Positions 1-64,000 of a DNA stretch of 64,000 bases are shown here, in pieces. The DNA is taken from the NCBI GenBank assembly GCA_963665295.1, contig OY762209.1, positions 448,001 through 512,000 of the forward strand, written 5' to 3'. Origin of the DNA: Syntrophorhabdaceae bacterium (lineage in GTDB: Bacteria > Desulfobacterota > Syntrophorhabdia > Syntrophorhabdales > Syntrophorhabdaceae). Position 1 is the stretch's first letter. The number at the start of each line of letters is the position of its first letter. A program made the translations under genes and the position numbers. The notes under the pieces are model-generated. The model did no database searches. It was not told the DNA's origin and worked only from the letters and a program-made list of their open reading frames with translations.

Positions 1-55
1 CAATTGTAGGAGGTGTGTCACTGCGTGCAGCGAATGGACAGAGAGGTATACATAG

Positions 56-319
56 ATGGTACCTGTTAAACTGAGGGAAAACACGCTCATCGAACGGTGC
101 CCGAAGTGCGGGAACAACACGGAGTTTTCGGCGTTCTCCCGCCAATGTGGCGTTGACATTTGCGAAATATGGGTTAAATGCTCCTGCGGGTATGACCCTA
201 CCGGAGGGGACAGTATGAAAAGAGTCGAGGACACGTGGGGATCGTTGACGCAGGGAACGATAGAGATGGCCCTGGATGTCTGGAACGGAGAAATACAAGA
301 GGCAAGGAGCCCGGCATAG
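56..319 (+). CDS. Small zinc-ribbon-like phage protein
   Basis: CPKC and CxC motifs; GAGG upstream; abuts the Mor-like gene. Confidence 0.6.
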   Translation: MVPVKLRENTLIERCPKCGNNTEFSAFSRQCGVDICEIWVKCSCGYDPTGGDSMKRVEDTWGSLTQGTIEMALDVWNGEIQEARSPA

Positions 320-622
320 ATGGAGTCCTGGGTATACAAGATCATGCCGCAACTCACGATGGAGGACCTCCCCGAGGGATACCGGGTCGTGGCTGATATC
401 GTGGGCATTGAGAACGCCGTGAAACTGTCGGAACATCTGGGGGGACTTCCTTTCTACTTCCCCCAGATCGACGGATTGCTCCGGCGCAAGCGGGACGCGG
501 CCATAAGAAAGGAGTTCAACGGGAGCAATTACCGCGATCTTGCCCGGAAATACAACTTGACGGAACGCTGGATTCGTGAAATAGTAGATAGTTCCACCCA
601 CGAACAATCCCCCCTTTTCTGA
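320..622 (+). CDS. Mor/C-family transcription activator (Mu late-gene activator-like)
   Basis: LGGLPFYFP...RDAAIRKEFNGSNYRDLARKYNLTERWIREIV signature; sits directly before the lysis and late genes. Confidence 0.9.
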   Translation: MESWVYKIMPQLTMEDLPEGYRVVADIVGIENAVKLSEHLGGLPFYFPQIDGLLRRKRDAAIRKEFNGSNYRDLARKYNLTERWIREIVDSSTHEQSPLF

Positions 623-883
623 CCCACCACAGAGAATTGAAATAGTGAAGTGCTTCTTCGGACCCCATAGGGGCGTCCGTGGTCTAATCTCGTCATGCAA
701 GAGCCCCATTTGAGAACCGAAAGCGCGACGGCCGTATCCTCCCCGAAGGCGTCGCGCTTTCACCCCCAGAAGATAACCCGGACGACCAATAGACCTCAGG
801 GCCGGGGAGCGGATTCCGTCCGCCCCCGACCCCCGCATGACGAATGCAAATGCCCGTAGGGCATAACATAGCGAGGAAAAACC

Positions 884-1357
884 ATGAAAGAGAACTTTGA
901 ACCGATTCTGCAATTCACTCTCAACGAAGAAAGGGGCTTTGTGGTTGACCATGCGGGCGCGACGAAGATGGGCCTTACCATCGGCCTTATGAAGGCGTTG
1001 AAGCTCGACCTTAACCATGACGGGGTGGTGGACGTGGGGGACGTCAAAATGGTGGATGCTCCGCTCGTAAGAAAGGTGTTCCGCGCCGAATTCTGGGACC
1101 GGATTCATGGGGATGACCTCCCCTCGGGGATTGACCTCATCGCCGCCGATTTCTGCTACAACGCGGGTCCCCAGGCGGCAAAGACCATCGCCATGTACAA
1201 GGACATCGGGGAATGCACGCTCCGGCGTCAGATGTACTACTGGACCCTGAGACAGGGCAACCCGGGCAAGTACAAAGACGATTTCGACGGATGGATAGGC
1301 CGGTCCCTGCGTTGCTGGCAGAGGGCCGTGGAATTACAGGCGGGATACCGCAAATGA
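884..1357 (+). CDS. Endolysin, glycoside hydrolase family 108-like
   Basis: N-terminal E..GFV.D..G.T..G.T, DLNHDGVVDVGDV loop, FWDRI.GD.LP.G, C-terminal F.GW..R; first gene of the lysis cassette. Confidence 0.8.
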   Translation: MKENFEPILQFTLNEERGFVVDHAGATKMGLTIGLMKALKLDLNHDGVVDVGDVKMVDAPLVRKVFRAEFWDRIHGDDLPSGIDLIAADFCYNAGPQAAKTIAMYKDIGECTLRRQMYYWTLRQGNPGKYKDDFDGWIGRSLRCWQRAVELQAGYRK

Positions 1358-1389
1358 AGTCACGAGCAAAAACCAACAGGAGGTATCAC

Positions 1390-1806
1390 ATGGAAAAACT
1401 TACGGCACGGCGTTTCATCTTGTTATCACTGGTAACCCTTCTCGCCCTCGGGACATTCGCCGGGTGCGCTTCGACGGGGACCGGCACAAACGACCGGGCG
1501 TGGCAACAGACGGCCACGGACGGGTATGTCGCCGTGGGGCTGGCGCTCAACACCGCGAAGGCGACGGCCGACACCCTGGTCGCGACGGGGACTATTCCGG
1601 CGGACAAGAAAGCCCGGATCGACGCGGCCTATAAGATCGCCTATGACAGCTACATTGCCGCAGGCGACCTGCTTGCCGCCGCAATCGAGACACAGGACGC
1701 GGCCGGGGAAAAAGACGCGATGGCGGCCTATAACGCGGCCCTCACCAAACTTCCCGGGCTCGTCGCCCAGGTGACGCAGATCGTCGCGGAGGTGGAAGCG
1801 AGATGA
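1390..1806 (+). CDS. Lipoprotein (possible spanin component)
   Basis: AGGAGG RBS before ATG 1390; signal peptide with lipobox FAG-C; Ala-rich helical body; lysis-cassette position. Confidence 0.7.
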   Translation: MEKLTARRFILLSLVTLLALGTFAGCASTGTGTNDRAWQQTATDGYVAVGLALNTAKATADTLVATGTIPADKKARIDAAYKIAYDSYIAAGDLLAAAIETQDAAGEKDAMAAYNAALTKLPGLVAQVTQIVAEVEAR

Positions 1807-2021
1807 CCGCCGCCGCCGCATTACAGTTACTCGGGCTGCTGCTCACCCTCGCCACTCAGATGCCTCAGGCGGTGGAAGCAATCGAGCAGGTGATAAAACA
1901 CGTTGAGGCATTGCTTGACGGAGAGGAAATACCCATTGAGGACCGGCCCGTGCTCCTTGCGAAGATCCGGAACATTCAGGCCATGCTCCCCCGGCCCGCA
2001 CAGGCGGGAGGTGCCGCATGA
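1803..2021 (+). CDS. Small hypothetical protein with hydrophobic N-terminus
   Basis: ATGA overlaps with both neighbours. Confidence 0.6.
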   Translation: MTAAAALQLLGLLLTLATQMPQAVEAIEQVIKHVEALLDGEEIPIEDRPVLLAKIRNIQAMLPRPAQAGGAA

Positions 2022-2527
2022 ACGATCTTGCCCGGTACAATTCCGTGAAACATATGCTTCAGACGGGGGATTTACTGCTCTGGAAGTCGGACAGCCTGCT
2101 CGGCGAGGCTATACGCCTTTTTTCGAAAGCAAACGTGAACCACGCGAGCTTGGTGTTTCAAATCACCCCCTACGAGGGCTCTGAACACAGGCGGTTTACC
2201 TCGGAGGCCCTGGAACACGGGGTTGTGCTTAATCTCCTGTCGAAGCGCCTTGCCGAGTTCGGCGGCGAAGTCTGGTGGTACCCGCTCAACGCGGACATGA
2301 GCGCACAGCGCATTGCGATAGGCGAGCGCGCCCTCCAGTACCTCGGCACGCCTTACGATTACGAGGCCCTGTTTCAGCAGGCCGTTGAAAGGGTCAAAGC
2401 CGACCCGGAAAAGCTCTTTTGCAGCGAATACTGTTTCCTTTGCTACGGACTCGAAGGGATCGCGCCCCGGCCGGGGGACATGCCCGCCCTGGGCCTGTTC
2501 AGCGAACCATTGAAAATTGTGGGGTGA
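2018..2527 (+). CDS. Permuted papain-like NlpC/P60 (YiiX/YebB-like) hydrolase
   Basis: GDLLL...NHASLV (His first), G.PYDY and LFCSEY (Cys last), the permuted catalytic order. Confidence 0.8.
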   Translation: MNDLARYNSVKHMLQTGDLLLWKSDSLLGEAIRLFSKANVNHASLVFQITPYEGSEHRRFTSEALEHGVVLNLLSKRLAEFGGEVWWYPLNADMSAQRIAIGERALQYLGTPYDYEALFQQAVERVKADPEKLFCSEYCFLCYGLEGIAPRPGDMPALGLFSEPLKIVG

Positions 2528-2539
2528 CCATTGAAAGGC

Positions 2540-2728
2540 ATGAAAGGCATCTTCAAAAACTGGAAAACGACGGCGGCCGGTCTTGTCGGGGGCGCGATCA
2601 TCGCAATCATCCCTGTGTTACAGACCGGCAGTTTTACCGCACGCGACCTCGTCATAGGCGGGGTCATGGGCGCCCTGGGTGTACTCGCGAAAGACTTAAA
2701 CGTCACGGGCGGAGCGGTGGGGCAATGA
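2540..2728 (+). CDS. Putative holin-like two-TM protein
   Basis: KNWKTT..G start, two hydrophobic segments, LAKD end; lysis cassette. Confidence 0.65.
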   Translation: MKGIFKNWKTTAAGLVGGAIIAIIPVLQTGSFTARDLVIGGVMGALGVLAKDLNVTGGAVGQ

Positions 2729-3063
2729 CGGAGCACTGGCAGATAATAACCACCCTCGTGATTGTAATGGGCGTACTCGACGGCCTCTCCCTCTGGGCGA
2801 TGCGGTTTGTCGTGGCGCGCGCCTTTGCCGGACAGCGCGATCAATACCGGGATCAGCTTGCGGAGGCAACCAAGCGATGTACGGAGCTTACAGGTGTGCT
2901 TAACAGCTACCAGGGGATAGAGCGGCAGGTCCTCGAACTCAAGGCGGTCCTGCCCCTCGAATATGTCCGCAAAGAAGATTTTATCCGCCACGAAGTGGTG
3001 ATCAACGCTAAATTGGACAGGATAATGGAGAGACTACCCAAAGGAGGTAACCAGTGCCAATAG
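2725..3063 (+). CDS. Mu gp25-like membrane/coiled-coil protein
   Basis: N-terminal TM, coiled coil, LPLEYVRKEDF motif; ATGA overlap. Confidence 0.65.
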   Translation: MTEHWQIITTLVIVMGVLDGLSLWAMRFVVARAFAGQRDQYRDQLAEATKRCTELTGVLNSYQGIERQVLELKAVLPLEYVRKEDFIRHEVVINAKLDRIMERLPKGGNQCQ

Positions 3064-3365
3064 CTATTGACCTTGAAAGGGCGCGGCGCGAAGAGCTGCG
3101 CTGGCTCATCCTGCTCGCTCTCAATGCCGCCCGACCCATGGGCACGTCGGAGGCGGTAATTAAAAACGCGATCGAACCGGTGATCCTTGACATTACACAG
3201 CACGATGTCCGGACCGAGCTTGACTATCTCGATGAGCGCGGCCTCATCCACGTGACCGGCAAGGACGGCATTGTGTGGCATGGCAAAATCAACAGGTACG
3301 GAATCGACGTGGTGGAATATAGCGTCGAATGCGATCCCGGAATAAAGCGCCCGAGGCAGTGCTGA
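3054..3365 (+). CDS. Mu gp26-like protein
   Basis: R..IL.AL...ELDYL.ERGLI...G.DVVEY.V...PGI.RP pattern; position before gp27. Confidence 0.75.
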   Translation: MPIAIDLERARREELRWLILLALNAARPMGTSEAVIKNAIEPVILDITQHDVRTELDYLDERGLIHVTGKDGIVWHGKINRYGIDVVEYSVECDPGIKRPRQC

Positions 3366-3934
3366 TGGCCCAACGCTCAAAGGTTCTGAGCCTCCCGGAT
3401 GAGGTAAAAGCGGAACTCGACAAGCGCCTCGTACGCGGCGGGTTTTGCGATTACGTCGCCCTTTCGGAGTGGCTCTGCGAGCAAGGGTACGAGATCAGCA
3501 AGAGCGCAATCCATCGCTACGGGCAAGCATTTGACGAACGCCTTTCCGCGATTAGGATAGCCACCGAGCAGGCCCGGGCAGTGACGGAAGCGGCCAGGGA
3601 TGAGGAAGGGGCCATGAATGAAGCCCTTATCAGGCTCGTACAACAGGAGGCGTTCAAAGTCCTGGTCAACCTCAATGATGAGGACAAAAACGCTATGTTG
3701 CCCAAGGTGGGGCTTATGGTGGCGAAGCTGAGCAAGGCGGCTGTCGGTCAGAAAAAATGGGCATCCGAAGTAAAAACGAAGGCGGAAGTATTTAAGGCGG
3801 GATTTTTCATGGAGTTCATGAAGGAATACATATCATGGCTCTCGCGAAACGACGCGGACGCGGTACAGGTCATCGAAAGAAACTTTGACCCTTTTATGGC
3901 GTATGCAAAGGAAAAGTATGTCGGGAAAGACTGA
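3365..3934 (+). CDS. Mu gp27-like (DUF3486) putative small terminase
   Basis: RSKV..LP..VK.EL..RL...GY.ISKSAIHRYG; precedes the large terminase. Confidence 0.8.
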   Translation: MAQRSKVLSLPDEVKAELDKRLVRGGFCDYVALSEWLCEQGYEISKSAIHRYGQAFDERLSAIRIATEQARAVTEAARDEEGAMNEALIRLVQQEAFKVLVNLNDEDKNAMLPKVGLMVAKLSKAAVGQKKWASEVKTKAEVFKAGFFMEFMKEYISWLSRNDADAVQVIERNFDPFMAYAKEKYVGKD

Positions 3935-5624
3935 CCGCGCCCAGTTCGATAAGGAAATAGAGATTCTCCGGGCGCTTATCCAGGCCAAAGCCAAGCCCTT
4001 TGCCGATGATCCGAAAGCCCGTCAGGAGAGGATTGACCGGGCAGCGAAGGACATGGAGTTTTTCGGCCGGACCTATTTTCCTCATTATATCCTTTCCGCG
4101 CCGTCGGACCTGCACCGCTACATTTGTGACAGGTTCCCGCGCCTGATCAAAAAAGCGATAGACACGGGGGAAGGCAGCCGGGAAGCGGACGCGGCCCCTC
4201 GGGGGAACGCGAAATCGACGTGGACAACCCTTATCCTGCCGCTCTGGGTTGCCGCCTACAAATACCGCTATTTCCCGCTTATCGTCTCGGAAACGGCGTC
4301 CCAGTCAGAGGAGTTTATCGAGTTTATCAAGGCGGAACTTGAGACAAACGAGCGCCTTGCCCAGGACTTCCCCGACCTCTGCGGAAAAGGACCGGTCTGG
4401 CGGGCGGGCATGATCATTACCCGGAACGGCGTCAAGATACGCGGCGCGGGATCGGGCCAGAAACTCCGGGGCATGAGACACCGGGCGAAACGGCCCGACC
4501 TCGTGATCGGCGACGATCTTGAAAACGATGAGGCCGTGGAATCTCCGGATCAGAGGAAGAAACTTGAAAAGTGGTTTTTCAAAGCCTTGATGAAAATAGG
4601 TCAGCCCGACACGGTCCATATCATCGTGGGCACCATCCTCCATTACGACAGCCTTTTAATGGGGCTCCTCAAGCGGCCCGGCTGGAAGGGGAAGAAATTT
4701 CAGGCTGTGATCAAATGGGCCACGAATAAGAAGCTCTGGGAGCGGTGGGAACAAATATATGCGGATATCAGCATCGGCAAAGAGGAAGCGGAAGCCGCGG
4801 CGAACGAGTTCTACCACGCCAATGAAGCCGAGATGCTTAAGGGCGCGGAGGTCCTGTGGCCGGAGAGAGAACCGTATTACTACCTCATGCAGATGTATGT
4901 ATCTGAAGGCCCGGCGTATTTCTACTCGGAGAAGCAGAACGAGCCCATCAACCCGGAGGATGCGATCTTCCTGGAGGAATGGATTCAGTATTACGACGAT
5001 GACGAGGTGGATCTCACGGGCATTCCCCAGGGCGGGGCCTGCGACCCTTCGATGGGCAAAAAGTCAAAACACGCGGACCCCTCGGCGATCATGGGCGGCA
5101 GGTTCAAGAACAACGTGATTTACCTCACCGTTGCCGACATCGAAAAGAGGCACCCCGACAAGATCACGGATGATATTCTCACCTATCACGAGCGGGACCC
5201 GTTCAACGAACTCGCCATCGAGGAAATACAGTTTCAGGAGTTTTTCAAGGACCATTTTGAAAAGGAGGCGCACAGACGCGGCCTCACCATAAACGTGACA
5301 GGAGACAGGCCCAACACGGACAAGGACTTACGCATAGTCACGTTGCAGCCCTGGATCAAGAACGGCTGGATCAGGTTTAAACGCTATGGCATGGGCGAAC
5401 TGATAAAACAACTCATTTATTACCGCCCCAAAGGCAAAGGCGGTCATGACGACGGCCCGGATGCATTGGAGATGCTGAAGAGGCTGCTGGAGCGGGGGAT
5501 GATCCGCGCGGCCGCGGCGTCGAACGAGGCTACCGAGGAAGACTATCACGCGAGCAGACCGGGGCGACCGGAGAGAATGAGAGACCATTACAGTCAGGTT
5601 AGAACGAGGAGACGGGCCGCATGA
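3918..5624 (+). CDS. Terminase large subunit
   Basis: APRGNAKST Walker A variant, RPDLVIGDDLE Walker B, DPS...D and HDDGPDA nuclease motifs. Confidence 0.93.
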   Translation: MSGKTDRAQFDKEIEILRALIQAKAKPFADDPKARQERIDRAAKDMEFFGRTYFPHYILSAPSDLHRYICDRFPRLIKKAIDTGEGSREADAAPRGNAKSTWTTLILPLWVAAYKYRYFPLIVSETASQSEEFIEFIKAELETNERLAQDFPDLCGKGPVWRAGMIITRNGVKIRGAGSGQKLRGMRHRAKRPDLVIGDDLENDEAVESPDQRKKLEKWFFKALMKIGQPDTVHIIVGTILHYDSLLMGLLKRPGWKGKKFQAVIKWATNKKLWERWEQIYADISIGKEEAEAAANEFYHANEAEMLKGAEVLWPEREPYYYLMQMYVSEGPAYFYSEKQNEPINPEDAIFLEEWIQYYDDDEVDLTGIPQGGACDPSMGKKSKHADPSAIMGGRFKNNVIYLTVADIEKRHPDKITDDILTYHERDPFNELAIEEIQFQEFFKDHFEKEAHRRGLTINVTGDRPNTDKDLRIVTLQPWIKNGWIRFKRYGMGELIKQLIYYRPKGKGGHDDGPDALEMLKRLLERGMIRAAAASNEATEEDYHASRPGRPERMRDHYSQVRTRRRAA

Positions 5625-7114
5625 GTAAAGCCATATCGCAGTATTGGGAAAAACAGCAGCGAGCGGAGACGGAAGCACCGAAGCCCGACGCTCCTGAGAC
5701 CATAAAGGCCGCATCCTACCTGGACGCGCCTAATATCGGTCAGGAGGGGACGGTCTGGCGGAGGCTGACCCAGAGCCCCAACCGGGACTTGATACCCATA
5801 GAACAGGACCGGATGATCGAAATTGCGTTCTGGCTCTGGCATACAAACCCGCTTGCCAAGTGGCTCATTGACCTCACTGTCGCGTTTATCCTTGCGGACG
5901 GGCTGCCTTACACCGCCGAGAACGAGGAGGTGAAGGAAGTGCTGGACGGGTTCTGGAATGACCCGCTTAACAGGATGCCCCTTTATTTCCCCAAGCACGT
6001 GGGGGAACTCCGGACCTTCGGGGAGCTTTGCTTCCCCGCGTTTACCGCGAAGCAGACGGGACGGGTCCACGTCGGGTATATCGACCCCGCCCAGATCCGG
6101 GACGTGATCACCGATCCGGAGAACGTGCGCGTGGTGATCGGCGTTTTGACCAAGGGGTGGGTAGGTTCCGTGGGCGGGTTCGACACCTCCGTGGAGCCGA
6201 AAGCGTATAAAACCATACTGCCAGAGGAAGCGGAATATGTCCTTTCGGACAAGGCTAAGGCGCTTCGCGATCAGTTCACCGACGGGGAGTGTTTTTACTG
6301 GTCCATCAACAACGTGACGAACTCGCCCAGGGGACGTTCCGACCTCCTGGTTGTCGCTGACTGGCTCGACGTGTATGAGCAGTTTCTATACGATTACGCG
6401 GATAAGTGGCCCATGCTCAACGCGTTTGTGTGGGACCTCACGGTAAGCGGCGGGGATAAAACCGAAATACAGGATCAGGTGAAGAACTTTTCCAAGAAGA
6501 GCGGGTCCGTGTTCGGGCACAACGAAAAGATCACCCTCACCGCCATGGCCCCCAAACTCGAAAGCGTGGAGGCCGGGGAAGGCGCACGGATATTCAGAAA
6601 CCACATCCTCGGGAGCTTCGGATACCCGGAACACTGGTACGGGGGCGGAGGGGATGTAAACAGGGCCACGGCGTCCGAAATGGATATGCCGAGCCTCAAG
6701 ATGCTCTCCCTCAAACAACTTGTCGTCAAATACATGATCGAGGACATGCTTTCCTACCAGATCAGGCAGGCCAGGGCGGCGCGGTACCTCCGGGTAAATG
6801 ACGACGAATGTGGCTTCTCCGTAGCCACTCCGGAGATGAACACGAAGGACACGAGCAAACTCTCCGCGGCGGCCCAGCAGACGGCCACGGCCATCATGAC
6901 GGGGGAAATGCAGGGCTGGATCGACAAGGACACGGCGGCGCGCATGTACGCGAGCATCATGAGCTATACCGGCGTTGACATCGATCTTGACGACATCAGG
7001 GCGAAGCTGGAAGAAGAGGCGGAAACAAAGGGCTATGAGGATTACAAAGGCATGAACAAAAAGCCCCCCTTGAGGGCGGTGGATACAGGCGACGGGGGCA
7101 AGAATGCAAAATAG
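5621..7114 (+). CDS. Portal protein
   Basis: 497 aa between terminase and MuF; GRSDL and G.PEHW.G.G...NRATA portal-type motifs. Confidence 0.85.
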   Translation: MSKAISQYWEKQQRAETEAPKPDAPETIKAASYLDAPNIGQEGTVWRRLTQSPNRDLIPIEQDRMIEIAFWLWHTNPLAKWLIDLTVAFILADGLPYTAENEEVKEVLDGFWNDPLNRMPLYFPKHVGELRTFGELCFPAFTAKQTGRVHVGYIDPAQIRDVITDPENVRVVIGVLTKGWVGSVGGFDTSVEPKAYKTILPEEAEYVLSDKAKALRDQFTDGECFYWSINNVTNSPRGRSDLLVVADWLDVYEQFLYDYADKWPMLNAFVWDLTVSGGDKTEIQDQVKNFSKKSGSVFGHNEKITLTAMAPKLESVEAGEGARIFRNHILGSFGYPEHWYGGGGDVNRATASEMDMPSLKMLSLKQLVVKYMIEDMLSYQIRQARAARYLRVNDDECGFSVATPEMNTKDTSKLSAAAQQTATAIMTGEMQGWIDKDTAARMYASIMSYTGVDIDLDDIRAKLEEEAETKGYEDYKGMNKKPPLRAVDTGDGGKNAK

Positions 7115-7274
7115 GGCCTACAGCGCATCGCGGGCGGTCCGTGAGTGCAAATGGACGGGTAAGCCCCCTACCGTGCAGCCTGTCGAAGTTTCAACGGGTT
7201 CGCAACGGCAATACAGGAACGAGTGCGGTTCCTGTTTCGGGGCGCGGGACGGTTTAAGGGGAAGATAGGGAAAA

Positions 7275-8732
7275 ATGAGGGTTACCAAGGCCATAGAGAA
7301 GGCGCTCAAGGAAAAGGACCGGGGGATTATCTCCGGTGTGAAATCCATGAGATCAATTATGAAGGACCTGCACGGGCAGGTTATGGCCGAACTCGGGAAA
7401 GCGGCCCTCGGGACGTGGGATTCCTACCACCTCCGGCAGTTTCTCGATTCCATTGAATTTCAGATGGCGAATTACACGGGCGTTGCAAAGACGGAAATGT
7501 CGGGCCTCCTGGACAGGGCGTGGGCGACCGGCAAAGACCTTGTGGACAAACCCCTCCTCGCGGCCGGGATTCAGATGGGCGGGTACCACCTGGGCACATC
7601 TGTGCTCGATCAGCTTAAAGAGTATTCCTCGGACTATCTGGGCAACATGTTCGGGGACGCATGGCACCAGGTCAAGGGAGAGATCAGCCTCGGGATCGTG
7701 GGCGGCAAGACGCCCCAGGAAGTTGCGAAGGCGATAGGCGAGAACATGGACTCCGGACGGTTCCGGAACATCGCCCGCCGGGCGGAGACGATCACTCAGA
7801 CCGAGATGGGCACCGTTTTTTCGGTCGCAACCCAGAAACGAATGGAACAGGCCGCCGAGAAGGTGGAAGGCCTTGAAAAGGAGTGGAAACACGTGGGCCA
7901 CCCCATGGTACCGCGCTTGAGTCACCTCGCGGCCGACGGGCAGCACGTGCCGGTGGATAAGCCGTTTGTGATCGGGGGCGTCAAGATGATGTTCCCCCGC
8001 GATCCGGGAGCGCCCATAGGGGAGATCATCCATTGCGGGTGCGACCACGTGCCGTATCATGCGCTTTGGGAAAGACAAGCGAAGGGTGAGGAAACCCGAC
8101 CCTACGAGCCGAAATTTGACGGGATAAAGGGCAGGGACCTGCGCGTGAACGCGGAGGATGCCATGAAGGATGCGCCTCCCGAGATCGCGCGCATCGTCGA
8201 GAGGTATGCGCCTGATGTGAAGGCGAGACGGACAAGCGGCGGATCGCATTACGACTTCACAAAGAAAACGATATTGATCAGCAGCGATGCGGTTATGGAC
8301 GGCAACACCCGGTCCTTTGCCCATGAGTTCGGACACTTTGTGGATATGGACGGAGGCAGGGAGATACGCCCCGACAGAGCGTTTTCCGTCAGAGGACCCT
8401 TTGCGGACGCGCTTAGAGCCGAGCGCAACGAGATCGTTGCGGACAAGGCGAAGCTCGCGCGCCTGCAAGGGGACATAAACAACATGACGGGCCAGTGGAA
8501 CCGCAATCCCGGTCTTTCCGATCTATTCGGCGCGGTTACAAACAACATGGTTGTCGGGAGGTTCGGTCACTGGGGGGGCTATTACGCGGACCGGCCCGGA
8601 TGGGGAGCCCCGATGCAGGCTTTCGCCAATCTCTTCGCCATGGCGGCCCAGAAAACAGACGGTCTGGAGTACATACAGAAAGAACTTCCCCGGTTGTGGG
8701 CCGAGTTTCAGGTGATCATCAATGGGTTATGA
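7275..8732 (+). CDS. MuF (gp30-like) head morphogenesis protein with C-terminal HExxH metallopeptidase-like extension
   Basis: RAETITQTE...W.H...R..H...DGQ...F.IGG...P.DP....I.CGC MuF core, then ~215 extra residues containing FAHEFGH. Confidence 0.88.
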   Translation: MRVTKAIEKALKEKDRGIISGVKSMRSIMKDLHGQVMAELGKAALGTWDSYHLRQFLDSIEFQMANYTGVAKTEMSGLLDRAWATGKDLVDKPLLAAGIQMGGYHLGTSVLDQLKEYSSDYLGNMFGDAWHQVKGEISLGIVGGKTPQEVAKAIGENMDSGRFRNIARRAETITQTEMGTVFSVATQKRMEQAAEKVEGLEKEWKHVGHPMVPRLSHLAADGQHVPVDKPFVIGGVKMMFPRDPGAPIGEIIHCGCDHVPYHALWERQAKGEETRPYEPKFDGIKGRDLRVNAEDAMKDAPPEIARIVERYAPDVKARRTSGGSHYDFTKKTILISSDAVMDGNTRSFAHEFGHFVDMDGGREIRPDRAFSVRGPFADALRAERNEIVADKAKLARLQGDINNMTGQWNRNPGLSDLFGAVTNNMVVGRFGHWGGYYADRPGWGAPMQAFANLFAMAAQKTDGLEYIQKELPRLWAEFQVIINGL

Positions 8733-8735
8733 GGG

Positions 8736-8939
8736 CTATACGACGATGGTGTCGGGATACTCGTCCCATCCCTCTTCCGCATACGGGATGGGCTCCCCCT
8801 TCAGGAGGGCCTCTTTCATAAGGGATTCGAGTTTTCCGGCAGTGATCGGCGGGGCGCAGAACGTATCGAACATGCCGAATCTCGCCACATACGCGGTGAA
8901 AAGATCGCCGTCTACTGTAAGGAGTTCTGAATCTCTCAT
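8736..8939 (-). CDS. Small acidic protein convergent with MuF, candidate immunity protein
   Basis: 67-aa ORF (MRDSELL...DTIVV) ending 3 nt from the MuF stop; near-consensus promoter directly upstream. Confidence 0.65.
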   Translation of the reverse strand: MRDSELLTVDGDLFTAYVARFGMFDTFCAPPITAGKLESLMKEALLKGEPIPYAEEGWDEYPDTIVV

Positions 8940-8945
8940 ACTCAC

Positions 8946-8974
8946 CTTATATGCCGTATTTTGCCGCGTGTCAA
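8946..8974 (-). promoter_or_regulatory. Sigma70-type promoter TTGACA-N17-TATAAG
   Basis: Read directly on the minus strand; the -10 box ends 6 nt before ATG 8939. Confidence 0.75.
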
Positions 8975-9032
8975 GCGGTATTTGGAAAGACCCTGCCATT
9001 GCAGGGACTAGCGAATAACACAGGAGGAAACC

Positions 9033-9278
9033 ATGGCAGACGTAAAGCAGGAAAACCTTAAGGGGCTGAAGTTCAGAACTTCAAGGCAGGTGGAATTTGA
9101 TGACGGGAACGGGGCAAAGAAGAAAAGGTGGGAGCCGGTTGAAAGGGACCTCGCCCTTGACGACCTTCTTTCTTCGCGGGACGATGGGGAAAGCTTTCAC
9201 ATCGTGACCAAGGACGGCAAAAAGTACGACATCCCGAAAAACCCGGCCAAGGGCAAGGCGGGCGGCGATGCGGCCTGA
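9033..9278 (+). CDS. Small hypothetical phage protein
   Basis: AGGAGG RBS; overlaps the capsid gene start. Confidence 0.7.
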   Translation: MADVKQENLKGLKFRTSRQVEFDDGNGAKKKRWEPVERDLALDDLLSSRDDGESFHIVTKDGKKYDIPKNPAKGKAGGDAA

Positions 9279-11640
9279 TAGCACAAGACTTATCAGGATT
9301 GTGGCGGCGGGCTCCTCTGACGTGGGTCCGACCGAGGAACTGAAGGGGGCCATGTCCTTTTCCGAGATTAGGCAGGCCCTTTGTCAGGCCTTTGGCACTG
9401 CTTTCCCGGGAAGCGGCGGAGATATAGTTGACCTCTATCCCGACAAGGCGATCATCAGGGATGCGAGCGGGACCATGTATGAGGTGCCCTACTCTATCGA
9501 TGAGGAAGGCAAAGTTACGACAGGAGATATGGCGAAAGTGCGGAAGCAGATCGAGTACGTGCGCATGAACGCCGCACTTTCCCTTATGGGGGCCGCGGGA
9601 GAAGCTACGAACCCCGATTATGGTTACAAGTGGCACGTACAGATTCTCGTTCCCGGTCCCGACAAACAGGGCCTCTTTGACTACCTCCAGGAGGCGGTAA
9701 GAGCGGCGGCGCCCGTGTATGAGGGGGCAAAAGTGTTTGCCCTTTCCCAGGGACAACACGCGGACCCGAAGAACCCCTATGGCAAATCGGTCAGGGACCT
9801 TGTGGGCTGGATAGACGGGGTGGCGGCATCGGCGAGCGGGCTTGAGGGCACGCTCCATATCATGAAAACGGCGTCCTGGCTCCGGGATCAACTGGTGGAG
9901 CTTGAAGCGAATAAGCAGCTAAGCCTGCTCGGGCTTTCCCATGACGTGCAGGGGCAGGTAGGGAAGGTACGCGGGGCGGGGCCGAGGCCCGTTGAAAAGA
10001 TCGTGAGGGTGGATTCGGTGGATGTGGTGTATGACCCCATAGCAGGGGGAAAATTCTTGAGAATGGCCGCGGCCGGGCAAACCGGAGGGGCCGATAAGGA
10101 GGCAAAAATGCTTGTAGGACTTTTAGCGGCGTTAAAGATCGCCCGGCCGGAGGAGTACCAGAAACTGATGGCAGCGGGCAAAGTGACGGACGGCAACGCG
10201 GTGGAAGGAAAGATCACCGAAGGCGAAGTAATGGCCCTCTTCGGGGCCGCGCCCGGTTTTCCTGCCCAGGACAACAAAGAGGCAAAAGAGATCCTCGAAC
10301 AGACGAGAATCGCGTCATGCGGGATCACGCTCAACGCGGAACTTGCGGAGAGCGGGCTCCCCGTGCTTGCGGCGAACCGGGTGAGGAAGCAGTTCGAGGG
10401 CCGAGCTTTTGAGACGGAAGCCCTGCGCGCCGCAATTAAGGAAGAGAAGGAGTATATCGACAAGATTACCGGCTCCGGATCGGTCCAGGGCGCGGGCGGT
10501 CTTCGCGGTGGGCTTGAGGAGCCGGAGAAAATCCAGGCGGCCATGGATAAGATGTTCGGCGTTGACGTGGATGAGAAATTCAAGGACGTGCCCGCCATGA
10601 CGGGACTCCGGGCCGCATACGTCCACCTCACAGGGGACGATGAAGTGACGGGCAGGCCGGACAGGATGTCCAGGGAGGCGAAGAGGATCGCCGCGTCTTA
10701 TATTGAGATGCTCCGGCTTCCTGCCGCGTATGACAGCGCGTCCTTCACCTATGCATTGGGCAATTCCATGTACCGGCGACTCATTCAGGATTACCGGGAA
10801 GTAGATTACTTCGAGTCTTTTATTATCTCGAATGAGCGGAACGCAAAGGATTTCAAAACCATTGAGTCGATCCTCATCACCTACCCGGGGGACATGCCGG
10901 ACATCGACCCCGAGAGCGGCGACTATGTGGAAGAGATCGGACCCGCCACGGACGCGGAGGTCGCGTACCATGTGAACCAGAAAGGGCGGATCATCACGGT
11001 CACAAGGAAAACCATCATCAATGATGACCTGTCCGTGATCCAGCGCATTCTTTCGAGGCGCGGCCGGGCGGCGCGACGGACCTTCGCAAAGCGCGTGTGG
11101 AACCCCATTATCAATAACGCCGTGTACCTCGGGGACTCCAAAAACGTCTTCCACGCCGACCATGGAAACCTCGGGGCAGTGACCCTCACCAATGACGCGA
11201 CGGGTATTCAGACCCTCACCAACCGCAAGGTCGCCATGTTCAATCAGACTGAGCCCGGATCAGGGGAGAAGCTCGCACTTCGGCCCAGGTATCTGTGCGT
11301 GCCTATCGAGCTTGAATCGAACGCCTTTGCCCTCAATCAGCCGTGGCCCATCGCGGGGACCATCAACCCCAACGCGGGACTTTTCGGCAGGGACAACGAG
11401 AGAATCATTACGCACCCCCTATTCACTGACACCACGGACTGGGTCATGCTCGCGGACAAGACGGCAGTGGAAATGATCGAAGTGGCGTATCTCAACGGGC
11501 AGAAGGAGCCGCAACTTTTCGTGGCGGATAACCCCCTGGTAGGCCAGATGTTCTCCGGGGACAAGCTCCAATACAAGGAGCGGCACGAGTACGAAGCGGC
11601 GGTCATGGATTACAGGGGATTCGACAAGAGCGTCAGCTAG
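9268..11640 (+). CDS. Prohead protease/scaffold-major capsid fusion (Mu gpT-like C-terminal domain)
   Basis: N-terminal H...GLS...SVDVV.DP.AGG protease-like motifs; C-terminal G.II.VTR..IINDD, F.ADHGNL, E.AYLNGQ.EP, DYRG capsid motifs. The start may be 9352. Confidence 0.88.
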   Translation: MRPDSTRLIRIVAAGSSDVGPTEELKGAMSFSEIRQALCQAFGTAFPGSGGDIVDLYPDKAIIRDASGTMYEVPYSIDEEGKVTTGDMAKVRKQIEYVRMNAALSLMGAAGEATNPDYGYKWHVQILVPGPDKQGLFDYLQEAVRAAAPVYEGAKVFALSQGQHADPKNPYGKSVRDLVGWIDGVAASASGLEGTLHIMKTASWLRDQLVELEANKQLSLLGLSHDVQGQVGKVRGAGPRPVEKIVRVDSVDVVYDPIAGGKFLRMAAAGQTGGADKEAKMLVGLLAALKIARPEEYQKLMAAGKVTDGNAVEGKITEGEVMALFGAAPGFPAQDNKEAKEILEQTRIASCGITLNAELAESGLPVLAANRVRKQFEGRAFETEALRAAIKEEKEYIDKITGSGSVQGAGGLRGGLEEPEKIQAAMDKMFGVDVDEKFKDVPAMTGLRAAYVHLTGDDEVTGRPDRMSREAKRIAASYIEMLRLPAAYDSASFTYALGNSMYRRLIQDYREVDYFESFIISNERNAKDFKTIESILITYPGDMPDIDPESGDYVEEIGPATDAEVAYHVNQKGRIITVTRKTIINDDLSVIQRILSRRGRAARRTFAKRVWNPIINNAVYLGDSKNVFHADHGNLGAVTLTNDATGIQTLTNRKVAMFNQTEPGSGEKLALRPRYLCVPIELESNAFALNQPWPIAGTINPNAGLFGRDNERIITHPLFTDTTDWVMLADKTAVEMIEVAYLNGQKEPQLFVADNPLVGQMFSGDKLQYKERHEYEAAVMDYRGFDKSVS

Positions 11641-11661
11641 ACGGGCGCGGACAGATAAGGG

Positions 11662-11690
11662 CGTCCCCGGGGCGATCAGCGCCGGGGACG
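11662..11690 (+). promoter_or_regulatory. GC-rich hairpin after the capsid gene (stability or attenuation element)
   Basis: CGTCCCCGG...CCGGGGACG 9-bp inverted repeat; no U-tract. Confidence 0.5.
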
Positions 11691-11722
11691 GGCAGCACAA
11701 AACAATCAAGGAGGATGGATAT

Positions 11723-12949
11723 ATGACAAATTACAAAGGCATACACAGGACGGCGTTGACCCTTTGGGCCGCGCTTTTTGTTCTGTTCATGGCAGCGGGC
11801 TACGCGCCGGACGCCTCGGCCTACAGTGTCAAGCAGATATGGGCAAGGTTCTCGGCTACGGCCGGGGAGACCCTTTCCACCGGGGACGTGGTGGTGATCA
11901 AATCGGCTGACGGATATGCCTGGAAGGCGAACGCGGCAAGCGGATCGCTCAGGCCCGCCGTGGGCGTGGTGGGCAAATCGGGGACAGCAGGGTCCACCGT
12001 GGAGATCATCGTCAACGGGATCGTCACGGGCTGGACTTCCTTGAGTAAGGGTTCTCCCGGATATGTCTCAGGAACTACGGCCGGGGCAATCACCCAGTCG
12101 AGCCCCGCCTATTCCCAGCAGGTGGGATATGCGATCAACGCGACGGATTATGTGATCAACTGCCGGTCGTATTTTGACACCACGTCGCTGACGGCCCTGG
12201 GGACGCTGACCGGGGCGACGCCGCTAGTGCTCGAAGGGGCAACGGCTGACGCGTTTCAGACCACCATTGCGGTGACCGACCCCACGGCGGCAAGGACCTT
12301 TACTCTCCCGGATGCTTCGGGTGTGCCCGTACTTTCGGCGGGCGTGCCGGAGGCGGCAACCTCCGTGTGGGGAACGGCAAACGGATTTGTTTTCGAGGGC
12401 GCCACGGCAAACGCCTTCGAGACCACGTTGACGGTCACAGACCCCACGGCGGACAGGACGTTCACTCTCCCTGACGGATCGGGTACCGCCATGGTATCGA
12501 GTCTTGCCACCAATGCCCCTGACGTAGCGGACAGCGTATGGGGAGCGTCGAACGGCCTTGTATTCGAGGGGGCTACCGCCGACGCCTATGAGACGACTAT
12601 CACACCTACGGACCCTACGGCCGACAGAACCGTAACCATTCCCGACGCGAGCGGCACCGTGAGCCTTAATTGCACGGCCACCCACAACTACGCGGGGGCG
12701 GCCGCGGACTGGACCATGACGGCGGCTGAGGCGGCCTGTTCCTTTGTTACCGTGAGTAATGCCAACGGGGCGGTGAAGGCTATCCTTCCGGCAGCGCAGG
12801 CGGGAAAGCTCTGGTTTGTGTCAAACGGGTCAGGCCAGACCCTGACATTCCAGGTTACCGGCCAGACCGGGGCGACCCTTGCCACGTCCAAGGTGGGCCT
12901 TTACGCGGGCACCGCGGCTGATGTGTTCGAAATCTACGAACAGCCCTAA
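11723..12949 (+). CDS. Capsid decoration/head-fibre-like protein with N-terminal signal-peptide-like segment and three internal repeats
   Basis: AGETL..GDVV...A.G.V...G..V.I...G.V.G cement-like domain; three copies of [FL]EGATA.A[FY].TT...TDPTA.RT.T.PD.SG. Confidence 0.7.
   Translation: MTNYKGIHRTALTLWAALFVLFMAAGYAPDASAYSVKQIWARFSATAGETLSTGDVVVIKSADGYAWKANAASGSLRPAVGVVGKSGTAGSTVEIIVNGIVTGWTSLSKGSPGYVSGTTAGAITQSSPAYSQQVGYAINATDYVINCRSYFDTTSLTALGTLTGATPLVLEGATADAFQTTIAVTDPTAARTFTLPDASGVPVLSAGVPEAATSVWGTANGFVFEGATANAFETTLTVTDPTADRTFTLPDGSGTAMVSSLATNAPDVADSVWGASNGLVFEGATADAYETTITPTDPTADRTVTIPDASGTVSLNCTATHNYAGAAADWTMTAAEAACSFVTVSNANGAVKAILPAAQAGKLWFVSNGSGQTLTFQVTGQTGATLATSKVGLYAGTAADVFEIYEQP
12230..12655 (+). 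repeat. Three imperfect ~90-nt intragenic repeats
   Basis: Copies start at about 12230, 12392 and 12563; visible at both DNA and protein level. Confidence 0.85.
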
Positions 12950-13010
12950 CAGCCCGCTTCAATGATCAGAGCCGGGGCGGGACACGGCCCCGGCATCAAA
13001 ATGGAGAAAT

Positions 13011-13781
13011 ATGAGCACGCATAACGATATCAGGACAAGGGTAATCGCAATCGTAAAAGACGGATCGGGGAAATTGCTTCTCCTTCCGGACCATGATATT
13101 ACCGACCCGGTGACCCATGCGGTGATTACGGCGGGGAGGCTCAATTCTCAAGGGGCGCTCACCAATCCGGACGATTACGACCGAAAGATCACGGCGGCCC
13201 TTAACCGGTACAGCAAATTCCGGCCCGATATCAACGCGATCGATATCACGGGGAACGGGACGCATGACTATGACCTGCCCTCCGGATGGAGCCACGAGTT
13301 TTCGATGATCGCGAGCCTCGAATACCCCATGGGGAACATGCCGGAGACCATCCTTGACCTGGAGGACTTCGGGATTTACCAGACTCCCACGGGGCAAAAA
13401 ATGAGGATCAGGACGGCCGCGCCCAGGGCAACGGAAAAGTTCCGCTTGACCTACACCGTCCTGAGATCAGCCACAACGGTGCCCGATATCGACGTGGATG
13501 CATTCTGCAACCTCGCGGCCTCGATGTGCCTGGAAGACCTTGCGAACGCCTTCGCCCAGACTTCGGACCCGACGATTGACGCCGATTCCGTCAATTACAG
13601 GACCAAATCAGCGGAGTTCGCGGCCAGGGCAAAGAGGCTTTTCCAACTCTACAAGGACCATATCGGGATCAAGGAAGACGACACCACGCCTCCGGCAACG
13701 GCTGTCGCTGATTTCGACAACAAGTATCCGGGCGGATCGGCGCGGCTCACCCATCCAAAGTGGGCGCGGGAGAGGCGCTGA
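13011..13781 (+). CDS. Putative head-tail adaptor/completion protein
   Basis: Position between head and neck genes; GGAG RBS. Confidence 0.6.
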   Translation: MSTHNDIRTRVIAIVKDGSGKLLLLPDHDITDPVTHAVITAGRLNSQGALTNPDDYDRKITAALNRYSKFRPDINAIDITGNGTHDYDLPSGWSHEFSMIASLEYPMGNMPETILDLEDFGIYQTPTGQKMRIRTAAPRATEKFRLTYTVLRSATTVPDIDVDAFCNLAASMCLEDLANAFAQTSDPTIDADSVNYRTKSAEFAARAKRLFQLYKDHIGIKEDDTTPPATAVADFDNKYPGGSARLTHPKWARERR

Positions 13782-14284
13782 TGCAGATAAAAGCCACGAT
13801 CACGGTCAAGGGGAATGTGTTCAACGGCAAAGGGCCGGAGATCGTGCAGGCGGAGCTTGTGGCGGGGATGACCGAGGCCGTGGCATTCATGGAAAGAGAG
13901 GTTAAAATACGAACCCCGGTGGGGGTGTATGGAGCGCAGGGCGGACTACTCGCCACGATACAACACGGTGTGGCTCACGGCGCTATGATGGCGAAAGGGC
14001 TCGTATGGCACGGCAAAGCGAAGTATGGGGACGTGATTGAGAAGGGCCGGACGGCGGGAAAGGGAATGCCTCCGGAGGGAACGCTTTTGCGATGGATCGA
14101 GGTGAAACTGGGTCTCGATGAAAAGGCGGCGGCAAAGATCGAATTCGCGGTGAGACGGAAGATCGGGAAGAAAGGATTTGAGGGGGCGCACATGTTCGAG
14201 GAGGGCTTTAACGAGGGCTGGCCGACGGTCCAACGCATCTTTGAAAAAAGGGGATTTGAAATCGCACGGGAGCTTGAGAAGTGA
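13781..14284 (+). CDS. HK97 gp10-like neck/virion morphogenesis protein
   Basis: TPVG..G.L...I...Y..VIE.G...I.KKG..G.HMF motif set. Confidence 0.7.
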   Translation: MQIKATITVKGNVFNGKGPEIVQAELVAGMTEAVAFMEREVKIRTPVGVYGAQGGLLATIQHGVAHGAMMAKGLVWHGKAKYGDVIEKGRTAGKGMPPEGTLLRWIEVKLGLDEKAAAKIEFAVRRKIGKKGFEGAHMFEEGFNEGWPTVQRIFEKRGFEIARELEK

Positions 14285-14856
14285 GCGACGCCATTTTGAG
14301 AGCAAATATAAAGACGAAGCTCGAAACTGTTTCCGGCATTGGCATCGTCTACGATTACGAAAGATTTGCCGCCGACGACGGCAGGTTTATCGAGCTTTTT
14401 AAACATTCAAACGGCAAGATCATGGGCTGGGAGATCACCCGTAACGCGGTCCCGAAGATAGAACCCCGCGGGGGTAAATTCCGGGTGACCCACGCGTATT
14501 TGATCAAAGGCTATTATGGCCTTAGGGACGCCGACAGGTCGGAGGTCGCCATGAATGTGATTGTGGACGCGGTCCTTCTGACTTTCATGTCCGCAAAGAC
14601 CACGGGCGCGGCATCGCACACGCTGCCCAGGGTAAATACAATCCATGCGCGGACCTTCGGGCAGGTCCTCTGCCACTACGCGGAAATTGCGATCGACGTG
14701 CCGGAGATCGTGGAAAAGACATGCACCGAAACAATAGCCGACCTTTACCGGCTGGGCCTCAATTATTACCTCCAGCCGGAACACCCCGTTGACGGGGAAG
14801 TTATAGACGCGACGGACGTGGTGATCGTCCAGGAACCGCCGGACGAACCGGCGTAA
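14281..14856 (+). CDS. Putative tail terminator/completion protein
   Basis: Position before the gp38-like gene and sheath; F..VLCHYAEI motif. Confidence 0.6.
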   Translation: MSDAILRANIKTKLETVSGIGIVYDYERFAADDGRFIELFKHSNGKIMGWEITRNAVPKIEPRGGKFRVTHAYLIKGYYGLRDADRSEVAMNVIVDAVLLTFMSAKTTGAASHTLPRVNTIHARTFGQVLCHYAEIAIDVPEIVEKTCTETIADLYRLGLNYYLQPEHPVDGEVIDATDVVIVQEPPDEPA

Positions 14857-14870
14857 CGAGGAGGAGATTT

Positions 14871-15062
14871 ATGAGCATGAAAGTCATAGCAGCGCCGGGC
14901 ACGAGGTGCCCGATGGAAGGGAAACCGAGGGAATACGTCACCGATTCGGAACCGGTGGACGTGCCGGAAAGCAGTTATTACAACAGGCTGTTGAAAGACG
15001 GGTCGATCTACCGTGCGGACGTGGTGTTGACGCCCCCCGGGAAGCCTGTCAAAAGGAGGTAA
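14871..15062 (+). CDS. Mu gp38-like (DUF2635) small protein
   Basis: V.A.PG..CP.E...V.VP.S.YY.R.L.DG motif directly before the sheath. Confidence 0.8.
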   Translation: MSMKVIAAPGTRCPMEGKPREYVTDSEPVDVPESSYYNRLLKDGSIYRADVVLTPPGKPVKRR

Positions 15063-15063
15063 C

Positions 15064-16851
15064 ATGGCGAGCGAACATATCAGTTTTGACACCATCCCCG
15101 CCTCGATCAGGAAGCCGGGGAAGTATTTCGAGTTCAATACGAAACTGGCGGTAAGGACCCTGCCAAACAATCTCCAGCGGGTCCTTATCATCGCCCAGAG
15201 GCTCGCCGCGGGGACCGTGGCGAAGGCGATACCCACGAAGGTTTTCAGCGATACGGAGGCGGAAAAGTATTTCGGCGCGGGTTCCATGGCCCACCTCATG
15301 GTGAGGGCCGCGATCACCGCGAACCCCTACCTCGACCTCACGGTGGTGGCTCTCGATGACGCGGATCAGGGCGTTCACGCGCAGGGGACGATAGCCATCA
15401 CAGGCCCGGCCACATCGGCGGGGGCGCTCACCCTGTATATCGGGAACAAGGCAATCATTATCGCCATCGCGAACGCGGACACGGCGACGGCCATCGCGAC
15501 GGCGCTCAAAACGGAGATGGACAAGTACACGGACCTGCCTGTCACGGTGGCCAGGGACACGGCGACACTCACCCTCACCGCCAAGAACGCGGGTCTTTGC
15601 GGGAACGGGATCGGCCTCGGGTATTCCGTCACGGCCGGGGGCGTGGGGGTGACGAACGCGGTCAATGCGAAAGGGACGATCACCATGATGGGCCTCGCCA
15701 TTGCGGACGAGACGTTTACCGTGGGGGCACAACAGTTCACCTGGAAAGCGGCGCGGGGAGGCGCGGGGCAGGTCACCATCGGGGCGACTCCCGACGCGGC
15801 ATGCGCCAACATCATCGCGGCGATCACCGCGGACCTCGCCACGGTCACGGCCGTGAGAGGCGCGGGAAATACCGTGATTGTCACCGCGGCAACGGCGGGG
15901 GCGGCGGGAAACAACATCGTCCTCACGGAGAACTCGACAAACATGGGCGTTGACGGCACGGGGACCCTCGGGGGCACCATTGCCGGCGCGGACGCCACGG
16001 TCGATATCTCGGCCATGACGGGCGGGGCCACGAACCCCGACATCCAGGACGCACTCGACGCGGTGGTAGCGGATCAGTACGAGATCATTGTCACCCCCCT
16101 TAACAATCAGACCGACCTGACCACCCTCACGGATCACCTGGACCTCGTGTCCGGACCCATGGAGCAAAGGCCGGGAATTGGCGTTTATGCTCACAACGGG
16201 GCGCTCGCGACATGCACGACCCTTACGGGGCAGGTAAACCACGGGCGGGTATTATGCGCCTATCTCAGGTACACGGACAGCACCCCGAGAAAGAGCACGC
16301 CCTATGAAATAGCCGCCGCCATGGGTGCGGTAATGGCGGGAGAAGAGGACCCCGCGCGGCCGCTCAACACCCTTGAGCTTAAAGGCATTGCCGTGCCGGG
16401 CATCGCGGACAGGCTGTCGAGGACCGAACAGGAAAGTCTCCTTTACAACGGGGCGACGCCCATCGAGGTAGGCCCGGGAGAGACGGTCCAGATCGTGCGG
16501 ACAATCAGCACGTACGTCCACGACGCCCAGGGGATTGATGATAGCAGTCTCCTCGATATCACCACGATCAGGACTCTCGACTATGTGAGAAAGGCGTGCC
16601 GGGAGCGCGTGGCCCTCCGGTTCCCCCGGGAAAAGCTTTCGAGTAAGACCCCGGCAAAGGTCCGCGCGGAGTTGCTGGACGTACTGCTGAAACTTGAGGC
16701 TCTGGAGATAGTAGAACAGGTGGAAGCGAACAAAGACGGGCTCATCGTGGAGCGGGACGCCCGGGATGTGAACAGGCTCGACGCGAAGATACCGTGCGAC
16801 GTGGTCAACGGCCTGCACGTGTTCGCGGGCAGGATCGACCTATTACTCTAG
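15064..16851 (+). CDS. Tail sheath protein (Mu gpL-like)
   Basis: I.F..IP..IR.PG.Y.EF N-terminus, DPARPL..L.L.G, E...LL..G..P, TIRTL.YVR, P.DVVNGLHVFA C-terminus. Confidence 0.93.
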   Translation: MASEHISFDTIPASIRKPGKYFEFNTKLAVRTLPNNLQRVLIIAQRLAAGTVAKAIPTKVFSDTEAEKYFGAGSMAHLMVRAAITANPYLDLTVVALDDADQGVHAQGTIAITGPATSAGALTLYIGNKAIIIAIANADTATAIATALKTEMDKYTDLPVTVARDTATLTLTAKNAGLCGNGIGLGYSVTAGGVGVTNAVNAKGTITMMGLAIADETFTVGAQQFTWKAARGGAGQVTIGATPDAACANIIAAITADLATVTAVRGAGNTVIVTAATAGAAGNNIVLTENSTNMGVDGTGTLGGTIAGADATVDISAMTGGATNPDIQDALDAVVADQYEIIVTPLNNQTDLTTLTDHLDLVSGPMEQRPGIGVYAHNGALATCTTLTGQVNHGRVLCAYLRYTDSTPRKSTPYEIAAAMGAVMAGEEDPARPLNTLELKGIAVPGIADRLSRTEQESLLYNGATPIEVGPGETVQIVRTISTYVHDAQGIDDSSLLDITTIRTLDYVRKACRERVALRFPREKLSSKTPAKVRAELLDVLLKLEALEIVEQVEANKDGLIVERDARDVNRLDAKIPCDVVNGLHVFAGRIDLLL

Positions 16852-16860
16852 GAGGATAAG

Positions 16861-17229
16861 ATGGCTGATGAATATGTAAGTATTGTGATTCTGGAGATAA
16901 ACGGGCAGCAGATAGATGATTTCAAGAAGGTCCGGGAGGGGGAACGGGAGATCCGCAAGACCATCCAACTCGCTCGGAAGATCGGGGTTGTCCGGGTGGT
17001 ACGGGGATATCCCCTTGAAGTGGATTACCTCATACCCCTCGATGCGCCGGAATTCGATTTCGAGGCAGAGTTTGAGGATGGGGACGGAACGCTCACCATC
17101 GACTATGAAAACGGCACGAGAAAGGTCTATTCCGGAGTTACCCTGATCAAGGTGGGTAAGACGGAGTACCCGGACGAGGAAGGAGCGTATAAAACCATAG
17201 AGCTTATCGCCACGAAGGTGACTACATGA
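16861..17229 (+). CDS. Tail tube protein
   Basis: 122 aa, beta-rich, directly after the sheath. Confidence 0.75.
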   Translation: MADEYVSIVILEINGQQIDDFKKVREGEREIRKTIQLARKIGVVRVVRGYPLEVDYLIPLDAPEFDFEAEFEDGDGTLTIDYENGTRKVYSGVTLIKVGKTEYPDEEGAYKTIELIATKVTT

Positions 17230-17750
17230 GCCTTCTCGAAAAGATCAAGGCGGGCAAAAGGCACGCAAGGGTGATCAAGTTTCCCGGGTCGGATGAGGAC
17301 GTCGCTCTCCAGGTGCTCTCGAACCATGATATTCAGGAAGCGGTATTCGCCGCCGAAAATCTCTTTAAGCGGGCGGGAATGGAGATCACGGGGAGCACCA
17401 TGGACGCCTACGAGGACGAACGCACCACGCAGATCCTTTTCAGGGCTCTTCGGGACCCTGCCGACCCGAAAAAGCCCTTCGCGTCAAATGTGGATGAGCT
17501 AAGAAAGGGCCTCACCAAAGCCGAAAAGGAGGTCCTTGTCAGGGAATATTACGACCATGAGCGGGAATGCTCGCCCGATTTTGCCCACATCCCCGATGAG
17601 GAATTCGAGGAAATATGGGCCGAATTAAAAAAAAATCCTCAGACCCTTTCGAGCGTTTCAAGTTCAACAATGCTGAGAGGGCTGCTCACCTATTTGGCGT
17701 CCCTGCCGTCGAACTCACCGACGGACAGTGGCTTTACATCCTCGTCATGA
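17226..17750 (+). CDS. Tail assembly chaperone (gpG-like)
   Basis: Between tube and tape measure; contains a slippery A9 run. Confidence 0.8.
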   Translation: MSLLEKIKAGKRHARVIKFPGSDEDVALQVLSNHDIQEAVFAAENLFKRAGMEITGSTMDAYEDERTTQILFRALRDPADPKKPFASNVDELRKGLTKAEKEVLVREYYDHERECSPDFAHIPDEEFEEIWAELKKNPQTLSSVSSSTMLRGLLTYLASLPSNSPTDSGFTSSS

Positions 17751-17860
17751 GGTCGGAGGACCTGGACGAGGACAAGAGGAGAGACAAGGGCGAGAAGCCC
17801 AGGTTCAAGGAATCCATCGTAAGGCGTAAAGGGAGACAATGGCAAACCAAGCGAAGATAG
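17625..17860 (+). other. Programmed -1 frameshift site (TTAAAAAAAAAT) and gpGT-like extension
   Basis: A9 at 17627-17635; the -1 frame is open to 17860 and encodes ...LFGVPAVELTDGQW... Confidence 0.8.
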
Positions 17861-19584
17861 AGTTCACAGGGGATAGCTCAAAGCTGGCCACGGAAGTCAC
17901 GAGATCGGAACACATGGTCCGGTCGTTCGGGACCGGGGTGAGGAATACCTTCGCCAACGTCAACCGGTACATAGACGCGGCGACACAGCATTTCGGGTTT
18001 TTCGGCACGGCGGTTGCCGCGTTCACGAGCGGGGCGGTCCTCAAGAAGCTCTTCAGCCCCTCCGACTATATTCCTATTGATAACGCCCTGTTGATGATGC
18101 AAATGAACCTAAAGATGACCGCGAAAGAGCTTGGCGGTTTCAAGAAGGAACTGGCCGGTCTCTCGGGAGAGAAGGGCGTTGATATCGACCTCATATTCGG
18201 GAAGGCGGCTAAGCTGTCGAGGGGATACAAACCAGAGGATATCAAGAGCATCATAAGCGAGGGATTGAGGGGAGCGGAGGCGACGTCACAGGACCCCGGG
18301 GCTTTTATCGACACGGTTGTGAAAATCATGAAAATGTACAACAAGGGGGCCGATGACGCCAAGGATATAGCGAATTCCCTTATTGCCTCACGGGTGAATA
18401 TCGAGCAGCTTGGAACCATCCTTGATCGTGGCGTGATCAGGGGAGGAGCGGGCAAGGAGTATGAAGAAATCGTGGCGATCCTCGGGGCGCTCGGCAAAGC
18501 CGGGGTAGATTCAACCCGAGCCGTCGCCTCCCTGGAGAACATCCTCACCACGATACAAGACAAAACATTGAACCTCAAGGCGAGCGGCATTGAACTCTTT
18601 AAAATTGACCCCAAGACCGGGGAAAAGACCAAAAAGAGCATTGTGGAAATCGTGAACGAGCTTGGGGCGAAGATAGACGAGGCCACAAAGAAGGGCGTAG
18701 CCCTCCAGCGCATCAAGGAGGATTTCGACAAAGCTCTGAGCGGAGGGTCCTATGAGGCGGTGAAATTCCTGCTCAATCACCTTGGCATAATTCAACAGGA
18801 GCTTGAAAAGAAAGGACGAAAAGCGGAGATAGCCGCTGAAATGGGCATAACAGCCGATGAGAAATGGGAGAAGGCACTGGGAAGAATCAGGGAGCACCTC
18901 AAGGGCATGAAGACGGACCTGGAAGGCGTCTATAACGTCGCAAAGCGGCCCGTGAAGTTTCTTGCCGAATCGCCCAACCTCGTCAAAAGCGCCGGATGGG
19001 GAGCAGCTTTCGGGGCGCTCACCATCGGGGGGTATGTAATAAGCAAGAAGGGCATGGGCTTTCTGAAGAGCATAGGAAGCACTGCGGCGGGGGTGGCCGA
19101 GGGTAAAGCCCTTGAGTCGGCGGCGGGGATTACACCTGTTTTCGTGACGGGAGGAACACTGAATAACGTAAGCTCCGTCCCAGGAATAAGCTCTTCCATA
19201 TCCACTTTAGGTGCTGTGCTGCCGCTGGCAATCGGAACGGCAGTGGTGGCGGCGTTCCTCTCTCATGCTTCAGATCCGGAAGTGAAGAAGGAGAGCGAGA
19301 CAAGAGCGGCCCAAGCCAGAGTGGCGGAAGCGAGAGTCCGAAGAATGACCGAGGAATACCTGTCTACTGCAAAGGAGACAAGGAGGTCGGGGGCGTCGAA
19401 GATCGTTGAGACAATGGACCTCGAAACGGGAAAGGTTTCCAAAACCACGGAAAGACCGGCGATAACAAACGAGATCACCATCAACATGGAGATCGACAAA
19501 TCAGGTCAGACGGTCGTCCAAAGCAGCGACCCAAAGACCCGCCTCGACGTCAAACGAGGAGGATTCTTTCCGAATGGCCGATGA
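17839..19584 (+). CDS. Tape measure protein
   Basis: 581 aa, helical, Ala/Gly/Lys-rich, with TPVFVT motif; canonical position. Confidence 0.85.
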   Translation: MANQAKIEFTGDSSKLATEVTRSEHMVRSFGTGVRNTFANVNRYIDAATQHFGFFGTAVAAFTSGAVLKKLFSPSDYIPIDNALLMMQMNLKMTAKELGGFKKELAGLSGEKGVDIDLIFGKAAKLSRGYKPEDIKSIISEGLRGAEATSQDPGAFIDTVVKIMKMYNKGADDAKDIANSLIASRVNIEQLGTILDRGVIRGGAGKEYEEIVAILGALGKAGVDSTRAVASLENILTTIQDKTLNLKASGIELFKIDPKTGEKTKKSIVEIVNELGAKIDEATKKGVALQRIKEDFDKALSGGSYEAVKFLLNHLGIIQQELEKKGRKAEIAAEMGITADEKWEKALGRIREHLKGMKTDLEGVYNVAKRPVKFLAESPNLVKSAGWGAAFGALTIGGYVISKKGMGFLKSIGSTAAGVAEGKALESAAGITPVFVTGGTLNNVSSVPGISSSISTLGAVLPLAIGTAVVAAFLSHASDPEVKKESETRAAQARVAEARVRRMTEEYLSTAKETRRSGASKIVETMDLETGKVSKTTERPAITNEITINMEIDKSGQTVVQSSDPKTRLDVKRGGFFPNGR

Positions 19585-20800
19585 TACCTTCCTCTGCTAT
19601 CTTGACGCGGGCGACAGTGACGCGGGACTACCTCTCGATGTCGAGATCCTCGACGACTATTTTGAGTCGGCGATCGCACGGTATGAATATATCGGCAGAA
19701 ATGGCGCGGACCTCGAAAACATGGGAGAAAAAGCCCATGTCGTAAGAATTCGCTGTTACTTTCTCAACGAGAACTACGAGTTGCATAAGGGACTGATCAA
19801 CTATCTCAGAGCCACGGCAACCGAGCACGAACTGATGCACCCGGAATATGGCCTGATAAAAGGCCAGATCGAATCCGTGATCGTCCATCACAATGACCGA
19901 AAGGCTACCGCTGAAATTGACCTTACGTTTGTCGAGCAGATGAGCGGCATCATCGAACCGGTTCAAGCGGTGTCGGTGGATCAGGACATGGAAGATCAGT
20001 TCGAGCAAGGCGTGTCGGACCTCACGGAAAAGCTGAGTTGGCTCGACAAGATAAACAATGCGACGGCCCAGGGGCGGGCGGCGATGAGGGCGGTAGACAA
20101 ATATGTAAAGCTCCTCCAGGGGACGCTTAACCAGATCGCAAATCCGGCGAATTCCCTGACAGCCATGATCAATTACGGCACCAACCTGCCCGGGACCGTG
20201 ATGTCGGCCCTCGCCCATTGCGCGGAGAGATATGCGCTCCTGTACAATACGGCGGCCAATTCTCCGAACCGGTTCATGACGAGCCTCACGGCGGGGCTGG
20301 CGGAACTGGAAAACGCATCCGGGATATACAGGGGCTATACAAAAGTCCATACGGCACAACGGATGTGCCTTGAGTTGTCTTATGCACTCAAAACGGACAA
20401 AACAGCGGCTCTCGCCCAAAAAGGGGAACGGCTCACAAAGGCGTTCGATGAGCGGGGCCGTTTCGTCAAAAACCCTGCCACCCTGGATAAGCCTCTGACC
20501 GTGGATGAGCTTGAAAGCCTGCTCGCCCTCGTGAGGGGGAAAATCCAGGAAGCAGTGGATGAGGCGAGGGACATGCAGAGTCTTAAAAATATGGCTCAAA
20601 TACTGACAGACCATGTGGCCTCCACGAAAAAGGACCGGCCTAAAGTGATCACTATTTCGGTGGACCCGCCCATGCCGCTCCACCTCGTATGTCTCAAATA
20701 CGGGATGAGCTATGAGGACGCAGAACAGATAATGGCACTCAACAAGAATGTCAAAAACCCGTCATTTATGTCGGGGGAGGTGAAGATTTATGCGGGATAA
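19574..20800 (+). CDS. DNA circularisation protein (Mu gpN/gp43-like)
   Basis: YEY.GR.GA..E..G, L.HP.YG, C-terminal L.AL.N..V.NP.F. Confidence 0.85.
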   Translation: MADDTFLCYLDAGDSDAGLPLDVEILDDYFESAIARYEYIGRNGADLENMGEKAHVVRIRCYFLNENYELHKGLINYLRATATEHELMHPEYGLIKGQIESVIVHHNDRKATAEIDLTFVEQMSGIIEPVQAVSVDQDMEDQFEQGVSDLTEKLSWLDKINNATAQGRAAMRAVDKYVKLLQGTLNQIANPANSLTAMINYGTNLPGTVMSALAHCAERYALLYNTAANSPNRFMTSLTAGLAELENASGIYRGYTKVHTAQRMCLELSYALKTDKTAALAQKGERLTKAFDERGRFVKNPATLDKPLTVDELESLLALVRGKIQEAVDEARDMQSLKNMAQILTDHVASTKKDRPKVITISVDPPMPLHLVCLKYGMSYEDAEQIMALNKNVKNPSFMSGEVKIYAG

Positions 20801-21848
20801 AGTGTATTTGCAGGTAAACGGCCGAAAGATAGAGAGCTTTCTCAGCTATCGAATAGAGGCTGATATCTATACAGCCGACGATGCGTTCAGTTTCGATATT
20901 CCGAAGCCAGGAATGACCATAAAGCCGGGGATGGATTGCGAACTATGGGTGAACGATAAGCCTGAACTTACGGGGATCATAGACCGCATAGTAACGAAAG
21001 ACAGCAAGTCGGGCGTCGAGGTGAGAATCGAGGGCAGAGACCTTATGGGTCTCGTGGTAGATTCGTATTGCATTGAGTTCTTTGATCTTCGGAAGATGAC
21101 CCTCAAGGAACTTGCGGAACGTTTGCTCAAAAACATCCCCTATATAAATCGCAAAGATATCATATATCAGGAAAACGTCGCCGGGCATCTAAAGCGAACT
21201 CAGGTCGCAAACGCGGTGCTCGCCATGCCGCAAGAATTTGCCCATATAACTCCGGGCGCAACCGTTTTCGAGGTATTGAAGACATATGCGATGAGTAGGG
21301 GCGTCATGTTTTTTTCTCTTCCTGATGGCACTTTCGTCTTTGGAAGACCGGAGGCTAAGGCAAAACCGCAATTCACCTTCATCAACAAGAGGAGTGACCC
21401 CAAAGGCAACAATGTGATTGAAGGGGTGCTCGACAGAAACATCAGTAAAAGATACTCGGAAATTAGGTTCTACGGACAGCCCCAGGGAACGGATATAAAT
21501 GGCATGCCGGTCATAAACGCCCCGCCACTTCGTCTTGATGATCGTAATTTCGCATGGCCTTTCTATAAACCGTTTACGGCGGAAGATAACAACGATGCAC
21601 AAGGACTTATGCTGCACGCACAGCTTCTCATGGACAGGATGCGCTTCGAGAGCTTCCAACTTCACTACAGGGTTTCCCGGCACAGCCAAAACAACAAGAA
21701 TTATGAAATCAACAAAATAGCCCGTGTCGTGGACGAGACAAGGGGTCTCGACGGGGATTACCTCATCTATGGAAGGACGTTCGAAATGTCCCGCCAGGGA
21801 GTATTTACCATGCTCAAACTCTCGTACCCGGGGATGGTGATAGGATGA
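20790..21848 (+). CDS. Baseplate hub protein (Mu gpP/gp44-like)
   Basis: AD.FSF...G.ID...GRD.MG..VD, PG.TVFE.L, RYSE motifs. Confidence 0.88.
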   Translation: MRDKVYLQVNGRKIESFLSYRIEADIYTADDAFSFDIPKPGMTIKPGMDCELWVNDKPELTGIIDRIVTKDSKSGVEVRIEGRDLMGLVVDSYCIEFFDLRKMTLKELAERLLKNIPYINRKDIIYQENVAGHLKRTQVANAVLAMPQEFAHITPGATVFEVLKTYAMSRGVMFFSLPDGTFVFGRPEAKAKPQFTFINKRSDPKGNNVIEGVLDRNISKRYSEIRFYGQPQGTDINGMPVINAPPLRLDDRNFAWPFYKPFTAEDNNDAQGLMLHAQLLMDRMRFESFQLHYRVSRHSQNNKNYEINKIARVVDETRGLDGDYLIYGRTFEMSRQGVFTMLKLSYPGMVIG

Positions 21849-22339
21849 TACGGTGCCTGATCAGCGCGGTTGTGGAGGGAGTGATAAAGCGGTTTTCGGC
21901 CTCGGGAAGAGTTGACGAAACCTTTGAGAGCCGTGAGTATTTCCAGCATTACGGCTTTACCTCCAGGCCCAAGGCCAATGCGGAAGGCATTATCATCAAC
22001 GCGGGTAACCACTACATAATGATCGCCTCCGATGACCGGAGGTACCGGATCGCGCTGGAGGACGGCGAGGCGGCGCTCTATGACGACCTCGGACAGCGGG
22101 TGCATCTGACCCGTCACGGCATCGAGGCGGTGAGCCCTATGAAAATAAGCGCCACGGCACCCCTGGTGGAGGTGATCGCGTCGGAAAAAGTCACGTTTAC
22201 CACACCCCTTGTGGAGATCTCCGGCGACCTTGAGGTTGCGGGCGATGTCAGTGACGGCGTCCGGACCATGGCGGCGGACAGGGCGATCTATAACGGCCAC
22301 AGGCACGGCGGATCGCCGGAGCCCGACGCGGAAATGTGA
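21845..22339 (+). CDS. Baseplate spike (Mu gpQ/gp45-like)
   Basis: E..QHYGFTS.P, D.RYR..L..GE.ALYD..G, C-terminal YNGHRH. Confidence 0.9.
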   Translation: MIRCLISAVVEGVIKRFSASGRVDETFESREYFQHYGFTSRPKANAEGIIINAGNHYIMIASDDRRYRIALEDGEAALYDDLGQRVHLTRHGIEAVSPMKISATAPLVEVIASEKVTFTTPLVEISGDLEVAGDVSDGVRTMAADRAIYNGHRHGGSPEPDAEM

Positions 22340-22347
22340 GGATATCC

Positions 22348-22719
22348 ATGGATTTTGCAATAGTAATGGGAATAGACGGCAAAACAGGGCAGATGACGTT
22401 TGACGCGAGCGAGAACGGGAACCTCATGAACAACGTGTGGCTCTCGCTCTCCGTTGAAAAGGGGTCCTTTTTTCAGAATACCGACTTCGGGTTGAGACGG
22501 AGGGCGAGGCTTAAAAACACGGAAGCCACGGCGGCGCTCATCGTGGAGGATTACAAATCGGCCCTTCAATGGCTCATTGATACGGGCAAGGCGGTCGCCA
22601 TCGACGTCACGGCGGAGAGAGACAAGACACAGGACATCCACAGGCTCAAGATGGCCGTGGAAGTGACCCCCGAAAAGGGCGACAAGATCGTGTTCACGCG
22701 GTTCGAGGAGGTGGTGTAA
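22348..22719 (+). CDS. Baseplate wedge protein (Mu gp46-like)
   Basis: G.F......G..., Y..ALQWLID.G.A..I.V..ER. Confidence 0.8.
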   Translation: MDFAIVMGIDGKTGQMTFDASENGNLMNNVWLSLSVEKGSFFQNTDFGLRRRARLKNTEATAALIVEDYKSALQWLIDTGKAVAIDVTAERDKTQDIHRLKMAVEVTPEKGDKIVFTRFEEVV

Positions 22720-23529
22720 ATGGCGAGTTCCGCCGACTTTCAAAAGGGGTTTGACGAGTTGCTCGACAACATACTTACGGATTACCGCAACCAGGAACTC
22801 AAGGACGAAAAGGGCGACACAATCGCGGTGGACACGTCGCAGGGCACCCTGATATTCATCAAGTCGGCGTGCATGGCGAGCGCGTTGTGGGGGCTTTACA
22901 ACTATCAACGCTGGATATCGGATCAGATATTTCCCGACGTGGCGGACACGGAAAACCTTGAGCACCACGCCTATATCTGGTCCATCACCCGGACATACGG
23001 AGAGACGGACTCGTCCCTCCTTGCAAGGCTCCTCGACCGCATCCAGCGTCCCCCGGCAGGGGGGAACAAATACGACTATGTGAAGTGGGCGCTGGAGGTG
23101 GACAACGTGCAGGCCGCATATTGCCTGCCCAGCGGACAGGGCATCGGGACGGTTGACGTGATCATTCTCGCCAATGAGGCCACCACGGGATCAGAGGTGC
23201 CCGATCAGACGCTCATCGACGCGGTGAAGGCCCATATAGACGATGTCCGGCCCGTCACCGCGAAGGCGGCGTTCGTGCGCGGACCCGTGATCGTCACCCA
23301 GGGAGTGACGGTTGTAATGGCGGGAGACGATGCGGACCCGGAGACGGCCGACACAGAGATCACGGCATACCTCAATGCCCTGGAGCCCGGCCAGACGCTC
23401 TACCGGTCGCAGATCATAGCGATCGGCATGAGCAACGGGGCAACAAACGTGACGGTGAGCGCGCCCGCCGCCGACGTTACCGTGCAGCCTTATGAGATGA
23501 TCCGCGCGGGGGTGGTCAGTGTCGCATAA
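22720..23529 (+). CDS. Baseplate J-like protein (Mu gp47-like)
   Basis: QIFPD.AD.E.L..HA, ETD..L..R...P.AGG...DY..WA, G.GTV.V, RPVTA. Confidence 0.9.
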   Translation: MASSADFQKGFDELLDNILTDYRNQELKDEKGDTIAVDTSQGTLIFIKSACMASALWGLYNYQRWISDQIFPDVADTENLEHHAYIWSITRTYGETDSSLLARLLDRIQRPPAGGNKYDYVKWALEVDNVQAAYCLPSGQGIGTVDVIILANEATTGSEVPDQTLIDAVKAHIDDVRPVTAKAAFVRGPVIVTQGVTVVMAGDDADPETADTEITAYLNALEPGQTLYRSQIIAIGMSNGATNVTVSAPAADVTVQPYEMIRAGVVSVA

Positions 23530-24124
23530 AGACGTGCTGAAGCTCCTCTTTCCCGCCGATTTGGGCGGGGCCTTCGACGCCGATCTCGACATCGAGGGGG
23601 CGCACCTGGATACCGTTCAGGCGGACGCGGATATACTGCATCAGGAGGTATATCCGGATCAGACGACCCTCCTGCTCCATGCGTGGGAGCGGGTATGCGG
23701 GCTCAGCCCGTCGGCGGGAGAACCGGTGGAATCGAGGCGGGCGAAGGTCCTAAAGCAGCTCACCAGACTCGGCGGCTTGAGCGTGCCTTATTTCGTGTCG
23801 ATCGCCAATGACCTGGGATACGGCATCGTGATCGAGGAGCTATCCGCGTTCATGTCCGGATGGAGCGCCGCGGCGGACATGACCAATGCGGTCCGGTCGA
23901 TGGCGGGGGCCTTCGTGGCGGGGTCGGGGCTTACGTCGTTTCAGGACGTGCTTTTCACGTGGCGCGTGTGGGTCACCGTGGCGAGTCTCTACCGGATGAG
24001 CGCGGGGGTGGGAGCGGCGGGGGACCGGCTCATGTATTTCACCGGCTCTCCGGAGGTGGAGGCCGCGCTCCAGGATTTGAAACCGGCGCACACCCTGTTG
24101 ATGTTCGCCTACCGCGAAAATTAA
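23519..24124 (+). CDS. YmfQ/Mu gp48-like baseplate protein
   Basis: LL..WERVCGL, GGLS.PYF...A..LGY, KPAHT motif. Confidence 0.9.
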   Translation: MSHKDVLKLLFPADLGGAFDADLDIEGAHLDTVQADADILHQEVYPDQTTLLLHAWERVCGLSPSAGEPVESRRAKVLKQLTRLGGLSVPYFVSIANDLGYGIVIEELSAFMSGWSAAADMTNAVRSMAGAFVAGSGLTSFQDVLFTWRVWVTVASLYRMSAGVGAAGDRLMYFTGSPEVEAALQDLKPAHTLLMFAYREN

Positions 24125-24143
24125 ACGATATCAAGGAGGCCAC

Positions 24144-24533
24144 ATGGCAAAGATTGAATTTGTAAACGGCGACCCGGCGCACGGGGTGCTGGGCACGGTG
24201 GTGACCGCGGAGTTTCTAAACGCCCTGGGGATATCGCCGCTCATTACCAACCCCATCAGGACGGCGACAATAAGCGGCAGCGTGGATAAGGACGCGGACT
24301 TTATGATACTGGTGGACTGCTCGGCTGGGCCGGTGAATCTGGCCCTCCCGGCAATAGCGGACGTGCAGAGCATGAGGAGGTTCAAGTTTAAGAAGACCGA
24401 CGCCACGGCCAACGTCGTGACTATCACGCCGTCCGGAGCGGAGACCATAGACGGAGAGGCAAATGTACAACTGATTCTCAAAAATGAAAAAGTAGAGATC
24501 GCCAGCGACGGGACCGGCTGGCAAAACATATGA
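24144..24533 (+). CDS. Short tail-fibre/adaptor protein
   Basis: F.NGDP..G..GT.V.AE.LNA N-terminus; LP.......F.FKK.D....V.I..SG.ETIDG...SDG..W domain. Confidence 0.7.
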   Translation: MAKIEFVNGDPAHGVLGTVVTAEFLNALGISPLITNPIRTATISGSVDKDADFMILVDCSAGPVNLALPAIADVQSMRRFKFKKTDATANVVTITPSGAETIDGEANVQLILKNEKVEIASDGTGWQNI

Positions 24534-24546
24534 GGAGGATATATCT

Positions 24547-26379
24547 ATGAAACTGTTTACCAGTATTACCCGGTATTTTGCGCTGACCGCCATGGCGCTG
24601 GCCTTAGTCATGCCATTTTGCCCCGGGATCACCCATGGGGCGACCACGGTCACGGCCGACCTCATCACCATCGGCCCCTGGGTAGATTCCAGGGCCTATG
24701 CGACGATAAACGCGGCAGAGGCGGCGGCATATGCGGCGGGAAAGACCTTGAAAGTATTCGTGCCCCAGGTTCTCGCGGCGAGCCTCACGGTGAGGTGCGC
24801 CCTCGACATCGAACCCGGGGGGAAGATCATCAAGGCGTCGGGGTACACCCTTACCGTCAACGGCCCATTCAGGGCTCCGGATCAGCAGGTATTCCAGGGC
24901 TTCGGGGTGGCCGACATCACTTTCGGCGCGGCCGCGATCACCGAGGGTGTGCGGGTCAACTGGTTCGCCACAAACACGACACAGGGCACGACGGACATGG
25001 CGGACGCGGTCCACGCGGCGATCAACGCGGCGGCGGGACGCCTGGTCCTCTTCGGGATAGGCGAGTACCGCATGACCTCTTCCCTCGACCACAATGTGAC
25101 GGCCACGGAGATCAGGGTCCGGGGCGCGGTGCCCGCCTATATCACCCACGGCGTGGTGAAGACCGCCTATGCGTACTCGTCGGACTATACCCCCGCGAGC
25201 ATCGACATCCCTTCGGGGCGGTTCACCGTGATTCAGATGGACGGCGCGAACCTCATAGGCGCGGATGATACCGCGTCCCTCGGGTCGTCGGGCAAGCTCA
25301 AATACCTCGGGAATATCTTCGCCTACGGCAACAACAACGCCAAGGTGGGCGTCTACGCCCAGCCCTACGATACAGTGATCGAGGACTCCCACTTTGCTTT
25401 GTTCAAGAACTTCGGCATCCTGTTACGAAGCGGCATGACCGGCTCGATCAGGAGGGTCGGGTTCGCGGACAACGGCTGGGGGCTCGCCGAGTCGGGCACG
25501 CCTGTATATCCCTATTCATACATTTCCGGATGTCAGTACAGAGTGATATCGAACCTGACAGCGGGCGATTACACGACCATCGACCCTGCGTCCCGGGCGA
25601 CCACGCTCAGCACGGACACCACGTTTTTCAGCACCCGGGGGCACACGGCGCAGAATATGTCCGGGTATCGCGGAGCGCAAATCTCCGGGCTCATATCGGG
25701 AACCATGAAGGACATGCAGGGCTACACCGCATCAATCTACATGGCGGCGGCGGTCGCTATCGAGGGGCCACACATTGAGAACTACAGCTACCACGGCCTC
25801 ACGGCCTCCGACTCTCTGCCGTACTGCATCTACAGTGTCAATAGCTCCCTGTCGGTGAGCGCGGGACTGCTCAGTAATGCGACGGTAACCACGCAGCCGG
25901 TGATCTATCAGTCTCCCGACGGGACAAACACGCTCCACAGCGCCGTTTCCACCACGCAGGACGGTCTGGGGCTTAAGAGCGCCGTGATCCGCTCCGAGAA
26001 GGTCGTATCCGTTACCGTGGGCGCGCCAGGAACGGCCCCCACATACAGCCTGTTCCCCAACCTGTTCAATGACGCGGAGGGGTTCACCGGGCTCGTTGTC
26101 GTGACTATAACAAGCGGCAACGATAATGCCAATTACGCCACGGCGACGTACATGGTCCACAGACACCTCGCGTCCGGGGTCCTGAAAGTCCCCACGGGCC
26201 TGCAACTCTACGAGTATCACAGCGGTACCGGCGCGTACCTCGCCCAGGTCACCAACATAGTCCCCAACAGCACCGCGGGCCTCGACATCACCATCGACTG
26301 GGGGGCGTCCTGGGGAGCGGCGGATACGTGGTGGGTGTCGGCAGGCGCGCTGGGGAGCACGTCAATAAGCAGCCCATAA
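24547..26379 (+). CDS. Tailspike/depolymerase-like beta-helix protein with signal-peptide-like N-terminus
   Basis: V.WF....TTD...A..AAI.AA....V.F..G.Y motif typical of pectate-lyase-like tailspikes; hydrophobic leader; last gene of the prophage. Confidence 0.65.
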   Translation: MKLFTSITRYFALTAMALALVMPFCPGITHGATTVTADLITIGPWVDSRAYATINAAEAAAYAAGKTLKVFVPQVLAASLTVRCALDIEPGGKIIKASGYTLTVNGPFRAPDQQVFQGFGVADITFGAAAITEGVRVNWFATNTTQGTTDMADAVHAAINAAAGRLVLFGIGEYRMTSSLDHNVTATEIRVRGAVPAYITHGVVKTAYAYSSDYTPASIDIPSGRFTVIQMDGANLIGADDTASLGSSGKLKYLGNIFAYGNNNAKVGVYAQPYDTVIEDSHFALFKNFGILLRSGMTGSIRRVGFADNGWGLAESGTPVYPYSYISGCQYRVISNLTAGDYTTIDPASRATTLSTDTTFFSTRGHTAQNMSGYRGAQISGLISGTMKDMQGYTASIYMAAAVAIEGPHIENYSYHGLTASDSLPYCIYSVNSSLSVSAGLLSNATVTTQPVIYQSPDGTNTLHSAVSTTQDGLGLKSAVIRSEKVVSVTVGAPGTAPTYSLFPNLFNDAEGFTGLVVVTITSGNDNANYATATYMVHRHLASGVLKVPTGLQLYEYHSGTGAYLAQVTNIVPNSTAGLDITIDWGASWGAADTWWVSAGALGSTSISSP

Positions 26380-26400
26380 GCTGAGGTCAAAAAAAGGATC

Positions 26401-26430
26401 GGCCACCGGCGAAAACCGGTGGCCTTTTTC
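26401..26430 (+). terminator. Intrinsic terminator of the late operon
   Basis: GGCCACCGG-CGAAAA-CCGGTGGCC followed by TTTTT. Confidence 0.85.
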
Positions 26431-26447
26431 GGTCACTCCCAGACCCT

Positions 26448-26513
26448 CAAATATCTATCATTCAAATGCAATTGTCTAACACCCAAGTGCAACTATTCTG
26501 CAAATGTTTCACA
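26448..26513 (+). repeat. Putative Mu-type right end with transposase-binding repeats
   Basis: CAAATGCAATT (26463), CAAGTGCAACT (26484), CAAATGTTTCACA (26501), ending in CA. Confidence 0.55.
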
Positions 26514-26514
26514 T

Positions 26515-26606
26515 TTTTTGCTCCATTTACTTACGGCATACAGGCGGCGAAGGATATTAGGTTGTCCAATATTGCGAGAGTCCTTAATGAGTCCATACCA
26601 CTCATC
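26515..26606 (+). pseudogene. Fragment of a DDE (IS4-like) transposase N-terminus
   Basis: FLLHLL then a frameshift to YGIQAAKDIRLSNIARVLNESIPLI, resembling the YGIQA..D..LS.IAR.L.E.I.L N-terminal transposase motif; truncated on both sides. Confidence 0.55.
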
Positions 26607-26680
26607 ACAATACCGTTGGAGCAAAGGTCCAATGGTGGGGGTGAAGCTCTGAAGTGGCCGATTAAACAGGATTTCTAAAG

Positions 26681-26723
26681 TGCGCCCAGCAGGAATCGAA
26701 CCTGCAACCTTTGGATTCGAAGT
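26681..26723 (-). tRNA. 3' half of tRNA-Arg(UCG); displaced attachment-site fragment, not a full tRNA
   Basis: Minus strand reads ACTTCGAA-TCCAA-AGGTT-GCAGG-TTCGATT-CCTGC-TGGGCGC-A: anticodon loop, T-arm and acceptor 3' strand. The 5' half is absent. Confidence 0.85.
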
Positions 26724-26860
26724 TCTGACTTCAAACTAAAATCCCCTGTAATTTCGAACTTATAGCAAATGTAATATCTGCATTGTCTGTCTGTAGTTTC
26801 TTTATTTACAAGGCATCGTATTTGGTCATTTCCCCACAATTCCCCCAAAGGAGGTTTATC

Positions 26861-27007
26861 ATGAACGAGATATTAGAGGTTACCATTAAACTCAAGGAAC
26901 TGGTAGACAAAGAGGCAAAGAGGGAAAAGAATCTTCCCGAAGGACAGCCGAAGATATTCACAGAGTTTTCCAAAGACCTTCAGTTCTACATCGATGAGTT
27001 GAGTTGA
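26861..27007 (+). CDS. Small hypothetical protein
   Basis: AAGGAGG RBS before ATG 26861. Confidence 0.55.
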   Translation: MNEILEVTIKLKELVDKEAKREKNLPEGQPKIFTEFSKDLQFYIDELS

Positions 27008-27132
27008 TGACCACCAGAGAAATCATTGAGGAGACAATCAAGAAACTTAAAGAGGCTAAGACCAAGGCCAAAAACCCGAAGCCCATTGAGAGGCTTATAG
27101 ATCTCCTGGAACGGATAATTGACGAGTTTTAA
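27007..27132 (+). CDS. 41-aa basic helical protein (not in the ORF track)
   Basis: TGATG overlap with the upstream gene; MTTREIIEETIKKLKEAKTKAKNPKPIERLIDLLERIIDEF. Confidence 0.5.
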   Translation: MTTREIIEETIKKLKEAKTKAKNPKPIERLIDLLERIIDEF

Positions 27133-27156
27133 AGATAGCCAGGAAGGAGGAAAACA

Positions 27157-27924
27157 ATGAAATACACGGAAGCAATCCAACGGATTGATACGGAGAAAGC
27201 TTTAACCTATCTCGGATATACGATCAAGAAGGACGGCGGCTATCTTAGATTCCCTTGCATTGATTGCGGAAGTGAAAGCGCCATCAAGTATTATGGAGAA
27301 AAGAAGAACGTCGCCTATTGTTCCACCTGCAAGGCCGGAACGAATATAATCGCAATGGCGGTTAAACTAAAAGGCATGGAGTTTCAGGAGGCCAAGAAAC
27401 TTCTGGTAGAGAAAACGGCCGCGACCGAAGAGCCTCTCCAGGAGAAACTGGGTCTTAAGTATGAGCTGGAGTATACCCTTGAAATGGAGAAGGAGGGACT
27501 CAGCAAGGAACTATGTGAGACGATAGGAGTCGGAAGGCCTAAAGGCAAGACGATGCTCTCGGGATGTATCGCCTTCACCGTCCACAATGAGGCCGGGCTA
27601 AAAATCGCTTACTACGGTATCAGAATATCTGACCGGCGTCCCAAGTTCCACCAGTCGTTTAACCCGGAACTTTACCTGTTTGCCTATCACGCCGCCGACA
27701 AGGGCGAGGAGGTTCTCGTGACGACCGACATGTTTTCCTGCGTGCGCCATTTAGCCGAAGGAAAACAGTCGGTGTGCAACTTCGGGCTCCCCTACCTTTC
27801 GACGAGGCAAATACAACTACTTTCCCCGTTTCCGCTCATAACCTTCGAATGGCTCTTTACTGACAAAAAGGACGTCATGCTCAACGTAGCGCAAAACCTC
27901 AAGGCGTATCACCGCTTTTTGTAA
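27157..27924 (+). CDS. Zinc-finger primase-like protein (DnaG N-terminal-like with degenerate TOPRIM)
   Basis: CIDC...CSTC.AG.NII....G..F.EA zinc finger; I.F..HN..G..I.Y.G and LYLF motifs; short. Confidence 0.7.
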   Translation: MKYTEAIQRIDTEKALTYLGYTIKKDGGYLRFPCIDCGSESAIKYYGEKKNVAYCSTCKAGTNIIAMAVKLKGMEFQEAKKLLVEKTAATEEPLQEKLGLKYELEYTLEMEKEGLSKELCETIGVGRPKGKTMLSGCIAFTVHNEAGLKIAYYGIRISDRRPKFHQSFNPELYLFAYHAADKGEEVLVTTDMFSCVRHLAEGKQSVCNFGLPYLSTRQIQLLSPFPLITFEWLFTDKKDVMLNVAQNLKAYHRFL

Positions 27925-27930
27925 AAGACA

Positions 27931-27966
27931 AAGGAAGCTGGATAAATTTTTCCAACTTCCTTTTTA
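27931..27966. terminator. Terminator between convergent genes
   Basis: AAGGAAG.TGGA...TCCA.CTTCCTT plus T-run. Confidence 0.6.
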
Positions 27967-27983
27967 ATTTGAAAGTTCTATTT

Positions 27984-28475
27984 CTAGCCCATCCGGTTAA
28001 AAGCAACCATCCCTGCGGCTATAGCCTCAAACATCCGGACATAGTACGGATGTTTATGCTTCTTTTCCCTCTCAAGCTCTTTTCCCAAGAACGGGTACCG
28101 GCTTGCAACCAACGAAGCTATAGACATTTTGTTGATCCTTGCTCCGGCCGATAGCTGATCCTTCAGACTGTCGAGAGAATAAAGATGAAGCATAACCCTT
28201 TCTCTGCACGCCAGGTTTGCAATTGATCTTGCCAGATAATCCAGGTTACTCGAACTTCTTGATAAATGAAGCCTTTTGAGCACAAGCAAATTGACCCTGT
28301 AACGGTTAATCAGGGTCAGAAGCGTTGACTCCACGCTTTTCATTTTCTTTAAGGACCATTTGCCCTTGAGTACTCTAACATTCCAATAGACCAGATCAGG
28401 AGCCTGAAAAACAGCGACACCCATGTATTTGGTCCCCGGATTAACGGCCAAGATGATAAGTGATTCTCTATTCAT
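27984..28475 (-). CDS. RuvC/YqgF-fold protein with altered catalytic residues
   Basis: ILAVNPGTKYMGVAVF (compare ILGIDPG), LVLKR (compare V..E), FEAIAAG (compare DA.A.A). Confidence 0.7.
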   Translation of the reverse strand: MNRESLIILAVNPGTKYMGVAVFQAPDLVYWNVRVLKGKWSLKKMKSVESTLLTLINRYRVNLLVLKRLHLSRSSSNLDYLARSIANLACRERVMLHLYSLDSLKDQLSAGARINKMSIASLVASRYPFLGKELEREKKHKHPYYVRMFEAIAAGMVAFNRMG

Positions 28476-28562
28476 GTTTTTTGCCAGATGAAAGAAGGCG
28501 AGGCGTCTTTAAGAAAATCGTTTTTCGTCACGATGTTTGCCACGATATCCAGAATTGTTGGC

Positions 28563-28859
28563 CTATTCAGGCAATAATCCCGTTCTCGCTTCCAACCGAT
28601 TTCGGCGGGCTTGAATCTCCTTTCTCAGTGCCCGCAGAAGGTCTATGTACAGAGCATCTGCCATAGTGTGGTAAAGTGCCGCCAGACGAAAGATATTCAC
28701 CGGACTTGGAAAGCGTGAACCTTGTTCCCAACGCGAGATCATTCCGGTACTTTTCACTCCCAAAAGAAGTGCTACTTGTTTTTGCGTATAGCCGCTCATC
28801 TTCCGGAATCTTCTTAGACTGTTAGGGATGACCCTGTAATTTATTTTGCCTTCCTCCAT
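28563..28859 (-). CDS. XRE-family HTH regulator
   Basis: LRRFR...GYTQKQVA.LLG....ISRWEQG.R.P. Confidence 0.9.
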   Translation of the reverse strand: MEEGKINYRVIPNSLRRFRKMSGYTQKQVALLLGVKSTGMISRWEQGSRFPSPVNIFRLAALYHTMADALYIDLLRALRKEIQARRNRLEARTGLLPE

Positions 28860-29012
28860 TTTTTTACCTCTTGTTATAGTCTAAAGATAGCATTAATCCG
28901 GATTTGCATTAAGGGAGGAATTGTTGCCTAATACGGCAAAGGCCAAATCATTTGCCTTTTCCGTATAATTTGCCCTTCTTACTTCTATTCCTTCATCTGA
29001 TAAACTCAAATC

Positions 29013-29936
29013 ATGGAGATAAAGAATGAACTAATTAAATTAGCGGAAGAATGTTTTCAATACGCCAGGATAACTGACGAGCTCTGCAATTCGACTATAA
29101 GGAAATATCGCTACTCGATCAGGCGATTCGCCAATGCCGGGATTGGCAAGAATCTCGAAGATTTGAGCAATTCTGATTTCTTTCAGTTTATGGTCAAAAT
29201 GAAAGAAAGAAACGTGAGCAATTCCAGTATTGCCAATATAATCGCCGCCGTTAAATGGGTATTGACCAAACTACAAGCGAGCGGCATGGTCTTTGCCAGA
29301 CTAAACCTCTCAGACATCAAGAAACCGAAGGCCAGAAAGAAAGAGACAAATTACTTGACCGAAGAAGAAGTCCGAAGGTTCCTCGATACCATAGCCAAAG
29401 ATATGGCAAAGAACCAGACAGTGAGGAATATCAGATTTATGGCCTTCACTGTGGCTCTATTGCAAACCGGCGCTCGCATTGGAGAGGTTCTGTCAATAGA
29501 TATCGCCGATATTGACCGTCATAACGGGGAGGTAAGAGTCATAGGAAAAGGCAGGAAGCCCCGGACGTTGTTCCTCAGGAAAGAAACGCTGAACTGGATA
29601 GACCGATACTTGTCTACCAGGAGAGACAGCGAACCAGCTCTGTTTGCCACGCAAGACGGAAAATCGAGATGGAAGCAAACTGATGTCGGGAGATCGTTTC
29701 GACGGTACAAACGGTTGTCCGGTATAAAGAAAGACTTCGTGATCCACACTTTCAGGCATACTTTCGCAACACAGTATCTTATGAAGGGTGCGGGTATAAA
29801 CGTGGTTCAGACCGCGCTTGGCCATTCAGACGCCGTCACAACTCTGAAGTACTATGCGGCAGCAGTTGAAAAATCGAAGGTCAGAGAAATGATAAACGAT
29901 AAACACTTTGACTTCATCCCAAGGTCAAACCTTTGA
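29013..29936 (+). CDS. XerC/D-like tyrosine recombinase A
   Basis: TGARIGE, GKG.KPR, HTFRHTFAT, LGHS...TT..YY catalytic set. Confidence 0.93.
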   Translation: MEIKNELIKLAEECFQYARITDELCNSTIRKYRYSIRRFANAGIGKNLEDLSNSDFFQFMVKMKERNVSNSSIANIIAAVKWVLTKLQASGMVFARLNLSDIKKPKARKKETNYLTEEEVRRFLDTIAKDMAKNQTVRNIRFMAFTVALLQTGARIGEVLSIDIADIDRHNGEVRVIGKGRKPRTLFLRKETLNWIDRYLSTRRDSEPALFATQDGKSRWKQTDVGRSFRRYKRLSGIKKDFVIHTFRHTFATQYLMKGAGINVVQTALGHSDAVTTLKYYAAAVEKSKVREMINDKHFDFIPRSNL

Positions 29937-29969
29937 TGTAGTTTGCATTGCAGCCGCGCCCAGGAAGAT

Positions 29970-31457
29970 CTATGCTTTTGATGCTGACGGTTTATTGTCA
30001 TTTCTGGCATCAATCAGAACTATATATTTCTCCCCCAACAGACCAAGCTCGGTCAAGACCTTGCGAGTCTTCATCTCCTCTTCTTCCGTGAAAAAGAGGA
30101 TCACCTTGATTGCCTTGTTGGTGTCATGAGCTTTCTTATATATCTCTACTTGCTTCTCCAAGTTCTGCTTCAATTTTGAATTGCTCGCAAGCTTGAATTC
30201 CACTAACGACTTGTCCGAAGATCCTCTCGATATTTTGAAATCGACCGGACCCCGACCTTCATTGGCCTCTCGGGTCACATCAGAAGGTGTTGCATACCAT
30301 GTCAACCTGAACATTATCTGAAGGTCTTGTTCTCTCTTTATCGGTAGACCTCTCTGGTAAAAAATACGATAACCATCTTTGTTTTCAATGACATTCTTGA
30401 GAAACTGGACGCGCTGATAGGATTCTTCCAAGGTCTCCGCCGGCGTCTCATAGAAACCAGATTCGCGGAACAAACTCTCAATGAACCCTGACAGTTCGGT
30501 TACAAAAAGCGTCTGAATTTCTAGCACTCTTTCCTTGCTTATCGATCTTGCGTCATCGCCATGTTCTTCTTTATAGCGAATGTAGTAGTCTATAAATGCA
30601 GGATACTTTGAAACGACAGCCCAAATGGCTGCGGCAATTTCTTTCTTCTTCGGTGCCTTTTCAGTACCTCGCTTTGTGCGTTCCGGGCGAGGCAGGTTTG
30701 AGAGGAAGTAATGATTCATCTGATCTCTTAATTCCTCGTTAGAGACGGACGCGACAATATCATGGAAATCATCTATGATATCAGGCTTATTGATCCACGT
30801 TTCATCTTTCGTGAGTATGTCTTTTGGTGTGAGCAAAACAAAGTCATTATTGTACGAGGGCAGGTAATAGGTTCCTTTCTTCCATGATTCAGTTTGGTAA
30901 TCAAAACCGATTCTCGGGATAGCAAAAGCCTTGCACTTCGACTGGTCTATATGTTTCCGTGCAAATGCCTGAGTGTATTCTAGAAGGTAAGATTTTATGA
31001 GGTTAACAGTAAAATCACTGATGTTGTCGCGGCCTACTCCATCTTTAACAAGACACAATTTTTCCAGATGACTGCTGTAGGTAATCGTCTCTTGGCCGAA
31101 ATCAGCAAAGATAACACGAAGGTTTCTATTCAAGGCTTTCGCGAAATCAATGCCTAAGCCGCTTCCTCCATTTCCCGCTAGACTATAGCCGAGCCAGTTT
31201 TGCTTAACTTCTGAAAAGAAAAACCACGACCTCAGCAGTCCTGGCCGTATTCCCTCTTCTATCGATTTGTCACGAAGAAACCGGACATACTCAAGAATTT
31301 GCCCATGTAAAGCCTGATACTGCTCTTTCTCGCTGTTGAAGAGCAAGAACGGGTCCACAAACAGGGGCAGATCGTTGATGAGGGAAATATTGAAAGCGCC
31401 ATATCCTTCTATTATGGCCGGATCGACATCGAAGATATCTGAGAAGTATACATCCAT
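29970..31457 (-). CDS. Putative PD-(D/E)XK nuclease, candidate anti-phage gene
   Basis: C-terminal E...GRGPVDF...VEFK motif; N-terminal FNISL..DLPLF.DPFL; ATG start at 31457 preferred. Confidence 0.7.
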   Translation of the reverse strand: MDVYFSDIFDVDPAIIEGYGAFNISLINDLPLFVDPFLLFNSEKEQYQALHGQILEYVRFLRDKSIEEGIRPGLLRSWFFFSEVKQNWLGYSLAGNGGSGLGIDFAKALNRNLRVIFADFGQETITYSSHLEKLCLVKDGVGRDNISDFTVNLIKSYLLEYTQAFARKHIDQSKCKAFAIPRIGFDYQTESWKKGTYYLPSYNNDFVLLTPKDILTKDETWINKPDIIDDFHDIVASVSNEELRDQMNHYFLSNLPRPERTKRGTEKAPKKKEIAAAIWAVVSKYPAFIDYYIRYKEEHGDDARSISKERVLEIQTLFVTELSGFIESLFRESGFYETPAETLEESYQRVQFLKNVIENKDGYRIFYQRGLPIKREQDLQIMFRLTWYATPSDVTREANEGRGPVDFKISRGSSDKSLVEFKLASNSKLKQNLEKQVEIYKKAHDTNKAIKVILFFTEEEEMKTRKVLTELGLLGEKYIVLIDARNDNKPSASKA

Positions 31458-31531
31458 ATTTTTTTCATTATGGCATATCTCTCGAAAATAGCAACGTATT
31501 TTTGCTGTTATAGACAGAAGGTCCTGTAACA

Positions 31532-32473
31532 TTAGTCGGCAAAATTCATATACTCCTTGTGCGCCTTCTTCGCCAGCGCCTTATCCACACCCAAATAATA
31601 CTTGCAGGTGGTATCAAGCCTCTCATGACCGAGAATTTCTTTAACATGGACAATAGGGCAGCCATTGAATACCAGATTGGTGGCCACAGTGTGGCGGAGA
31701 ATATGAGGCGTGAGTTTCTTTACGATCCCGGCCTTCACGCGATGTCTTCTGAAAAACCTCCACATATCGCCAGGAGTGAGCCTTCGGGGATTGCCACTGG
31801 TAACAAAAACTGCCTCATATGTATCATGACGGCATTCCAAGTATCTGCGTATCCATTCAAGAGCCCTCGCGGTAAAGAACACGGTCCTTTCTTTGTTGCC
31901 TTTCCCGACAATTTTTGCCTCCCTTTTGCCCCATTGGATGTCTTTGCGGTTAAGCGATAAGACCTCGCTGATCCTCATTCCGGTTCCCAGTATGGTTTCG
32001 ACGACAGCGCGGAACCGTAGATCGTTGAGCCTTTTGCTGCCAATGGTATCGATGAACGCTTCAATTTCTTCTTTATTGAGAAATATGACTTCGCGTCTGG
32101 CGATCCGTGGAGGCCGAATCTGTTTTGGGTCCAGGGTCGGGAGCTTGAGGAAAATCCGGCAGTAGGTCAAGAAACTCTTGGTCGCGAAGACCACGCTGGC
32201 TATCCGGGACTGACTCGCTCCTCTCTCGACCATGAGTCTTTTGAGGCGGACGAAGTCTTGAATTGATAGTTCAGTGATTGCCTTGTCGCCGATGTCCCTG
32301 ATGAACCAACCGAGACACTCCCTATACTTCACAACTGTCTTAGGAGAGAGGTTGAGTTCGTATTGGGCGTACTCCAGAAAGCCGTCTATGAGGGTGCTCA
32401 TCCCGGTGTCCGCAACACCTCCGGAAGTGCAGTAGAAACCAGGCGATTCCACGACACTTTGATTATTGTGCAT
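31532..32473 (-). CDS. XerC/D-like tyrosine recombinase B
   Basis: TGMRISE, GKG.KER, PHILRHT.AT, LGHE...TT..YY. Confidence 0.93.
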   Translation of the reverse strand: MHNNQSVVESPGFYCTSGGVADTGMSTLIDGFLEYAQYELNLSPKTVVKYRECLGWFIRDIGDKAITELSIQDFVRLKRLMVERGASQSRIASVVFATKSFLTYCRIFLKLPTLDPKQIRPPRIARREVIFLNKEEIEAFIDTIGSKRLNDLRFRAVVETILGTGMRISEVLSLNRKDIQWGKREAKIVGKGNKERTVFFTARALEWIRRYLECRHDTYEAVFVTSGNPRRLTPGDMWRFFRRHRVKAGIVKKLTPHILRHTVATNLVFNGCPIVHVKEILGHERLDTTCKYYLGVDKALAKKAHKEYMNFAD

Positions 32474-32474
32474 A

Positions 32475-32695
32475 AAAATGAAAAAAACTCGCTAAAAAAT
32501 TCCAACGAGTTCTCTTCTATCGCAAACTTTTGTGATTAGTCCAAAGTCTATGCGCACCCTTGTACAAGAGGTACGGCTACTGATTATTTGGCTCAGTTAA
32601 GCCCTTGGCGTTCCCTCAATTTGCATTGAGGTTCGACCGCCAGACGATAATCAATGCTTCCCATCATGTCCTATGAGGGACATAATTGCTACTAA
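32475..32695 (-). ncRNA. Putative structured ncRNA/leader upstream of recombinase B
   Basis: Nested stems with a GCAA tetraloop and G:U pairs that work only on the minus strand; ends in a terminator-like hairpin plus U-tract. Confidence 0.6.
32478..32512 (-). terminator. Intrinsic terminator just upstream of the recombinase B start
   Basis: Minus strand AACTCGTTGG-AATTTT-TTAGCGAGTT-TTTTT. Confidence 0.65.
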
Positions 32696-32891
32696 GAAAT
32701 ATTTCTAGATTATTGTCAAATTCTCCCTAGAAAGGAGGTGAATCGCGGCGTATTTTCTACGGGACTTTCGCAAAAAAAATGGATTGGAGAATGAACGGAA
32801 TTTTTTCAGCGGATTGAATTAAGTTGTTAATATAATTCCATTGTAGAGCATAGTCAAAAAAATGTAAAGGGGGTGAAAATTAATTCAACAG

Positions 32892-33743
32892 TTACAGTTT
32901 TTCCGAAATCTCTCGCTCCAGAATCGCTTTCATATTCTTGCTCATATTATTCACAAAACCAGGATTCGCAATGAGAGCTTCAAGGTCAAGCTGGATGCTC
33001 TTGCTATCAATGCGGGCGACCATATCAAGAAGTTTTTCTTTGAGTTCCTTCATGCTTTCAACATCTTCGATGCAGGAGAGGTTGGGCTGAATCCCCTTCT
33101 GGAGATACCACAAGAGATCGAAATAGTCCCTTCCCTTTACCTTTACCGTAGTGTTCCCCTGCTTGTCGGTCTTTTCCCACTTGCGCAAAAGGATGGCCCT
33201 CACTTTCGTTGCCATGAGGGTTGCCGGGTCGAGGGTCTTGATGAGAACGGAACGGTTATACTTGAAAATCGGACGGATGTCCGTCTTGTAACTCTCGCAG
33301 AAGTCGAACTGGGAATACACCTCAACCTTGAGGAAAAGATCGTCTGTCTCTTCTCTGGTTGAAAGGCCGAGATCACGGAGGATTGAAAATTTCAAATGGA
33401 CGCGGAACTTCTGGACAGCTGTCCTTACTGGCAGATCGGTGCGCATCAGAAAATACTCTTCCAGATCCTTGGCCAGTTTTGCGGGTTTGATCTTCTTCGA
33501 TTCGTCGATGAAGTCTAAATCCTCGGAAAGACGCTGGAGGTCGAAGCAGTGCGCGAGGGCAGATCCTCCGTAAAACAGGAGCTGACTGTAAACAGGGTGA
33601 GAGTAAATGAAATCGAGGACCACTATCTGAAGGTATTCCTTGAGAAGGTTCCGTTTGAACAGATTATTCCGGGACGGCGACTCGCTTATAATATTTGCGA
33701 GTATCGGCTTGATGGTTTCCATAATGGTGGTTATTTTAGCCAA
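32892..33743 (-). CDS. abiEii: AbiEii-family nucleotidyltransferase toxin
   Basis: FYGGSAL......RLSEDLDF, K..A.L.R, KGRDYFDL motifs. Confidence 0.9.
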   Translation of the reverse strand: MAKITTIMETIKPILANIISESPSRNNLFKRNLLKEYLQIVVLDFIYSHPVYSQLLFYGGSALAHCFDLQRLSEDLDFIDESKKIKPAKLAKDLEEYFLMRTDLPVRTAVQKFRVHLKFSILRDLGLSTREETDDLFLKVEVYSQFDFCESYKTDIRPIFKYNRSVLIKTLDPATLMATKVRAILLRKWEKTDKQGNTTVKVKGRDYFDLLWYLQKGIQPNLSCIEDVESMKELKEKLLDMVARIDSKSIQLDLEALIANPGFVNNMSKNMKAILEREISEKL

Positions 33744-34372
33744 TTAAAAATCTCCTTCATCCGTGGCGACCCTTCTTTCTCGACATAGGTTTCAAGTTCC
33801 TTGAAATCGTCTTTTGTGAACTCGTCAAGGTTCAGTCTCAATTCCTCCATCGCCAGCTTGTCTATAAGCAGCCTTTTCCTGAAATAGAGGAAGTCGAAGA
33901 GCGCTTTGGCCTTCGTTGCTTTGAGGATTGAGAAGTTCCCCTTTTTTACTACATTGAACCCGGTGAAGAGTTTTTCCTTGATCTTATGATAGATGAAGGT
34001 TCCCAATTCATTTGAAAAGGAGTCCGTTTTCCGGAGTCCCACGGACGTCATACTCCTCGGAATCTCCGTGAGCATGTTGTGTTCGTGGAGCACGTAATCG
34101 AGACTCAGATACGAGGGAGAATAGAGCTTGTTAGCGATGAACTCGACATACTCCGAGTACGTGCCCTTCTTCTCGGCGTTGTCGAGGTAAGCTTTGGTAA
34201 CGTACAAGTTCTTTCTTAGGTGGAGCATGGTTCCCCGTTTCGCGTAGCGGGACAAAATAATGTTGAGGTAGGTTCGTTTCTCTCCTATGGGAGCGAGGTC
34301 GCCCGCGCCAAAAAACGGCAGGGTTCCGGCCAGCTTGAGTATCTTCTTGGTCCTTATCTCGTCGTTTCTCAT
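33731..34372 (-). CDS. abiEi: AbiEi-family antitoxin/regulator
   Basis: N-terminal wHTH, PSYLSL..VL..H..L.E.P, A...KALFD.LY; overlaps abiEii. Confidence 0.85.
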   Translation of the reverse strand: MRNDEIRTKKILKLAGTLPFFGAGDLAPIGEKRTYLNIILSRYAKRGTMLHLRKNLYVTKAYLDNAEKKGTYSEYVEFIANKLYSPSYLSLDYVLHEHNMLTEIPRSMTSVGLRKTDSFSNELGTFIYHKIKEKLFTGFNVVKKGNFSILKATKAKALFDFLYFRKRLLIDKLAMEELRLNLDEFTKDDFKELETYVEKEGSPRMKEIFNWLK

Positions 34373-34383
34373 AATATACTTTC

Positions 34384-34412
34384 ATTGTATATTTAGAGAA
34401 ATCTATTGTCAA
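34384..34412 (-). promoter_or_regulatory. abiE promoter TTGACA-N17-TACAAT
   Basis: Read directly on the minus strand. Confidence 0.75.
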
Positions 34413-34416
34413 GTGA

Positions 34417-34464
34417 GCTGGAATCGAATATAGTTGGCTATATTCGATTATATTCGATTCCAGC
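34417..34464. repeat. Perfect 16-bp inverted repeat (possible AbiEi operator or terminator)
   Basis: GCTGGAATCGAATATA ... TATATTCGATTCCAGC, adjacent to the -35 box. Confidence 0.8.
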
Positions 34465-34471
34465 GGCTTCT

Positions 34472-37150
34472 TCACAAGTCAGTTATTTCGAACCTTCGGG
34501 CCAAAGCCTCAAAGCTCATATTTACAAAGACGCTGTTATGAGGTATCAGTACGTACTTCCAGGGCTTGCCACCGTTGGCAGTGGTAAACTTCGTGGCATT
34601 TTTGCAGTAGAGTAAAGCTGCCGCTGTTTTCTCCTGGACTTCGGCGGTTTCTATATCGCCTTCCTTCTTAGTCTCTATCATATGGATAGCGATATCCGTC
34701 TGCACTACAAAATCGGGGTTATACTGTTTCGTATTGTGGTTCCAGTATATCCTGAATTGCTTTTGCGCGGGTCTCAACCATTTCAGAACATCTTTATCCT
34801 GCTCAAGAACGATGGTGAAATCCTTCTCGGTCTTCGAGTCGAACTTGTACAGATTGTGACACGCTTTCCGGAAGCCGGAGAACACCTTGCTCGGGATAGT
34901 GCTGGTCGGGGTTATGGTGTCCGTATAATGATGAATCACATCCTTTGTGTACTTCGAGAAGTTGTGCTCTTCGATTCTTGAAAAGGGCTTTACAACCGGT
35001 TTCTCGAACACCGGTGCCTCACAAAAGAAGTGTTCCATCATCTGAGAATAAATGTATCGGCCGATCTCCTTCTTGTGGAACTGGACAACGTTCGTCACTC
35101 CATCATCGGAAAGATAAGTGCTGAATTTTGCAGTCGCCTCCGTTGCAAGTTTAAAGAGAAGCTCGGACTGGGCGTCATAATCTATTTCAGAAAAGTTCAT
35201 GAGTTCGTTCACAATGATATTTTCCATGGAATCGAGAACTATCCTGCCCTTTCCAATTACAATATCGATGCCGTTTTCCTGCTCTCTAAGTTTCTTCACG
35301 AGGATTTCTTCTGAAACGGGCTGGAAGTTGAGATTTCTCGTGTCAAGGTCGAACGCATGGAAACCGGATTTTATCTCATTCCTCTGAAGGATCATGATTC
35401 TTGGAATCTCTATGATGTTGTCGCTGAAGTCCTGCACCACCGCTTCATATGCCTGCTCCGCCTCCCTAACCATATCTGCGGCAAAGAGATACGGTTGAGG
35501 AGCGTACATAATCTTCTCCTTTATCTTCTCAAGAACAATCTCCTTGATTTCCTCCCGTTTAAGCTCCGCAATTTGAGTGACTTCAGTACTCATTTCGGGA
35601 AGAGCGGAAAGTATCACCTTCCGCACGTCAAGGTTCACCTGAGCCATCTGTTTGGCTTCGGGCTCCGTGATTGCGTCAATTCTCTTCTGTTCTTCTTCCA
35701 CCCTTTGGTCAAGAACTGATGTCGAGGTCATAACCTCTTTAGGTCGACCAAGGTCCTCTGCATCTATGGTGATGATGTTTTCTTTCCTGATGATCGAATC
35801 AGGTTTGTTGGCTTCGTCTACGATCTCTTGGAACCTGTCGTGGGCAACGATGGTAAGTTTATCCACTTTGTCATCGCCGGTCCTCTTGCCGTAGGGCAAA
35901 CGTAATCCTCTGCCGATGGTCTGCTCCCGGAGCGTCGTGGATGCTGCGGTTCTCAAGGGTATGATGGTATAGAGGTTCGTCACGTCCCATCCTTCTTTGA
36001 GCATGTTGACGTGAATGACGATTTCGATCTTGTTTAGGGGGTTCTCAAGGGAAACGAGTCTCTCGATGTTGTCATCCTTTTCGCTGCCTGTCTGGTTGGA
36101 ATGGATTTCCATGACCTTGTCGGCATAGTACCCGTCGAAAAACCCCTTCGAGGCTATCATCTCCTTAAGCTTACCTGCGTGGTCGGTGCTTTGGGAGACC
36201 ACCAGGACGAAAGGTTTTACGGGACTCGCTTTCATGTCTCTGGCAAAGATATCAAGGGCGACCTTCGTGTCCTCATGGAGGCGAATGCCGTCTTCGAGTT
36301 TGATTCTGTCGAGGTCTTCCGGGGTATAGTGAGATGGGTCAAAATCTTTTCTCGTTGCCACGGCCGGTTCCTTCACAAAACCATCTCGGATTGCCCTGGC
36401 TAAAGAATATTCGTAGACTACGTTCCTAAACTTAATAGCGCCGCCGCTTCTCTCCACCTGCGGGGTTGCAGTCAGTTCCAAGCCGACCACAGGGTTCAGT
36501 TCGTTGATTACCTCCATGCCCCTGTCTGCGCGGTAATGGTGCGACTCATCCATGAGCACCACGAGATCGTCAAGGTTGGTAAGGTAGTTGAAATAGGAAT
36601 CCCCGAGGTATTCGACGAGTCTTTTAATTCGTGCAGGCTTGCCTCCCCGTGTCTCCGCGTTGATCTTGCCGATATTGAAGATGTTGACATGGATTTCATA
36701 TTTGAAGAGTTCCCCCTGTCGGACCTCTTCGTAATTGTCGCCGGTAATGATCCTCGGTCGACGGTGGACAAATTCCCCGATGCCCTGGAACACATACTTG
36801 GGGCTTCCCATGTTGGAGAAATCCTCGATGAGCTTGTTATAGACGGTGAGATTAGGCGCCAGGACGAAAAAGTTTCTGATGTTCTTCGCGAGGTAGAGGT
36901 AAGCAATGAAGGCCCCCATGAGCCGGGTCTTTCCTACTCCCGTTGCAAGGGCAAAGCATAAAGAAGGGAAGGTTCTCTCGAAATCGGAACAGGTCGGATA
37001 AAGGCCCTTCACCTTTTCCAACTCAACCTCAAGGTTTGCATTCTTTTGAAGGGCAAGTTTGTCGGCAAGGTCTGCGAGGATTGCGAGGCTGTCTTCCTGG
37101 GGAGGTCTCAGGCTTAGTCTGTTTCTGATAGAGTTGGCGATCCGGTTCAT
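34472..37150 (-). CDS. res: Type III restriction enzyme Res subunit
   Basis: ATGVGKT, DESHHY, TATP, LKEGWDV, Q.IGRGLR, C-terminal YNPDF...IETK. Confidence 0.92.
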   Translation of the reverse strand: MNRIANSIRNRLSLRPPQEDSLAILADLADKLALQKNANLEVELEKVKGLYPTCSDFERTFPSLCFALATGVGKTRLMGAFIAYLYLAKNIRNFFVLAPNLTVYNKLIEDFSNMGSPKYVFQGIGEFVHRRPRIITGDNYEEVRQGELFKYEIHVNIFNIGKINAETRGGKPARIKRLVEYLGDSYFNYLTNLDDLVVLMDESHHYRADRGMEVINELNPVVGLELTATPQVERSGGAIKFRNVVYEYSLARAIRDGFVKEPAVATRKDFDPSHYTPEDLDRIKLEDGIRLHEDTKVALDIFARDMKASPVKPFVLVVSQSTDHAGKLKEMIASKGFFDGYYADKVMEIHSNQTGSEKDDNIERLVSLENPLNKIEIVIHVNMLKEGWDVTNLYTIIPLRTAASTTLREQTIGRGLRLPYGKRTGDDKVDKLTIVAHDRFQEIVDEANKPDSIIRKENIITIDAEDLGRPKEVMTSTSVLDQRVEEEQKRIDAITEPEAKQMAQVNLDVRKVILSALPEMSTEVTQIAELKREEIKEIVLEKIKEKIMYAPQPYLFAADMVREAEQAYEAVVQDFSDNIIEIPRIMILQRNEIKSGFHAFDLDTRNLNFQPVSEEILVKKLREQENGIDIVIGKGRIVLDSMENIIVNELMNFSEIDYDAQSELLFKLATEATAKFSTYLSDDGVTNVVQFHKKEIGRYIYSQMMEHFFCEAPVFEKPVVKPFSRIEEHNFSKYTKDVIHHYTDTITPTSTIPSKVFSGFRKACHNLYKFDSKTEKDFTIVLEQDKDVLKWLRPAQKQFRIYWNHNTKQYNPDFVVQTDIAIHMIETKKEGDIETAEVQEKTAAALLYCKNATKFTTANGGKPWKYVLIPHNSVFVNMSFEALARRFEITDL

Positions 37151-38842
37151 CTATTCGCCCTCCGTATCAAAAAGGCCCGGTTGGTTCTTGTTTGATTTCC
37201 TTGGCGTTTTCCGGGTGGGTGGACTTGAGGAAGGGAGATCATCCGATTCATTATCTGGGGCAGGAGGTATATCCGCAATATTCAAGCTGTAATCCTCTTT
37301 TCCGAACTCGCATCGCCCCAAGAGCATATTAGGAATCTTCTTTACGGTAATGTTTGCATACCTGTCAGCGCAGGCTTCCTGAAAAGATTTGCAGCAGATA
37401 AGAAGGCTTTCATCGGTCGCCATCTCTTCGTGGATAGCGTCAAGGTATTGGATGGTAACGAAATTGGTGGTAGTGAAGATATAGTCCTTTTCAGTCGATC
37501 TTCCTTGCTTCCAATAAAAGGTGTCGTCAGGATTGTAGATAAAGCCTTCATGTTTGGCCATTGCTGAGGCAAGCATCGTCGCATTGTATTCGCCGCTGAT
37601 AACCCAGTTATCCCATTTGTCCTTTTCAAGAAGAGAGGGGGCAAGACGGAAATACCGGAAGCCTCCTCCGCCTTTCCAGTCCATTGCGTTCGTGATACCT
37701 CCGGGATCATCTCCGTCGATGACTTTCTTCATACGAGAAATGATGTGCGTGTGGCAATGCTCGCCCAACTCCACCATGATCCATCTGCGACCCATCTTGT
37801 GTGCCACCGCACCCGTTGTACCCGAACCGGCGAAGGAGTCGAGGATGATATCGCCGGGGTTGGACGCTAGCCCGACAATTCGCTTGATTAGCCTCTCCGG
37901 TTTCGGAGTCGAAAACACTTCTAACCCTTCGTTCGCCAGCGCCTTGCTCTCCCTCCGCGCTTCATCATTGTGACCAGCCTCTTTATAATCCCACCACGTC
38001 GTTGAAGGTACACTTTCCGAGACCTCCGAAAGAAACCTTTTGAGCCGTGGAACGTTGTTTCCTCTCTGACCAAACCATATCCTATTATCTTCAATCAATT
38101 CCGATATTCTGTCCTTTGTGAATCGCCAACTTGTTCCCTGAGGAGGCCAATGCTCTTTGCCCGTGGCGCTGCGAATTGGAAAAATAGCGTACTCCCGTGC
38201 CTCATTTCGTTGAAGTGGACCTGACGTCCACGGCCCACGAGGATCACTATCGGGATTTGCATATCTGGCATCCTGCTCGGCAGTCCGAGAAAGACGGTTA
38301 AGTTTCGCTTTAGCCCGATCTTTGGCAAAGACCAGTATATATTCATGCGAGTCTGAGAAGAACTCCGAGTCACTCTTCACAGCATACTTCTTTTGCCAGA
38401 CAATTTGAGCGATAAAATTCTTCCTGCCGAAAGCCTCATCCAGCAAGATTCGGAGATGAGCCTGTTCGTTGTCATCTATCTGGGCAAAAAGGACCCCGTC
38501 CTCACGAAGCAAAACCTTGAGCAAATCCAGCCTGTCTCTCATTAGAGAAAGCCAAAGGGAATGCTCTATGCCATCGTCATAGTGGTCGAATGCGCTTCCC
38601 GTATTGTAGGGCGGATCGATGTAAATGCATTTGATCTTTCCCGCAAACTCCTGCTCCAATGCCTTCAATGCCAGCAAATTATCTCCAAAGATCAACCGGT
38701 TGTCGAGGATGTCGTTCTCGCTCACGCGGTGAGGCGCGTGGTAGGACTTTTCAGGGTCCTCCAGTAGAATCCGGGGCTCCAGTTGAGGTCGGTTCTCTTT
38801 TCCTATCCACGTAAGCTCCAGTCTTTGTTTCTTATCCACCAT
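37151..38842 (-). CDS. mod: Type III N6-adenine methyltransferase Mod subunit
   Basis: GDNL.AL, IYIDPPYNTG, TPKPE.L, LDSFAGSGTT. Confidence 0.93.
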   Translation of the reverse strand: MVDKKQRLELTWIGKENRPQLEPRILLEDPEKSYHAPHRVSENDILDNRLIFGDNLLALKALEQEFAGKIKCIYIDPPYNTGSAFDHYDDGIEHSLWLSLMRDRLDLLKVLLREDGVLFAQIDDNEQAHLRILLDEAFGRKNFIAQIVWQKKYAVKSDSEFFSDSHEYILVFAKDRAKAKLNRLSRTAEQDARYANPDSDPRGPWTSGPLQRNEAREYAIFPIRSATGKEHWPPQGTSWRFTKDRISELIEDNRIWFGQRGNNVPRLKRFLSEVSESVPSTTWWDYKEAGHNDEARRESKALANEGLEVFSTPKPERLIKRIVGLASNPGDIILDSFAGSGTTGAVAHKMGRRWIMVELGEHCHTHIISRMKKVIDGDDPGGITNAMDWKGGGGFRYFRLAPSLLEKDKWDNWVISGEYNATMLASAMAKHEGFIYNPDDTFYWKQGRSTEKDYIFTTTNFVTIQYLDAIHEEMATDESLLICCKSFQEACADRYANITVKKIPNMLLGRCEFGKEDYSLNIADIPPAPDNESDDLPSSSPPTRKTPRKSNKNQPGLFDTEGE

Positions 38843-38904
38843 TTAAGCTTTAGGCCCTCGCTATGTCCTATCTGATATTCTTTAGATAAAGAAAATAAAA
38901 GAAC

Positions 38905-41784
38905 TCAAGTTATTTTCCATCTTATCAGGAAAAGTTCATTCCTTTCAACCGTTTGTTGCAAGCGGGCTTCGATTTCCTCGATGAGCCTTTCTTTTTTCGT
39001 ATCCACTTCGTCCTGGGCCTGATAGAGGTTCATCCGGAGGGTATTCCTCTTTTTCTCAAGCTCCTTAATGAACCGTTGGGCTTCGACCTTATCTGCGAGG
39101 CCAAGAATCTTCTTAGCCTCTGTTTTCCGGAACTTAATCTCCTTGTCCAGTTCCTTGAGTTCTATTTCAAGACTGTTCTTTACGTCTTCCGCCCAATTAT
39201 CGAGTTTCCCCATCTCAGTATCGAAAAATCCTGCGTTGCGCTCGCTTATAGTTTGAAGCACCTCCACTTCTAATCCGTGCGCCATTTCCTTGATCCGTTT
39301 ATCGATTCCATTCTCCTTCGGAGAGCCGCACGCATTTACCGTGGCGGGTAGGGAAAAGAGCCTCTGACATATATCGACATCAAGTTCCATTCCGTCGTCG
39401 CATATGCCACAGAAGAGCATCTCATCCTCCGCTTCGAAGGAATTGACGGTGAGGTTGATAATGGAGAGCCATCCTGTCCTGCCTACGAGGGGCTCCAGAA
39501 CGGATATCTTCTTTGGAGTTGTCGAGTAATGGAACGTCAGTTCCTGGTGAGGCAGGGAAAGGTCTTTGCACTTCGTTACGATCCGCTGGGCAAGGGGATG
39601 ACCGACTCTGTAAATATTCGCATCTTCGATGTTTTTGCCGATCCTGTAAGGTCCCGAATGAATTTTTTCGTGGGGAAAAGGGTTCTCCCGGAGCATGAAG
39701 GAATGGTCTTCAGACGAGAAGTCCGCGTAAGGGGCAAGGTAATATCGCGTAAGTTCCCAGAGCCAGTATTCATAACGTGAGAGATAGTCCTTGCTTTCCC
39801 GGAGGTTCACCCTGAGTTTTTCATGGACTTCTTCATCGAAGTTCTCCAGAAGAGACTGCCTAGTGATATTCATCGTTTCGTCAATTTCAGTCTCCATTTC
39901 CCGCTGGAGTTCGTCAAATGCATTCTGTATCTCCTCTTCTGACCGGCAGTTCTGATAGATAAGGGCGATGCGTCTCTCGAAGTCTATCCCTGATTCAATA
40001 GTTCCGAGCACTTCGTCGCTCGCCCCGAAGACTCCTTCGAAGAGCTTGAACTTCTCGGAAAGAAGTTGATACACCCTCTGATCGGCAGCGTTCTTTTTGT
40101 TGAGGAAGTTCACTACCACCACGTCGTGCTTCTGGCCGTATCGGTGGCATCGGCCTATTCTCTGCTCTATCCTCTGAGGGTTCCAGGGAAGATCATAATT
40201 CACCACAAGAGAGCAGAACTGGAGGTTAATCCCCTCTGCTCCCGCTTCCGTAGCGATCATTATCTCCGCTTCGTCCGTGAAGTAGTCAACTAGGGCCGCC
40301 CTCATATCGGCGGTTTTCGATCCGGTGATCCTGTCAGTCCCTGCGTGTCTCTCCAGCCACCGCTTGTATATTTGACGAGATTCCGAGTCATTGTTGGAAC
40401 CGTTGAAAAGGACGATCTTGCCTTTGTATTCCGTGTTGTCGAGAATTCGTTTGAGGTACTCCTGGGTCCTCGTGGATTCGGTAAAGATTACCGCCTTTCT
40501 GCTGGCCCCTTTTTCCTCCGCCTGAGCGAATCCCCGGTTGAGGGCGGTGAGAAGGACTTCCCCTTTCGAGTTTTTCTGAATCGACTTGGCCAGGGCATGA
40601 AACTCCGTGAGAGAGCGCATTTCCTCTCTTATTGCTTTCAGATCTTCCGGGGTGTATTCGCGTTTTTCTTGTTCTTTGGGGGTCTCTCCCTCCTCTTCCT
40701 CGGTCCATTCATCTTTCACCTCTTCCACTGTTTCAAACTGCTGGACGATAGAATCCTCTAGGGAAGGTGTTTCGTGCCCTCTCGCTATGGTCTCCAACCT
40801 CTTTGAAAGAGCTTCGAGCGTTGCGGAGATTGCATAGGTTGAGGACGCGAGAAGCTTTCTCAAGATGAGCGTCATCAACTGTCTCTGACTTGCCGGTAAA
40901 GCATAGAGGTTGGGCCTTTGCAAATATTCGGAGACAAAGTTATATAACCGTTGCTCATTCTCACTGGGATGGAATTCCTGCGTGATCGGTATCCGGTTTG
41001 TGTACTTGATGTATTCGAGGACCTGTCTTCTCAGCGTTCTCTGGCAGATGGGCTTGAGCCGCGACTTGAGATCATCGAAATTGTCTTCGCCGGTGAGTCT
41101 GGAATACTGGTTCTTAAAGCTCTTGAGATCACCGAAGGCATAATCATCGATGACGCTCACGAGGCCATACAGCTCAAGAAGTGAGTTCTGAAGAGGCGTA
41201 GCAGTAAGGAGCACCTTAGGCGCATGGGCAACTGCGGCCTTTATGGTATTGGCGATCCTGTTCGTGGGCTTATATACATTCCTCAGATGGTGCGCCTCGT
41301 CAATAACGATGAGGTCCCAATTAACTTGCTTGATGTACGCATCTTTGCTTCGGGTGAAATGATAAGAACAGATAACGATGTCGCGCTGATCGAAAGGGTT
41401 GAGGTTTCCTTTCTTTATTTCCTGATTGAAGGACTTTGTCTCAAGAATAAGGGACGGGAGGAAGAACTTGTCGGCCAGCTCCTGGTTCCACTGCTTGCGA
41501 AGGCTTGAGGGCACAATAATGAGAAGCCTTCTCTTTCTCTCGGCCCACTTCTGAGAAAGGAGGATGCCGGCTTCAATGGTTTTCCCCAGGCCCACTTCAT
41601 CCGCGAGGATTGCGCCCTTCGAGAGCGGAGAACGAAATGCGAAAAGTGCAGCCTCCACCTGATGAGGATTAAGATCAACCTGAGCATCAGATAGAGAAGC
41701 CGCCAGCTTCTGAATGCTGTTGGACGAACAGCGCTTCGTCAGTTCATAGGCGTAATACTTCGCGTGATAAGGAGTTATCTGCAT
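38905..41784 (-). CDS. SNF2/RapA-family helicase
   Basis: LADEVGLGKT, DEAH, LTATP, EGINLQ, YDLPWNP..IEQRIGR.HRYGQ; C-terminal coiled coil. Confidence 0.92.
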   Translation of the reverse strand: MQITPYHAKYYAYELTKRCSSNSIQKLAASLSDAQVDLNPHQVEAALFAFRSPLSKGAILADEVGLGKTIEAGILLSQKWAERKRRLLIIVPSSLRKQWNQELADKFFLPSLILETKSFNQEIKKGNLNPFDQRDIVICSYHFTRSKDAYIKQVNWDLIVIDEAHHLRNVYKPTNRIANTIKAAVAHAPKVLLTATPLQNSLLELYGLVSVIDDYAFGDLKSFKNQYSRLTGEDNFDDLKSRLKPICQRTLRRQVLEYIKYTNRIPITQEFHPSENEQRLYNFVSEYLQRPNLYALPASQRQLMTLILRKLLASSTYAISATLEALSKRLETIARGHETPSLEDSIVQQFETVEEVKDEWTEEEEGETPKEQEKREYTPEDLKAIREEMRSLTEFHALAKSIQKNSKGEVLLTALNRGFAQAEEKGASRKAVIFTESTRTQEYLKRILDNTEYKGKIVLFNGSNNDSESRQIYKRWLERHAGTDRITGSKTADMRAALVDYFTDEAEIMIATEAGAEGINLQFCSLVVNYDLPWNPQRIEQRIGRCHRYGQKHDVVVVNFLNKKNAADQRVYQLLSEKFKLFEGVFGASDEVLGTIESGIDFERRIALIYQNCRSEEEIQNAFDELQREMETEIDETMNITRQSLLENFDEEVHEKLRVNLRESKDYLSRYEYWLWELTRYYLAPYADFSSEDHSFMLRENPFPHEKIHSGPYRIGKNIEDANIYRVGHPLAQRIVTKCKDLSLPHQELTFHYSTTPKKISVLEPLVGRTGWLSIINLTVNSFEAEDEMLFCGICDDGMELDVDICQRLFSLPATVNACGSPKENGIDKRIKEMAHGLEVEVLQTISERNAGFFDTEMGKLDNWAEDVKNSLEIELKELDKEIKFRKTEAKKILGLADKVEAQRFIKELEKKRNTLRMNLYQAQDEVDTKKERLIEEIEARLQQTVERNELFLIRWKIT

Positions 41785-41900
41785 CAAACCGATTATACCA
41801 ATATATCACTATGTTATTGCAAGAAATAAAAGAGGGGCTTCGGGGGATTGTACTTTCTTTCCGCAATCGAAGAAACTCATGCGGACACAATAGAAGGAAA

Positions 41901-42884
41901 TCAAGTCTGTTCGGGCGGTTGTTTTTCGAAAATCGGAGTTATTGTCACGTTGTAAGTAGCCTCGTCGGTAAGGAGTGTCGCAAATAGTACCAGCTCGAAA
42001 TTTGTTTTGTCAAAACCAATTGATTTCATTCCATTCCTGATGTTGGGATAGCCCTTAAACAATATTTTGTTGTATTTCGGTTCGAATAAATTTACGAGGA
42101 ATGCCTCAAGTTCATTGGTTGCAAAAGTCCGAACCTCATCGAGCTGCTTGGGGCGAAATGCATCGTATACTTCTTCGTCACTCAGCTTCTTTCCATTTAT
42201 ATTTTCAAAATTATCAGAGCCAGACGGATCGATCAGTCGTCTTTCAGTGATACCGACAAACCTTAAAAAGATTAATGACAACTCATAAGGGCTAAACTCC
42301 CCTTCTACAAAAGGGTGTTCAAGTGCGAGAACCCTCGAAAGCTTTTCATGCCCCGTCAATCTCTCCCAGATATTTTGATTTTGGGCTTGTCCGATATAAT
42401 GAACGGTATACTTCAAGAATTCGTGGATATCTCCTTCAATGGATGCTTCTAACTGGCCTCTCCAATAGAGATATATTAGCCTTTCTGGTGATAGCCATCC
42501 AATAAACTCTTTCTCTGCGTTGAACAGTTTTATTCCTGCAACATTTCTAAACGGCTGCTCAGTCTGTTTCTCGCTGTAGAAATGAAATTCAACCCAAATC
42601 CCACCTCGACCCTTCAAATCCTCGTCATAGCTGTAGGGATTGAACTCAACCGCCACTTCTCTGTCGTCCCCTCTTTGTCTAATCTTTAAAGAAATGGTTT
42701 GAGTTTCCTCATCGAAGCGTACTTCATCAAAATAGAGAACAGGACGTTGACATATAATGTAGATTGAAGATCCTTTCCAGCATTCCAGCACCTCATCTTC
42801 ATCCTTGAAGTGTTCAAATTCGTACACAGTCATGGCTGGGTACGACATCATGAATTCCAGATCAACCATTCTAATCAGGTCCAT
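41901..42884 (-). CDS. GIY-YIG-like nuclease candidate
   Basis: SIYII ... HYIGQA...ERL..H ... E..L...F.PKYN residue pattern. Confidence 0.55.
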   Translation of the reverse strand: MDLIRMVDLEFMMSYPAMTVYEFEHFKDEDEVLECWKGSSIYIICQRPVLYFDEVRFDEETQTISLKIRQRGDDREVAVEFNPYSYDEDLKGRGGIWVEFHFYSEKQTEQPFRNVAGIKLFNAEKEFIGWLSPERLIYLYWRGQLEASIEGDIHEFLKYTVHYIGQAQNQNIWERLTGHEKLSRVLALEHPFVEGEFSPYELSLIFLRFVGITERRLIDPSGSDNFENINGKKLSDEEVYDAFRPKQLDEVRTFATNELEAFLVNLFEPKYNKILFKGYPNIRNGMKSIGFDKTNFELVLFATLLTDEATYNVTITPIFEKQPPEQT

Positions 42885-42930
42885 TACAAATCCTGCCAGA
42901 CGGCCATATTTACCCCCGACATAAAGAACG

Positions 42931-44466
42931 CTATGGATTTACCAGCCAATTATGAATTACTTTGGGATCATCGCTATCTGTTGTCGGATTAGCCGTTTCG
43001 ATCTTAACGATGTCCGAATAAGCGAAAGCTTCACCTATTACTACCGCATATTGCCTTTCAAGGCCCGATATAACCTTGAGTACTTCTGAATCGCTTGAAC
43101 TTAAAGCCTTGCTAATAAAGTCAAGATCACCTTTGTTCGTGATTTTGTGGATAATGTATGAATTGCATTGCGATAGGACCGTTTTTGATAATTCTGACGG
43201 TCTTTGGCTTGAGATAATGAGGCTAATGCCGAACTTTCGGCCTTCCCTCGCCAGCCTCTCTATATAATAGTTTCCAAGTTTATAGTCTTCCTTGTCTTCG
43301 TCGTTGATGTACCTATGAGCTTCTTCGAATACGAGAAGGAGGCTAATCTTTTCCTTGGCGCCCCGTTTCTTTGACGCGTATTGGTAGATTAGTTTGCTGA
43401 ACAGAAAACTGACGATATCAATTTCATTCTTATTGAACTCCGCCTGAATAATGATAATCTCGCAATCCTTAAATTCGCCAAAAATCTTTTCGACCGTGCT
43501 CTCGTTAGTATTTATGACTGAACTGATATTCGTATCATCCAAGATCTTTTGTAGGCGTAAATTCATGGTCGAACACCACTGAAGCCATTGGTTGTACTGA
43601 TTCCCAGCTTTCTTTTTTATCGAAGAGTCTATTTCTGCTTGTAGTTCCTGTAATGAAAAAGTTTTGTTGCCTTTTGCATTGAACGTATCTATAGCATCCC
43701 TTAGGACCGGAGCTTGCACTCCTTGACTAGCCTCTAACAATTTCACATATTCGGAGGTTGTAAGCGTATTGTGAGGTAACCTGAGCTCTTCCTTCGCTAC
43801 TATAGCAACTTTAAATTCCGTGTCCTTGAAAGCTTGGGCATACTCATTGTTCGCGTCAAAGATGATGATTTTGGGCTTTACTACAGTTCGCTTCCCGTCC
43901 TCGTCTATAAGCCTTCTCTTGGTTCCCTGTATTAACGATGCCACAGTACAACTCTTCCCGGTGCCCGTATTGCCAAAAATGCCTAAATGCTTCCCAAAAA
44001 GGATGTCCGGGTTAGCTGTGATTTTTATGGAACTATCAAGGAAACTTGAACCAACCTCGATTACATGCCTTGAACTGATGGACAGAAATTTCTGATAAAT
44101 CTCATTTGGCAACGCAAAGACATCTGATCCGATGATGGGAAAAGTGTTCACGCCATTTTCAAGCTCCTGACTGAAGTCATCAAAGATAGCCGTCAGTTTG
44201 GCTTCCACAAGATATTTGGAGCTTGTTTTAATATAAACGCCTTCTTTTCTAAAGACGTCTTTATCGTATATCTGAGTGATTCTCGCGACAATTCTCTTGT
44301 TATTGGGCAAGTATGAGAAGACATATTTGTGGATAGATACCACAAAGTCCTTGATGTTCCAACAAAGGACAATTTTGCTGAGCTCTTCTTCTTGAATCAC
44401 TTCGAAAAGAATATTGAGCCCTTCAATTCGAACGATTCTTCCTATTTTAAACTGTTCCTGCGCCAT
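42931..44466 (-). CDS. herA: HerA-family ATPase
   Basis: KHL.IFGNTGTGKS, FEEAHRY, REGRKFG, SQRPSEL; N-terminal HAS-barrel-like region. Confidence 0.92.
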   Translation of the reverse strand: MAQEQFKIGRIVRIEGLNILFEVIQEEELSKIVLCWNIKDFVVSIHKYVFSYLPNNKRIVARITQIYDKDVFRKEGVYIKTSSKYLVEAKLTAIFDDFSQELENGVNTFPIIGSDVFALPNEIYQKFLSISSRHVIEVGSSFLDSSIKITANPDILFGKHLGIFGNTGTGKSCTVASLIQGTKRRLIDEDGKRTVVKPKIIIFDANNEYAQAFKDTEFKVAIVAKEELRLPHNTLTTSEYVKLLEASQGVQAPVLRDAIDTFNAKGNKTFSLQELQAEIDSSIKKKAGNQYNQWLQWCSTMNLRLQKILDDTNISSVINTNESTVEKIFGEFKDCEIIIIQAEFNKNEIDIVSFLFSKLIYQYASKKRGAKEKISLLLVFEEAHRYINDEDKEDYKLGNYYIERLAREGRKFGISLIISSQRPSELSKTVLSQCNSYIIHKITNKGDLDFISKALSSSDSEVLKVISGLERQYAVVIGEAFAYSDIVKIETANPTTDSDDPKVIHNWLVNP

Positions 44467-45721
44467 GGCTTGTGCTTAGCTTTTGAAGCTCCTGGAATGT
44501 TCTAAATACTATGTCTTCCTGATTGTTGGCATCCGAATAAGGCATCAGATACTTGACTATGAATTCAAAATCTCCCAATACCTGTCCCTTCAAGATCGTA
44601 ATCCGATTATCTTCTTTGCTTTTTTCCCACAGCTCTTTGAAGTAGTCGCTATTCGCTTTATCCAGCTCATCAAAACAAAACACCACAAGATTAAAATCAG
44701 GGTTTGCCAGAGCATTCGTCAGGATGTCGTTGACGTGCTCATCCAGAAAACTATAGCCAATCACGATCAGGACGGAACGTTGCTTTCCGAGAGCCTCAAC
44801 AAACTGTCTGAATAGCTCACTATAGGGTAGGTCGAGCGAATGCTTTTTCTTGCTCTGTACGGGATAAATAATCGATTCGTTTCTAATTTGATCGTAAGCG
44901 ATCTTATGGCTTGACGCATCAACAAAAAGTTGTCTTTCAGAAATACCATATGGAGGCTTATTCGCATCTTCGTGCCATGATATCGACCCATGCAGCTTGA
45001 ACAGGTTGAGCGTTTTGTTGTATTTCTTGCCCATACCGGTGTTGTTCAAATGCAAATCCAACTGATACGAAGCAGGAGAAAAATGCCTGTCTTGAAATCC
45101 AAAAAATCCATTATTGACATATATACCGAGCTGCTCTGCCGTCTTTTCGATCAACAAATCATAGTTAAGAGTGAAAATATTTACCTTATTCAGTTTGCTA
45201 TCCCGCGAAATCACCTTTTTGAGAAATTGCTTATGGATGGCATTTCGAGAATAGTCGACATTCAACACAAACTCTTCTAAGAATGACTTCTTCAAGTTGA
45301 TTATCAGGGTGTCAACATCCTTTTTTGCGTCTTCGTCTCTAATAATTTCATCAAAATGATACTTAATCTGATACAGGTTATCGAGCGCGCTTTCGGGTCT
45401 CAACGCGGCATAACCATTTATCGTCGTTTGATATTCCTCATGTGTTTTGTCTTTGTTGAATTTAAACGTCGATAGTAACTCCTTGTAGCGTGCTGAACCG
45501 GCTGAATCATTTATTGCCTTAGAGCCAGCACAGTAAGAACAACCATTACTAATCAAGAAACTCAGATTATCACTGGAAAGGAACTTCGGCAAGATCTGGG
45601 TCCGAATGTTCTCAGTCTCTTTAACGATCTCATCACGCTTGGCAGGATTGCCGATGTCTTCTTTTTTCAGCTTTAGTAAGCTAAGCTCTGTATTATATAT
45701 GTATTCCATAATTAAGCCCAT
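44447..45721 (-). CDS. SIR2-like NADase (Sir2-HerA defence system)
   Basis: FLI.NGCS, FTLNYD.L.E, KLHGS..W, GYSF.D.H.N; overlaps herA. Confidence 0.9.
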   Translation of the reverse strand: MGLIMEYIYNTELSLLKLKKEDIGNPAKRDEIVKETENIRTQILPKFLSSDNLSFLISNGCSYCAGSKAINDSAGSARYKELLSTFKFNKDKTHEEYQTTINGYAALRPESALDNLYQIKYHFDEIIRDEDAKKDVDTLIINLKKSFLEEFVLNVDYSRNAIHKQFLKKVISRDSKLNKVNIFTLNYDLLIEKTAEQLGIYVNNGFFGFQDRHFSPASYQLDLHLNNTGMGKKYNKTLNLFKLHGSISWHEDANKPPYGISERQLFVDASSHKIAYDQIRNESIIYPVQSKKKHSLDLPYSELFRQFVEALGKQRSVLIVIGYSFLDEHVNDILTNALANPDFNLVVFCFDELDKANSDYFKELWEKSKEDNRITILKGQVLGDFEFIVKYLMPYSDANNQEDIVFRTFQELQKLSTSHGAGTV

Positions 45722-45895
45722 TCTTATTTTGAATTATGGTTAGTGGTGGATCTTCAGCATTTGATGCCAATGCTAATATCATGCTGATTCCAAATAATTC
45801 CATCTATCTCGAAACTATTGACCCATGCTTCCATTATATACCCCGTCCCATTATTTACCAACAAGAATTCAGTAGAAAAATAAGCAAATCATATG

Positions 45896-45926
45896 AAACA
45901 GCCTCGCGAGTTTACGAGGCTGTTTT
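45896..45926. terminator. Terminator-like hairpin
   Basis: AAACAGCCTCG...CGAGGCTGTTT 11-bp stem. Confidence 0.7.
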
Positions 45927-45934
45927 GCTGAACG

Positions 45935-46648
45935 TCACATTTCAAATCCGGAGATTACCTCCATGCCTGTGCCTTTGGCCATTTCTTTGAGCTTTTCGCC
46001 GAGGGCTTTAATCTGGGCCGTGCTTTCCCAGAAGGCTTCAGCGGCTTTCCGCATGTCTCCAGTTCCGTAATAACCGGCTTCATCATAAATCCTCGAATAG
46101 GCGACGTACCTTTCGGTAAGCTCGATGATTTTGCAGACCAGGATGTGAATCTTCACGCCTGCGTACTGCGTTTTGCAGAAGAATCCCTCATAGCCATAAA
46201 TGAGGTCAGGTGTATGGTCATATTGCTGATAGTCAGCGAGCTCCAAGCTGACCAGGTCGAAGACGAACTCGATGCCCTCACACTGAGGATGGACATTCAG
46301 CCATATCCCCTTAACCTTGGTATCGACGAAGAAATGTGGCTGCTCTCCGTTCCGAAATGCTTTGCGGACCTCTTCCGCATATTTGCTATCCGAAAATTTG
46401 AAGTAACCGTTGCACTGTCTTGAGACCATGGCCGGAAAAAATTCGATGCCTTCCTTCTCTACCTGTTCTTTGGTCGGTATGAATCCGAACCCGTAACCCC
46501 ACGAAGGACAAAGCTCACCTTTTATCTCCTTCTCGACGAGCCCGTGCTCCCAGCCAAGCTTCTCCGCTGTTTGTTGGAGTTCCGTGATAAGACTGTCAAC
46601 CGCTTCGAGACTCTTTGCCTTTCCCCTGTAATGAATTGTTATACCCAT
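45935..46648 (-). CDS. Hypothetical protein (MGITIHYRG...FCKTQYAG...DE.GY family)
   Basis: AGGAGG RBS before ATG 46648; intact 237-aa ORF. Confidence 0.75.
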   Translation of the reverse strand: MGITIHYRGKAKSLEAVDSLITELQQTAEKLGWEHGLVEKEIKGELCPSWGYGFGFIPTKEQVEKEGIEFFPAMVSRQCNGYFKFSDSKYAEEVRKAFRNGEQPHFFVDTKVKGIWLNVHPQCEGIEFVFDLVSLELADYQQYDHTPDLIYGYEGFFCKTQYAGVKIHILVCKIIELTERYVAYSRIYDEAGYYGTGDMRKAAEAFWESTAQIKALGEKLKEMAKGTGMEVISGFEM

Positions 46649-46737
46649 GGCCTTCCTCCTTTTGTTTTTAAGAACTGCTTTCATGGTAGAGGAAGCGGGA
46701 AATGAAAAAAGACGGGCAATTATGCCGTCCGTGACAT
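46596..46737. repeat. 142-bp direct repeat, copy 1
   Basis: Near-identical to 51793-51934 (offset 5197); covers the upstream region, RBS and first 17 codons of the 45935-46648 gene. Confidence 0.93.
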
Positions 46738-46899
46738 CCTTTCAATGAAGGTTAAAGTCCTGAATTAATAATTGCAGTCATGCCATGCCTAAAAGACATT
46801 GTGATTGCCTGGCCGAAAATACCTTTTTGGCTTGAAAATATACTAACGTGAGTGGTAATGGTTATTTAAAAACCGATGGCGACATAAGGGTGACTTGTT

Positions 46900-49800
46900 A
46901 TGGGAGATCAAGCAACCGGAATGAGTGCTTTCATCACCAGAGAGCTGGCAAAAGTTAGGGATGTCTATGTGACGGCTCCAGAGCGCATTATTGGCGACTA
47001 CAACACCGAGAATGAGAAAATCAGCGATTACAAGGGCAGGGAACTGCTAGAGATGTTGCAGAATGCCGATGATGAATCAGATATCGCACAAGACAAAGTT
47101 GCCTATATTGAACTTAAAGACGGTTTCCTAACAATTGCTAACAATGGTCAGCCATTCTCAGAGGATGGGGTTACCTCTCTGATTTATTCTCATCTCAGTC
47201 CAAAATATAAGCGTCAAAACAAGATCGGATCGAAGGGCACAGGCTTCCGTTCTATCCTCAGTTGGGCGAAACAAATTTTCATAAAGAGCTTAGACCTGTC
47301 TATTGAGTTTTCAAAGGAGAATGCAATCTCCTTCTTGAATGGCTTAGTCCTGGATAATCCAAATATTCGTCGATTTTTGGCTGAAAAGTCACCCTTTGCC
47401 GATCCTATAGCTATCCTTTTGACGCCAAAGTGGAAAGATACCGAGACCGGTACGTTCTCTGATTATGACACATACATAGTTGTTGAGCTTAAAGAATCCG
47501 TTGAAGCTGACGTTCAGCGGCAAATTGATGGTCTGGACAAAGAGGTTCTGCTTTTCCTTCACAATCTTCAACGCATCGTATTGAATAGTCCGGGAAGAAG
47601 AGAGGTCATCCGAAAGGAGCCGACGTACGATGGGAAGATAGAGATCAAAGTCGAGTCCATGGATGGGTCTTTCCTGAGCAATAGAACATGGCTTATTAAA
47701 GAGAAGCAAGGAACGTATGAGAATAGAAATTACGAGCTTAAGGTTGCGTACAATGAAGCCTTGGACGACTCAAAAAATATTCTATATTCCTATTTCAAGA
47801 CAGATGTCAGATTTCCCTTTCCTGCCGTCATCCATGGCACTTTTGAACTTACAGGAAATCGTAACCAGTTAACTCGCTCCGAAGTAAACAAATTTCTCTT
47901 AGGGGAACTCGCCCAGCTACTCATCGACGTTGCCCTGCAAATTGCCAATAAAGATACGGAACCGAGCTGGACGCCGTTCCGGCTCCTTTCCTTTACCTCC
48001 GGTTTTGATCAGGCTATAACCGACCTGGGGTTTGAGAATATCCTTTTAGAAAAAATCAAATCGAATAGGCTTTTCCCAACGGTCGTAGGCAACTACATCA
48101 CACATGCTGATAAACCAAAAGTGTACAGGAAGGATTACGCCGCTATTCTGCATTCTAAACCTCAATTTTCTAAGCTGACCATACATTCGGCAGATGAAAA
48201 TGTTTGGCGCCTTCTAAACCGATTGAGTTGGTGGAAGTATGATGCGCAATGGTTCTTCAGCCAACTCTCCGCCATCTCTAAGAGTTTCTCATTAGAGGGC
48301 CGTGCGAAACTTATCGTGTTCATACTCCAGGATTACGAGGAAGCCCTTAAAAGCATTCCCAAGGAAAAATTGCCAACATTATTTATGGACGATTCGGACA
48401 ACGTCATAGGGACTAACATTGAGGTTATCCTTCCTCCCGAGAAAGAAGCTTTCACAATTCCGAATTATGTTCATCTTCGATTTCTTAACGCTGAATTGTT
48501 TGAATATCTCTGCAGAGAACTAAATATAAAAGGCGCTCGTGCCCTAAGAGATAAATTGTCTGCCTTTGATGTTCAGGAATATAGTTTTGAAACGGTACTC
48601 AGGAGAGTTGTTGCTGGCACCAAAGAGCAAATAGAGAAGAAGAAAAGCAAGAAACTTAAGTACATAAGAACATTGGTTCAATTCCTGTGGCAATCATTTT
48701 CCAGGGGTAATGTATCGGACAACATCCCCAAGGACATAGATGTTCCATTGCTCAACCGATTTGAAGCAGTTGTGAGCGCGTCACGCCTGTATCTTGGTAA
48801 GGATTATGGCGATCAGGTCACAGAAAATCTTTTGAGAAACGTGGACAAGAAAATCTTCGTTGCTTCAGCAAAGCTGCTTGGCCTTGGTGATAAGGATGCC
48901 GACACCGTCAAACGATTCCTTTTATGGTTACGTGTCGCACAATATCCAAGGTTCCTGCAAAAGAGGTTCTCTCAGCCACAAGAGGCTGAATACGTGCATT
49001 TTGTCTATAACCAATTGGCCCGGCCCATAATCGTTGGTGACCTATCGTTTGATTCAGCTCAAGATCTCATTGACAGTTCCATCGGACACAGAACCTTTGT
49101 TGAAGTCGAGACAATAGAGTCCTTGGAGCAAATCCTAAATAAAGCCTTGACCGAAGACATATTACTGTGGCTGATCAAAGATCAAGCGATAGCTCGCATC
49201 ATTAGCGATAAGACAGAAAAAAATGCCAGTTCCAACTTTAAGATTGACTTCCACGGAAAGTCAAAGACAAGGTATCTTCGCAGCAACGGTATTTTCCCTT
49301 ATGCCCTCTGGGTCTTGAGAAGCAGGAAGTGGGTTAAGACCAAGAGTGAACGGCGAGTTGAACCAACGATATGTTGTCTTTCCAAAGCCATAGGTCCTGA
49401 CTTCTCTCCAATAATTGAAGCACCAGATGTTGACTATAACAGCAAGAAATTTGTCCAAGCTAAAGTAAGCCGCGAGGATATTGAACATCTTCTTGCGGCG
49501 GTGGGTGTAGCTTCCGACCTCACCAGATTTCCCACAGATACCATTTACTCTATTCTGCTCAATTTACCGGAGCTTGATGCGGCCGGGGACAAGGCAAAGT
49601 TAATATACAAGCAAATCATTGAGAACAGATCCAAGGATCAGATAGATCGCAGCAGCCCCGCTTATAAGCAGTTTCAAAAGGAGGGGAAAGTCTTGGCTAT
49701 ATTGAGCCAACAAAAGAGTTATAAGCCACTGCAAAGCGTTTACTACGTCGAAAATAGAACCTTTTGCCAAGACGTGATTAATCAGTTCCCTGTTCTTGAT

Positions 49801-51726
49801 CTTGACAAAAGGGTGGGCAAAGACAAGGTCAGGTCTGTGTTGGGCGTCAAACCCTTGGAAGAGGTTTCCTTTAGAGTCAAAGGCGAACCGAAGATTCATC
49901 CTCTCGGCATAGAGTTTGGGATAGATTTTGAGGAATTCAAACCCTATGTTTATGCATTAAGAGTGGAGAAGGACCCGAGGCATGCCCAGTTGTCAGCTCT
50001 GAAGCAAAGCAAAGTCACCCTGTGTACCGATGTGGCTGCCTCATATTTTTACAATGGCGAAGAAAGAGGATTTAGTGTGGAGTCTTATGAGCATATCTTT
50101 ATCAGCAAAGCCAACAACGTCTATTTGAAGGTAGAGGCCGATCTCCATAATTCGCTATCCGATTTTAGACGAGACATCCGGTTCTGCGAAACTGTTGCTG
50201 AAATAGTTTCCGGTCTTTTTAAGGTAGAAGAAAACAGAGAGACGATTGGCAATCTTTACTCCAGAGATGAACACCAAAGAAAGGAATTGCTAAGAATGCG
50301 GCTGGATGATGATGAATTGGTCAGTCTGGACCGCGCCTATAAATTACTGGAGATCACCACCGACCCTCAAAAGGATTTCTGGCACTGCGTCTATAGGGCA
50401 GCAAAACCCTCTTCCTCATTCCCAGAATTCACTGACGACGATAAACTCAAGGATCTCCTTCAGCACAACCTCCGCTTGGATGAATCGTTAATCGGCAGGC
50501 TCCTCAGAGACATAGATTATGATGACCTGAATTCGCCAACAAATCTGGCGATCATAATAGAACTTTTTAGAAAGATCGGGATCGATATCGCCGTTTTTAA
50601 CCAGCTTACTACGCGGACGCTGAACTTGACCGAGTATTATCGTGGACTGCTCGACGCTCTCAAGCATCGATACCAGCGACAATATGATAGTCATCTATAT
50701 ACGAAGCTAAAGAAAGAATCAGTAGAGAAGAAAAAGACATTTCTATTGGAGAAGTATAGATACGAAGAATTCGATGGGTTTGTGATTGAGAATTCGGTGG
50801 CATTTGTCCCTGAAGACTATTTCAGGTATTTACTGAAAGTAGAATTTGACTGCGACTTAACGGATATCGAAAACCAGCAAGTGATTGATTTGACCGAACT
50901 TTATAATGCTAACAAAGACAAATTGAAACAAGCATTGTTGGGTAAGCACCCCGTAACAACACATGCATATCTCGAAACGTTCTTGAACGATAAACGTTTC
51001 AGAAGCCTGATCTATTTTGGAGAAGCCGATTATCTAGAAAAAGAGTTTGCGGATAAGTACGGACACCAACCTGAAGCTATGCCTCAACCTCAAAGCAAAA
51101 CCATCGAATTCTATGGAAACAGAATACCATACCAAAGTCTGGAAAAGCTGGGAGCGGCAATTGGCGAGAACTTGCTCAGAAAAGACCTTCAGATTTTAAA
51201 CGTCACGCCTTGCGCAGTCGTATCGCTGGTGCAAAAGTCCGGAAAAGCCGGGACGAGCAGAAGTTCGGGCGCAAGGCCGCGCAGACCTAATGAAGAAACT
51301 GGATTCTTAGGCGAATGTACCGTTTATAGTCTGCTTACCCTCAAATATGGGAAGGAGAAAGTCTTCTGGGTGTCAGAGAATGCACTGAAAGCTGGAATCA
51401 ATGAGAATGGAAGCGAAGGCTTTCATTATGACATGCGGTACGTTGATGGCAGGGGCAAAACTATGTATGTCGAAGTGAAAGCGTCTGTCTCCAATGATCT
51501 GATTTTTCATATTACTCCTGAAGAAGTCGCATTTGCAGAAGAGAAGAAGGATGATTACGAGATATACTTTCTGCCGGGCATCAACAGTAGTGATGCAAAA
51601 GCTCTAAAAATTCCAGGATTATTCAGGTACAAGAAAGGAGAATCTTTTGCAAAGAACTCCAAGTTTTCAGTAGAAAACGATTCGTTTACAATTGAGTTCA
51701 GGCTCGGCGAGAAAGATAAGAAATAG
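46900..51726 (+). CDS. Sacsin-like GHKL ATPase with C-terminal DUF3883/NO VEIN-type nuclease domain, candidate defence gene
   Basis: ELLEMLQNADD, NNG.PF...G, IGSKGTGFRS; C-terminal G.LGE..VY...GFHYD...YVEVKAS...F.IT.EE. Confidence 0.85.
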   Translation: MGDQATGMSAFITRELAKVRDVYVTAPERIIGDYNTENEKISDYKGRELLEMLQNADDESDIAQDKVAYIELKDGFLTIANNGQPFSEDGVTSLIYSHLSPKYKRQNKIGSKGTGFRSILSWAKQIFIKSLDLSIEFSKENAISFLNGLVLDNPNIRRFLAEKSPFADPIAILLTPKWKDTETGTFSDYDTYIVVELKESVEADVQRQIDGLDKEVLLFLHNLQRIVLNSPGRREVIRKEPTYDGKIEIKVESMDGSFLSNRTWLIKEKQGTYENRNYELKVAYNEALDDSKNILYSYFKTDVRFPFPAVIHGTFELTGNRNQLTRSEVNKFLLGELAQLLIDVALQIANKDTEPSWTPFRLLSFTSGFDQAITDLGFENILLEKIKSNRLFPTVVGNYITHADKPKVYRKDYAAILHSKPQFSKLTIHSADENVWRLLNRLSWWKYDAQWFFSQLSAISKSFSLEGRAKLIVFILQDYEEALKSIPKEKLPTLFMDDSDNVIGTNIEVILPPEKEAFTIPNYVHLRFLNAELFEYLCRELNIKGARALRDKLSAFDVQEYSFETVLRRVVAGTKEQIEKKKSKKLKYIRTLVQFLWQSFSRGNVSDNIPKDIDVPLLNRFEAVVSASRLYLGKDYGDQVTENLLRNVDKKIFVASAKLLGLGDKDADTVKRFLLWLRVAQYPRFLQKRFSQPQEAEYVHFVYNQLARPIIVGDLSFDSAQDLIDSSIGHRTFVEVETIESLEQILNKALTEDILLWLIKDQAIARIISDKTEKNASSNFKIDFHGKSKTRYLRSNGIFPYALWVLRSRKWVKTKSERRVEPTICCLSKAIGPDFSPIIEAPDVDYNSKKFVQAKVSREDIEHLLAAVGVASDLTRFPTDTIYSILLNLPELDAAGDKAKLIYKQIIENRSKDQIDRSSPAYKQFQKEGKVLAILSQQKSYKPLQSVYYVENRTFCQDVINQFPVLDLDKRVGKDKVRSVLGVKPLEEVSFRVKGEPKIHPLGIEFGIDFEEFKPYVYALRVEKDPRHAQLSALKQSKVTLCTDVAASYFYNGEERGFSVESYEHIFISKANNVYLKVEADLHNSLSDFRRDIRFCETVAEIVSGLFKVEENRETIGNLYSRDEHQRKELLRMRLDDDELVSLDRAYKLLEITTDPQKDFWHCVYRAAKPSSSFPEFTDDDKLKDLLQHNLRLDESLIGRLLRDIDYDDLNSPTNLAIIIELFRKIGIDIAVFNQLTTRTLNLTEYYRGLLDALKHRYQRQYDSHLYTKLKKESVEKKKTFLLEKYRYEEFDGFVIENSVAFVPEDYFRYLLKVEFDCDLTDIENQQVIDLTELYNANKDKLKQALLGKHPVTTHAYLETFLNDKRFRSLIYFGEADYLEKEFADKYGHQPEAMPQPQSKTIEFYGNRIPYQSLEKLGAAIGENLLRKDLQILNVTPCAVVSLVQKSGKAGTSRSSGARPRRPNEETGFLGECTVYSLLTLKYGKEKVFWVSENALKAGINENGSEGFHYDMRYVDGRGKTMYVEVKASVSNDLIFHITPEEVAFAEEKKDDYEIYFLPGINSSDAKALKIPGLFRYKKGESFAKNSKFSVENDSFTIEFRLGEKDKK

Positions 51727-51792
51727 GGAACTTGCGTCTCCGCCCCGCCCCGTGGCAATGATACCTCGGCCCGCCACTGCCTGAAGCTCAGC

Positions 51793-51934
51793 TCAACCGC
51801 TTCGAGACTCTTTGCTTTTCCTCTGTAATGAATTGTTATACCCATGGCCTTCCTCCTTTTGTTTTTAAGAACTGTTTTCATGGTAGAGGAAGTGGAGAAT
51901 GAAAAAAGACGGGCTTTTATACCGCCAGTGACAT
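51793..51934. repeat. 142-bp direct repeat, copy 2 (orphan 5' gene fragment)
   Basis: Encodes MGITIHYRGKAKSLEAV on the minus strand, then diverges. Confidence 0.93.
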
Positions 51935-52322
51935 GTTCAAATAAGAATTTTGTCTTCGGCTTTCGATTTCCAGAGTCTAGGACTAATGCAAACGCTTGCC
52001 CAGCGCTATCTACTGATGTCTCATAATGCTCGCAAAGTTTACCTTGAGGACATTCCTTTCGTGATGCCCAAAATGACTATGAGACGACACTGCGCCAATC
52101 CTCCTCCCCTCTCGACTTTGATAACTCTTGTGGGGACAGTGCGCATTTCGAGAAAACTTTGATGGATTGTGCTGGACATTCAAAATCACAAGTGATAATA
52201 ATCAGTTTTGTAAATGCTCTGTTTGCGGCAGACTTGTTGGCGTTCAGAATAAAACGGTGGTATCCCTTTTGTCGGAACCATTTAGTTTGATACATTTAAT
52301 CAATTACGATTGAGATGACAAG

Positions 52323-53807
52323 ATGAAGCTTCAGAATATTCAGAATCGAATAAACGAACTAATGGCCATTTTCGTTGCCCAGGTCAAAGGCGCTACCGCT
52401 ATGGGAAGAACCGACATCAATCGGGTATCTGAGACGGTCTTAATACCTCTCCTCTCGGAAGTGTTCGGCTATCAAGCCCTTAAGAATCTCAACTACACTG
52501 AAGAGGAAAACTATCCTGGGATTGATCTCGGAGACGAGCAGGCCCGAGTCGCCTTTCAGGTGACCAGTACAGCCAGCATCGAAAAAGTAAGGGAAACTCT
52601 TATAAAATTCGTACGGTACCGGCTTTACGAAAAGTACGATCAGCTATTCATGTATATTCTGACGGAAAAACAGAAATCTTACTCGGACAAAGGTCTTTCC
52701 GAAATACTTGAAGGAAAATGCTCTTTTGACGTTTCAAGACAGATTCTTGATTATCAAGATATTCTAAGGGCAATAAGCGGTTTCCAAATCGAAAAGGCAC
52801 TTTCTGCATGCAGTATTTTGGAACGAAACCTTAGCTATACGCCTCACCTTCTAGAACATATCACTAATCAAACGTATGAACCGCTTGAGGGTGGAACTGA
52901 GACAGTATATCTCAACCTCGTGGAGGTATCCTTTCCAGATATCTTGTATATCGGAAATCTACCGTCTTTGCCAACCAAGAAACAGGAAAAGAATCGGAGA
53001 TGGAAGGGCCTCAAACCCAAATCCCAGAGAGACGCCGTGCGAGAGAAACTCCTCGAACTCGGACTACGATTCGGCACCGATTGGGAGACTTTCGGGAAAA
53101 GGATAATCACTTTTCATAACCTCTCGAATGACGCAATCCCCTTAGCCCAAGTTGTGCTGCCCGAAAGTGTATCAGCTACTTCAACACTTGATTTCTATTC
53201 AGTTGACGAGGATCACGACAGGGTTTTCAAGTCTTTGTTGCGAAGATGTCTTCAGCAAAAGCTTTATCACCGTGGTATACAATGGCAAAACGATAAGAAC
53301 CTCTTTATCTTTGTAAGCAAAGATGGCGAAGATCATCGGGAAGAACACTGGGTAGGAAGTAAATCGAGTGAACGCGTCGTGTTTGAGAGGACAAGAAAGA
53401 CAAAGAAGCCCGATGAGACGTGGTACTGTAAGCACCTGGCTTTCGCTTCTCGCTTCTATTGCATCGATCACCAATGGTTCATGGCCGTAAAGCCGGATTG
53501 GTTCTTTAGTCGAGACGGCTATAGTGAATCTTTTTATGCTGCGCAAAAAGTCAACTGGCTTAAAAAGAGAGAAAACAATGAGCATCTCTACAATCAATTT
53601 CGGTTTATATGCTATTTTGTGACACACGATGACATTCCTAATCTTTTCGAAAAAGACAGAAGATATCCTTACCTGTCATTTGGCAATGCCGTCGCCTTCC
53701 AATCTTACCCGGAGTTGAACGATGATGTATGGAACCCTCCGAAATCGGATGGCGAGGATGAAGACCTGGATGATGCAGTGTCACAAATGAGTCTGTTTGA
53801 TTTATGA
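52323..53807 (+). CDS. SMEK-domain / APAZ-domain fusion (short pAgo partner)
   Basis: N-terminal DIN..SE....LL...L.NLN....NYPGIDLGD.....FQVT..K...T..KF (SMEK); C-terminal E..Y.NL.E..FP, I.TF..L, F..LL...L, H.AF, W...KPDW.F..DG (APAZ-like); ATGA overlap with pAgo. Confidence 0.8.
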   Translation: MKLQNIQNRINELMAIFVAQVKGATAMGRTDINRVSETVLIPLLSEVFGYQALKNLNYTEEENYPGIDLGDEQARVAFQVTSTASIEKVRETLIKFVRYRLYEKYDQLFMYILTEKQKSYSDKGLSEILEGKCSFDVSRQILDYQDILRAISGFQIEKALSACSILERNLSYTPHLLEHITNQTYEPLEGGTETVYLNLVEVSFPDILYIGNLPSLPTKKQEKNRRWKGLKPKSQRDAVREKLLELGLRFGTDWETFGKRIITFHNLSNDAIPLAQVVLPESVSATSTLDFYSVDEDHDRVFKSLLRRCLQQKLYHRGIQWQNDKNLFIFVSKDGEDHREEHWVGSKSSERVVFERTRKTKKPDETWYCKHLAFASRFYCIDHQWFMAVKPDWFFSRDGYSESFYAAQKVNWLKKRENNEHLYNQFRFICYFVTHDDIPNLFEKDRRYPYLSFGNAVAFQSYPELNDDVWNPPKSDGEDEDLDDAVSQMSLFDL

Positions 53808-55231
53808 AGATAGATACTTTTGATGAACCACTCCTTGAATTTGGCACCGGCACACATTTGTGTCCGAGAGCCGGTATTGCCATGCACTCAGCTTACGACA
53901 CCAGAATGGCGGTTAGAAGAGAACGGATTTTGGTAGGAGCGGTTGGAATAACCGATCATCTGACGAAGTTAATGGAATGGCTCGATAGATGTTCACGGCC
54001 TATACCAGGAAAGATGAACTCTACGAAACCAAATCTCTTTCCAGGTTTCTGTGGATTCAATCGAAATATTGGGTTCAAGGCAGAATTTATAATCAACGAT
54101 GAGATTACTCGCTCACTAAGTCTCTCAGAGGTCAGACGCATTACAAAGACGAAAAATCGCCAGTCATGTGTCAATGACGCCGTGGAATTATATTATCGTC
54201 AGGTAGAGTTTCTAGCTCAAAACAGAGCTGTCGACGTCATAATTTGCATTTTGCCCTCAAAACTGTATGGCAAAATCGTAAGAGAAGGTCTGGAAAAAGC
54301 TGAGATAGATCTCGAAGAAGAACAGTTGGAAGATGATATCTTAGAGGCTAATTTCAGACGCGCCCTTAAGGCCAAGACAATGCATCTGGGTAAGCCTATT
54401 CAGATCATGCGGGACCTGTCCCTGGAGTCTAACCCGAGAACCCAGCAAGATGATGCAACAAAAGCATGGAACTTCTGTACCGCTCTCTATTATAAGGCTA
54501 ATCAAACAGTTCCATGGAAACTTATCACAAATGTAAACAGACCTCCAATCTGTTTCGTCGGCATCGGTTTCTACCGCAGCCGCGACGGCAAGAGTTTGCA
54601 CACGAGTCTTGCTCAAGTCTTCGACGAATTGGGGAATGGAGTAATCCTCAGAGGAACACCGGTTAAGCTGGACAGAGAGGATAGAACGCCACACCTTACT
54701 GAAGAGCAAGCTTCCACTCTTCTTGAAAGAGCGCTTTGTGAATACCAGGCCGCGATGGACAACCTGCCCGGCAGAATAGTCGTTCACAAATCCTCCAACT
54801 TTAATGAGTTGGAATTGCAAGGCTTTCGAAATGCTACTGACCAAGCCCGAGTCAAATCGGTTGATTTTGTCACGGTCATGGAAACAAAGCTAAGACTCTT
54901 GCGCGGAGGGATATACCCGCCTTTTCGAGGGACTTATATCGAGCTGGATGCAACAACACACATTCTTTACACACGAGGATCTGTCAATTACTATCAAACT
55001 TACCCCGGCAAATATGTTCCCCAGCCTCTGGAAATACGGATCGTCGAATCAGATGAGTCGCCGGGACTGATCTGCAGAGAAATTCTTGGGCTAACAAAAA
55101 TGAACTGGAATAATACACAGTTCGATGGCAAATATCCGATTACAATAGAATGCGCAAGAAAGGTCGGTCAAATAATGAAATACGTAGACGAAAACGAGAA
55201 GCCACAAATTCGCTACAGTTTTTATATGTAA
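53804..55231 (+). CDS. ago: Short prokaryotic Argonaute (MID-PIWI, catalytically inactive)
   Basis: EP.LEFG, F...LKA..M....P.Q, Q...T.AWN...ALYYKA...PW, CFVGIGFY, VVHKSS, P.RGT, YPG..VP.PL, LTKMNWN...P.T. Confidence 0.93.
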   Translation: MKIDTFDEPLLEFGTGTHLCPRAGIAMHSAYDTRMAVRRERILVGAVGITDHLTKLMEWLDRCSRPIPGKMNSTKPNLFPGFCGFNRNIGFKAEFIINDEITRSLSLSEVRRITKTKNRQSCVNDAVELYYRQVEFLAQNRAVDVIICILPSKLYGKIVREGLEKAEIDLEEEQLEDDILEANFRRALKAKTMHLGKPIQIMRDLSLESNPRTQQDDATKAWNFCTALYYKANQTVPWKLITNVNRPPICFVGIGFYRSRDGKSLHTSLAQVFDELGNGVILRGTPVKLDREDRTPHLTEEQASTLLERALCEYQAAMDNLPGRIVVHKSSNFNELELQGFRNATDQARVKSVDFVTVMETKLRLLRGGIYPPFRGTYIELDATTHILYTRGSVNYYQTYPGKYVPQPLEIRIVESDESPGLICREILGLTKMNWNNTQFDGKYPITIECARKVGQIMKYVDENEKPQIRYSFYM

Positions 55232-55242
55232 GATGGCCCCAC

Positions 55243-55283
55243 ACAAAAAAAGACTCCGCCTGTTTCTTTGAAAACAAACGGAG
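55243..55283 (-). terminator. Hairpin plus U-tract downstream of DGR-type target gene 1
   Basis: Minus strand CTCCGTTTGTTTT-CAAA-GAAACAGGCGGAG-TCTTTTTTT. Confidence 0.65.
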
Positions 55284-55333
55284 CCAGGGTCGAAGGGTCA
55301 AAGCTGTGAGCCAAGGACTCAAAACTCAAAGAG

Positions 55334-55840
55334 CTACTTGCGACGAAGGAACACCCACCGGTTGTCAGCATACCAGAAGCTGCCAGAATAGCCATAACTG
55401 CCGCCGAGACACAGGCCGTCGTCATCGTGTACGACGCTGGACCGCGTCAGGCAGCCATCGGAGTCCATGATGCTGTCCATGGCTATAAAAAGAGCTTCTC
55501 TTTTTGGTTGTTCGGAATATTGGAGACGCAGTTGTGGGCCGACTTCAGCGGGACAGATGTCCCCAATCTTCTTGATGCGCCTATCGATGTTGCGGTAATA
55601 TGCGCCATCTTTAAATCCGAGTTCGGCGGTAGTTGCCGTCATCAGCTCGACTTCTTTTTGTTCCCGGCTCAGGGTGACTTTGCTCAAAATGTCGCCCGCC
55701 CATTCGCCGACTTTGAATCCGTTTTTCTCCAGAGCTTCGCGGAGTTCGGGAATCGATTTGTAGATTCCCAGCTTGATGGTCTTCCAGGTTGGAAGATCGC
55801 AAATGCTTTCATACAGTCCACTTTCGACCTTTCTAATCAT
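55334..55840 (-). CDS. DGR-type variable (C-type-lectin-fold-like) target protein 1
   Basis: CPAEVGPQLRLQY core; NNC/NNT-rich C-terminus ending W....RWVFLRRK; GAGGAGG RBS. Confidence 0.7.
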   Translation of the reverse strand: MIRKVESGLYESICDLPTWKTIKLGIYKSIPELREALEKNGFKVGEWAGDILSKVTLSREQKEVELMTATTAELGFKDGAYYRNIDRRIKKIGDICPAEVGPQLRLQYSEQPKREALFIAMDSIMDSDGCLTRSSVVHDDDGLCLGGSYGYSGSFWYADNRWVFLRRK

Positions 55841-56021
55841 GACAAACCTCCTCTTAATTGAGATATGCCGCTTCATAGCAGCCTTGGAGGAACTTCGAGA
55901 AATTCCCTGAAGGATGCCATGAAATTGTGAGGAGTATGACATAAAGGGGCTTTCCTGAAGCTGAACCCCCTATTGTACACCTAATCCATATTTTGTCAGT
56001 ATCTGAAATCAAAGAGCATTT

Positions 56022-56146
56022 GCACAAGAAAAGCTACGCCTGTTTTTTGAAAACAAACAGTGCCAAGCTCCAAGGTTCCAAGGGTCAAAGTTGAAACCAA
56101 GAATCCGAGGCTCAAAGAGCGTACTCGCAGAGAAGGAATACCATCG
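56022..56146 (-). repeat. Degenerate orphan copy of the target-gene 3' end and downstream element
   Basis: Aligns by eye with 55241-55366 and 56570-56650. Confidence 0.7.
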
Positions 56147-56218
56147 TTTTTGTCAAAACCGATTCGTGCGGTATAATTAGAATATCTTTCAACAATCCTA
56201 ATTATTGGTACCAAAAAT

Positions 56219-56569
56219 ATGGAGAAGAAGATATTGGCTGTCTCTGCGATAGTTATTATGCTCTTGGTTGGAGGTTTTTTGACGTTTATGTTTGTGAAAA
56301 TTTCTGATCAGAAAAATGAAAATATTTCCAATCCAAATCGGCCTTTGCTGGTTGAAGATTATTACGAAAATCTAAAGAATAAATGTAATGGTAATTCTTG
56401 TTGCATTTCCTCAGTTGATTCAATGAAAAGTGCAAGCGCAAAGTTGGCTGAGAATGAAACATGTCCGGATGGATCTGAAAAAGATATGCTCAAGTGTGAA
56501 GGGACTTATATTTGGTGCAAAACCTCAACTGTCTCTGGGAATGAGAATAATCATCAGGCTAACAACTAG
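56219..56569 (+). CDS. Membrane-anchored small Cys-rich protein
   Basis: N-terminal TM; C...CC...CPDG...C.G...WC. Confidence 0.7.
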   Translation: MEKKILAVSAIVIMLLVGGFLTFMFVKISDQKNENISNPNRPLLVEDYYENLKNKCNGNSCCISSVDSMKSASAKLAENETCPDGSEKDMLKCEGTYIWCKTSTVSGNENNHQANN

Positions 56570-56614
56570 CGGAAAGGTTCAAGGTTGACGACCAAGAACC
56601 CGAGACTTAAAGAG

Positions 56615-57088
56615 CTACTTGCGGCGGCGAAGAAACACCCACCGGTAGTCACCAGTCCAGAAATCGCCCGGGTGACCAAGGCTGCCGTCGAGCCACAGAA
56701 CGCCGTCATCGTGCCCGACGCAGAACCGTCGCAGGCGGCCGCCGGAGCCCGAAATGGGGTTCATAGTAATGAAGTTCCGTTCATCCTTTGGCTGGTCCGG
56801 GTACTGGAGACGAAGTTGCGGCCCGACTTCAGCGGGACAAACATCGAATCCCAGCCCCTTAATACGCTTCTCGATGTCGCAGTAACGGGCTCCATCTTTG
56901 AAGCCGAGTTCGGCGATGGTAGCCGTCACCAGCTCGATTTCTCTTTCTTCGGGGCTCAGACTGACTTTGCTGAGAATGTCGTCCGCCCAGTTGCCGATTT
57001 TGAATCCGCCTTTGCTCAAAGCTTCGCGGAGTTCCGGAATCGACTTGTAGGTGCCGAGCCTAATAGGCTTCCAAGTGTTGAATATCAT
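56615..57088 (-). CDS. DGR-type variable target protein 2 (paralogue of 55334-55840)
   Basis: Shared WK.I.LG.YKSIPELREAL, AELGFKDGA.Y, CPAEVGPQLRLQY; ends RWVFLRRRK. Confidence 0.7.
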   Translation of the reverse strand: MIFNTWKPIRLGTYKSIPELREALSKGGFKIGNWADDILSKVSLSPEEREIELVTATIAELGFKDGARYCDIEKRIKGLGFDVCPAEVGPQLRLQYPDQPKDERNFITMNPISGSGGRLRRFCVGHDDGVLWLDGSLGHPGDFWTGDYRWVFLRRRK

Positions 57089-57122
57089 ATTTTTGATTTA
57101 TTTATTACACATCTTCACACAA

Positions 57123-57527
57123 TCACTGCTGTTCGTCTTGTTTTTCAACGATAATCTCAGTGGCATTCTTTGCGGAATCATATTTCACAGTGGCACTTCC
57201 GCCCAGCTTAACGCCTCCGAGACCGACAGCTTTCTTTTCTCCGTCTTCCATTGAATAGACCGGTGTTTCAGCACTGATTTTGAATTGAGTCTTGTCAGTT
57301 CCGATGTAGATGTAGTCTTGATCCATGCTGACGACCAGTCCTCTTGTTTCATTGGTATTTGCTGGTTCTTTATCAGGGGCAGCCTGATCCGCCTGACTGT
57401 TTACTGCTACACTCTGCGTGGTGGAACTCTGGGGAACGGTATTCACCTTTTTAGCTTTTCTCATAATATAGATTCCGCTCAGGGCCAGAATGGCAATGAT
57501 TGCGATGATGACGATTGTTTTTTTCAT
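57123..57527 (-). CDS. Membrane-anchored hypothetical protein (OB-fold-like C-terminus)
   Basis: N-terminal TM, low-complexity linker, beta-rich C-terminus. Confidence 0.7.
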   Translation of the reverse strand: MKKTIVIIAIIAILALSGIYIMRKAKKVNTVPQSSTTQSVAVNSQADQAAPDKEPANTNETRGLVVSMDQDYIYIGTDKTQFKISAETPVYSMEDGEKKAVGLGGVKLGGSATVKYDSAKNATEIIVEKQDEQQ

Positions 57528-57576
57528 ATTTGTTTGTTTTATTAATTTATTATTACTCTTATTTTAAGCTGGATTA

Positions 57577-60500
57577 TTAGGGAGCCACCTCCTTCCAATT
57601 CATGTTCCTATATCTGTCTGCATAACAACGAGCTGTTTCCCCTCCGCATACTCCGCTGCAGGTCCAGGTCCAAGACAATTTCGATGTTTGAGGATTGGAG
57701 CTTCCGCCAAAACTTGAACATAGTTCTGAGTCTGGTTTTGTTTTCCATTCTTTGTGCGTAGCATCACCGCATTGTCCGTCAACTGAAGGCTGGAGACCAT
57801 GGCAATCTTGGGTTTGTGGAGAAGTAGGACAAGCAACGCCTCCGTATTGTGGATAAACAGAAACTGTTATGTCTCTGGTTTGTGTTCCAGTTTGATTAGC
57901 ACAAAGAGCAGTACAAGTGTGCCAGTTTGACCAGGTATATTGGCAGTCGATAGGACACTGTCCTACCCAAGTGCTATGAGGAGGGACGCAATTGTTAAGA
58001 TCATACAGGGAAGCCCACCCTGTCTCGGTGCAAGTCGGAAGTCCTCCCCAATACCAGTTTGGCTGTTTAGTTCCGGTACAAGAACTCACTGAATTTGATT
58101 TATATATTCCGTTTCCATTGATGTTGTAGCAATAGTTTCCGGAATCACTGCAATCGAGAGGACATTGACCAACCCGAACGTTTCTTGGTAATTCACAGCT
58201 ATTCAAATCGACTTGGCTTGCCCATCCTGTCTCGGTGCAAGTCGGAAGCCCTCCCCAATACCAGTTTGGCTGTTTGGTTCCAGTGCAAGAACTCACTGAA
58301 TTTGATTTATATACTCCTCCGCTCGCGCAATATTTTCCCGAGTCGCTGCAGTTAAGGGGGCATTGTCCTACCCAGACGTTTCTATTATTAGGCACGACAC
58401 ACCGATTACTATCAATTTGAGTCATCCAGCCGGTTTCGGAACAGCTTGGAAGAGGAGGTGACCAATTTGATTGTTTGATTCCGGTGCAGCTCACACACGC
58501 ATCTGATTTATATACTCCGCTATTAGCGCAATGACTGCCAGAGTCATTGCAGTTCATTGGAGATTTTGTTCCCCAGGTAAGTTTTCCCTCATTTCTGCAA
58601 TTTCCTGTTTGAGAAAATTGCTGGCAAGTCAGATAATCTGAAGCAGGAGGAGACCAAGACCAACTAGAATTCTCTTTGCAAGTTCCTCCACAACCATCGG
58701 ATTCTCCCCCACAAGTATTAGAAGGACAATATGGGGTGCAAGTTACCGTATATGGTATTTTTATTGGCGTATAGGTAAACTTGGTATTTGGACACAAGTT
58801 TTGCGTTCCAAGTCCATAAAAATTTACATAATATGTACCGGGAGTCGTGGAAACATTTCCAGTTGAAGATCCGAATTCGCTCTTTACATTAGCGCATGCT
58901 TGTTGTGAATTCTTTATCGTACATGTTCCATTGACACATTTAGCACAAGCAACGGCGCCGTTATTGCCGTAATTTGACTTGAGACAATCCGGTCTAACGC
59001 TGGCAGGCCTGCAATCTCCCAAACGGCTAGTGTTTATATTACTATAATTAGGAAAATCCGTTAGAACTCCTGCATGAGTATACCCATTGCAGTAACCAGA
59101 CCCTTGTTCTATCCTTCCGTAAACCGTCAAAGAAGCGCCAGGGCTTAGATTAGTGCTGCTAAGATTCACAGTATATGTAGCATTGTCAGCATAAAGCGTT
59201 TCTGCTTTCGCTTCGCTGAAAAACAAGAGAAAGCTTACAGTAGAAACGACAAATAGGACGGCGATACTACTTCGGTTATTTTTCTTCTTTTTAATGATAA
59301 AAACTATCACAACAATCAGAATTAAAGCTGACAATCCAAAAACAAGAAGCGTCGCTGATTTTCCAGAAGATTCATTTAAGCTGTTTTTTTCGTCTGCTAC
59401 AGGACCTCCCCCACCCATAAAATTAAACTCGACTTCATCCAAAACTTTTCCATCGCTATCTTTAATCTGAGCGAAAATGTGAGGATTTTGACAATCAGAA
59501 GTAATCGGAATAGTTAAGTCTTCTATATTTTTCGCCAGATCTAATTCTTTGCTGAAATCATCAGAGCAAGAATTTCCTTTTGAACTTTTGGTTGAAACAC
59601 TGAAAAAAAGCTCGCCAGTTCGAATGCTTTCCCCTCTAGAGATAAAGGAAGAATTAGGCGGTGAATTCCAATAAAGAAACACCTTGGCATTTTCTCCTTT
59701 TTGATAATAATTTTTGTCTACTCTTAGATTTTTGATAGTAACACTTTTCCCTTTTGTAATATACTGAAACGATAACTCGTTAGAAACCTTCCGAACCGAA
59801 TTACTTTTATCCAAGAATGACAACTTTATTCCATATACTTGAGGAATAGAAATGTTCTTAATAACAAAGCTTTTTTCATTCTCTCCCGGATTCAAGATAA
59901 TGGCGTCTTGCTTTTCGTTTTCTATTATCTTTCCAAAAGTGGAATATAGATAGGTTTCAAAATATGGCACTACAGATATGGAATTCTTGAAGTTATTTTT
60001 AATTCTGCACTCCAGGGACAGTTCTTCTTCTTGGCTGACGCTTATTGCATAGCCCAAGGGATATTTGTTTCCATCACCTTCCACCAGAAAATTGCAGGCA
60101 TCAGGAGCAATTTCGACATATTCTCCATTTCCGGTGAGATGAATCTCTCCTGCCATATTCATTCCAAGAGACAAACCTTTGTCGTTTTCGGAAATTATCC
60201 ATACTTGATAGTTCCCATTCAAATAATCCGGAATTGTGTAGGCTATTTCTTTGTGAATTGTTTCATTTTGTCCCAGATTTACAGTTTCTTCATAGACTTC
60301 TTCATCAACAATGCCGGAACTTTCTTTTTCAACAAGCTGGACGGCATATTTAACATTTGGCTGAATTTCTTCCCTGTTGGACAAGTCAAAAGACAGTTTC
60401 ATCTCATTGCCGTTTTGAGAGACTATTTTTGCATCGTAGATATTGACAGTAGCCACGATAACAGCTTCACTTTTTTCTGCTTGTTTTGAATCAGCATTAT

Positions 60501-60618
60501 CAAATAAAATGGGGTTTTCTTCCTGCGCTTTGGCCTCAAATCCTGAGAGAAACAGGAAAAGTGAGGCAGAGACGAAGAATGTCGTCTTTAAAAAATGCGC
60601 ACGGTTTCGGTTTTTCAT
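57577..60618 (-). CDS. Large secreted/membrane surface protein with Cys-rich repeats and a thrombospondin type-1-like module
   Basis: Signal peptide, two internal hydrophobic segments, three ~67-aa Cys/Trp repeats, WS.W..C...C...GTQTR....P..GG..CP, C-terminal NWKEVAP. Confidence 0.8.
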   Translation of the reverse strand: MKNRNRAHFLKTTFFVSASLFLFLSGFEAKAQEENPILFDNADSKQAEKSEAVIVATVNIYDAKIVSQNGNEMKLSFDLSNREEIQPNVKYAVQLVEKESSGIVDEEVYEETVNLGQNETIHKEIAYTIPDYLNGNYQVWIISENDKGLSLGMNMAGEIHLTGNGEYVEIAPDACNFLVEGDGNKYPLGYAISVSQEEELSLECRIKNNFKNSISVVPYFETYLYSTFGKIIENEKQDAIILNPGENEKSFVIKNISIPQVYGIKLSFLDKSNSVRKVSNELSFQYITKGKSVTIKNLRVDKNYYQKGENAKVFLYWNSPPNSSFISRGESIRTGELFFSVSTKSSKGNSCSDDFSKELDLAKNIEDLTIPITSDCQNPHIFAQIKDSDGKVLDEVEFNFMGGGGPVADEKNSLNESSGKSATLLVFGLSALILIVVIVFIIKKKKNNRSSIAVLFVVSTVSFLLFFSEAKAETLYADNATYTVNLSSTNLSPGASLTVYGRIEQGSGYCNGYTHAGVLTDFPNYSNINTSRLGDCRPASVRPDCLKSNYGNNGAVACAKCVNGTCTIKNSQQACANVKSEFGSSTGNVSTTPGTYYVNFYGLGTQNLCPNTKFTYTPIKIPYTVTCTPYCPSNTCGGESDGCGGTCKENSSWSWSPPASDYLTCQQFSQTGNCRNEGKLTWGTKSPMNCNDSGSHCANSGVYKSDACVSCTGIKQSNWSPPLPSCSETGWMTQIDSNRCVVPNNRNVWVGQCPLNCSDSGKYCASGGVYKSNSVSSCTGTKQPNWYWGGLPTCTETGWASQVDLNSCELPRNVRVGQCPLDCSDSGNYCYNINGNGIYKSNSVSSCTGTKQPNWYWGGLPTCTETGWASLYDLNNCVPPHSTWVGQCPIDCQYTWSNWHTCTALCANQTGTQTRDITVSVYPQYGGVACPTSPQTQDCHGLQPSVDGQCGDATHKEWKTKPDSELCSSFGGSSNPQTSKLSWTWTCSGVCGGETARCYADRYRNMNWKEVAP
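57950..58560 (-). repeat. Three ~200-nt tandem intragenic repeats
   Basis: C.DSG..C...G.YKS....SCTG.KQ.NW...LP.C.ETGW...D.N.C......VGQCP repeated three times. Confidence 0.85.
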
Positions 60619-60681
60619 ATTGTTGTTTTTGATTAACTTGTTAACTTATTTAAAAACTAAAGAAATTTCTTGAAAATGGTT

Positions 60682-63600
60682 CTAATGAATAATCAGCCAG
60701 TTGAATTTGATGTCGTCTTTGTAGGGCTCTCCGTCCAGCCTGACGGTGAAGCTCTTCCCATCGTCTATATCATCCTTATTTACGTATATGCTTTCGCCAC
60801 CCGAAGAACCCGTGAGGGTGACAAATATCTTGGCGTTCTGTGTGGCTTGAGTCGTGTTGATGATCACCTTATCGTCGCCAGCTTTGATCACAGCGCTTCC
60901 AGAGGAAGGGTCAGCGACTTGCCCGGAATCCGTTCTTTGGTCCGAACTGCCCAGCACTATCGATTTTGTCTTGACCACCTCCGCTTCGACGCTTTTTGCC
61001 GTGACTGTCGCTTCGGGAAGGGTGAGGTTTCCGGAAGGGTCGAGGTAAATCAGGGTCTTGGGGTTTAGGGCCAGGAGCAGACTGGTGTTGGCGTCGGTCT
61101 GGGCTTTGATGTCGGCTAATTGAGATTGAAGCTGATTGATCAAAGTCTGCTGGGAATTCATTTGGTTCACCGATTCGCTGATCACCTGATCAACTGATTC
61201 ACTGTTAACATCAGCGACTTTGTTTATTGTTTCGGTGACCTCTAATTTGACGTCGCCGATCTTGACCTCGCTTATGCCCGATAATTTGAAATATACTCTC
61301 ATGTAATTGAGGCTCGTCCAGTCGATCTCGCCGGTCTTTATTCCTTCAGAAATATTAAGTCTTATTTCATTCCAGCCGCTTTGGAGGATCTGATGGTTTG
61401 CGGTGTTCCATTGGACTTCCTTGGTGTCTCTTTGGTTTCCGAGTTCGGTGGCAAAGTCAGTGATACTGGCGGGATCTTCTATGTATAGGTTGTATATCAG
61501 GTGGCCGTCCTGAATGTCATAGCCGGAAACATCCATTCCGGGCGGGTTGATGGTTATTTCATTATATGCATCAGGAGTGGTGCAGTCTCCGCTAAGAGTA
61601 TTATTGGAAGCTTGAAGATTGGTGAGAGTGGAAGTGATGTAATCTGTGGTTTCAAACTCTTGGAAAGTGATTTCTTTGGTCTGAGTGATGGTCTGAGCTT
61701 GGGATGCCGGATTCTGGAGAGACGCGATCTTTTCTTCGAGCGAATTGACCTTGTCTTCAAGTCCGGCAATCTGCATCTGATACGGATCATTTTCAATTCT
61801 TTCTTCCAAAGTGTTAATCTGTCCGGTGAGAATCGAATATTTTTCAGTGATTTCAAAATTGATATCGGAAATTTCTGAATCAGTATTTTTTGACAAAGAA
61901 TTCAAACTTGTAATTTCAGTCTTTTGACTAATCTGCTTTAGGTTTAATTCTTTGATAGCATTTATCATTGTATAGAAAATTGGCCCTTGGGTAAGAGTGA
62001 GATAACCGTTTTGAGATCCGACTGCTTCTGGAATTAGCTTTTGAACATCTTGAGCCATAACTCCGATTACTTCCTGATCATCGGTTATTCCCAATTTTGA
62101 GTTATCCTTATAACGGAAATATACCGGATTTAAAGAAGCTATTTCATCCAAACCTCTTGAAAATGAACCTTCAACATTTTTGAGATTTTTGTCGGAATAA
62201 CTATGCACTCCTCCGTCGTGGGTGTAGATGTCGGTGGCTCGGGCATTGCCGTTGACGTCAAGAAGATAGGTTGGAACAGTTGTTCCAATTCCCACGTAGC
62301 CGTCGCCTGTCCAAGAAAGAGCGGGTGTCATCGCGGAAGCGTTTCCGGGAGACGTCATTGTTCCGAGCCCCCATCCCCCTGTTCCTGTTTTTGTTGTAGC
62401 TCCGATGGCTCCGTATAGAGATCCTGCGGAGGTCATTCCATACGATGCATTTCCTGGAGTATTTGGAGAGTAAACCATTCCACCATCAATTTGGAGTTTA
62501 ACAGCCGGCCCCGTCGTTCCTATCCCGACGTTACCGCTAGGATCAATTCTCATCTGTTCTGCGAGGCCAGCTACTCCGTTAGCTCTTGTGAAAAATGCCA
62601 GATAGGACGCATAGTTTCCCCCCGTAGAATTCCATTTTCCCCCCTTAATGCCGGCATAATTAAGTGCACCGGAAAAAATTATTGAACCACCTGTATCCTT
62701 CGCCTGAGTAGCAGTATCTCTTAATATAAGTTGGGTATTTCCTATGCCACTTAAAACTTGATTTGCTCCATCAACTTCCAAATTGGTTCCTATATCTGTT
62801 GTTCCGATTCCGACGTTGCCGCCGTCTTGGATCACGACGCTTGAGCTTGAAAAAGCGGAATTGCTGTCCATAAATCCCAAATCGCCTGCCGAGTTTATTC
62901 CCAATTGCCAGGATTCTCCTCCACTGTTTTCTTCGAGATTGAGAGCTTTACCGGTGGAATCAGAAAGTATTCCTACTTGTCCGTAATTCCCAGTAACTCC
63001 TCCGACATCCAATTTTCCTTGCGGTAAGGTTGTTCCGATGCCGACGTAGCCGCCGTTTAGGATTGTAACTTCTGGGCTATTATGGCCCAACATGATTGGG
63101 GCTGTTTCTCCATAATTTGAAATTACAAGCGAATAGGCTGGTACCGAAGAGAAAACATAATTACCAGAACTGTTTTCTTTTCCGATATACCCACGATGAT
63201 TCCCGTTGTTCGGAAAAAATATCGATTGAGAGGTTGATGTCGAAGGGGAGGATTGTACGTCACCAACCACTTCGAGTTTGACAGTTGGATTCGTCGTTCC
63301 GATGCCGACATTGCCGTCACCTGTCCAGGAAAGAACGGGTGTCATCGCGGAAGCGTTTCCGGGAGAAGTCATTGTTCCGAGCGCCCATCCTCCTGTTCCT
63401 GTTTTTGTTGTGGCTCCGATGGCTCCGTATAAAGATCCTAGGGAGGTCATTCCATACGATGCATTTCCTGAAGTATTTGGAGAGTAAACCATTCCACCAT
63501 CAATTTGGAGTTTAACAGCCGGCCCCGTCGTTCCTATCCCGAGGTTACCGGCAAAAACTCCGTATCCAGCAGTCAAATCAACATTATATCCCACCGACAG

Positions 63601-64000
63601 TCCACCTGAATCAACATGCAAATTATGTTGTCCCGACCCATCGCCAATTCTGACATCAGTCCCAGCCAGATAATTAAGCTCCAGAGTATCTCCAGCCGTG
63701 CTGTTTATCGTATCGAGAATTGCAGAATTTCCGCCGTTAGTTCCAACACCGACTCCATATGATGTTCCACCATTAAGAAATATTGCTCCGGAAGCACTCA
63801 TTTGAAGATTCCCTGTCATTGTGTCTCCGGATGTGTTCACATAGACATCACTGCATCCCACTCCATTTCCAGTTATTGATGCGCATGGCACAGTTCCAAC
63901 AGCCAAAGAACCCCCACTGAAATACCACTGCCATCCGGTTCCTTCAATATACATTCCGGTTGCTCCGTCAGCATCAACCATAAGTGTTGACTCGTAGGTT
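60682..64000 (-). CDS. Fibre-like surface protein with GNVGIGTT repeats and a peptidase S74 (intramolecular chaperone) domain; 5' end probably outside the window
   Basis: Multiple G.VGIGTT units; SDKNLK...GL..I..L.PV.F.YK...G..AQDV...PEAV; coiled coils; the frame is open to the window edge. Confidence 0.85.
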   Translation of the reverse strand, partial: TYESTLMVDADGATGMYIEGTGWQWYFSGGSLAVGTVPCASITGNGVGCSDVYVNTSGDTMTGNLQMSASGAIFLNGGTSYGVGVGTNGGNSAILDTINSTAGDTLELNYLAGTDVRIGDGSGQHNLHVDSGGLSVGYNVDLTAGYGVFAGNLGIGTTGPAVKLQIDGGMVYSPNTSGNASYGMTSLGSLYGAIGATTKTGTGGWALGTMTSPGNASAMTPVLSWTGDGNVGIGTTNPTVKLEVVGDVQSSPSTSTSQSIFFPNNGNHRGYIGKENSSGNYVFSSVPAYSLVISNYGETAPIMLGHNSPEVTILNGGYVGIGTTLPQGKLDVGGVTGNYGQVGILSDSTGKALNLEENSGGESWQLGINSAGDLGFMDSNSAFSSSSVVIQDGGNVGIGTTDIGTNLEVDGANQVLSGIGNTQLILRDTATQAKDTGGSIIFSGALNYAGIKGGKWNSTGGNYASYLAFFTRANGVAGLAEQMRIDPSGNVGIGTTGPAVKLQIDGGMVYSPNTPGNASYGMTSAGSLYGAIGATTKTGTGGWGLGTMTSPGNASAMTPALSWTGDGYVGIGTTVPTYLLDVNGNARATDIYTHDGGVHSYSDKNLKNVEGSFSRGLDEIASLNPVYFRYKDNSKLGITDDQEVIGVMAQDVQKLIPEAVGSQNGYLTLTQGPIFYTMINAIKELNLKQISQKTEITSLNSLSKNTDSEISDINFEITEKYSILTGQINTLEERIENDPYQMQIAGLEDKVNSLEEKIASLQNPASQAQTITQTKEITFQEFETTDYITSTLTNLQASNNTLSGDCTTPDAYNEITINPPGMDVSGYDIQDGHLIYNLYIEDPASITDFATELGNQRDTKEVQWNTANHQILQSGWNEIRLNISEGIKTGEIDWTSLNYMRVYFKLSGISEVKIGDVKLEVTETINKVADVNSESVDQVISESVNQMNSQQTLINQLQSQLADIKAQTDANTSLLLALNPKTLIYLDPSGNLTLPEATVTAKSVEAEVVKTKSIVLGSSDQRTDSGQVADPSSGSAVIKAGDDKVIINTTQATQNAKIFVTLTGSSGGESIYVNKDDIDDGKSFTVRLDGEPYKDDIKFNWLIIH
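62299..63550. repeat. 238-bp intragenic direct repeat (62299-62536 and 63313-63550)
   Basis: Near-identical DNA at offset 1014. Confidence 0.9.

Follow-up and report, generated by a model that had tools for sequence, protein, structure and literature searches.

An intact SMEK-APAZ and short Argonaute gene pair in a defence island of a Syntrophorhabdaceae bacterium

The stretch of DNA analysed here (64,000 nucleotides; hereafter the window) contains an intact two-gene module, in which a SMEK-APAZ protein is paired with a short prokaryotic Argonaute (pAgo), and the profile matches of both proteins are far above chance. The pair is probably a horizontally acquired SMEK/Mrr-like-APAZ short-pAgo defence module of clade S2B, which would degrade DNA collaterally upon sensing its target. 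The two genes are:

52323..53807, plus strand: SMEK-APAZ gene (ORF1), 494 aa, encoding the effector-adaptor protein that partners the short pAgo (open reading frame and PADLOC)
53804..55231, plus strand: short pAgo gene (ORF2), 475 aa, MID-PIWI, with a start codon that overlaps its partner's stop codon (ATGA; open reading frame and PADLOC)

The coordinates and lengths of both frames are exactly those of the original prediction, and the strings quoted there are present in the translations (NLN...NYPGIDLGD...FQVT in ORF1; CFVGIGFY and VVHKSS in ORF2). The claimed ATGA translational coupling is also borne out, since direct reading of the sequence places the ATG at 53804-53806 and the TGA at 53805-53807, an overlap at 53804-53807. 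ORF1 matches the PADLOC model Aga_REase-PNTD1-PNTD2 over its full length (residues 1-481, E 2.1e-151), and ORF2 matches pAgo_I over residues 1-475 (E 5.4e-180; the profile has 455 positions). An alternative start for ORF1 at M14 has been used by a gene caller elsewhere (P0001, 481 aa); alignments show that the N-terminus from M1 is kept in homologues, which makes 52323 the likelier start.

ORF1 is divided as follows:

52323..52838, plus strand: SMEK (Mrr-like PD-(D/E)xK) nuclease domain, residues 1-172 (Pfam, PDB, AF2 model and fold search)
52839..52889, plus strand: flexible linker joining the nuclease to APAZ, about residues 173-189 (pLDDT below 50 for 173-189 in the full-length model)
52890..53732, plus strand: APAZ domain, residues about 190-470 (Foldseek and profile matches)
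53733..53804, plus strand: C-terminal tail, disordered and acidic, spanning residues 471-494, ...SDGEDEDLDDAVSQMSLFDL (pLDDT below 50 for 470-472 and 477-494)

Residues 9-151 of ORF1 correspond to Pfam PF21941, SMEK_N (E 2.1e-44), the only family returned at E ≤ 0.1; DUF4365, Mrr, TIR and SIR2 were all absent at that threshold, and the N-terminal domain is therefore SMEK, as had been proposed, rather than DUF4365, Mrr or TIR. The NCBIfam model NF033859 also matches (E 3.1e-26). Homologues of ORF1 numbered 399 at E ≤ 0.001, and PF21941 was found in all 120 of 120 among the matches listed. The name SMEK itself does not occur in the main text of Kaur et al. 2020 (PMC7159879) or Kaur et al. 2021 (PMC8195603). 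Residues 7-165 match the 'Mrr domain' of Kordia in PDB entry 26bh (chain D); E is 9.4e-30 when the single sequence is used and 1.9e-42 with the profile, and in the alignment both domains display the motifs E, P-x-IDL-x-D, QxT and K. Across 30 SMEK domains, the window's included, residues E37, D68, D71, Q79, T81, K88, K116 and D143 are invariant.

The AF2 model of the SMEK domain (pLDDT 92.2) has an alpha-beta-beta-beta-alpha-beta core: helix 2 carries E37, D68 opens a strand, Q79-T81 lie in the strand after that, and K88 is on the helix that comes next. As modelled, this arrangement is the canonical PD-(D/E)xK layout, except that the lysine of (D/E)xK is replaced by threonine T81; K88 is proposed as its substitute. 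The best non-helical VIA-align matches were LlaBIII (Z 8.3), FokI (7.2), AF1548 (7.1), AspBHI (6.2) and Avs4 (6.0); these top matches are restriction-type nucleases mixed with helical-bundle noise, and Z values of 6-8.3 are 'middling' by the tool's own note. When the SMEK model alone was compared with the PDB by Foldseek, nothing came up at E ≤ 0.001, the best match being EcoO109I at 0.016. The predicted fold and the E...D...QxT...K signature support the earlier suggestion of a restriction-endonuclease-like domain with a D...QxT site. A prediction of a two-copy SMEK complex, made with an alignment, gave a score of 0.01 and a mark of 0.42, and speaks neither way on self-association.

APAZ is the equivalent of the N-L1-L2 region of long pAgos. 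The model of this part of ORF1 superimposes on SPARDA chains 9vx1_E (TMt 0.88, rmsd 2.9 Å) and 9qcc_I (TMt 0.84, rmsd 3.4 Å), with Foldseek E-values of 1e-17 to 1e-19 for SPARDA, 1.7e-13 for SPARHA (9om4_A) and about 1e-10 for SPARTA. A C-terminal APAZ fold, which had been predicted from motifs, is thus present at TM 0.84-0.88 to solved SPARDA complexes. At the level of profiles, the family matches the DREN-APAZ chain 9jsb_D over positions 230-476 (E 2.3e-26) and HNH-APAZ chains at E 7.9e-10. The likeness to named systems is confined to this part of the protein: in a PDB sequence search SPARDA chains align only to residues 234-476, and the SIR2-APAZ models of PADLOC cover only residues 257-419. 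The C-terminal tail is acidic and varies among homologues in the alignment; by analogy with the SPARDA model (bioRxiv 10.1101/2023.06.08.544223) it may occupy a cleft.

The short pAgo comprises two regions:

53804..54508, plus strand: MID region, approximately residues 1-235 (boundary approximate), with conserved R185, R186, K189, Q200 and K231
54509..55228, plus strand: PIWI region, residues 236-475 (approximate), lacking catalytic acids at G255 (VGIGF) and S330 (HKSS)

Its size (475 aa, where short pAgos have about 450-500) and domains (MID and PIWI, with neither N nor PAZ) are those of a short pAgo, and from end to end it can be aligned with SPARDA Ago (9qbp_B, residues 2-462 to 4-471 of 484, E 5e-87). 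Further PDB matches are the SPARDA chains 9qbl_B and 9jsb_A (the SPARDA range being 5e-87 to 3e-78) and SPARHA 9om4_B (1.5e-65); SPARTA (4.8e-33) and SPARSA (2e-25) are more distant, and the Aquifex Argonaute 1yvu_A matches residues 236-459. In these pairwise matches the protein lies closest to the solved S2B systems (SPARDA 5e-87 and SPARHA 1.5e-65, against 5e-33 for SPARTA); the pAgo tree, a quick tree with SH-aLRT support, holds only sequences of the protein's own family. In a comparison of 41 pAgos of that family, conservation of the MID residues R185, R186, K189, Q200 and K231 reaches 97% or more. Judged from sequence, R185, K189, Q200 and K231 may form a pocket of the 'RK' type for the guide's 5'-end, and the SPARDA pAgo has an RK motif according to the available text of bioRxiv 10.1101/2023.06.08.544223.

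In the PIWI region, G253, F256, H328 and S331 are conserved among the same 41 sequences, and an acidic residue occupies the columns of G255 and S330 in none of them. We take these to be the positions of the two Asp motifs (GxDV and RDG) of active PIWI domains. The view that this is a MID-PIWI pAgo lacking the catalytic (DEDX) tetrad stands, with the tetrad columns assigned from general PIWI motifs and from homology to the aligned SPARDA Agos, which carry the same motifs (lgigfyr and vvvlktsrf). The PIWI domain of SPARDA Ago is itself reported to be without the tetrad in the available text of bioRxiv 10.1101/2023.06.08.544223.

The type of system is already known, and the original prediction's statement that this combination had no experimental characterisation has to be withdrawn. 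PADLOC has full-length HMMs for both proteins, and the sections available of PMC10810196, like section 5 of bioRxiv 10.1101/2023.06.08.544223, name the pairing of SMEK/Mrr-like-APAZ with a short pAgo as a branch of clade S2B; the available text of the preprint counts 175 SMEK proteins among APAZ proteins. A pair from Kordia jejudonensis, KjAgo/Mrr-APAZ ('SPARMA'), was tested in 2020 and described as a heterodimeric guide-dependent nuclease in vitro (Kim, Jung and Lim 2020, as cited in the available parts of PMC10810196 and PMC12205087). The two secondary accounts differ in their wording: what could be seen of PMC10810196 speaks of 'RNA-guided target DNA cleavage', and the corresponding part of PMC12205087 of a heterodimer with guide RNA against DNA and 'weak collateral nuclease activity'. 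Lu et al., in the portion available, state that the exact function of the Kordia system remained unknown. According to section 17 of bioRxiv 10.1101/2025.04.08.647717, AlphaFold dimer models of the Kordia system resemble the filament interfaces of SPARDA, and, by their abstracts, filaments induced by the target turn on the nucleases of SPARDA and SPARHA. The literature search returned no article devoted to SMEK-type systems and none for PDB 26bh; in the sources as far as they were accessible it found in vitro work on one species only, and neither in vivo defence by a SMEK-type system nor an activation structure. Since the catalogues already contain this type, and its Kordia jejudonensis example has been partly tested, the window pair is an ordinary addition to it.

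By analogy with these systems, the role of guide-dependent defence module given in the original prediction is upheld, and for the window pair we infer a heterodimer, the types of guide and target, collateral cleavage and oligomerisation. In the proposed mechanism, the APAZ part would dock on the 475-aa MID-PIWI pAgo to form a heterodimer resembling a long Argonaute without PAZ. The pAgo, being unable to cut, would load a short guide, most likely RNA, and sense complementary invader DNA. Target binding would then release or assemble the N-terminal SMEK nuclease (E37, D68, Q79-x-T81 and K88), which, following oligomerisation of the complexes, would degrade DNA, most likely indiscriminately, and so stop plasmids or phages at the cell's expense. 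The main alternative, and an unlikely one, is that SMEK cleaves nothing but the guide-recognised DNA, replacing the lost PIWI slicer, with neither collateral degradation nor abortive infection. The same idea was proposed by Ryazansky et al. However, all nuclease-type S2B systems studied in depth (SPARDA and SPARHA) are described, in the parts of the sources available, as cleaving collaterally once activated, and the later of the two accounts of Kordia, PMC12205087, calls that activity collateral in its available text. Moreover, in the model, as in that of SPARDA, a disordered linker tethers the nuclease outside the APAZ core, which is more in keeping with collateral degradation.

The pair lies within a defence island that also holds AbiE, a type III R-M system, a DrmD-like helicase, SIR2-HerA and TmtA, and a tyrosine integrase adjoins the island. 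It was found in one of 31 related genomes, the window's own, and the nearest database relative of the SMEK-APAZ protein, among the matches listed, is only 52% identical. Both observations would suit a decaying or silent relic, carried in the island and no longer working. This is very improbable: both frames are open and of full length in comparison with homologues and HMMs, the translational coupling is preserved, and the columns invariant in 21 SMEK-APAZ proteins and in 30 SMEK domains are kept, although by definition so, the window protein being included in both alignments. One further element lies between the pAgo stop and the convergent gene downstream:

55252..55285, no strand assigned: 15-bp stem-loop, terminator-like (consensus scan)

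The scan places this stem-loop on the minus strand with a T-run, as a pattern match only, and terminator-like sites are not enriched (3 found against 3.7 expected from shuffles).

Pairing was surveyed in the best 80 of 397 relatives, 39 of which encode a full-length SMEK-APAZ protein. A pAgo gene lies directly 3' on the same strand, 0-180 nt away, in 38 of these 39 loci, and in the 39th the contig ends 5 nt after the gene. The window pair has the same arrangement. Only SMEK-APAZ and pAgo are common to the 40 pAgo loci and the window. A conserved third gene was considered and rejected, as no flanking gene is common to more than two of these loci; clusters found in 3-6 loci are, judged by their coordinates, short antisense ORFs within the two genes. 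In 34 loci with SMEK-STAND-type genes (from the same best 80 of 397), a pAgo was found beside none. The notion that the pair and the upstream TmtA (Tiamat-type, 1608 aa, PADLOC PDLC03964, E 0) act as one machine, for which speak the shared strand and TmtA's end at 51726, with 596 nt separating it from the SMEK-APAZ start, is contradicted by the survey (a tblastn match in none of the best 80 of 397 related loci, and the lack of a shared flanking gene) and by Koopal et al., according to whom no protein but the APAZ protein shows a specific association with short pAgos, and it can be set aside as extremely improbable.

The related loci also include cyanobacterial EAD8-APAZ/pAgo operons with an adjacent EAD8-trypsin (protease) gene. 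Such a layout points to recruitment of a protease effector in trans by a short Argonaute and, if confirmed, would matter more than the window pair itself.

The window pair adds one intact, diverged (52% identity) member to a catalogued family; among the nuclease branches of clade S2B, its type has been studied least. With in vitro data for one species only, and in vivo defence not found in the sources as far as available, an intact pair in a complete 5.5-Mb genome is a usable test subject rather than a discovery. It is conceivable, though we hold this only tentatively, that SMEK is a portable 'warhead' activated by induced oligomerisation, whichever sensor carries it. The window's SMEK is 48-61% identical to 11 SMEK-only domains, compared with 35-58% to 18 SMEK-APAZ proteins, and is thus as similar to STAND-fused SMEK as to that of pAgo partners; moreover, within the same pAgo family a cyanobacterial subclade carries an EAD8 adaptor in place of SMEK, next to an EAD8-protease gene. 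Were SMEK portable, the pair, being intact, would lend itself well to a first in vivo view of a QxT-type Mrr-like switch, in which a nuclease with a relocated lysine is activated by Argonaute filament assembly, and the same switch might operate in Avs-like proteins.

In comparison with known systems, the nearest counterpart is the Kordia 'SPARMA' pair, which has the same order of SMEK/Mrr-like nuclease, APAZ and then short MID-PIWI pAgo. Its nuclease domain is clearly homologous to that of the window (E 9.4e-30), the window pair being a different, diverged member. SPARDA (DREN/DUF4365-APAZ; Nba, Xau, Eae and Tmu) provides the closest solved structures for the pAgo and the APAZ part, and shares with the window pair the two-gene operon, a PD-(D/E)xK nuclease effector and, probably, the S2B clade, in which SMEK effectors are placed by the available text of bioRxiv 10.1101/2023.06.08.544223. 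By analogy, the window pair would probably follow a SPARDA-like logic of RNA guide, DNA target, collateral nuclease and filament. The SPARDA effector is DREN, however, whereas ORF1 has no DUF4365 at E ≤ 0.1, and the Mrr-like (SMEK) and DREN topologies differ according to the same preprint, as far as available. SPARHA (HNH-APAZ with a short pAgo) is an S2B relative whose nuclease effector is likewise activated by target-induced filaments, but that nuclease is HNH, in contrast to the PD-(D/E)xK nuclease of the window. SPARTA and SPARSA (TIR- or SIR2-APAZ) share the sensor principle and the APAZ-pAgo heterodimer, but belong to more distant clades and have NADase effectors, whereas ORF1 has neither TIR nor SIR2. 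Finally, the SMEK-STAND NTPase proteins (Avs/NLR-like) carry the same domain at their N-terminus; of the seven examined, five have NACHT, AAA_16 or NPHP3_N, one has WD40 repeats and one has SMEK only. These proteins sense by means of a STAND NTPase that has TPR repeats, in place of the APAZ and pAgo that accompany SMEK in the window.

The module consists of two overlapping reading frames, ORF1 encoding the SMEK-APAZ partner protein and ORF2 the short prokaryotic Argonaute (pAgo):

52323..53807, + strand, ORF1, SMEK-APAZ, ORF of 494 aa
53804..55231, + strand, ORF2, short pAgo, ORF of 475 aa

The stop codon of ORF1 (TGA) and the start codon of ORF2 (ATG) share the ATGA at 53804-53807. The coordinates, lengths and overlap agree with the original prediction, and every peptide string quoted there was found in the translations. 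The database entry identical to ORF1 (P0001) places its start at M14, giving 481 aa; however, residues 1-13 are kept in homologues, as judged from the alignments, and M1 is therefore the likelier start.

SMEK_N (PF21941) matches ORF1 residues 9-151 (E 2.1e-44, Pfam), in agreement with the NCBIfam match to NF033859 (E 3.1e-26). The claimed SMEK N-terminus is thus upheld: DUF4365, Mrr and TIR were looked for and not returned at E ≤ 0.1, and these alternatives are unsupported because SMEK_N is the sole Pfam family at that threshold. The PADLOC model 'Aga_REase-PNTD1-PNTD2', which represents the full-length architecture of ORF1, matches residues 1-481 (E 2.1e-151). The whole protein was modelled with AlphaFold2 (pLDDT 79.9, low at residues 173-189, 218-230 and the last ~25) and compared with the PDB. 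In this model the last two thirds of the protein fit onto APAZ chains from solved SPARDA (DREN/DUF4365-APAZ) complexes with E 1e-17 to 1e-19 (9vx1_E, TMt 0.88, rmsd 2.9 Å; 9qcc_I, TMt 0.84, rmsd 3.4 Å), which bears out the predicted APAZ C-terminus. Matches to SPARHA (HNH-APAZ; 1.7e-13) and SPARTA (TIR-APAZ; about 1e-10) were weaker.

An alignment of 30 SMEK domains (the window's own, 18 belonging to pAgo partners and 11 to other proteins) shows E37, N63, P65, I67, D68, L69, D71, Q79, T81, K88, K116 and D143 to be invariant throughout. The domain model (pLDDT 92.2) has E37 on its second helix; D68 begins a strand, the strand after it carries Q79-x-T81, and K88 sits on the helix that comes next. 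PD-(D/E)xK sites canonically have this arrangement; here Q79 is a Gln as in Mrr-type enzymes, and T81 a Thr at the usual place of Lys. Foldseek returned no match for the isolated domain at E ≤ 0.001. An exhaustive VIA search ranked restriction-type nucleases top among the non-helical matches, led by the LlaBIII N-terminal nuclease (Z 8.3, 3.6 Å, 125 residues) and followed by FokI (7.2), AF1548 (7.1), BspD6I, NucC, MspJI, AspBHI (6.2) and the Avs4 N-terminus (6.0). The tool's own note classes such Z values as middling, and the matches therefore favour a restriction-type nuclease fold, short of proof. The decisive link is a sequence match to PDB 26bh ('the Mrr domain from Kordia jejudonensis Mrr-APAZ pAgo'), which aligns with ORF1 residues 7-165 (E 9.4e-30) and with the family profile at E 1.9e-42 and has the same motifs.

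ORF2 had no Pfam match, and PADLOC pAgo_I matches it end to end (E 5.4e-180). Among PDB entries, the SPARDA Argonaute 9qbp_B aligns over ORF2 residues 2-462 (4-471 of its 484; E 5e-87), with 9qbl_B and 9jsb_A also matching; the SPARHA Argonaute 9om4_B gave 1.5e-65 and SPARTA a weaker 4.8e-33. C250-x-x-G253-x-x-F256 and H328-x-x-S331 are conserved among 41 pAgo family members, and G255 and S330 presumably occupy the places of the two aspartates in active PIWI domains (GxDV and RDG motifs). The aligned SPARDA Argonautes carry the same residues at these motifs and are reported to lack the catalytic tetrad (bioRxiv 10.1101/2023.06.08.544223), as do all short pAgos (Koopal et al.). The predicted loss of the tetrad is thereby borne out, and on its sequence ORF2 would be an inactive sensor. 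MID residues R185, R186, K189, Q200 and K231 are at least 97% conserved (41 sequences), consistent with a putative 'RK' 5'-end pocket of the kind described for SPARDA in the same preprint.

SMEK-APAZ relatives number 399 proteins at E ≤ 0.001, with PF21941 in 120/120 among the matches listed; 397 relatives are in species-representative genomes. Within the best 80 of these 397 loci, 39 hold a full-length SMEK-APAZ gene. The survey of SMEK-APAZ/pAgo operons suggested by the original prediction found the pAgo downstream on the same strand, at 0-180 nt, in 38 of the 39 (51-67% identical to ORF2); in the remaining locus the contig stops 5 nt past the gene. All ORFs of at least 80 aa were clustered from the window and 40 loci with a near-complete pAgo, leaving out L013, L062 and L063, in which the pAgo is cut. 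The pairing stands alone: only the two genes are common to all 41, and flanking genes recur in two of the clustered loci at most. A quick maximum-likelihood tree built on 41 pAgos pairs the window's with a sister sequence from the Anaerolineales, at 68% identity and with an SH-aLRT of 97.

The pair stands at the end of a defence island:

31532-32473, tyrosine integrase, beside the island
32892-34372, - strand, AbiEi/AbiEii
34472-38842, - strand, type III Res and Mod (restriction and methylase)
38905-41787, - strand, DrmD-like SNF2 helicase
41901-42884 and 45935-46684, - strand, two ORFs without assignment, within the island stretch 31532-46684
42931-45721, - strand, HerA and SIR2
46900-51726, + strand, TmtA (Tiamat-type), 1608 aa, PADLOC PDLC03964 (E 0), directly upstream of the pair

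TmtA has a sacsin-like ATP-binding N-terminus and NOV_C, and was found in none of the best 80 related loci. Across 31 related genomes the SMEK-APAZ gene occurs only in the window's own (0/30 others, of which 27 have a completeness of 92% or more), which is consistent with horizontal acquisition of the pair. Immediately 3' of the pAgo, and oriented against it, lie two paralogous genes (55334-55942 and 56615-57088, both -; products 66% identical over 152 aa, E 1e-70), neither matched by Pfam, NCBIfam or PADLOC. Beyond them, 57577-60618 (-) encodes a Cys-rich repeat protein of 1013 aa, predicted to have a signal or membrane segment. It matches spondin-like TSP1 below threshold (PF19028, E 7.9e-8; score 32.9 bits, cut-off 41), which is unusual for a bacterium.

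Other effector or adaptor domains occur on the same scaffold. In four cyanobacterial loci Pfam EAD8, which is an adaptor domain, takes the place of SMEK at the N-terminus of the APAZ protein (E between 5.9e-27 and 9.7e-5; three of these matches lie at or close to the Pfam cut-off):

L013:2519-4918, EAD8-APAZ locus
L014:3632-8941, EAD8-APAZ locus, with an EAD8-NB-ARC gene too
L016:2521-6330, EAD8-APAZ locus
L015:109-2834, EAD8-APAZ locus

Their pAgos are 54-62% identical to the window's, and those of L014-L016 fall within a six-sequence clade (support 99) that also holds three SMEK-linked pAgos, two from named cyanobacteria. A neighbouring gene that joins EAD8 to a trypsin-like peptidase is present in all three loci with flanking DNA, which suggests a short Argonaute recruiting a protease effector in trans; a literature search found no paper joining 'Argonaute' with 'EAD8' or 'effector-associated domain'. 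In a Bacteroidota MAG (L067:3542-6329) the protein encoded ahead of the pAgo (54% identity with the window's) is DUF4062-APAZ (PF13271, E 4.3e-23), a further swap of effector or adaptor. Thirty-four loci within L019-L075 (for example L022:4001-8533 and L028:4001-8503) match in SMEK only, which there forms the N-terminus of large STAND NTPases that also contain TPR or WD40 repeats (NACHT/AAA_16/NPHP3_N in five of seven examined). Their SMEK domains are 48-61% identical to the window's, as close as those of pAgo partners. These proteins are candidates for Avs/NLR-like single-protein defence with the same nuclease warhead.

By analogy with relatives, ORF1 and ORF2 would form a heterodimer in which an RNA guide recognises a DNA target, and target binding would switch on the tethered nuclease. 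The most likely route of activation would be oligomerisation, accompanied by collateral degradation of DNA and by abortive infection. The chief alternative is that the nuclease cuts the recognised target only, the older 'compensation' idea (Ryazansky et al.; PMC10810196). The Kordia pair (KjAgo and KjMrr-APAZ) is described as a heterodimer that targets DNA by means of guide RNA and has weak collateral nuclease activity (PMC12205087), and as a 'SPARMA' that is monomeric in its apo form, its modelled dimers resembling SPARDA filament interfaces (bioRxiv 10.1101/2025.04.08.647717).

The anatomy originally proposed (SMEK, APAZ and a tetrad-less pAgo) stands, whereas its novelty does not: PADLOC has models for both proteins, published classifications place SMEK/Mrr-like-APAZ systems within short-pAgo clade S2B (PMC10810196; bioRxiv 10.1101/2023.06.08.544223), and according to Lu et al. 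(PMC10810196) a SMEK-APAZ/pAgo heterodimer had been tested already. The papers that cite it credit the original work on the Kordia pair to Kim, Jung and Lim 2020. The window's pair is an intact, diverged example of a known, catalogued kind. Its SMEK domain shares motifs with the Mrr domain of the Kordia Mrr-APAZ pAgo system (26bh), and its Argonaute and APAZ parts are matched better by those of SPARDA than by those of SPARHA or SPARTA.
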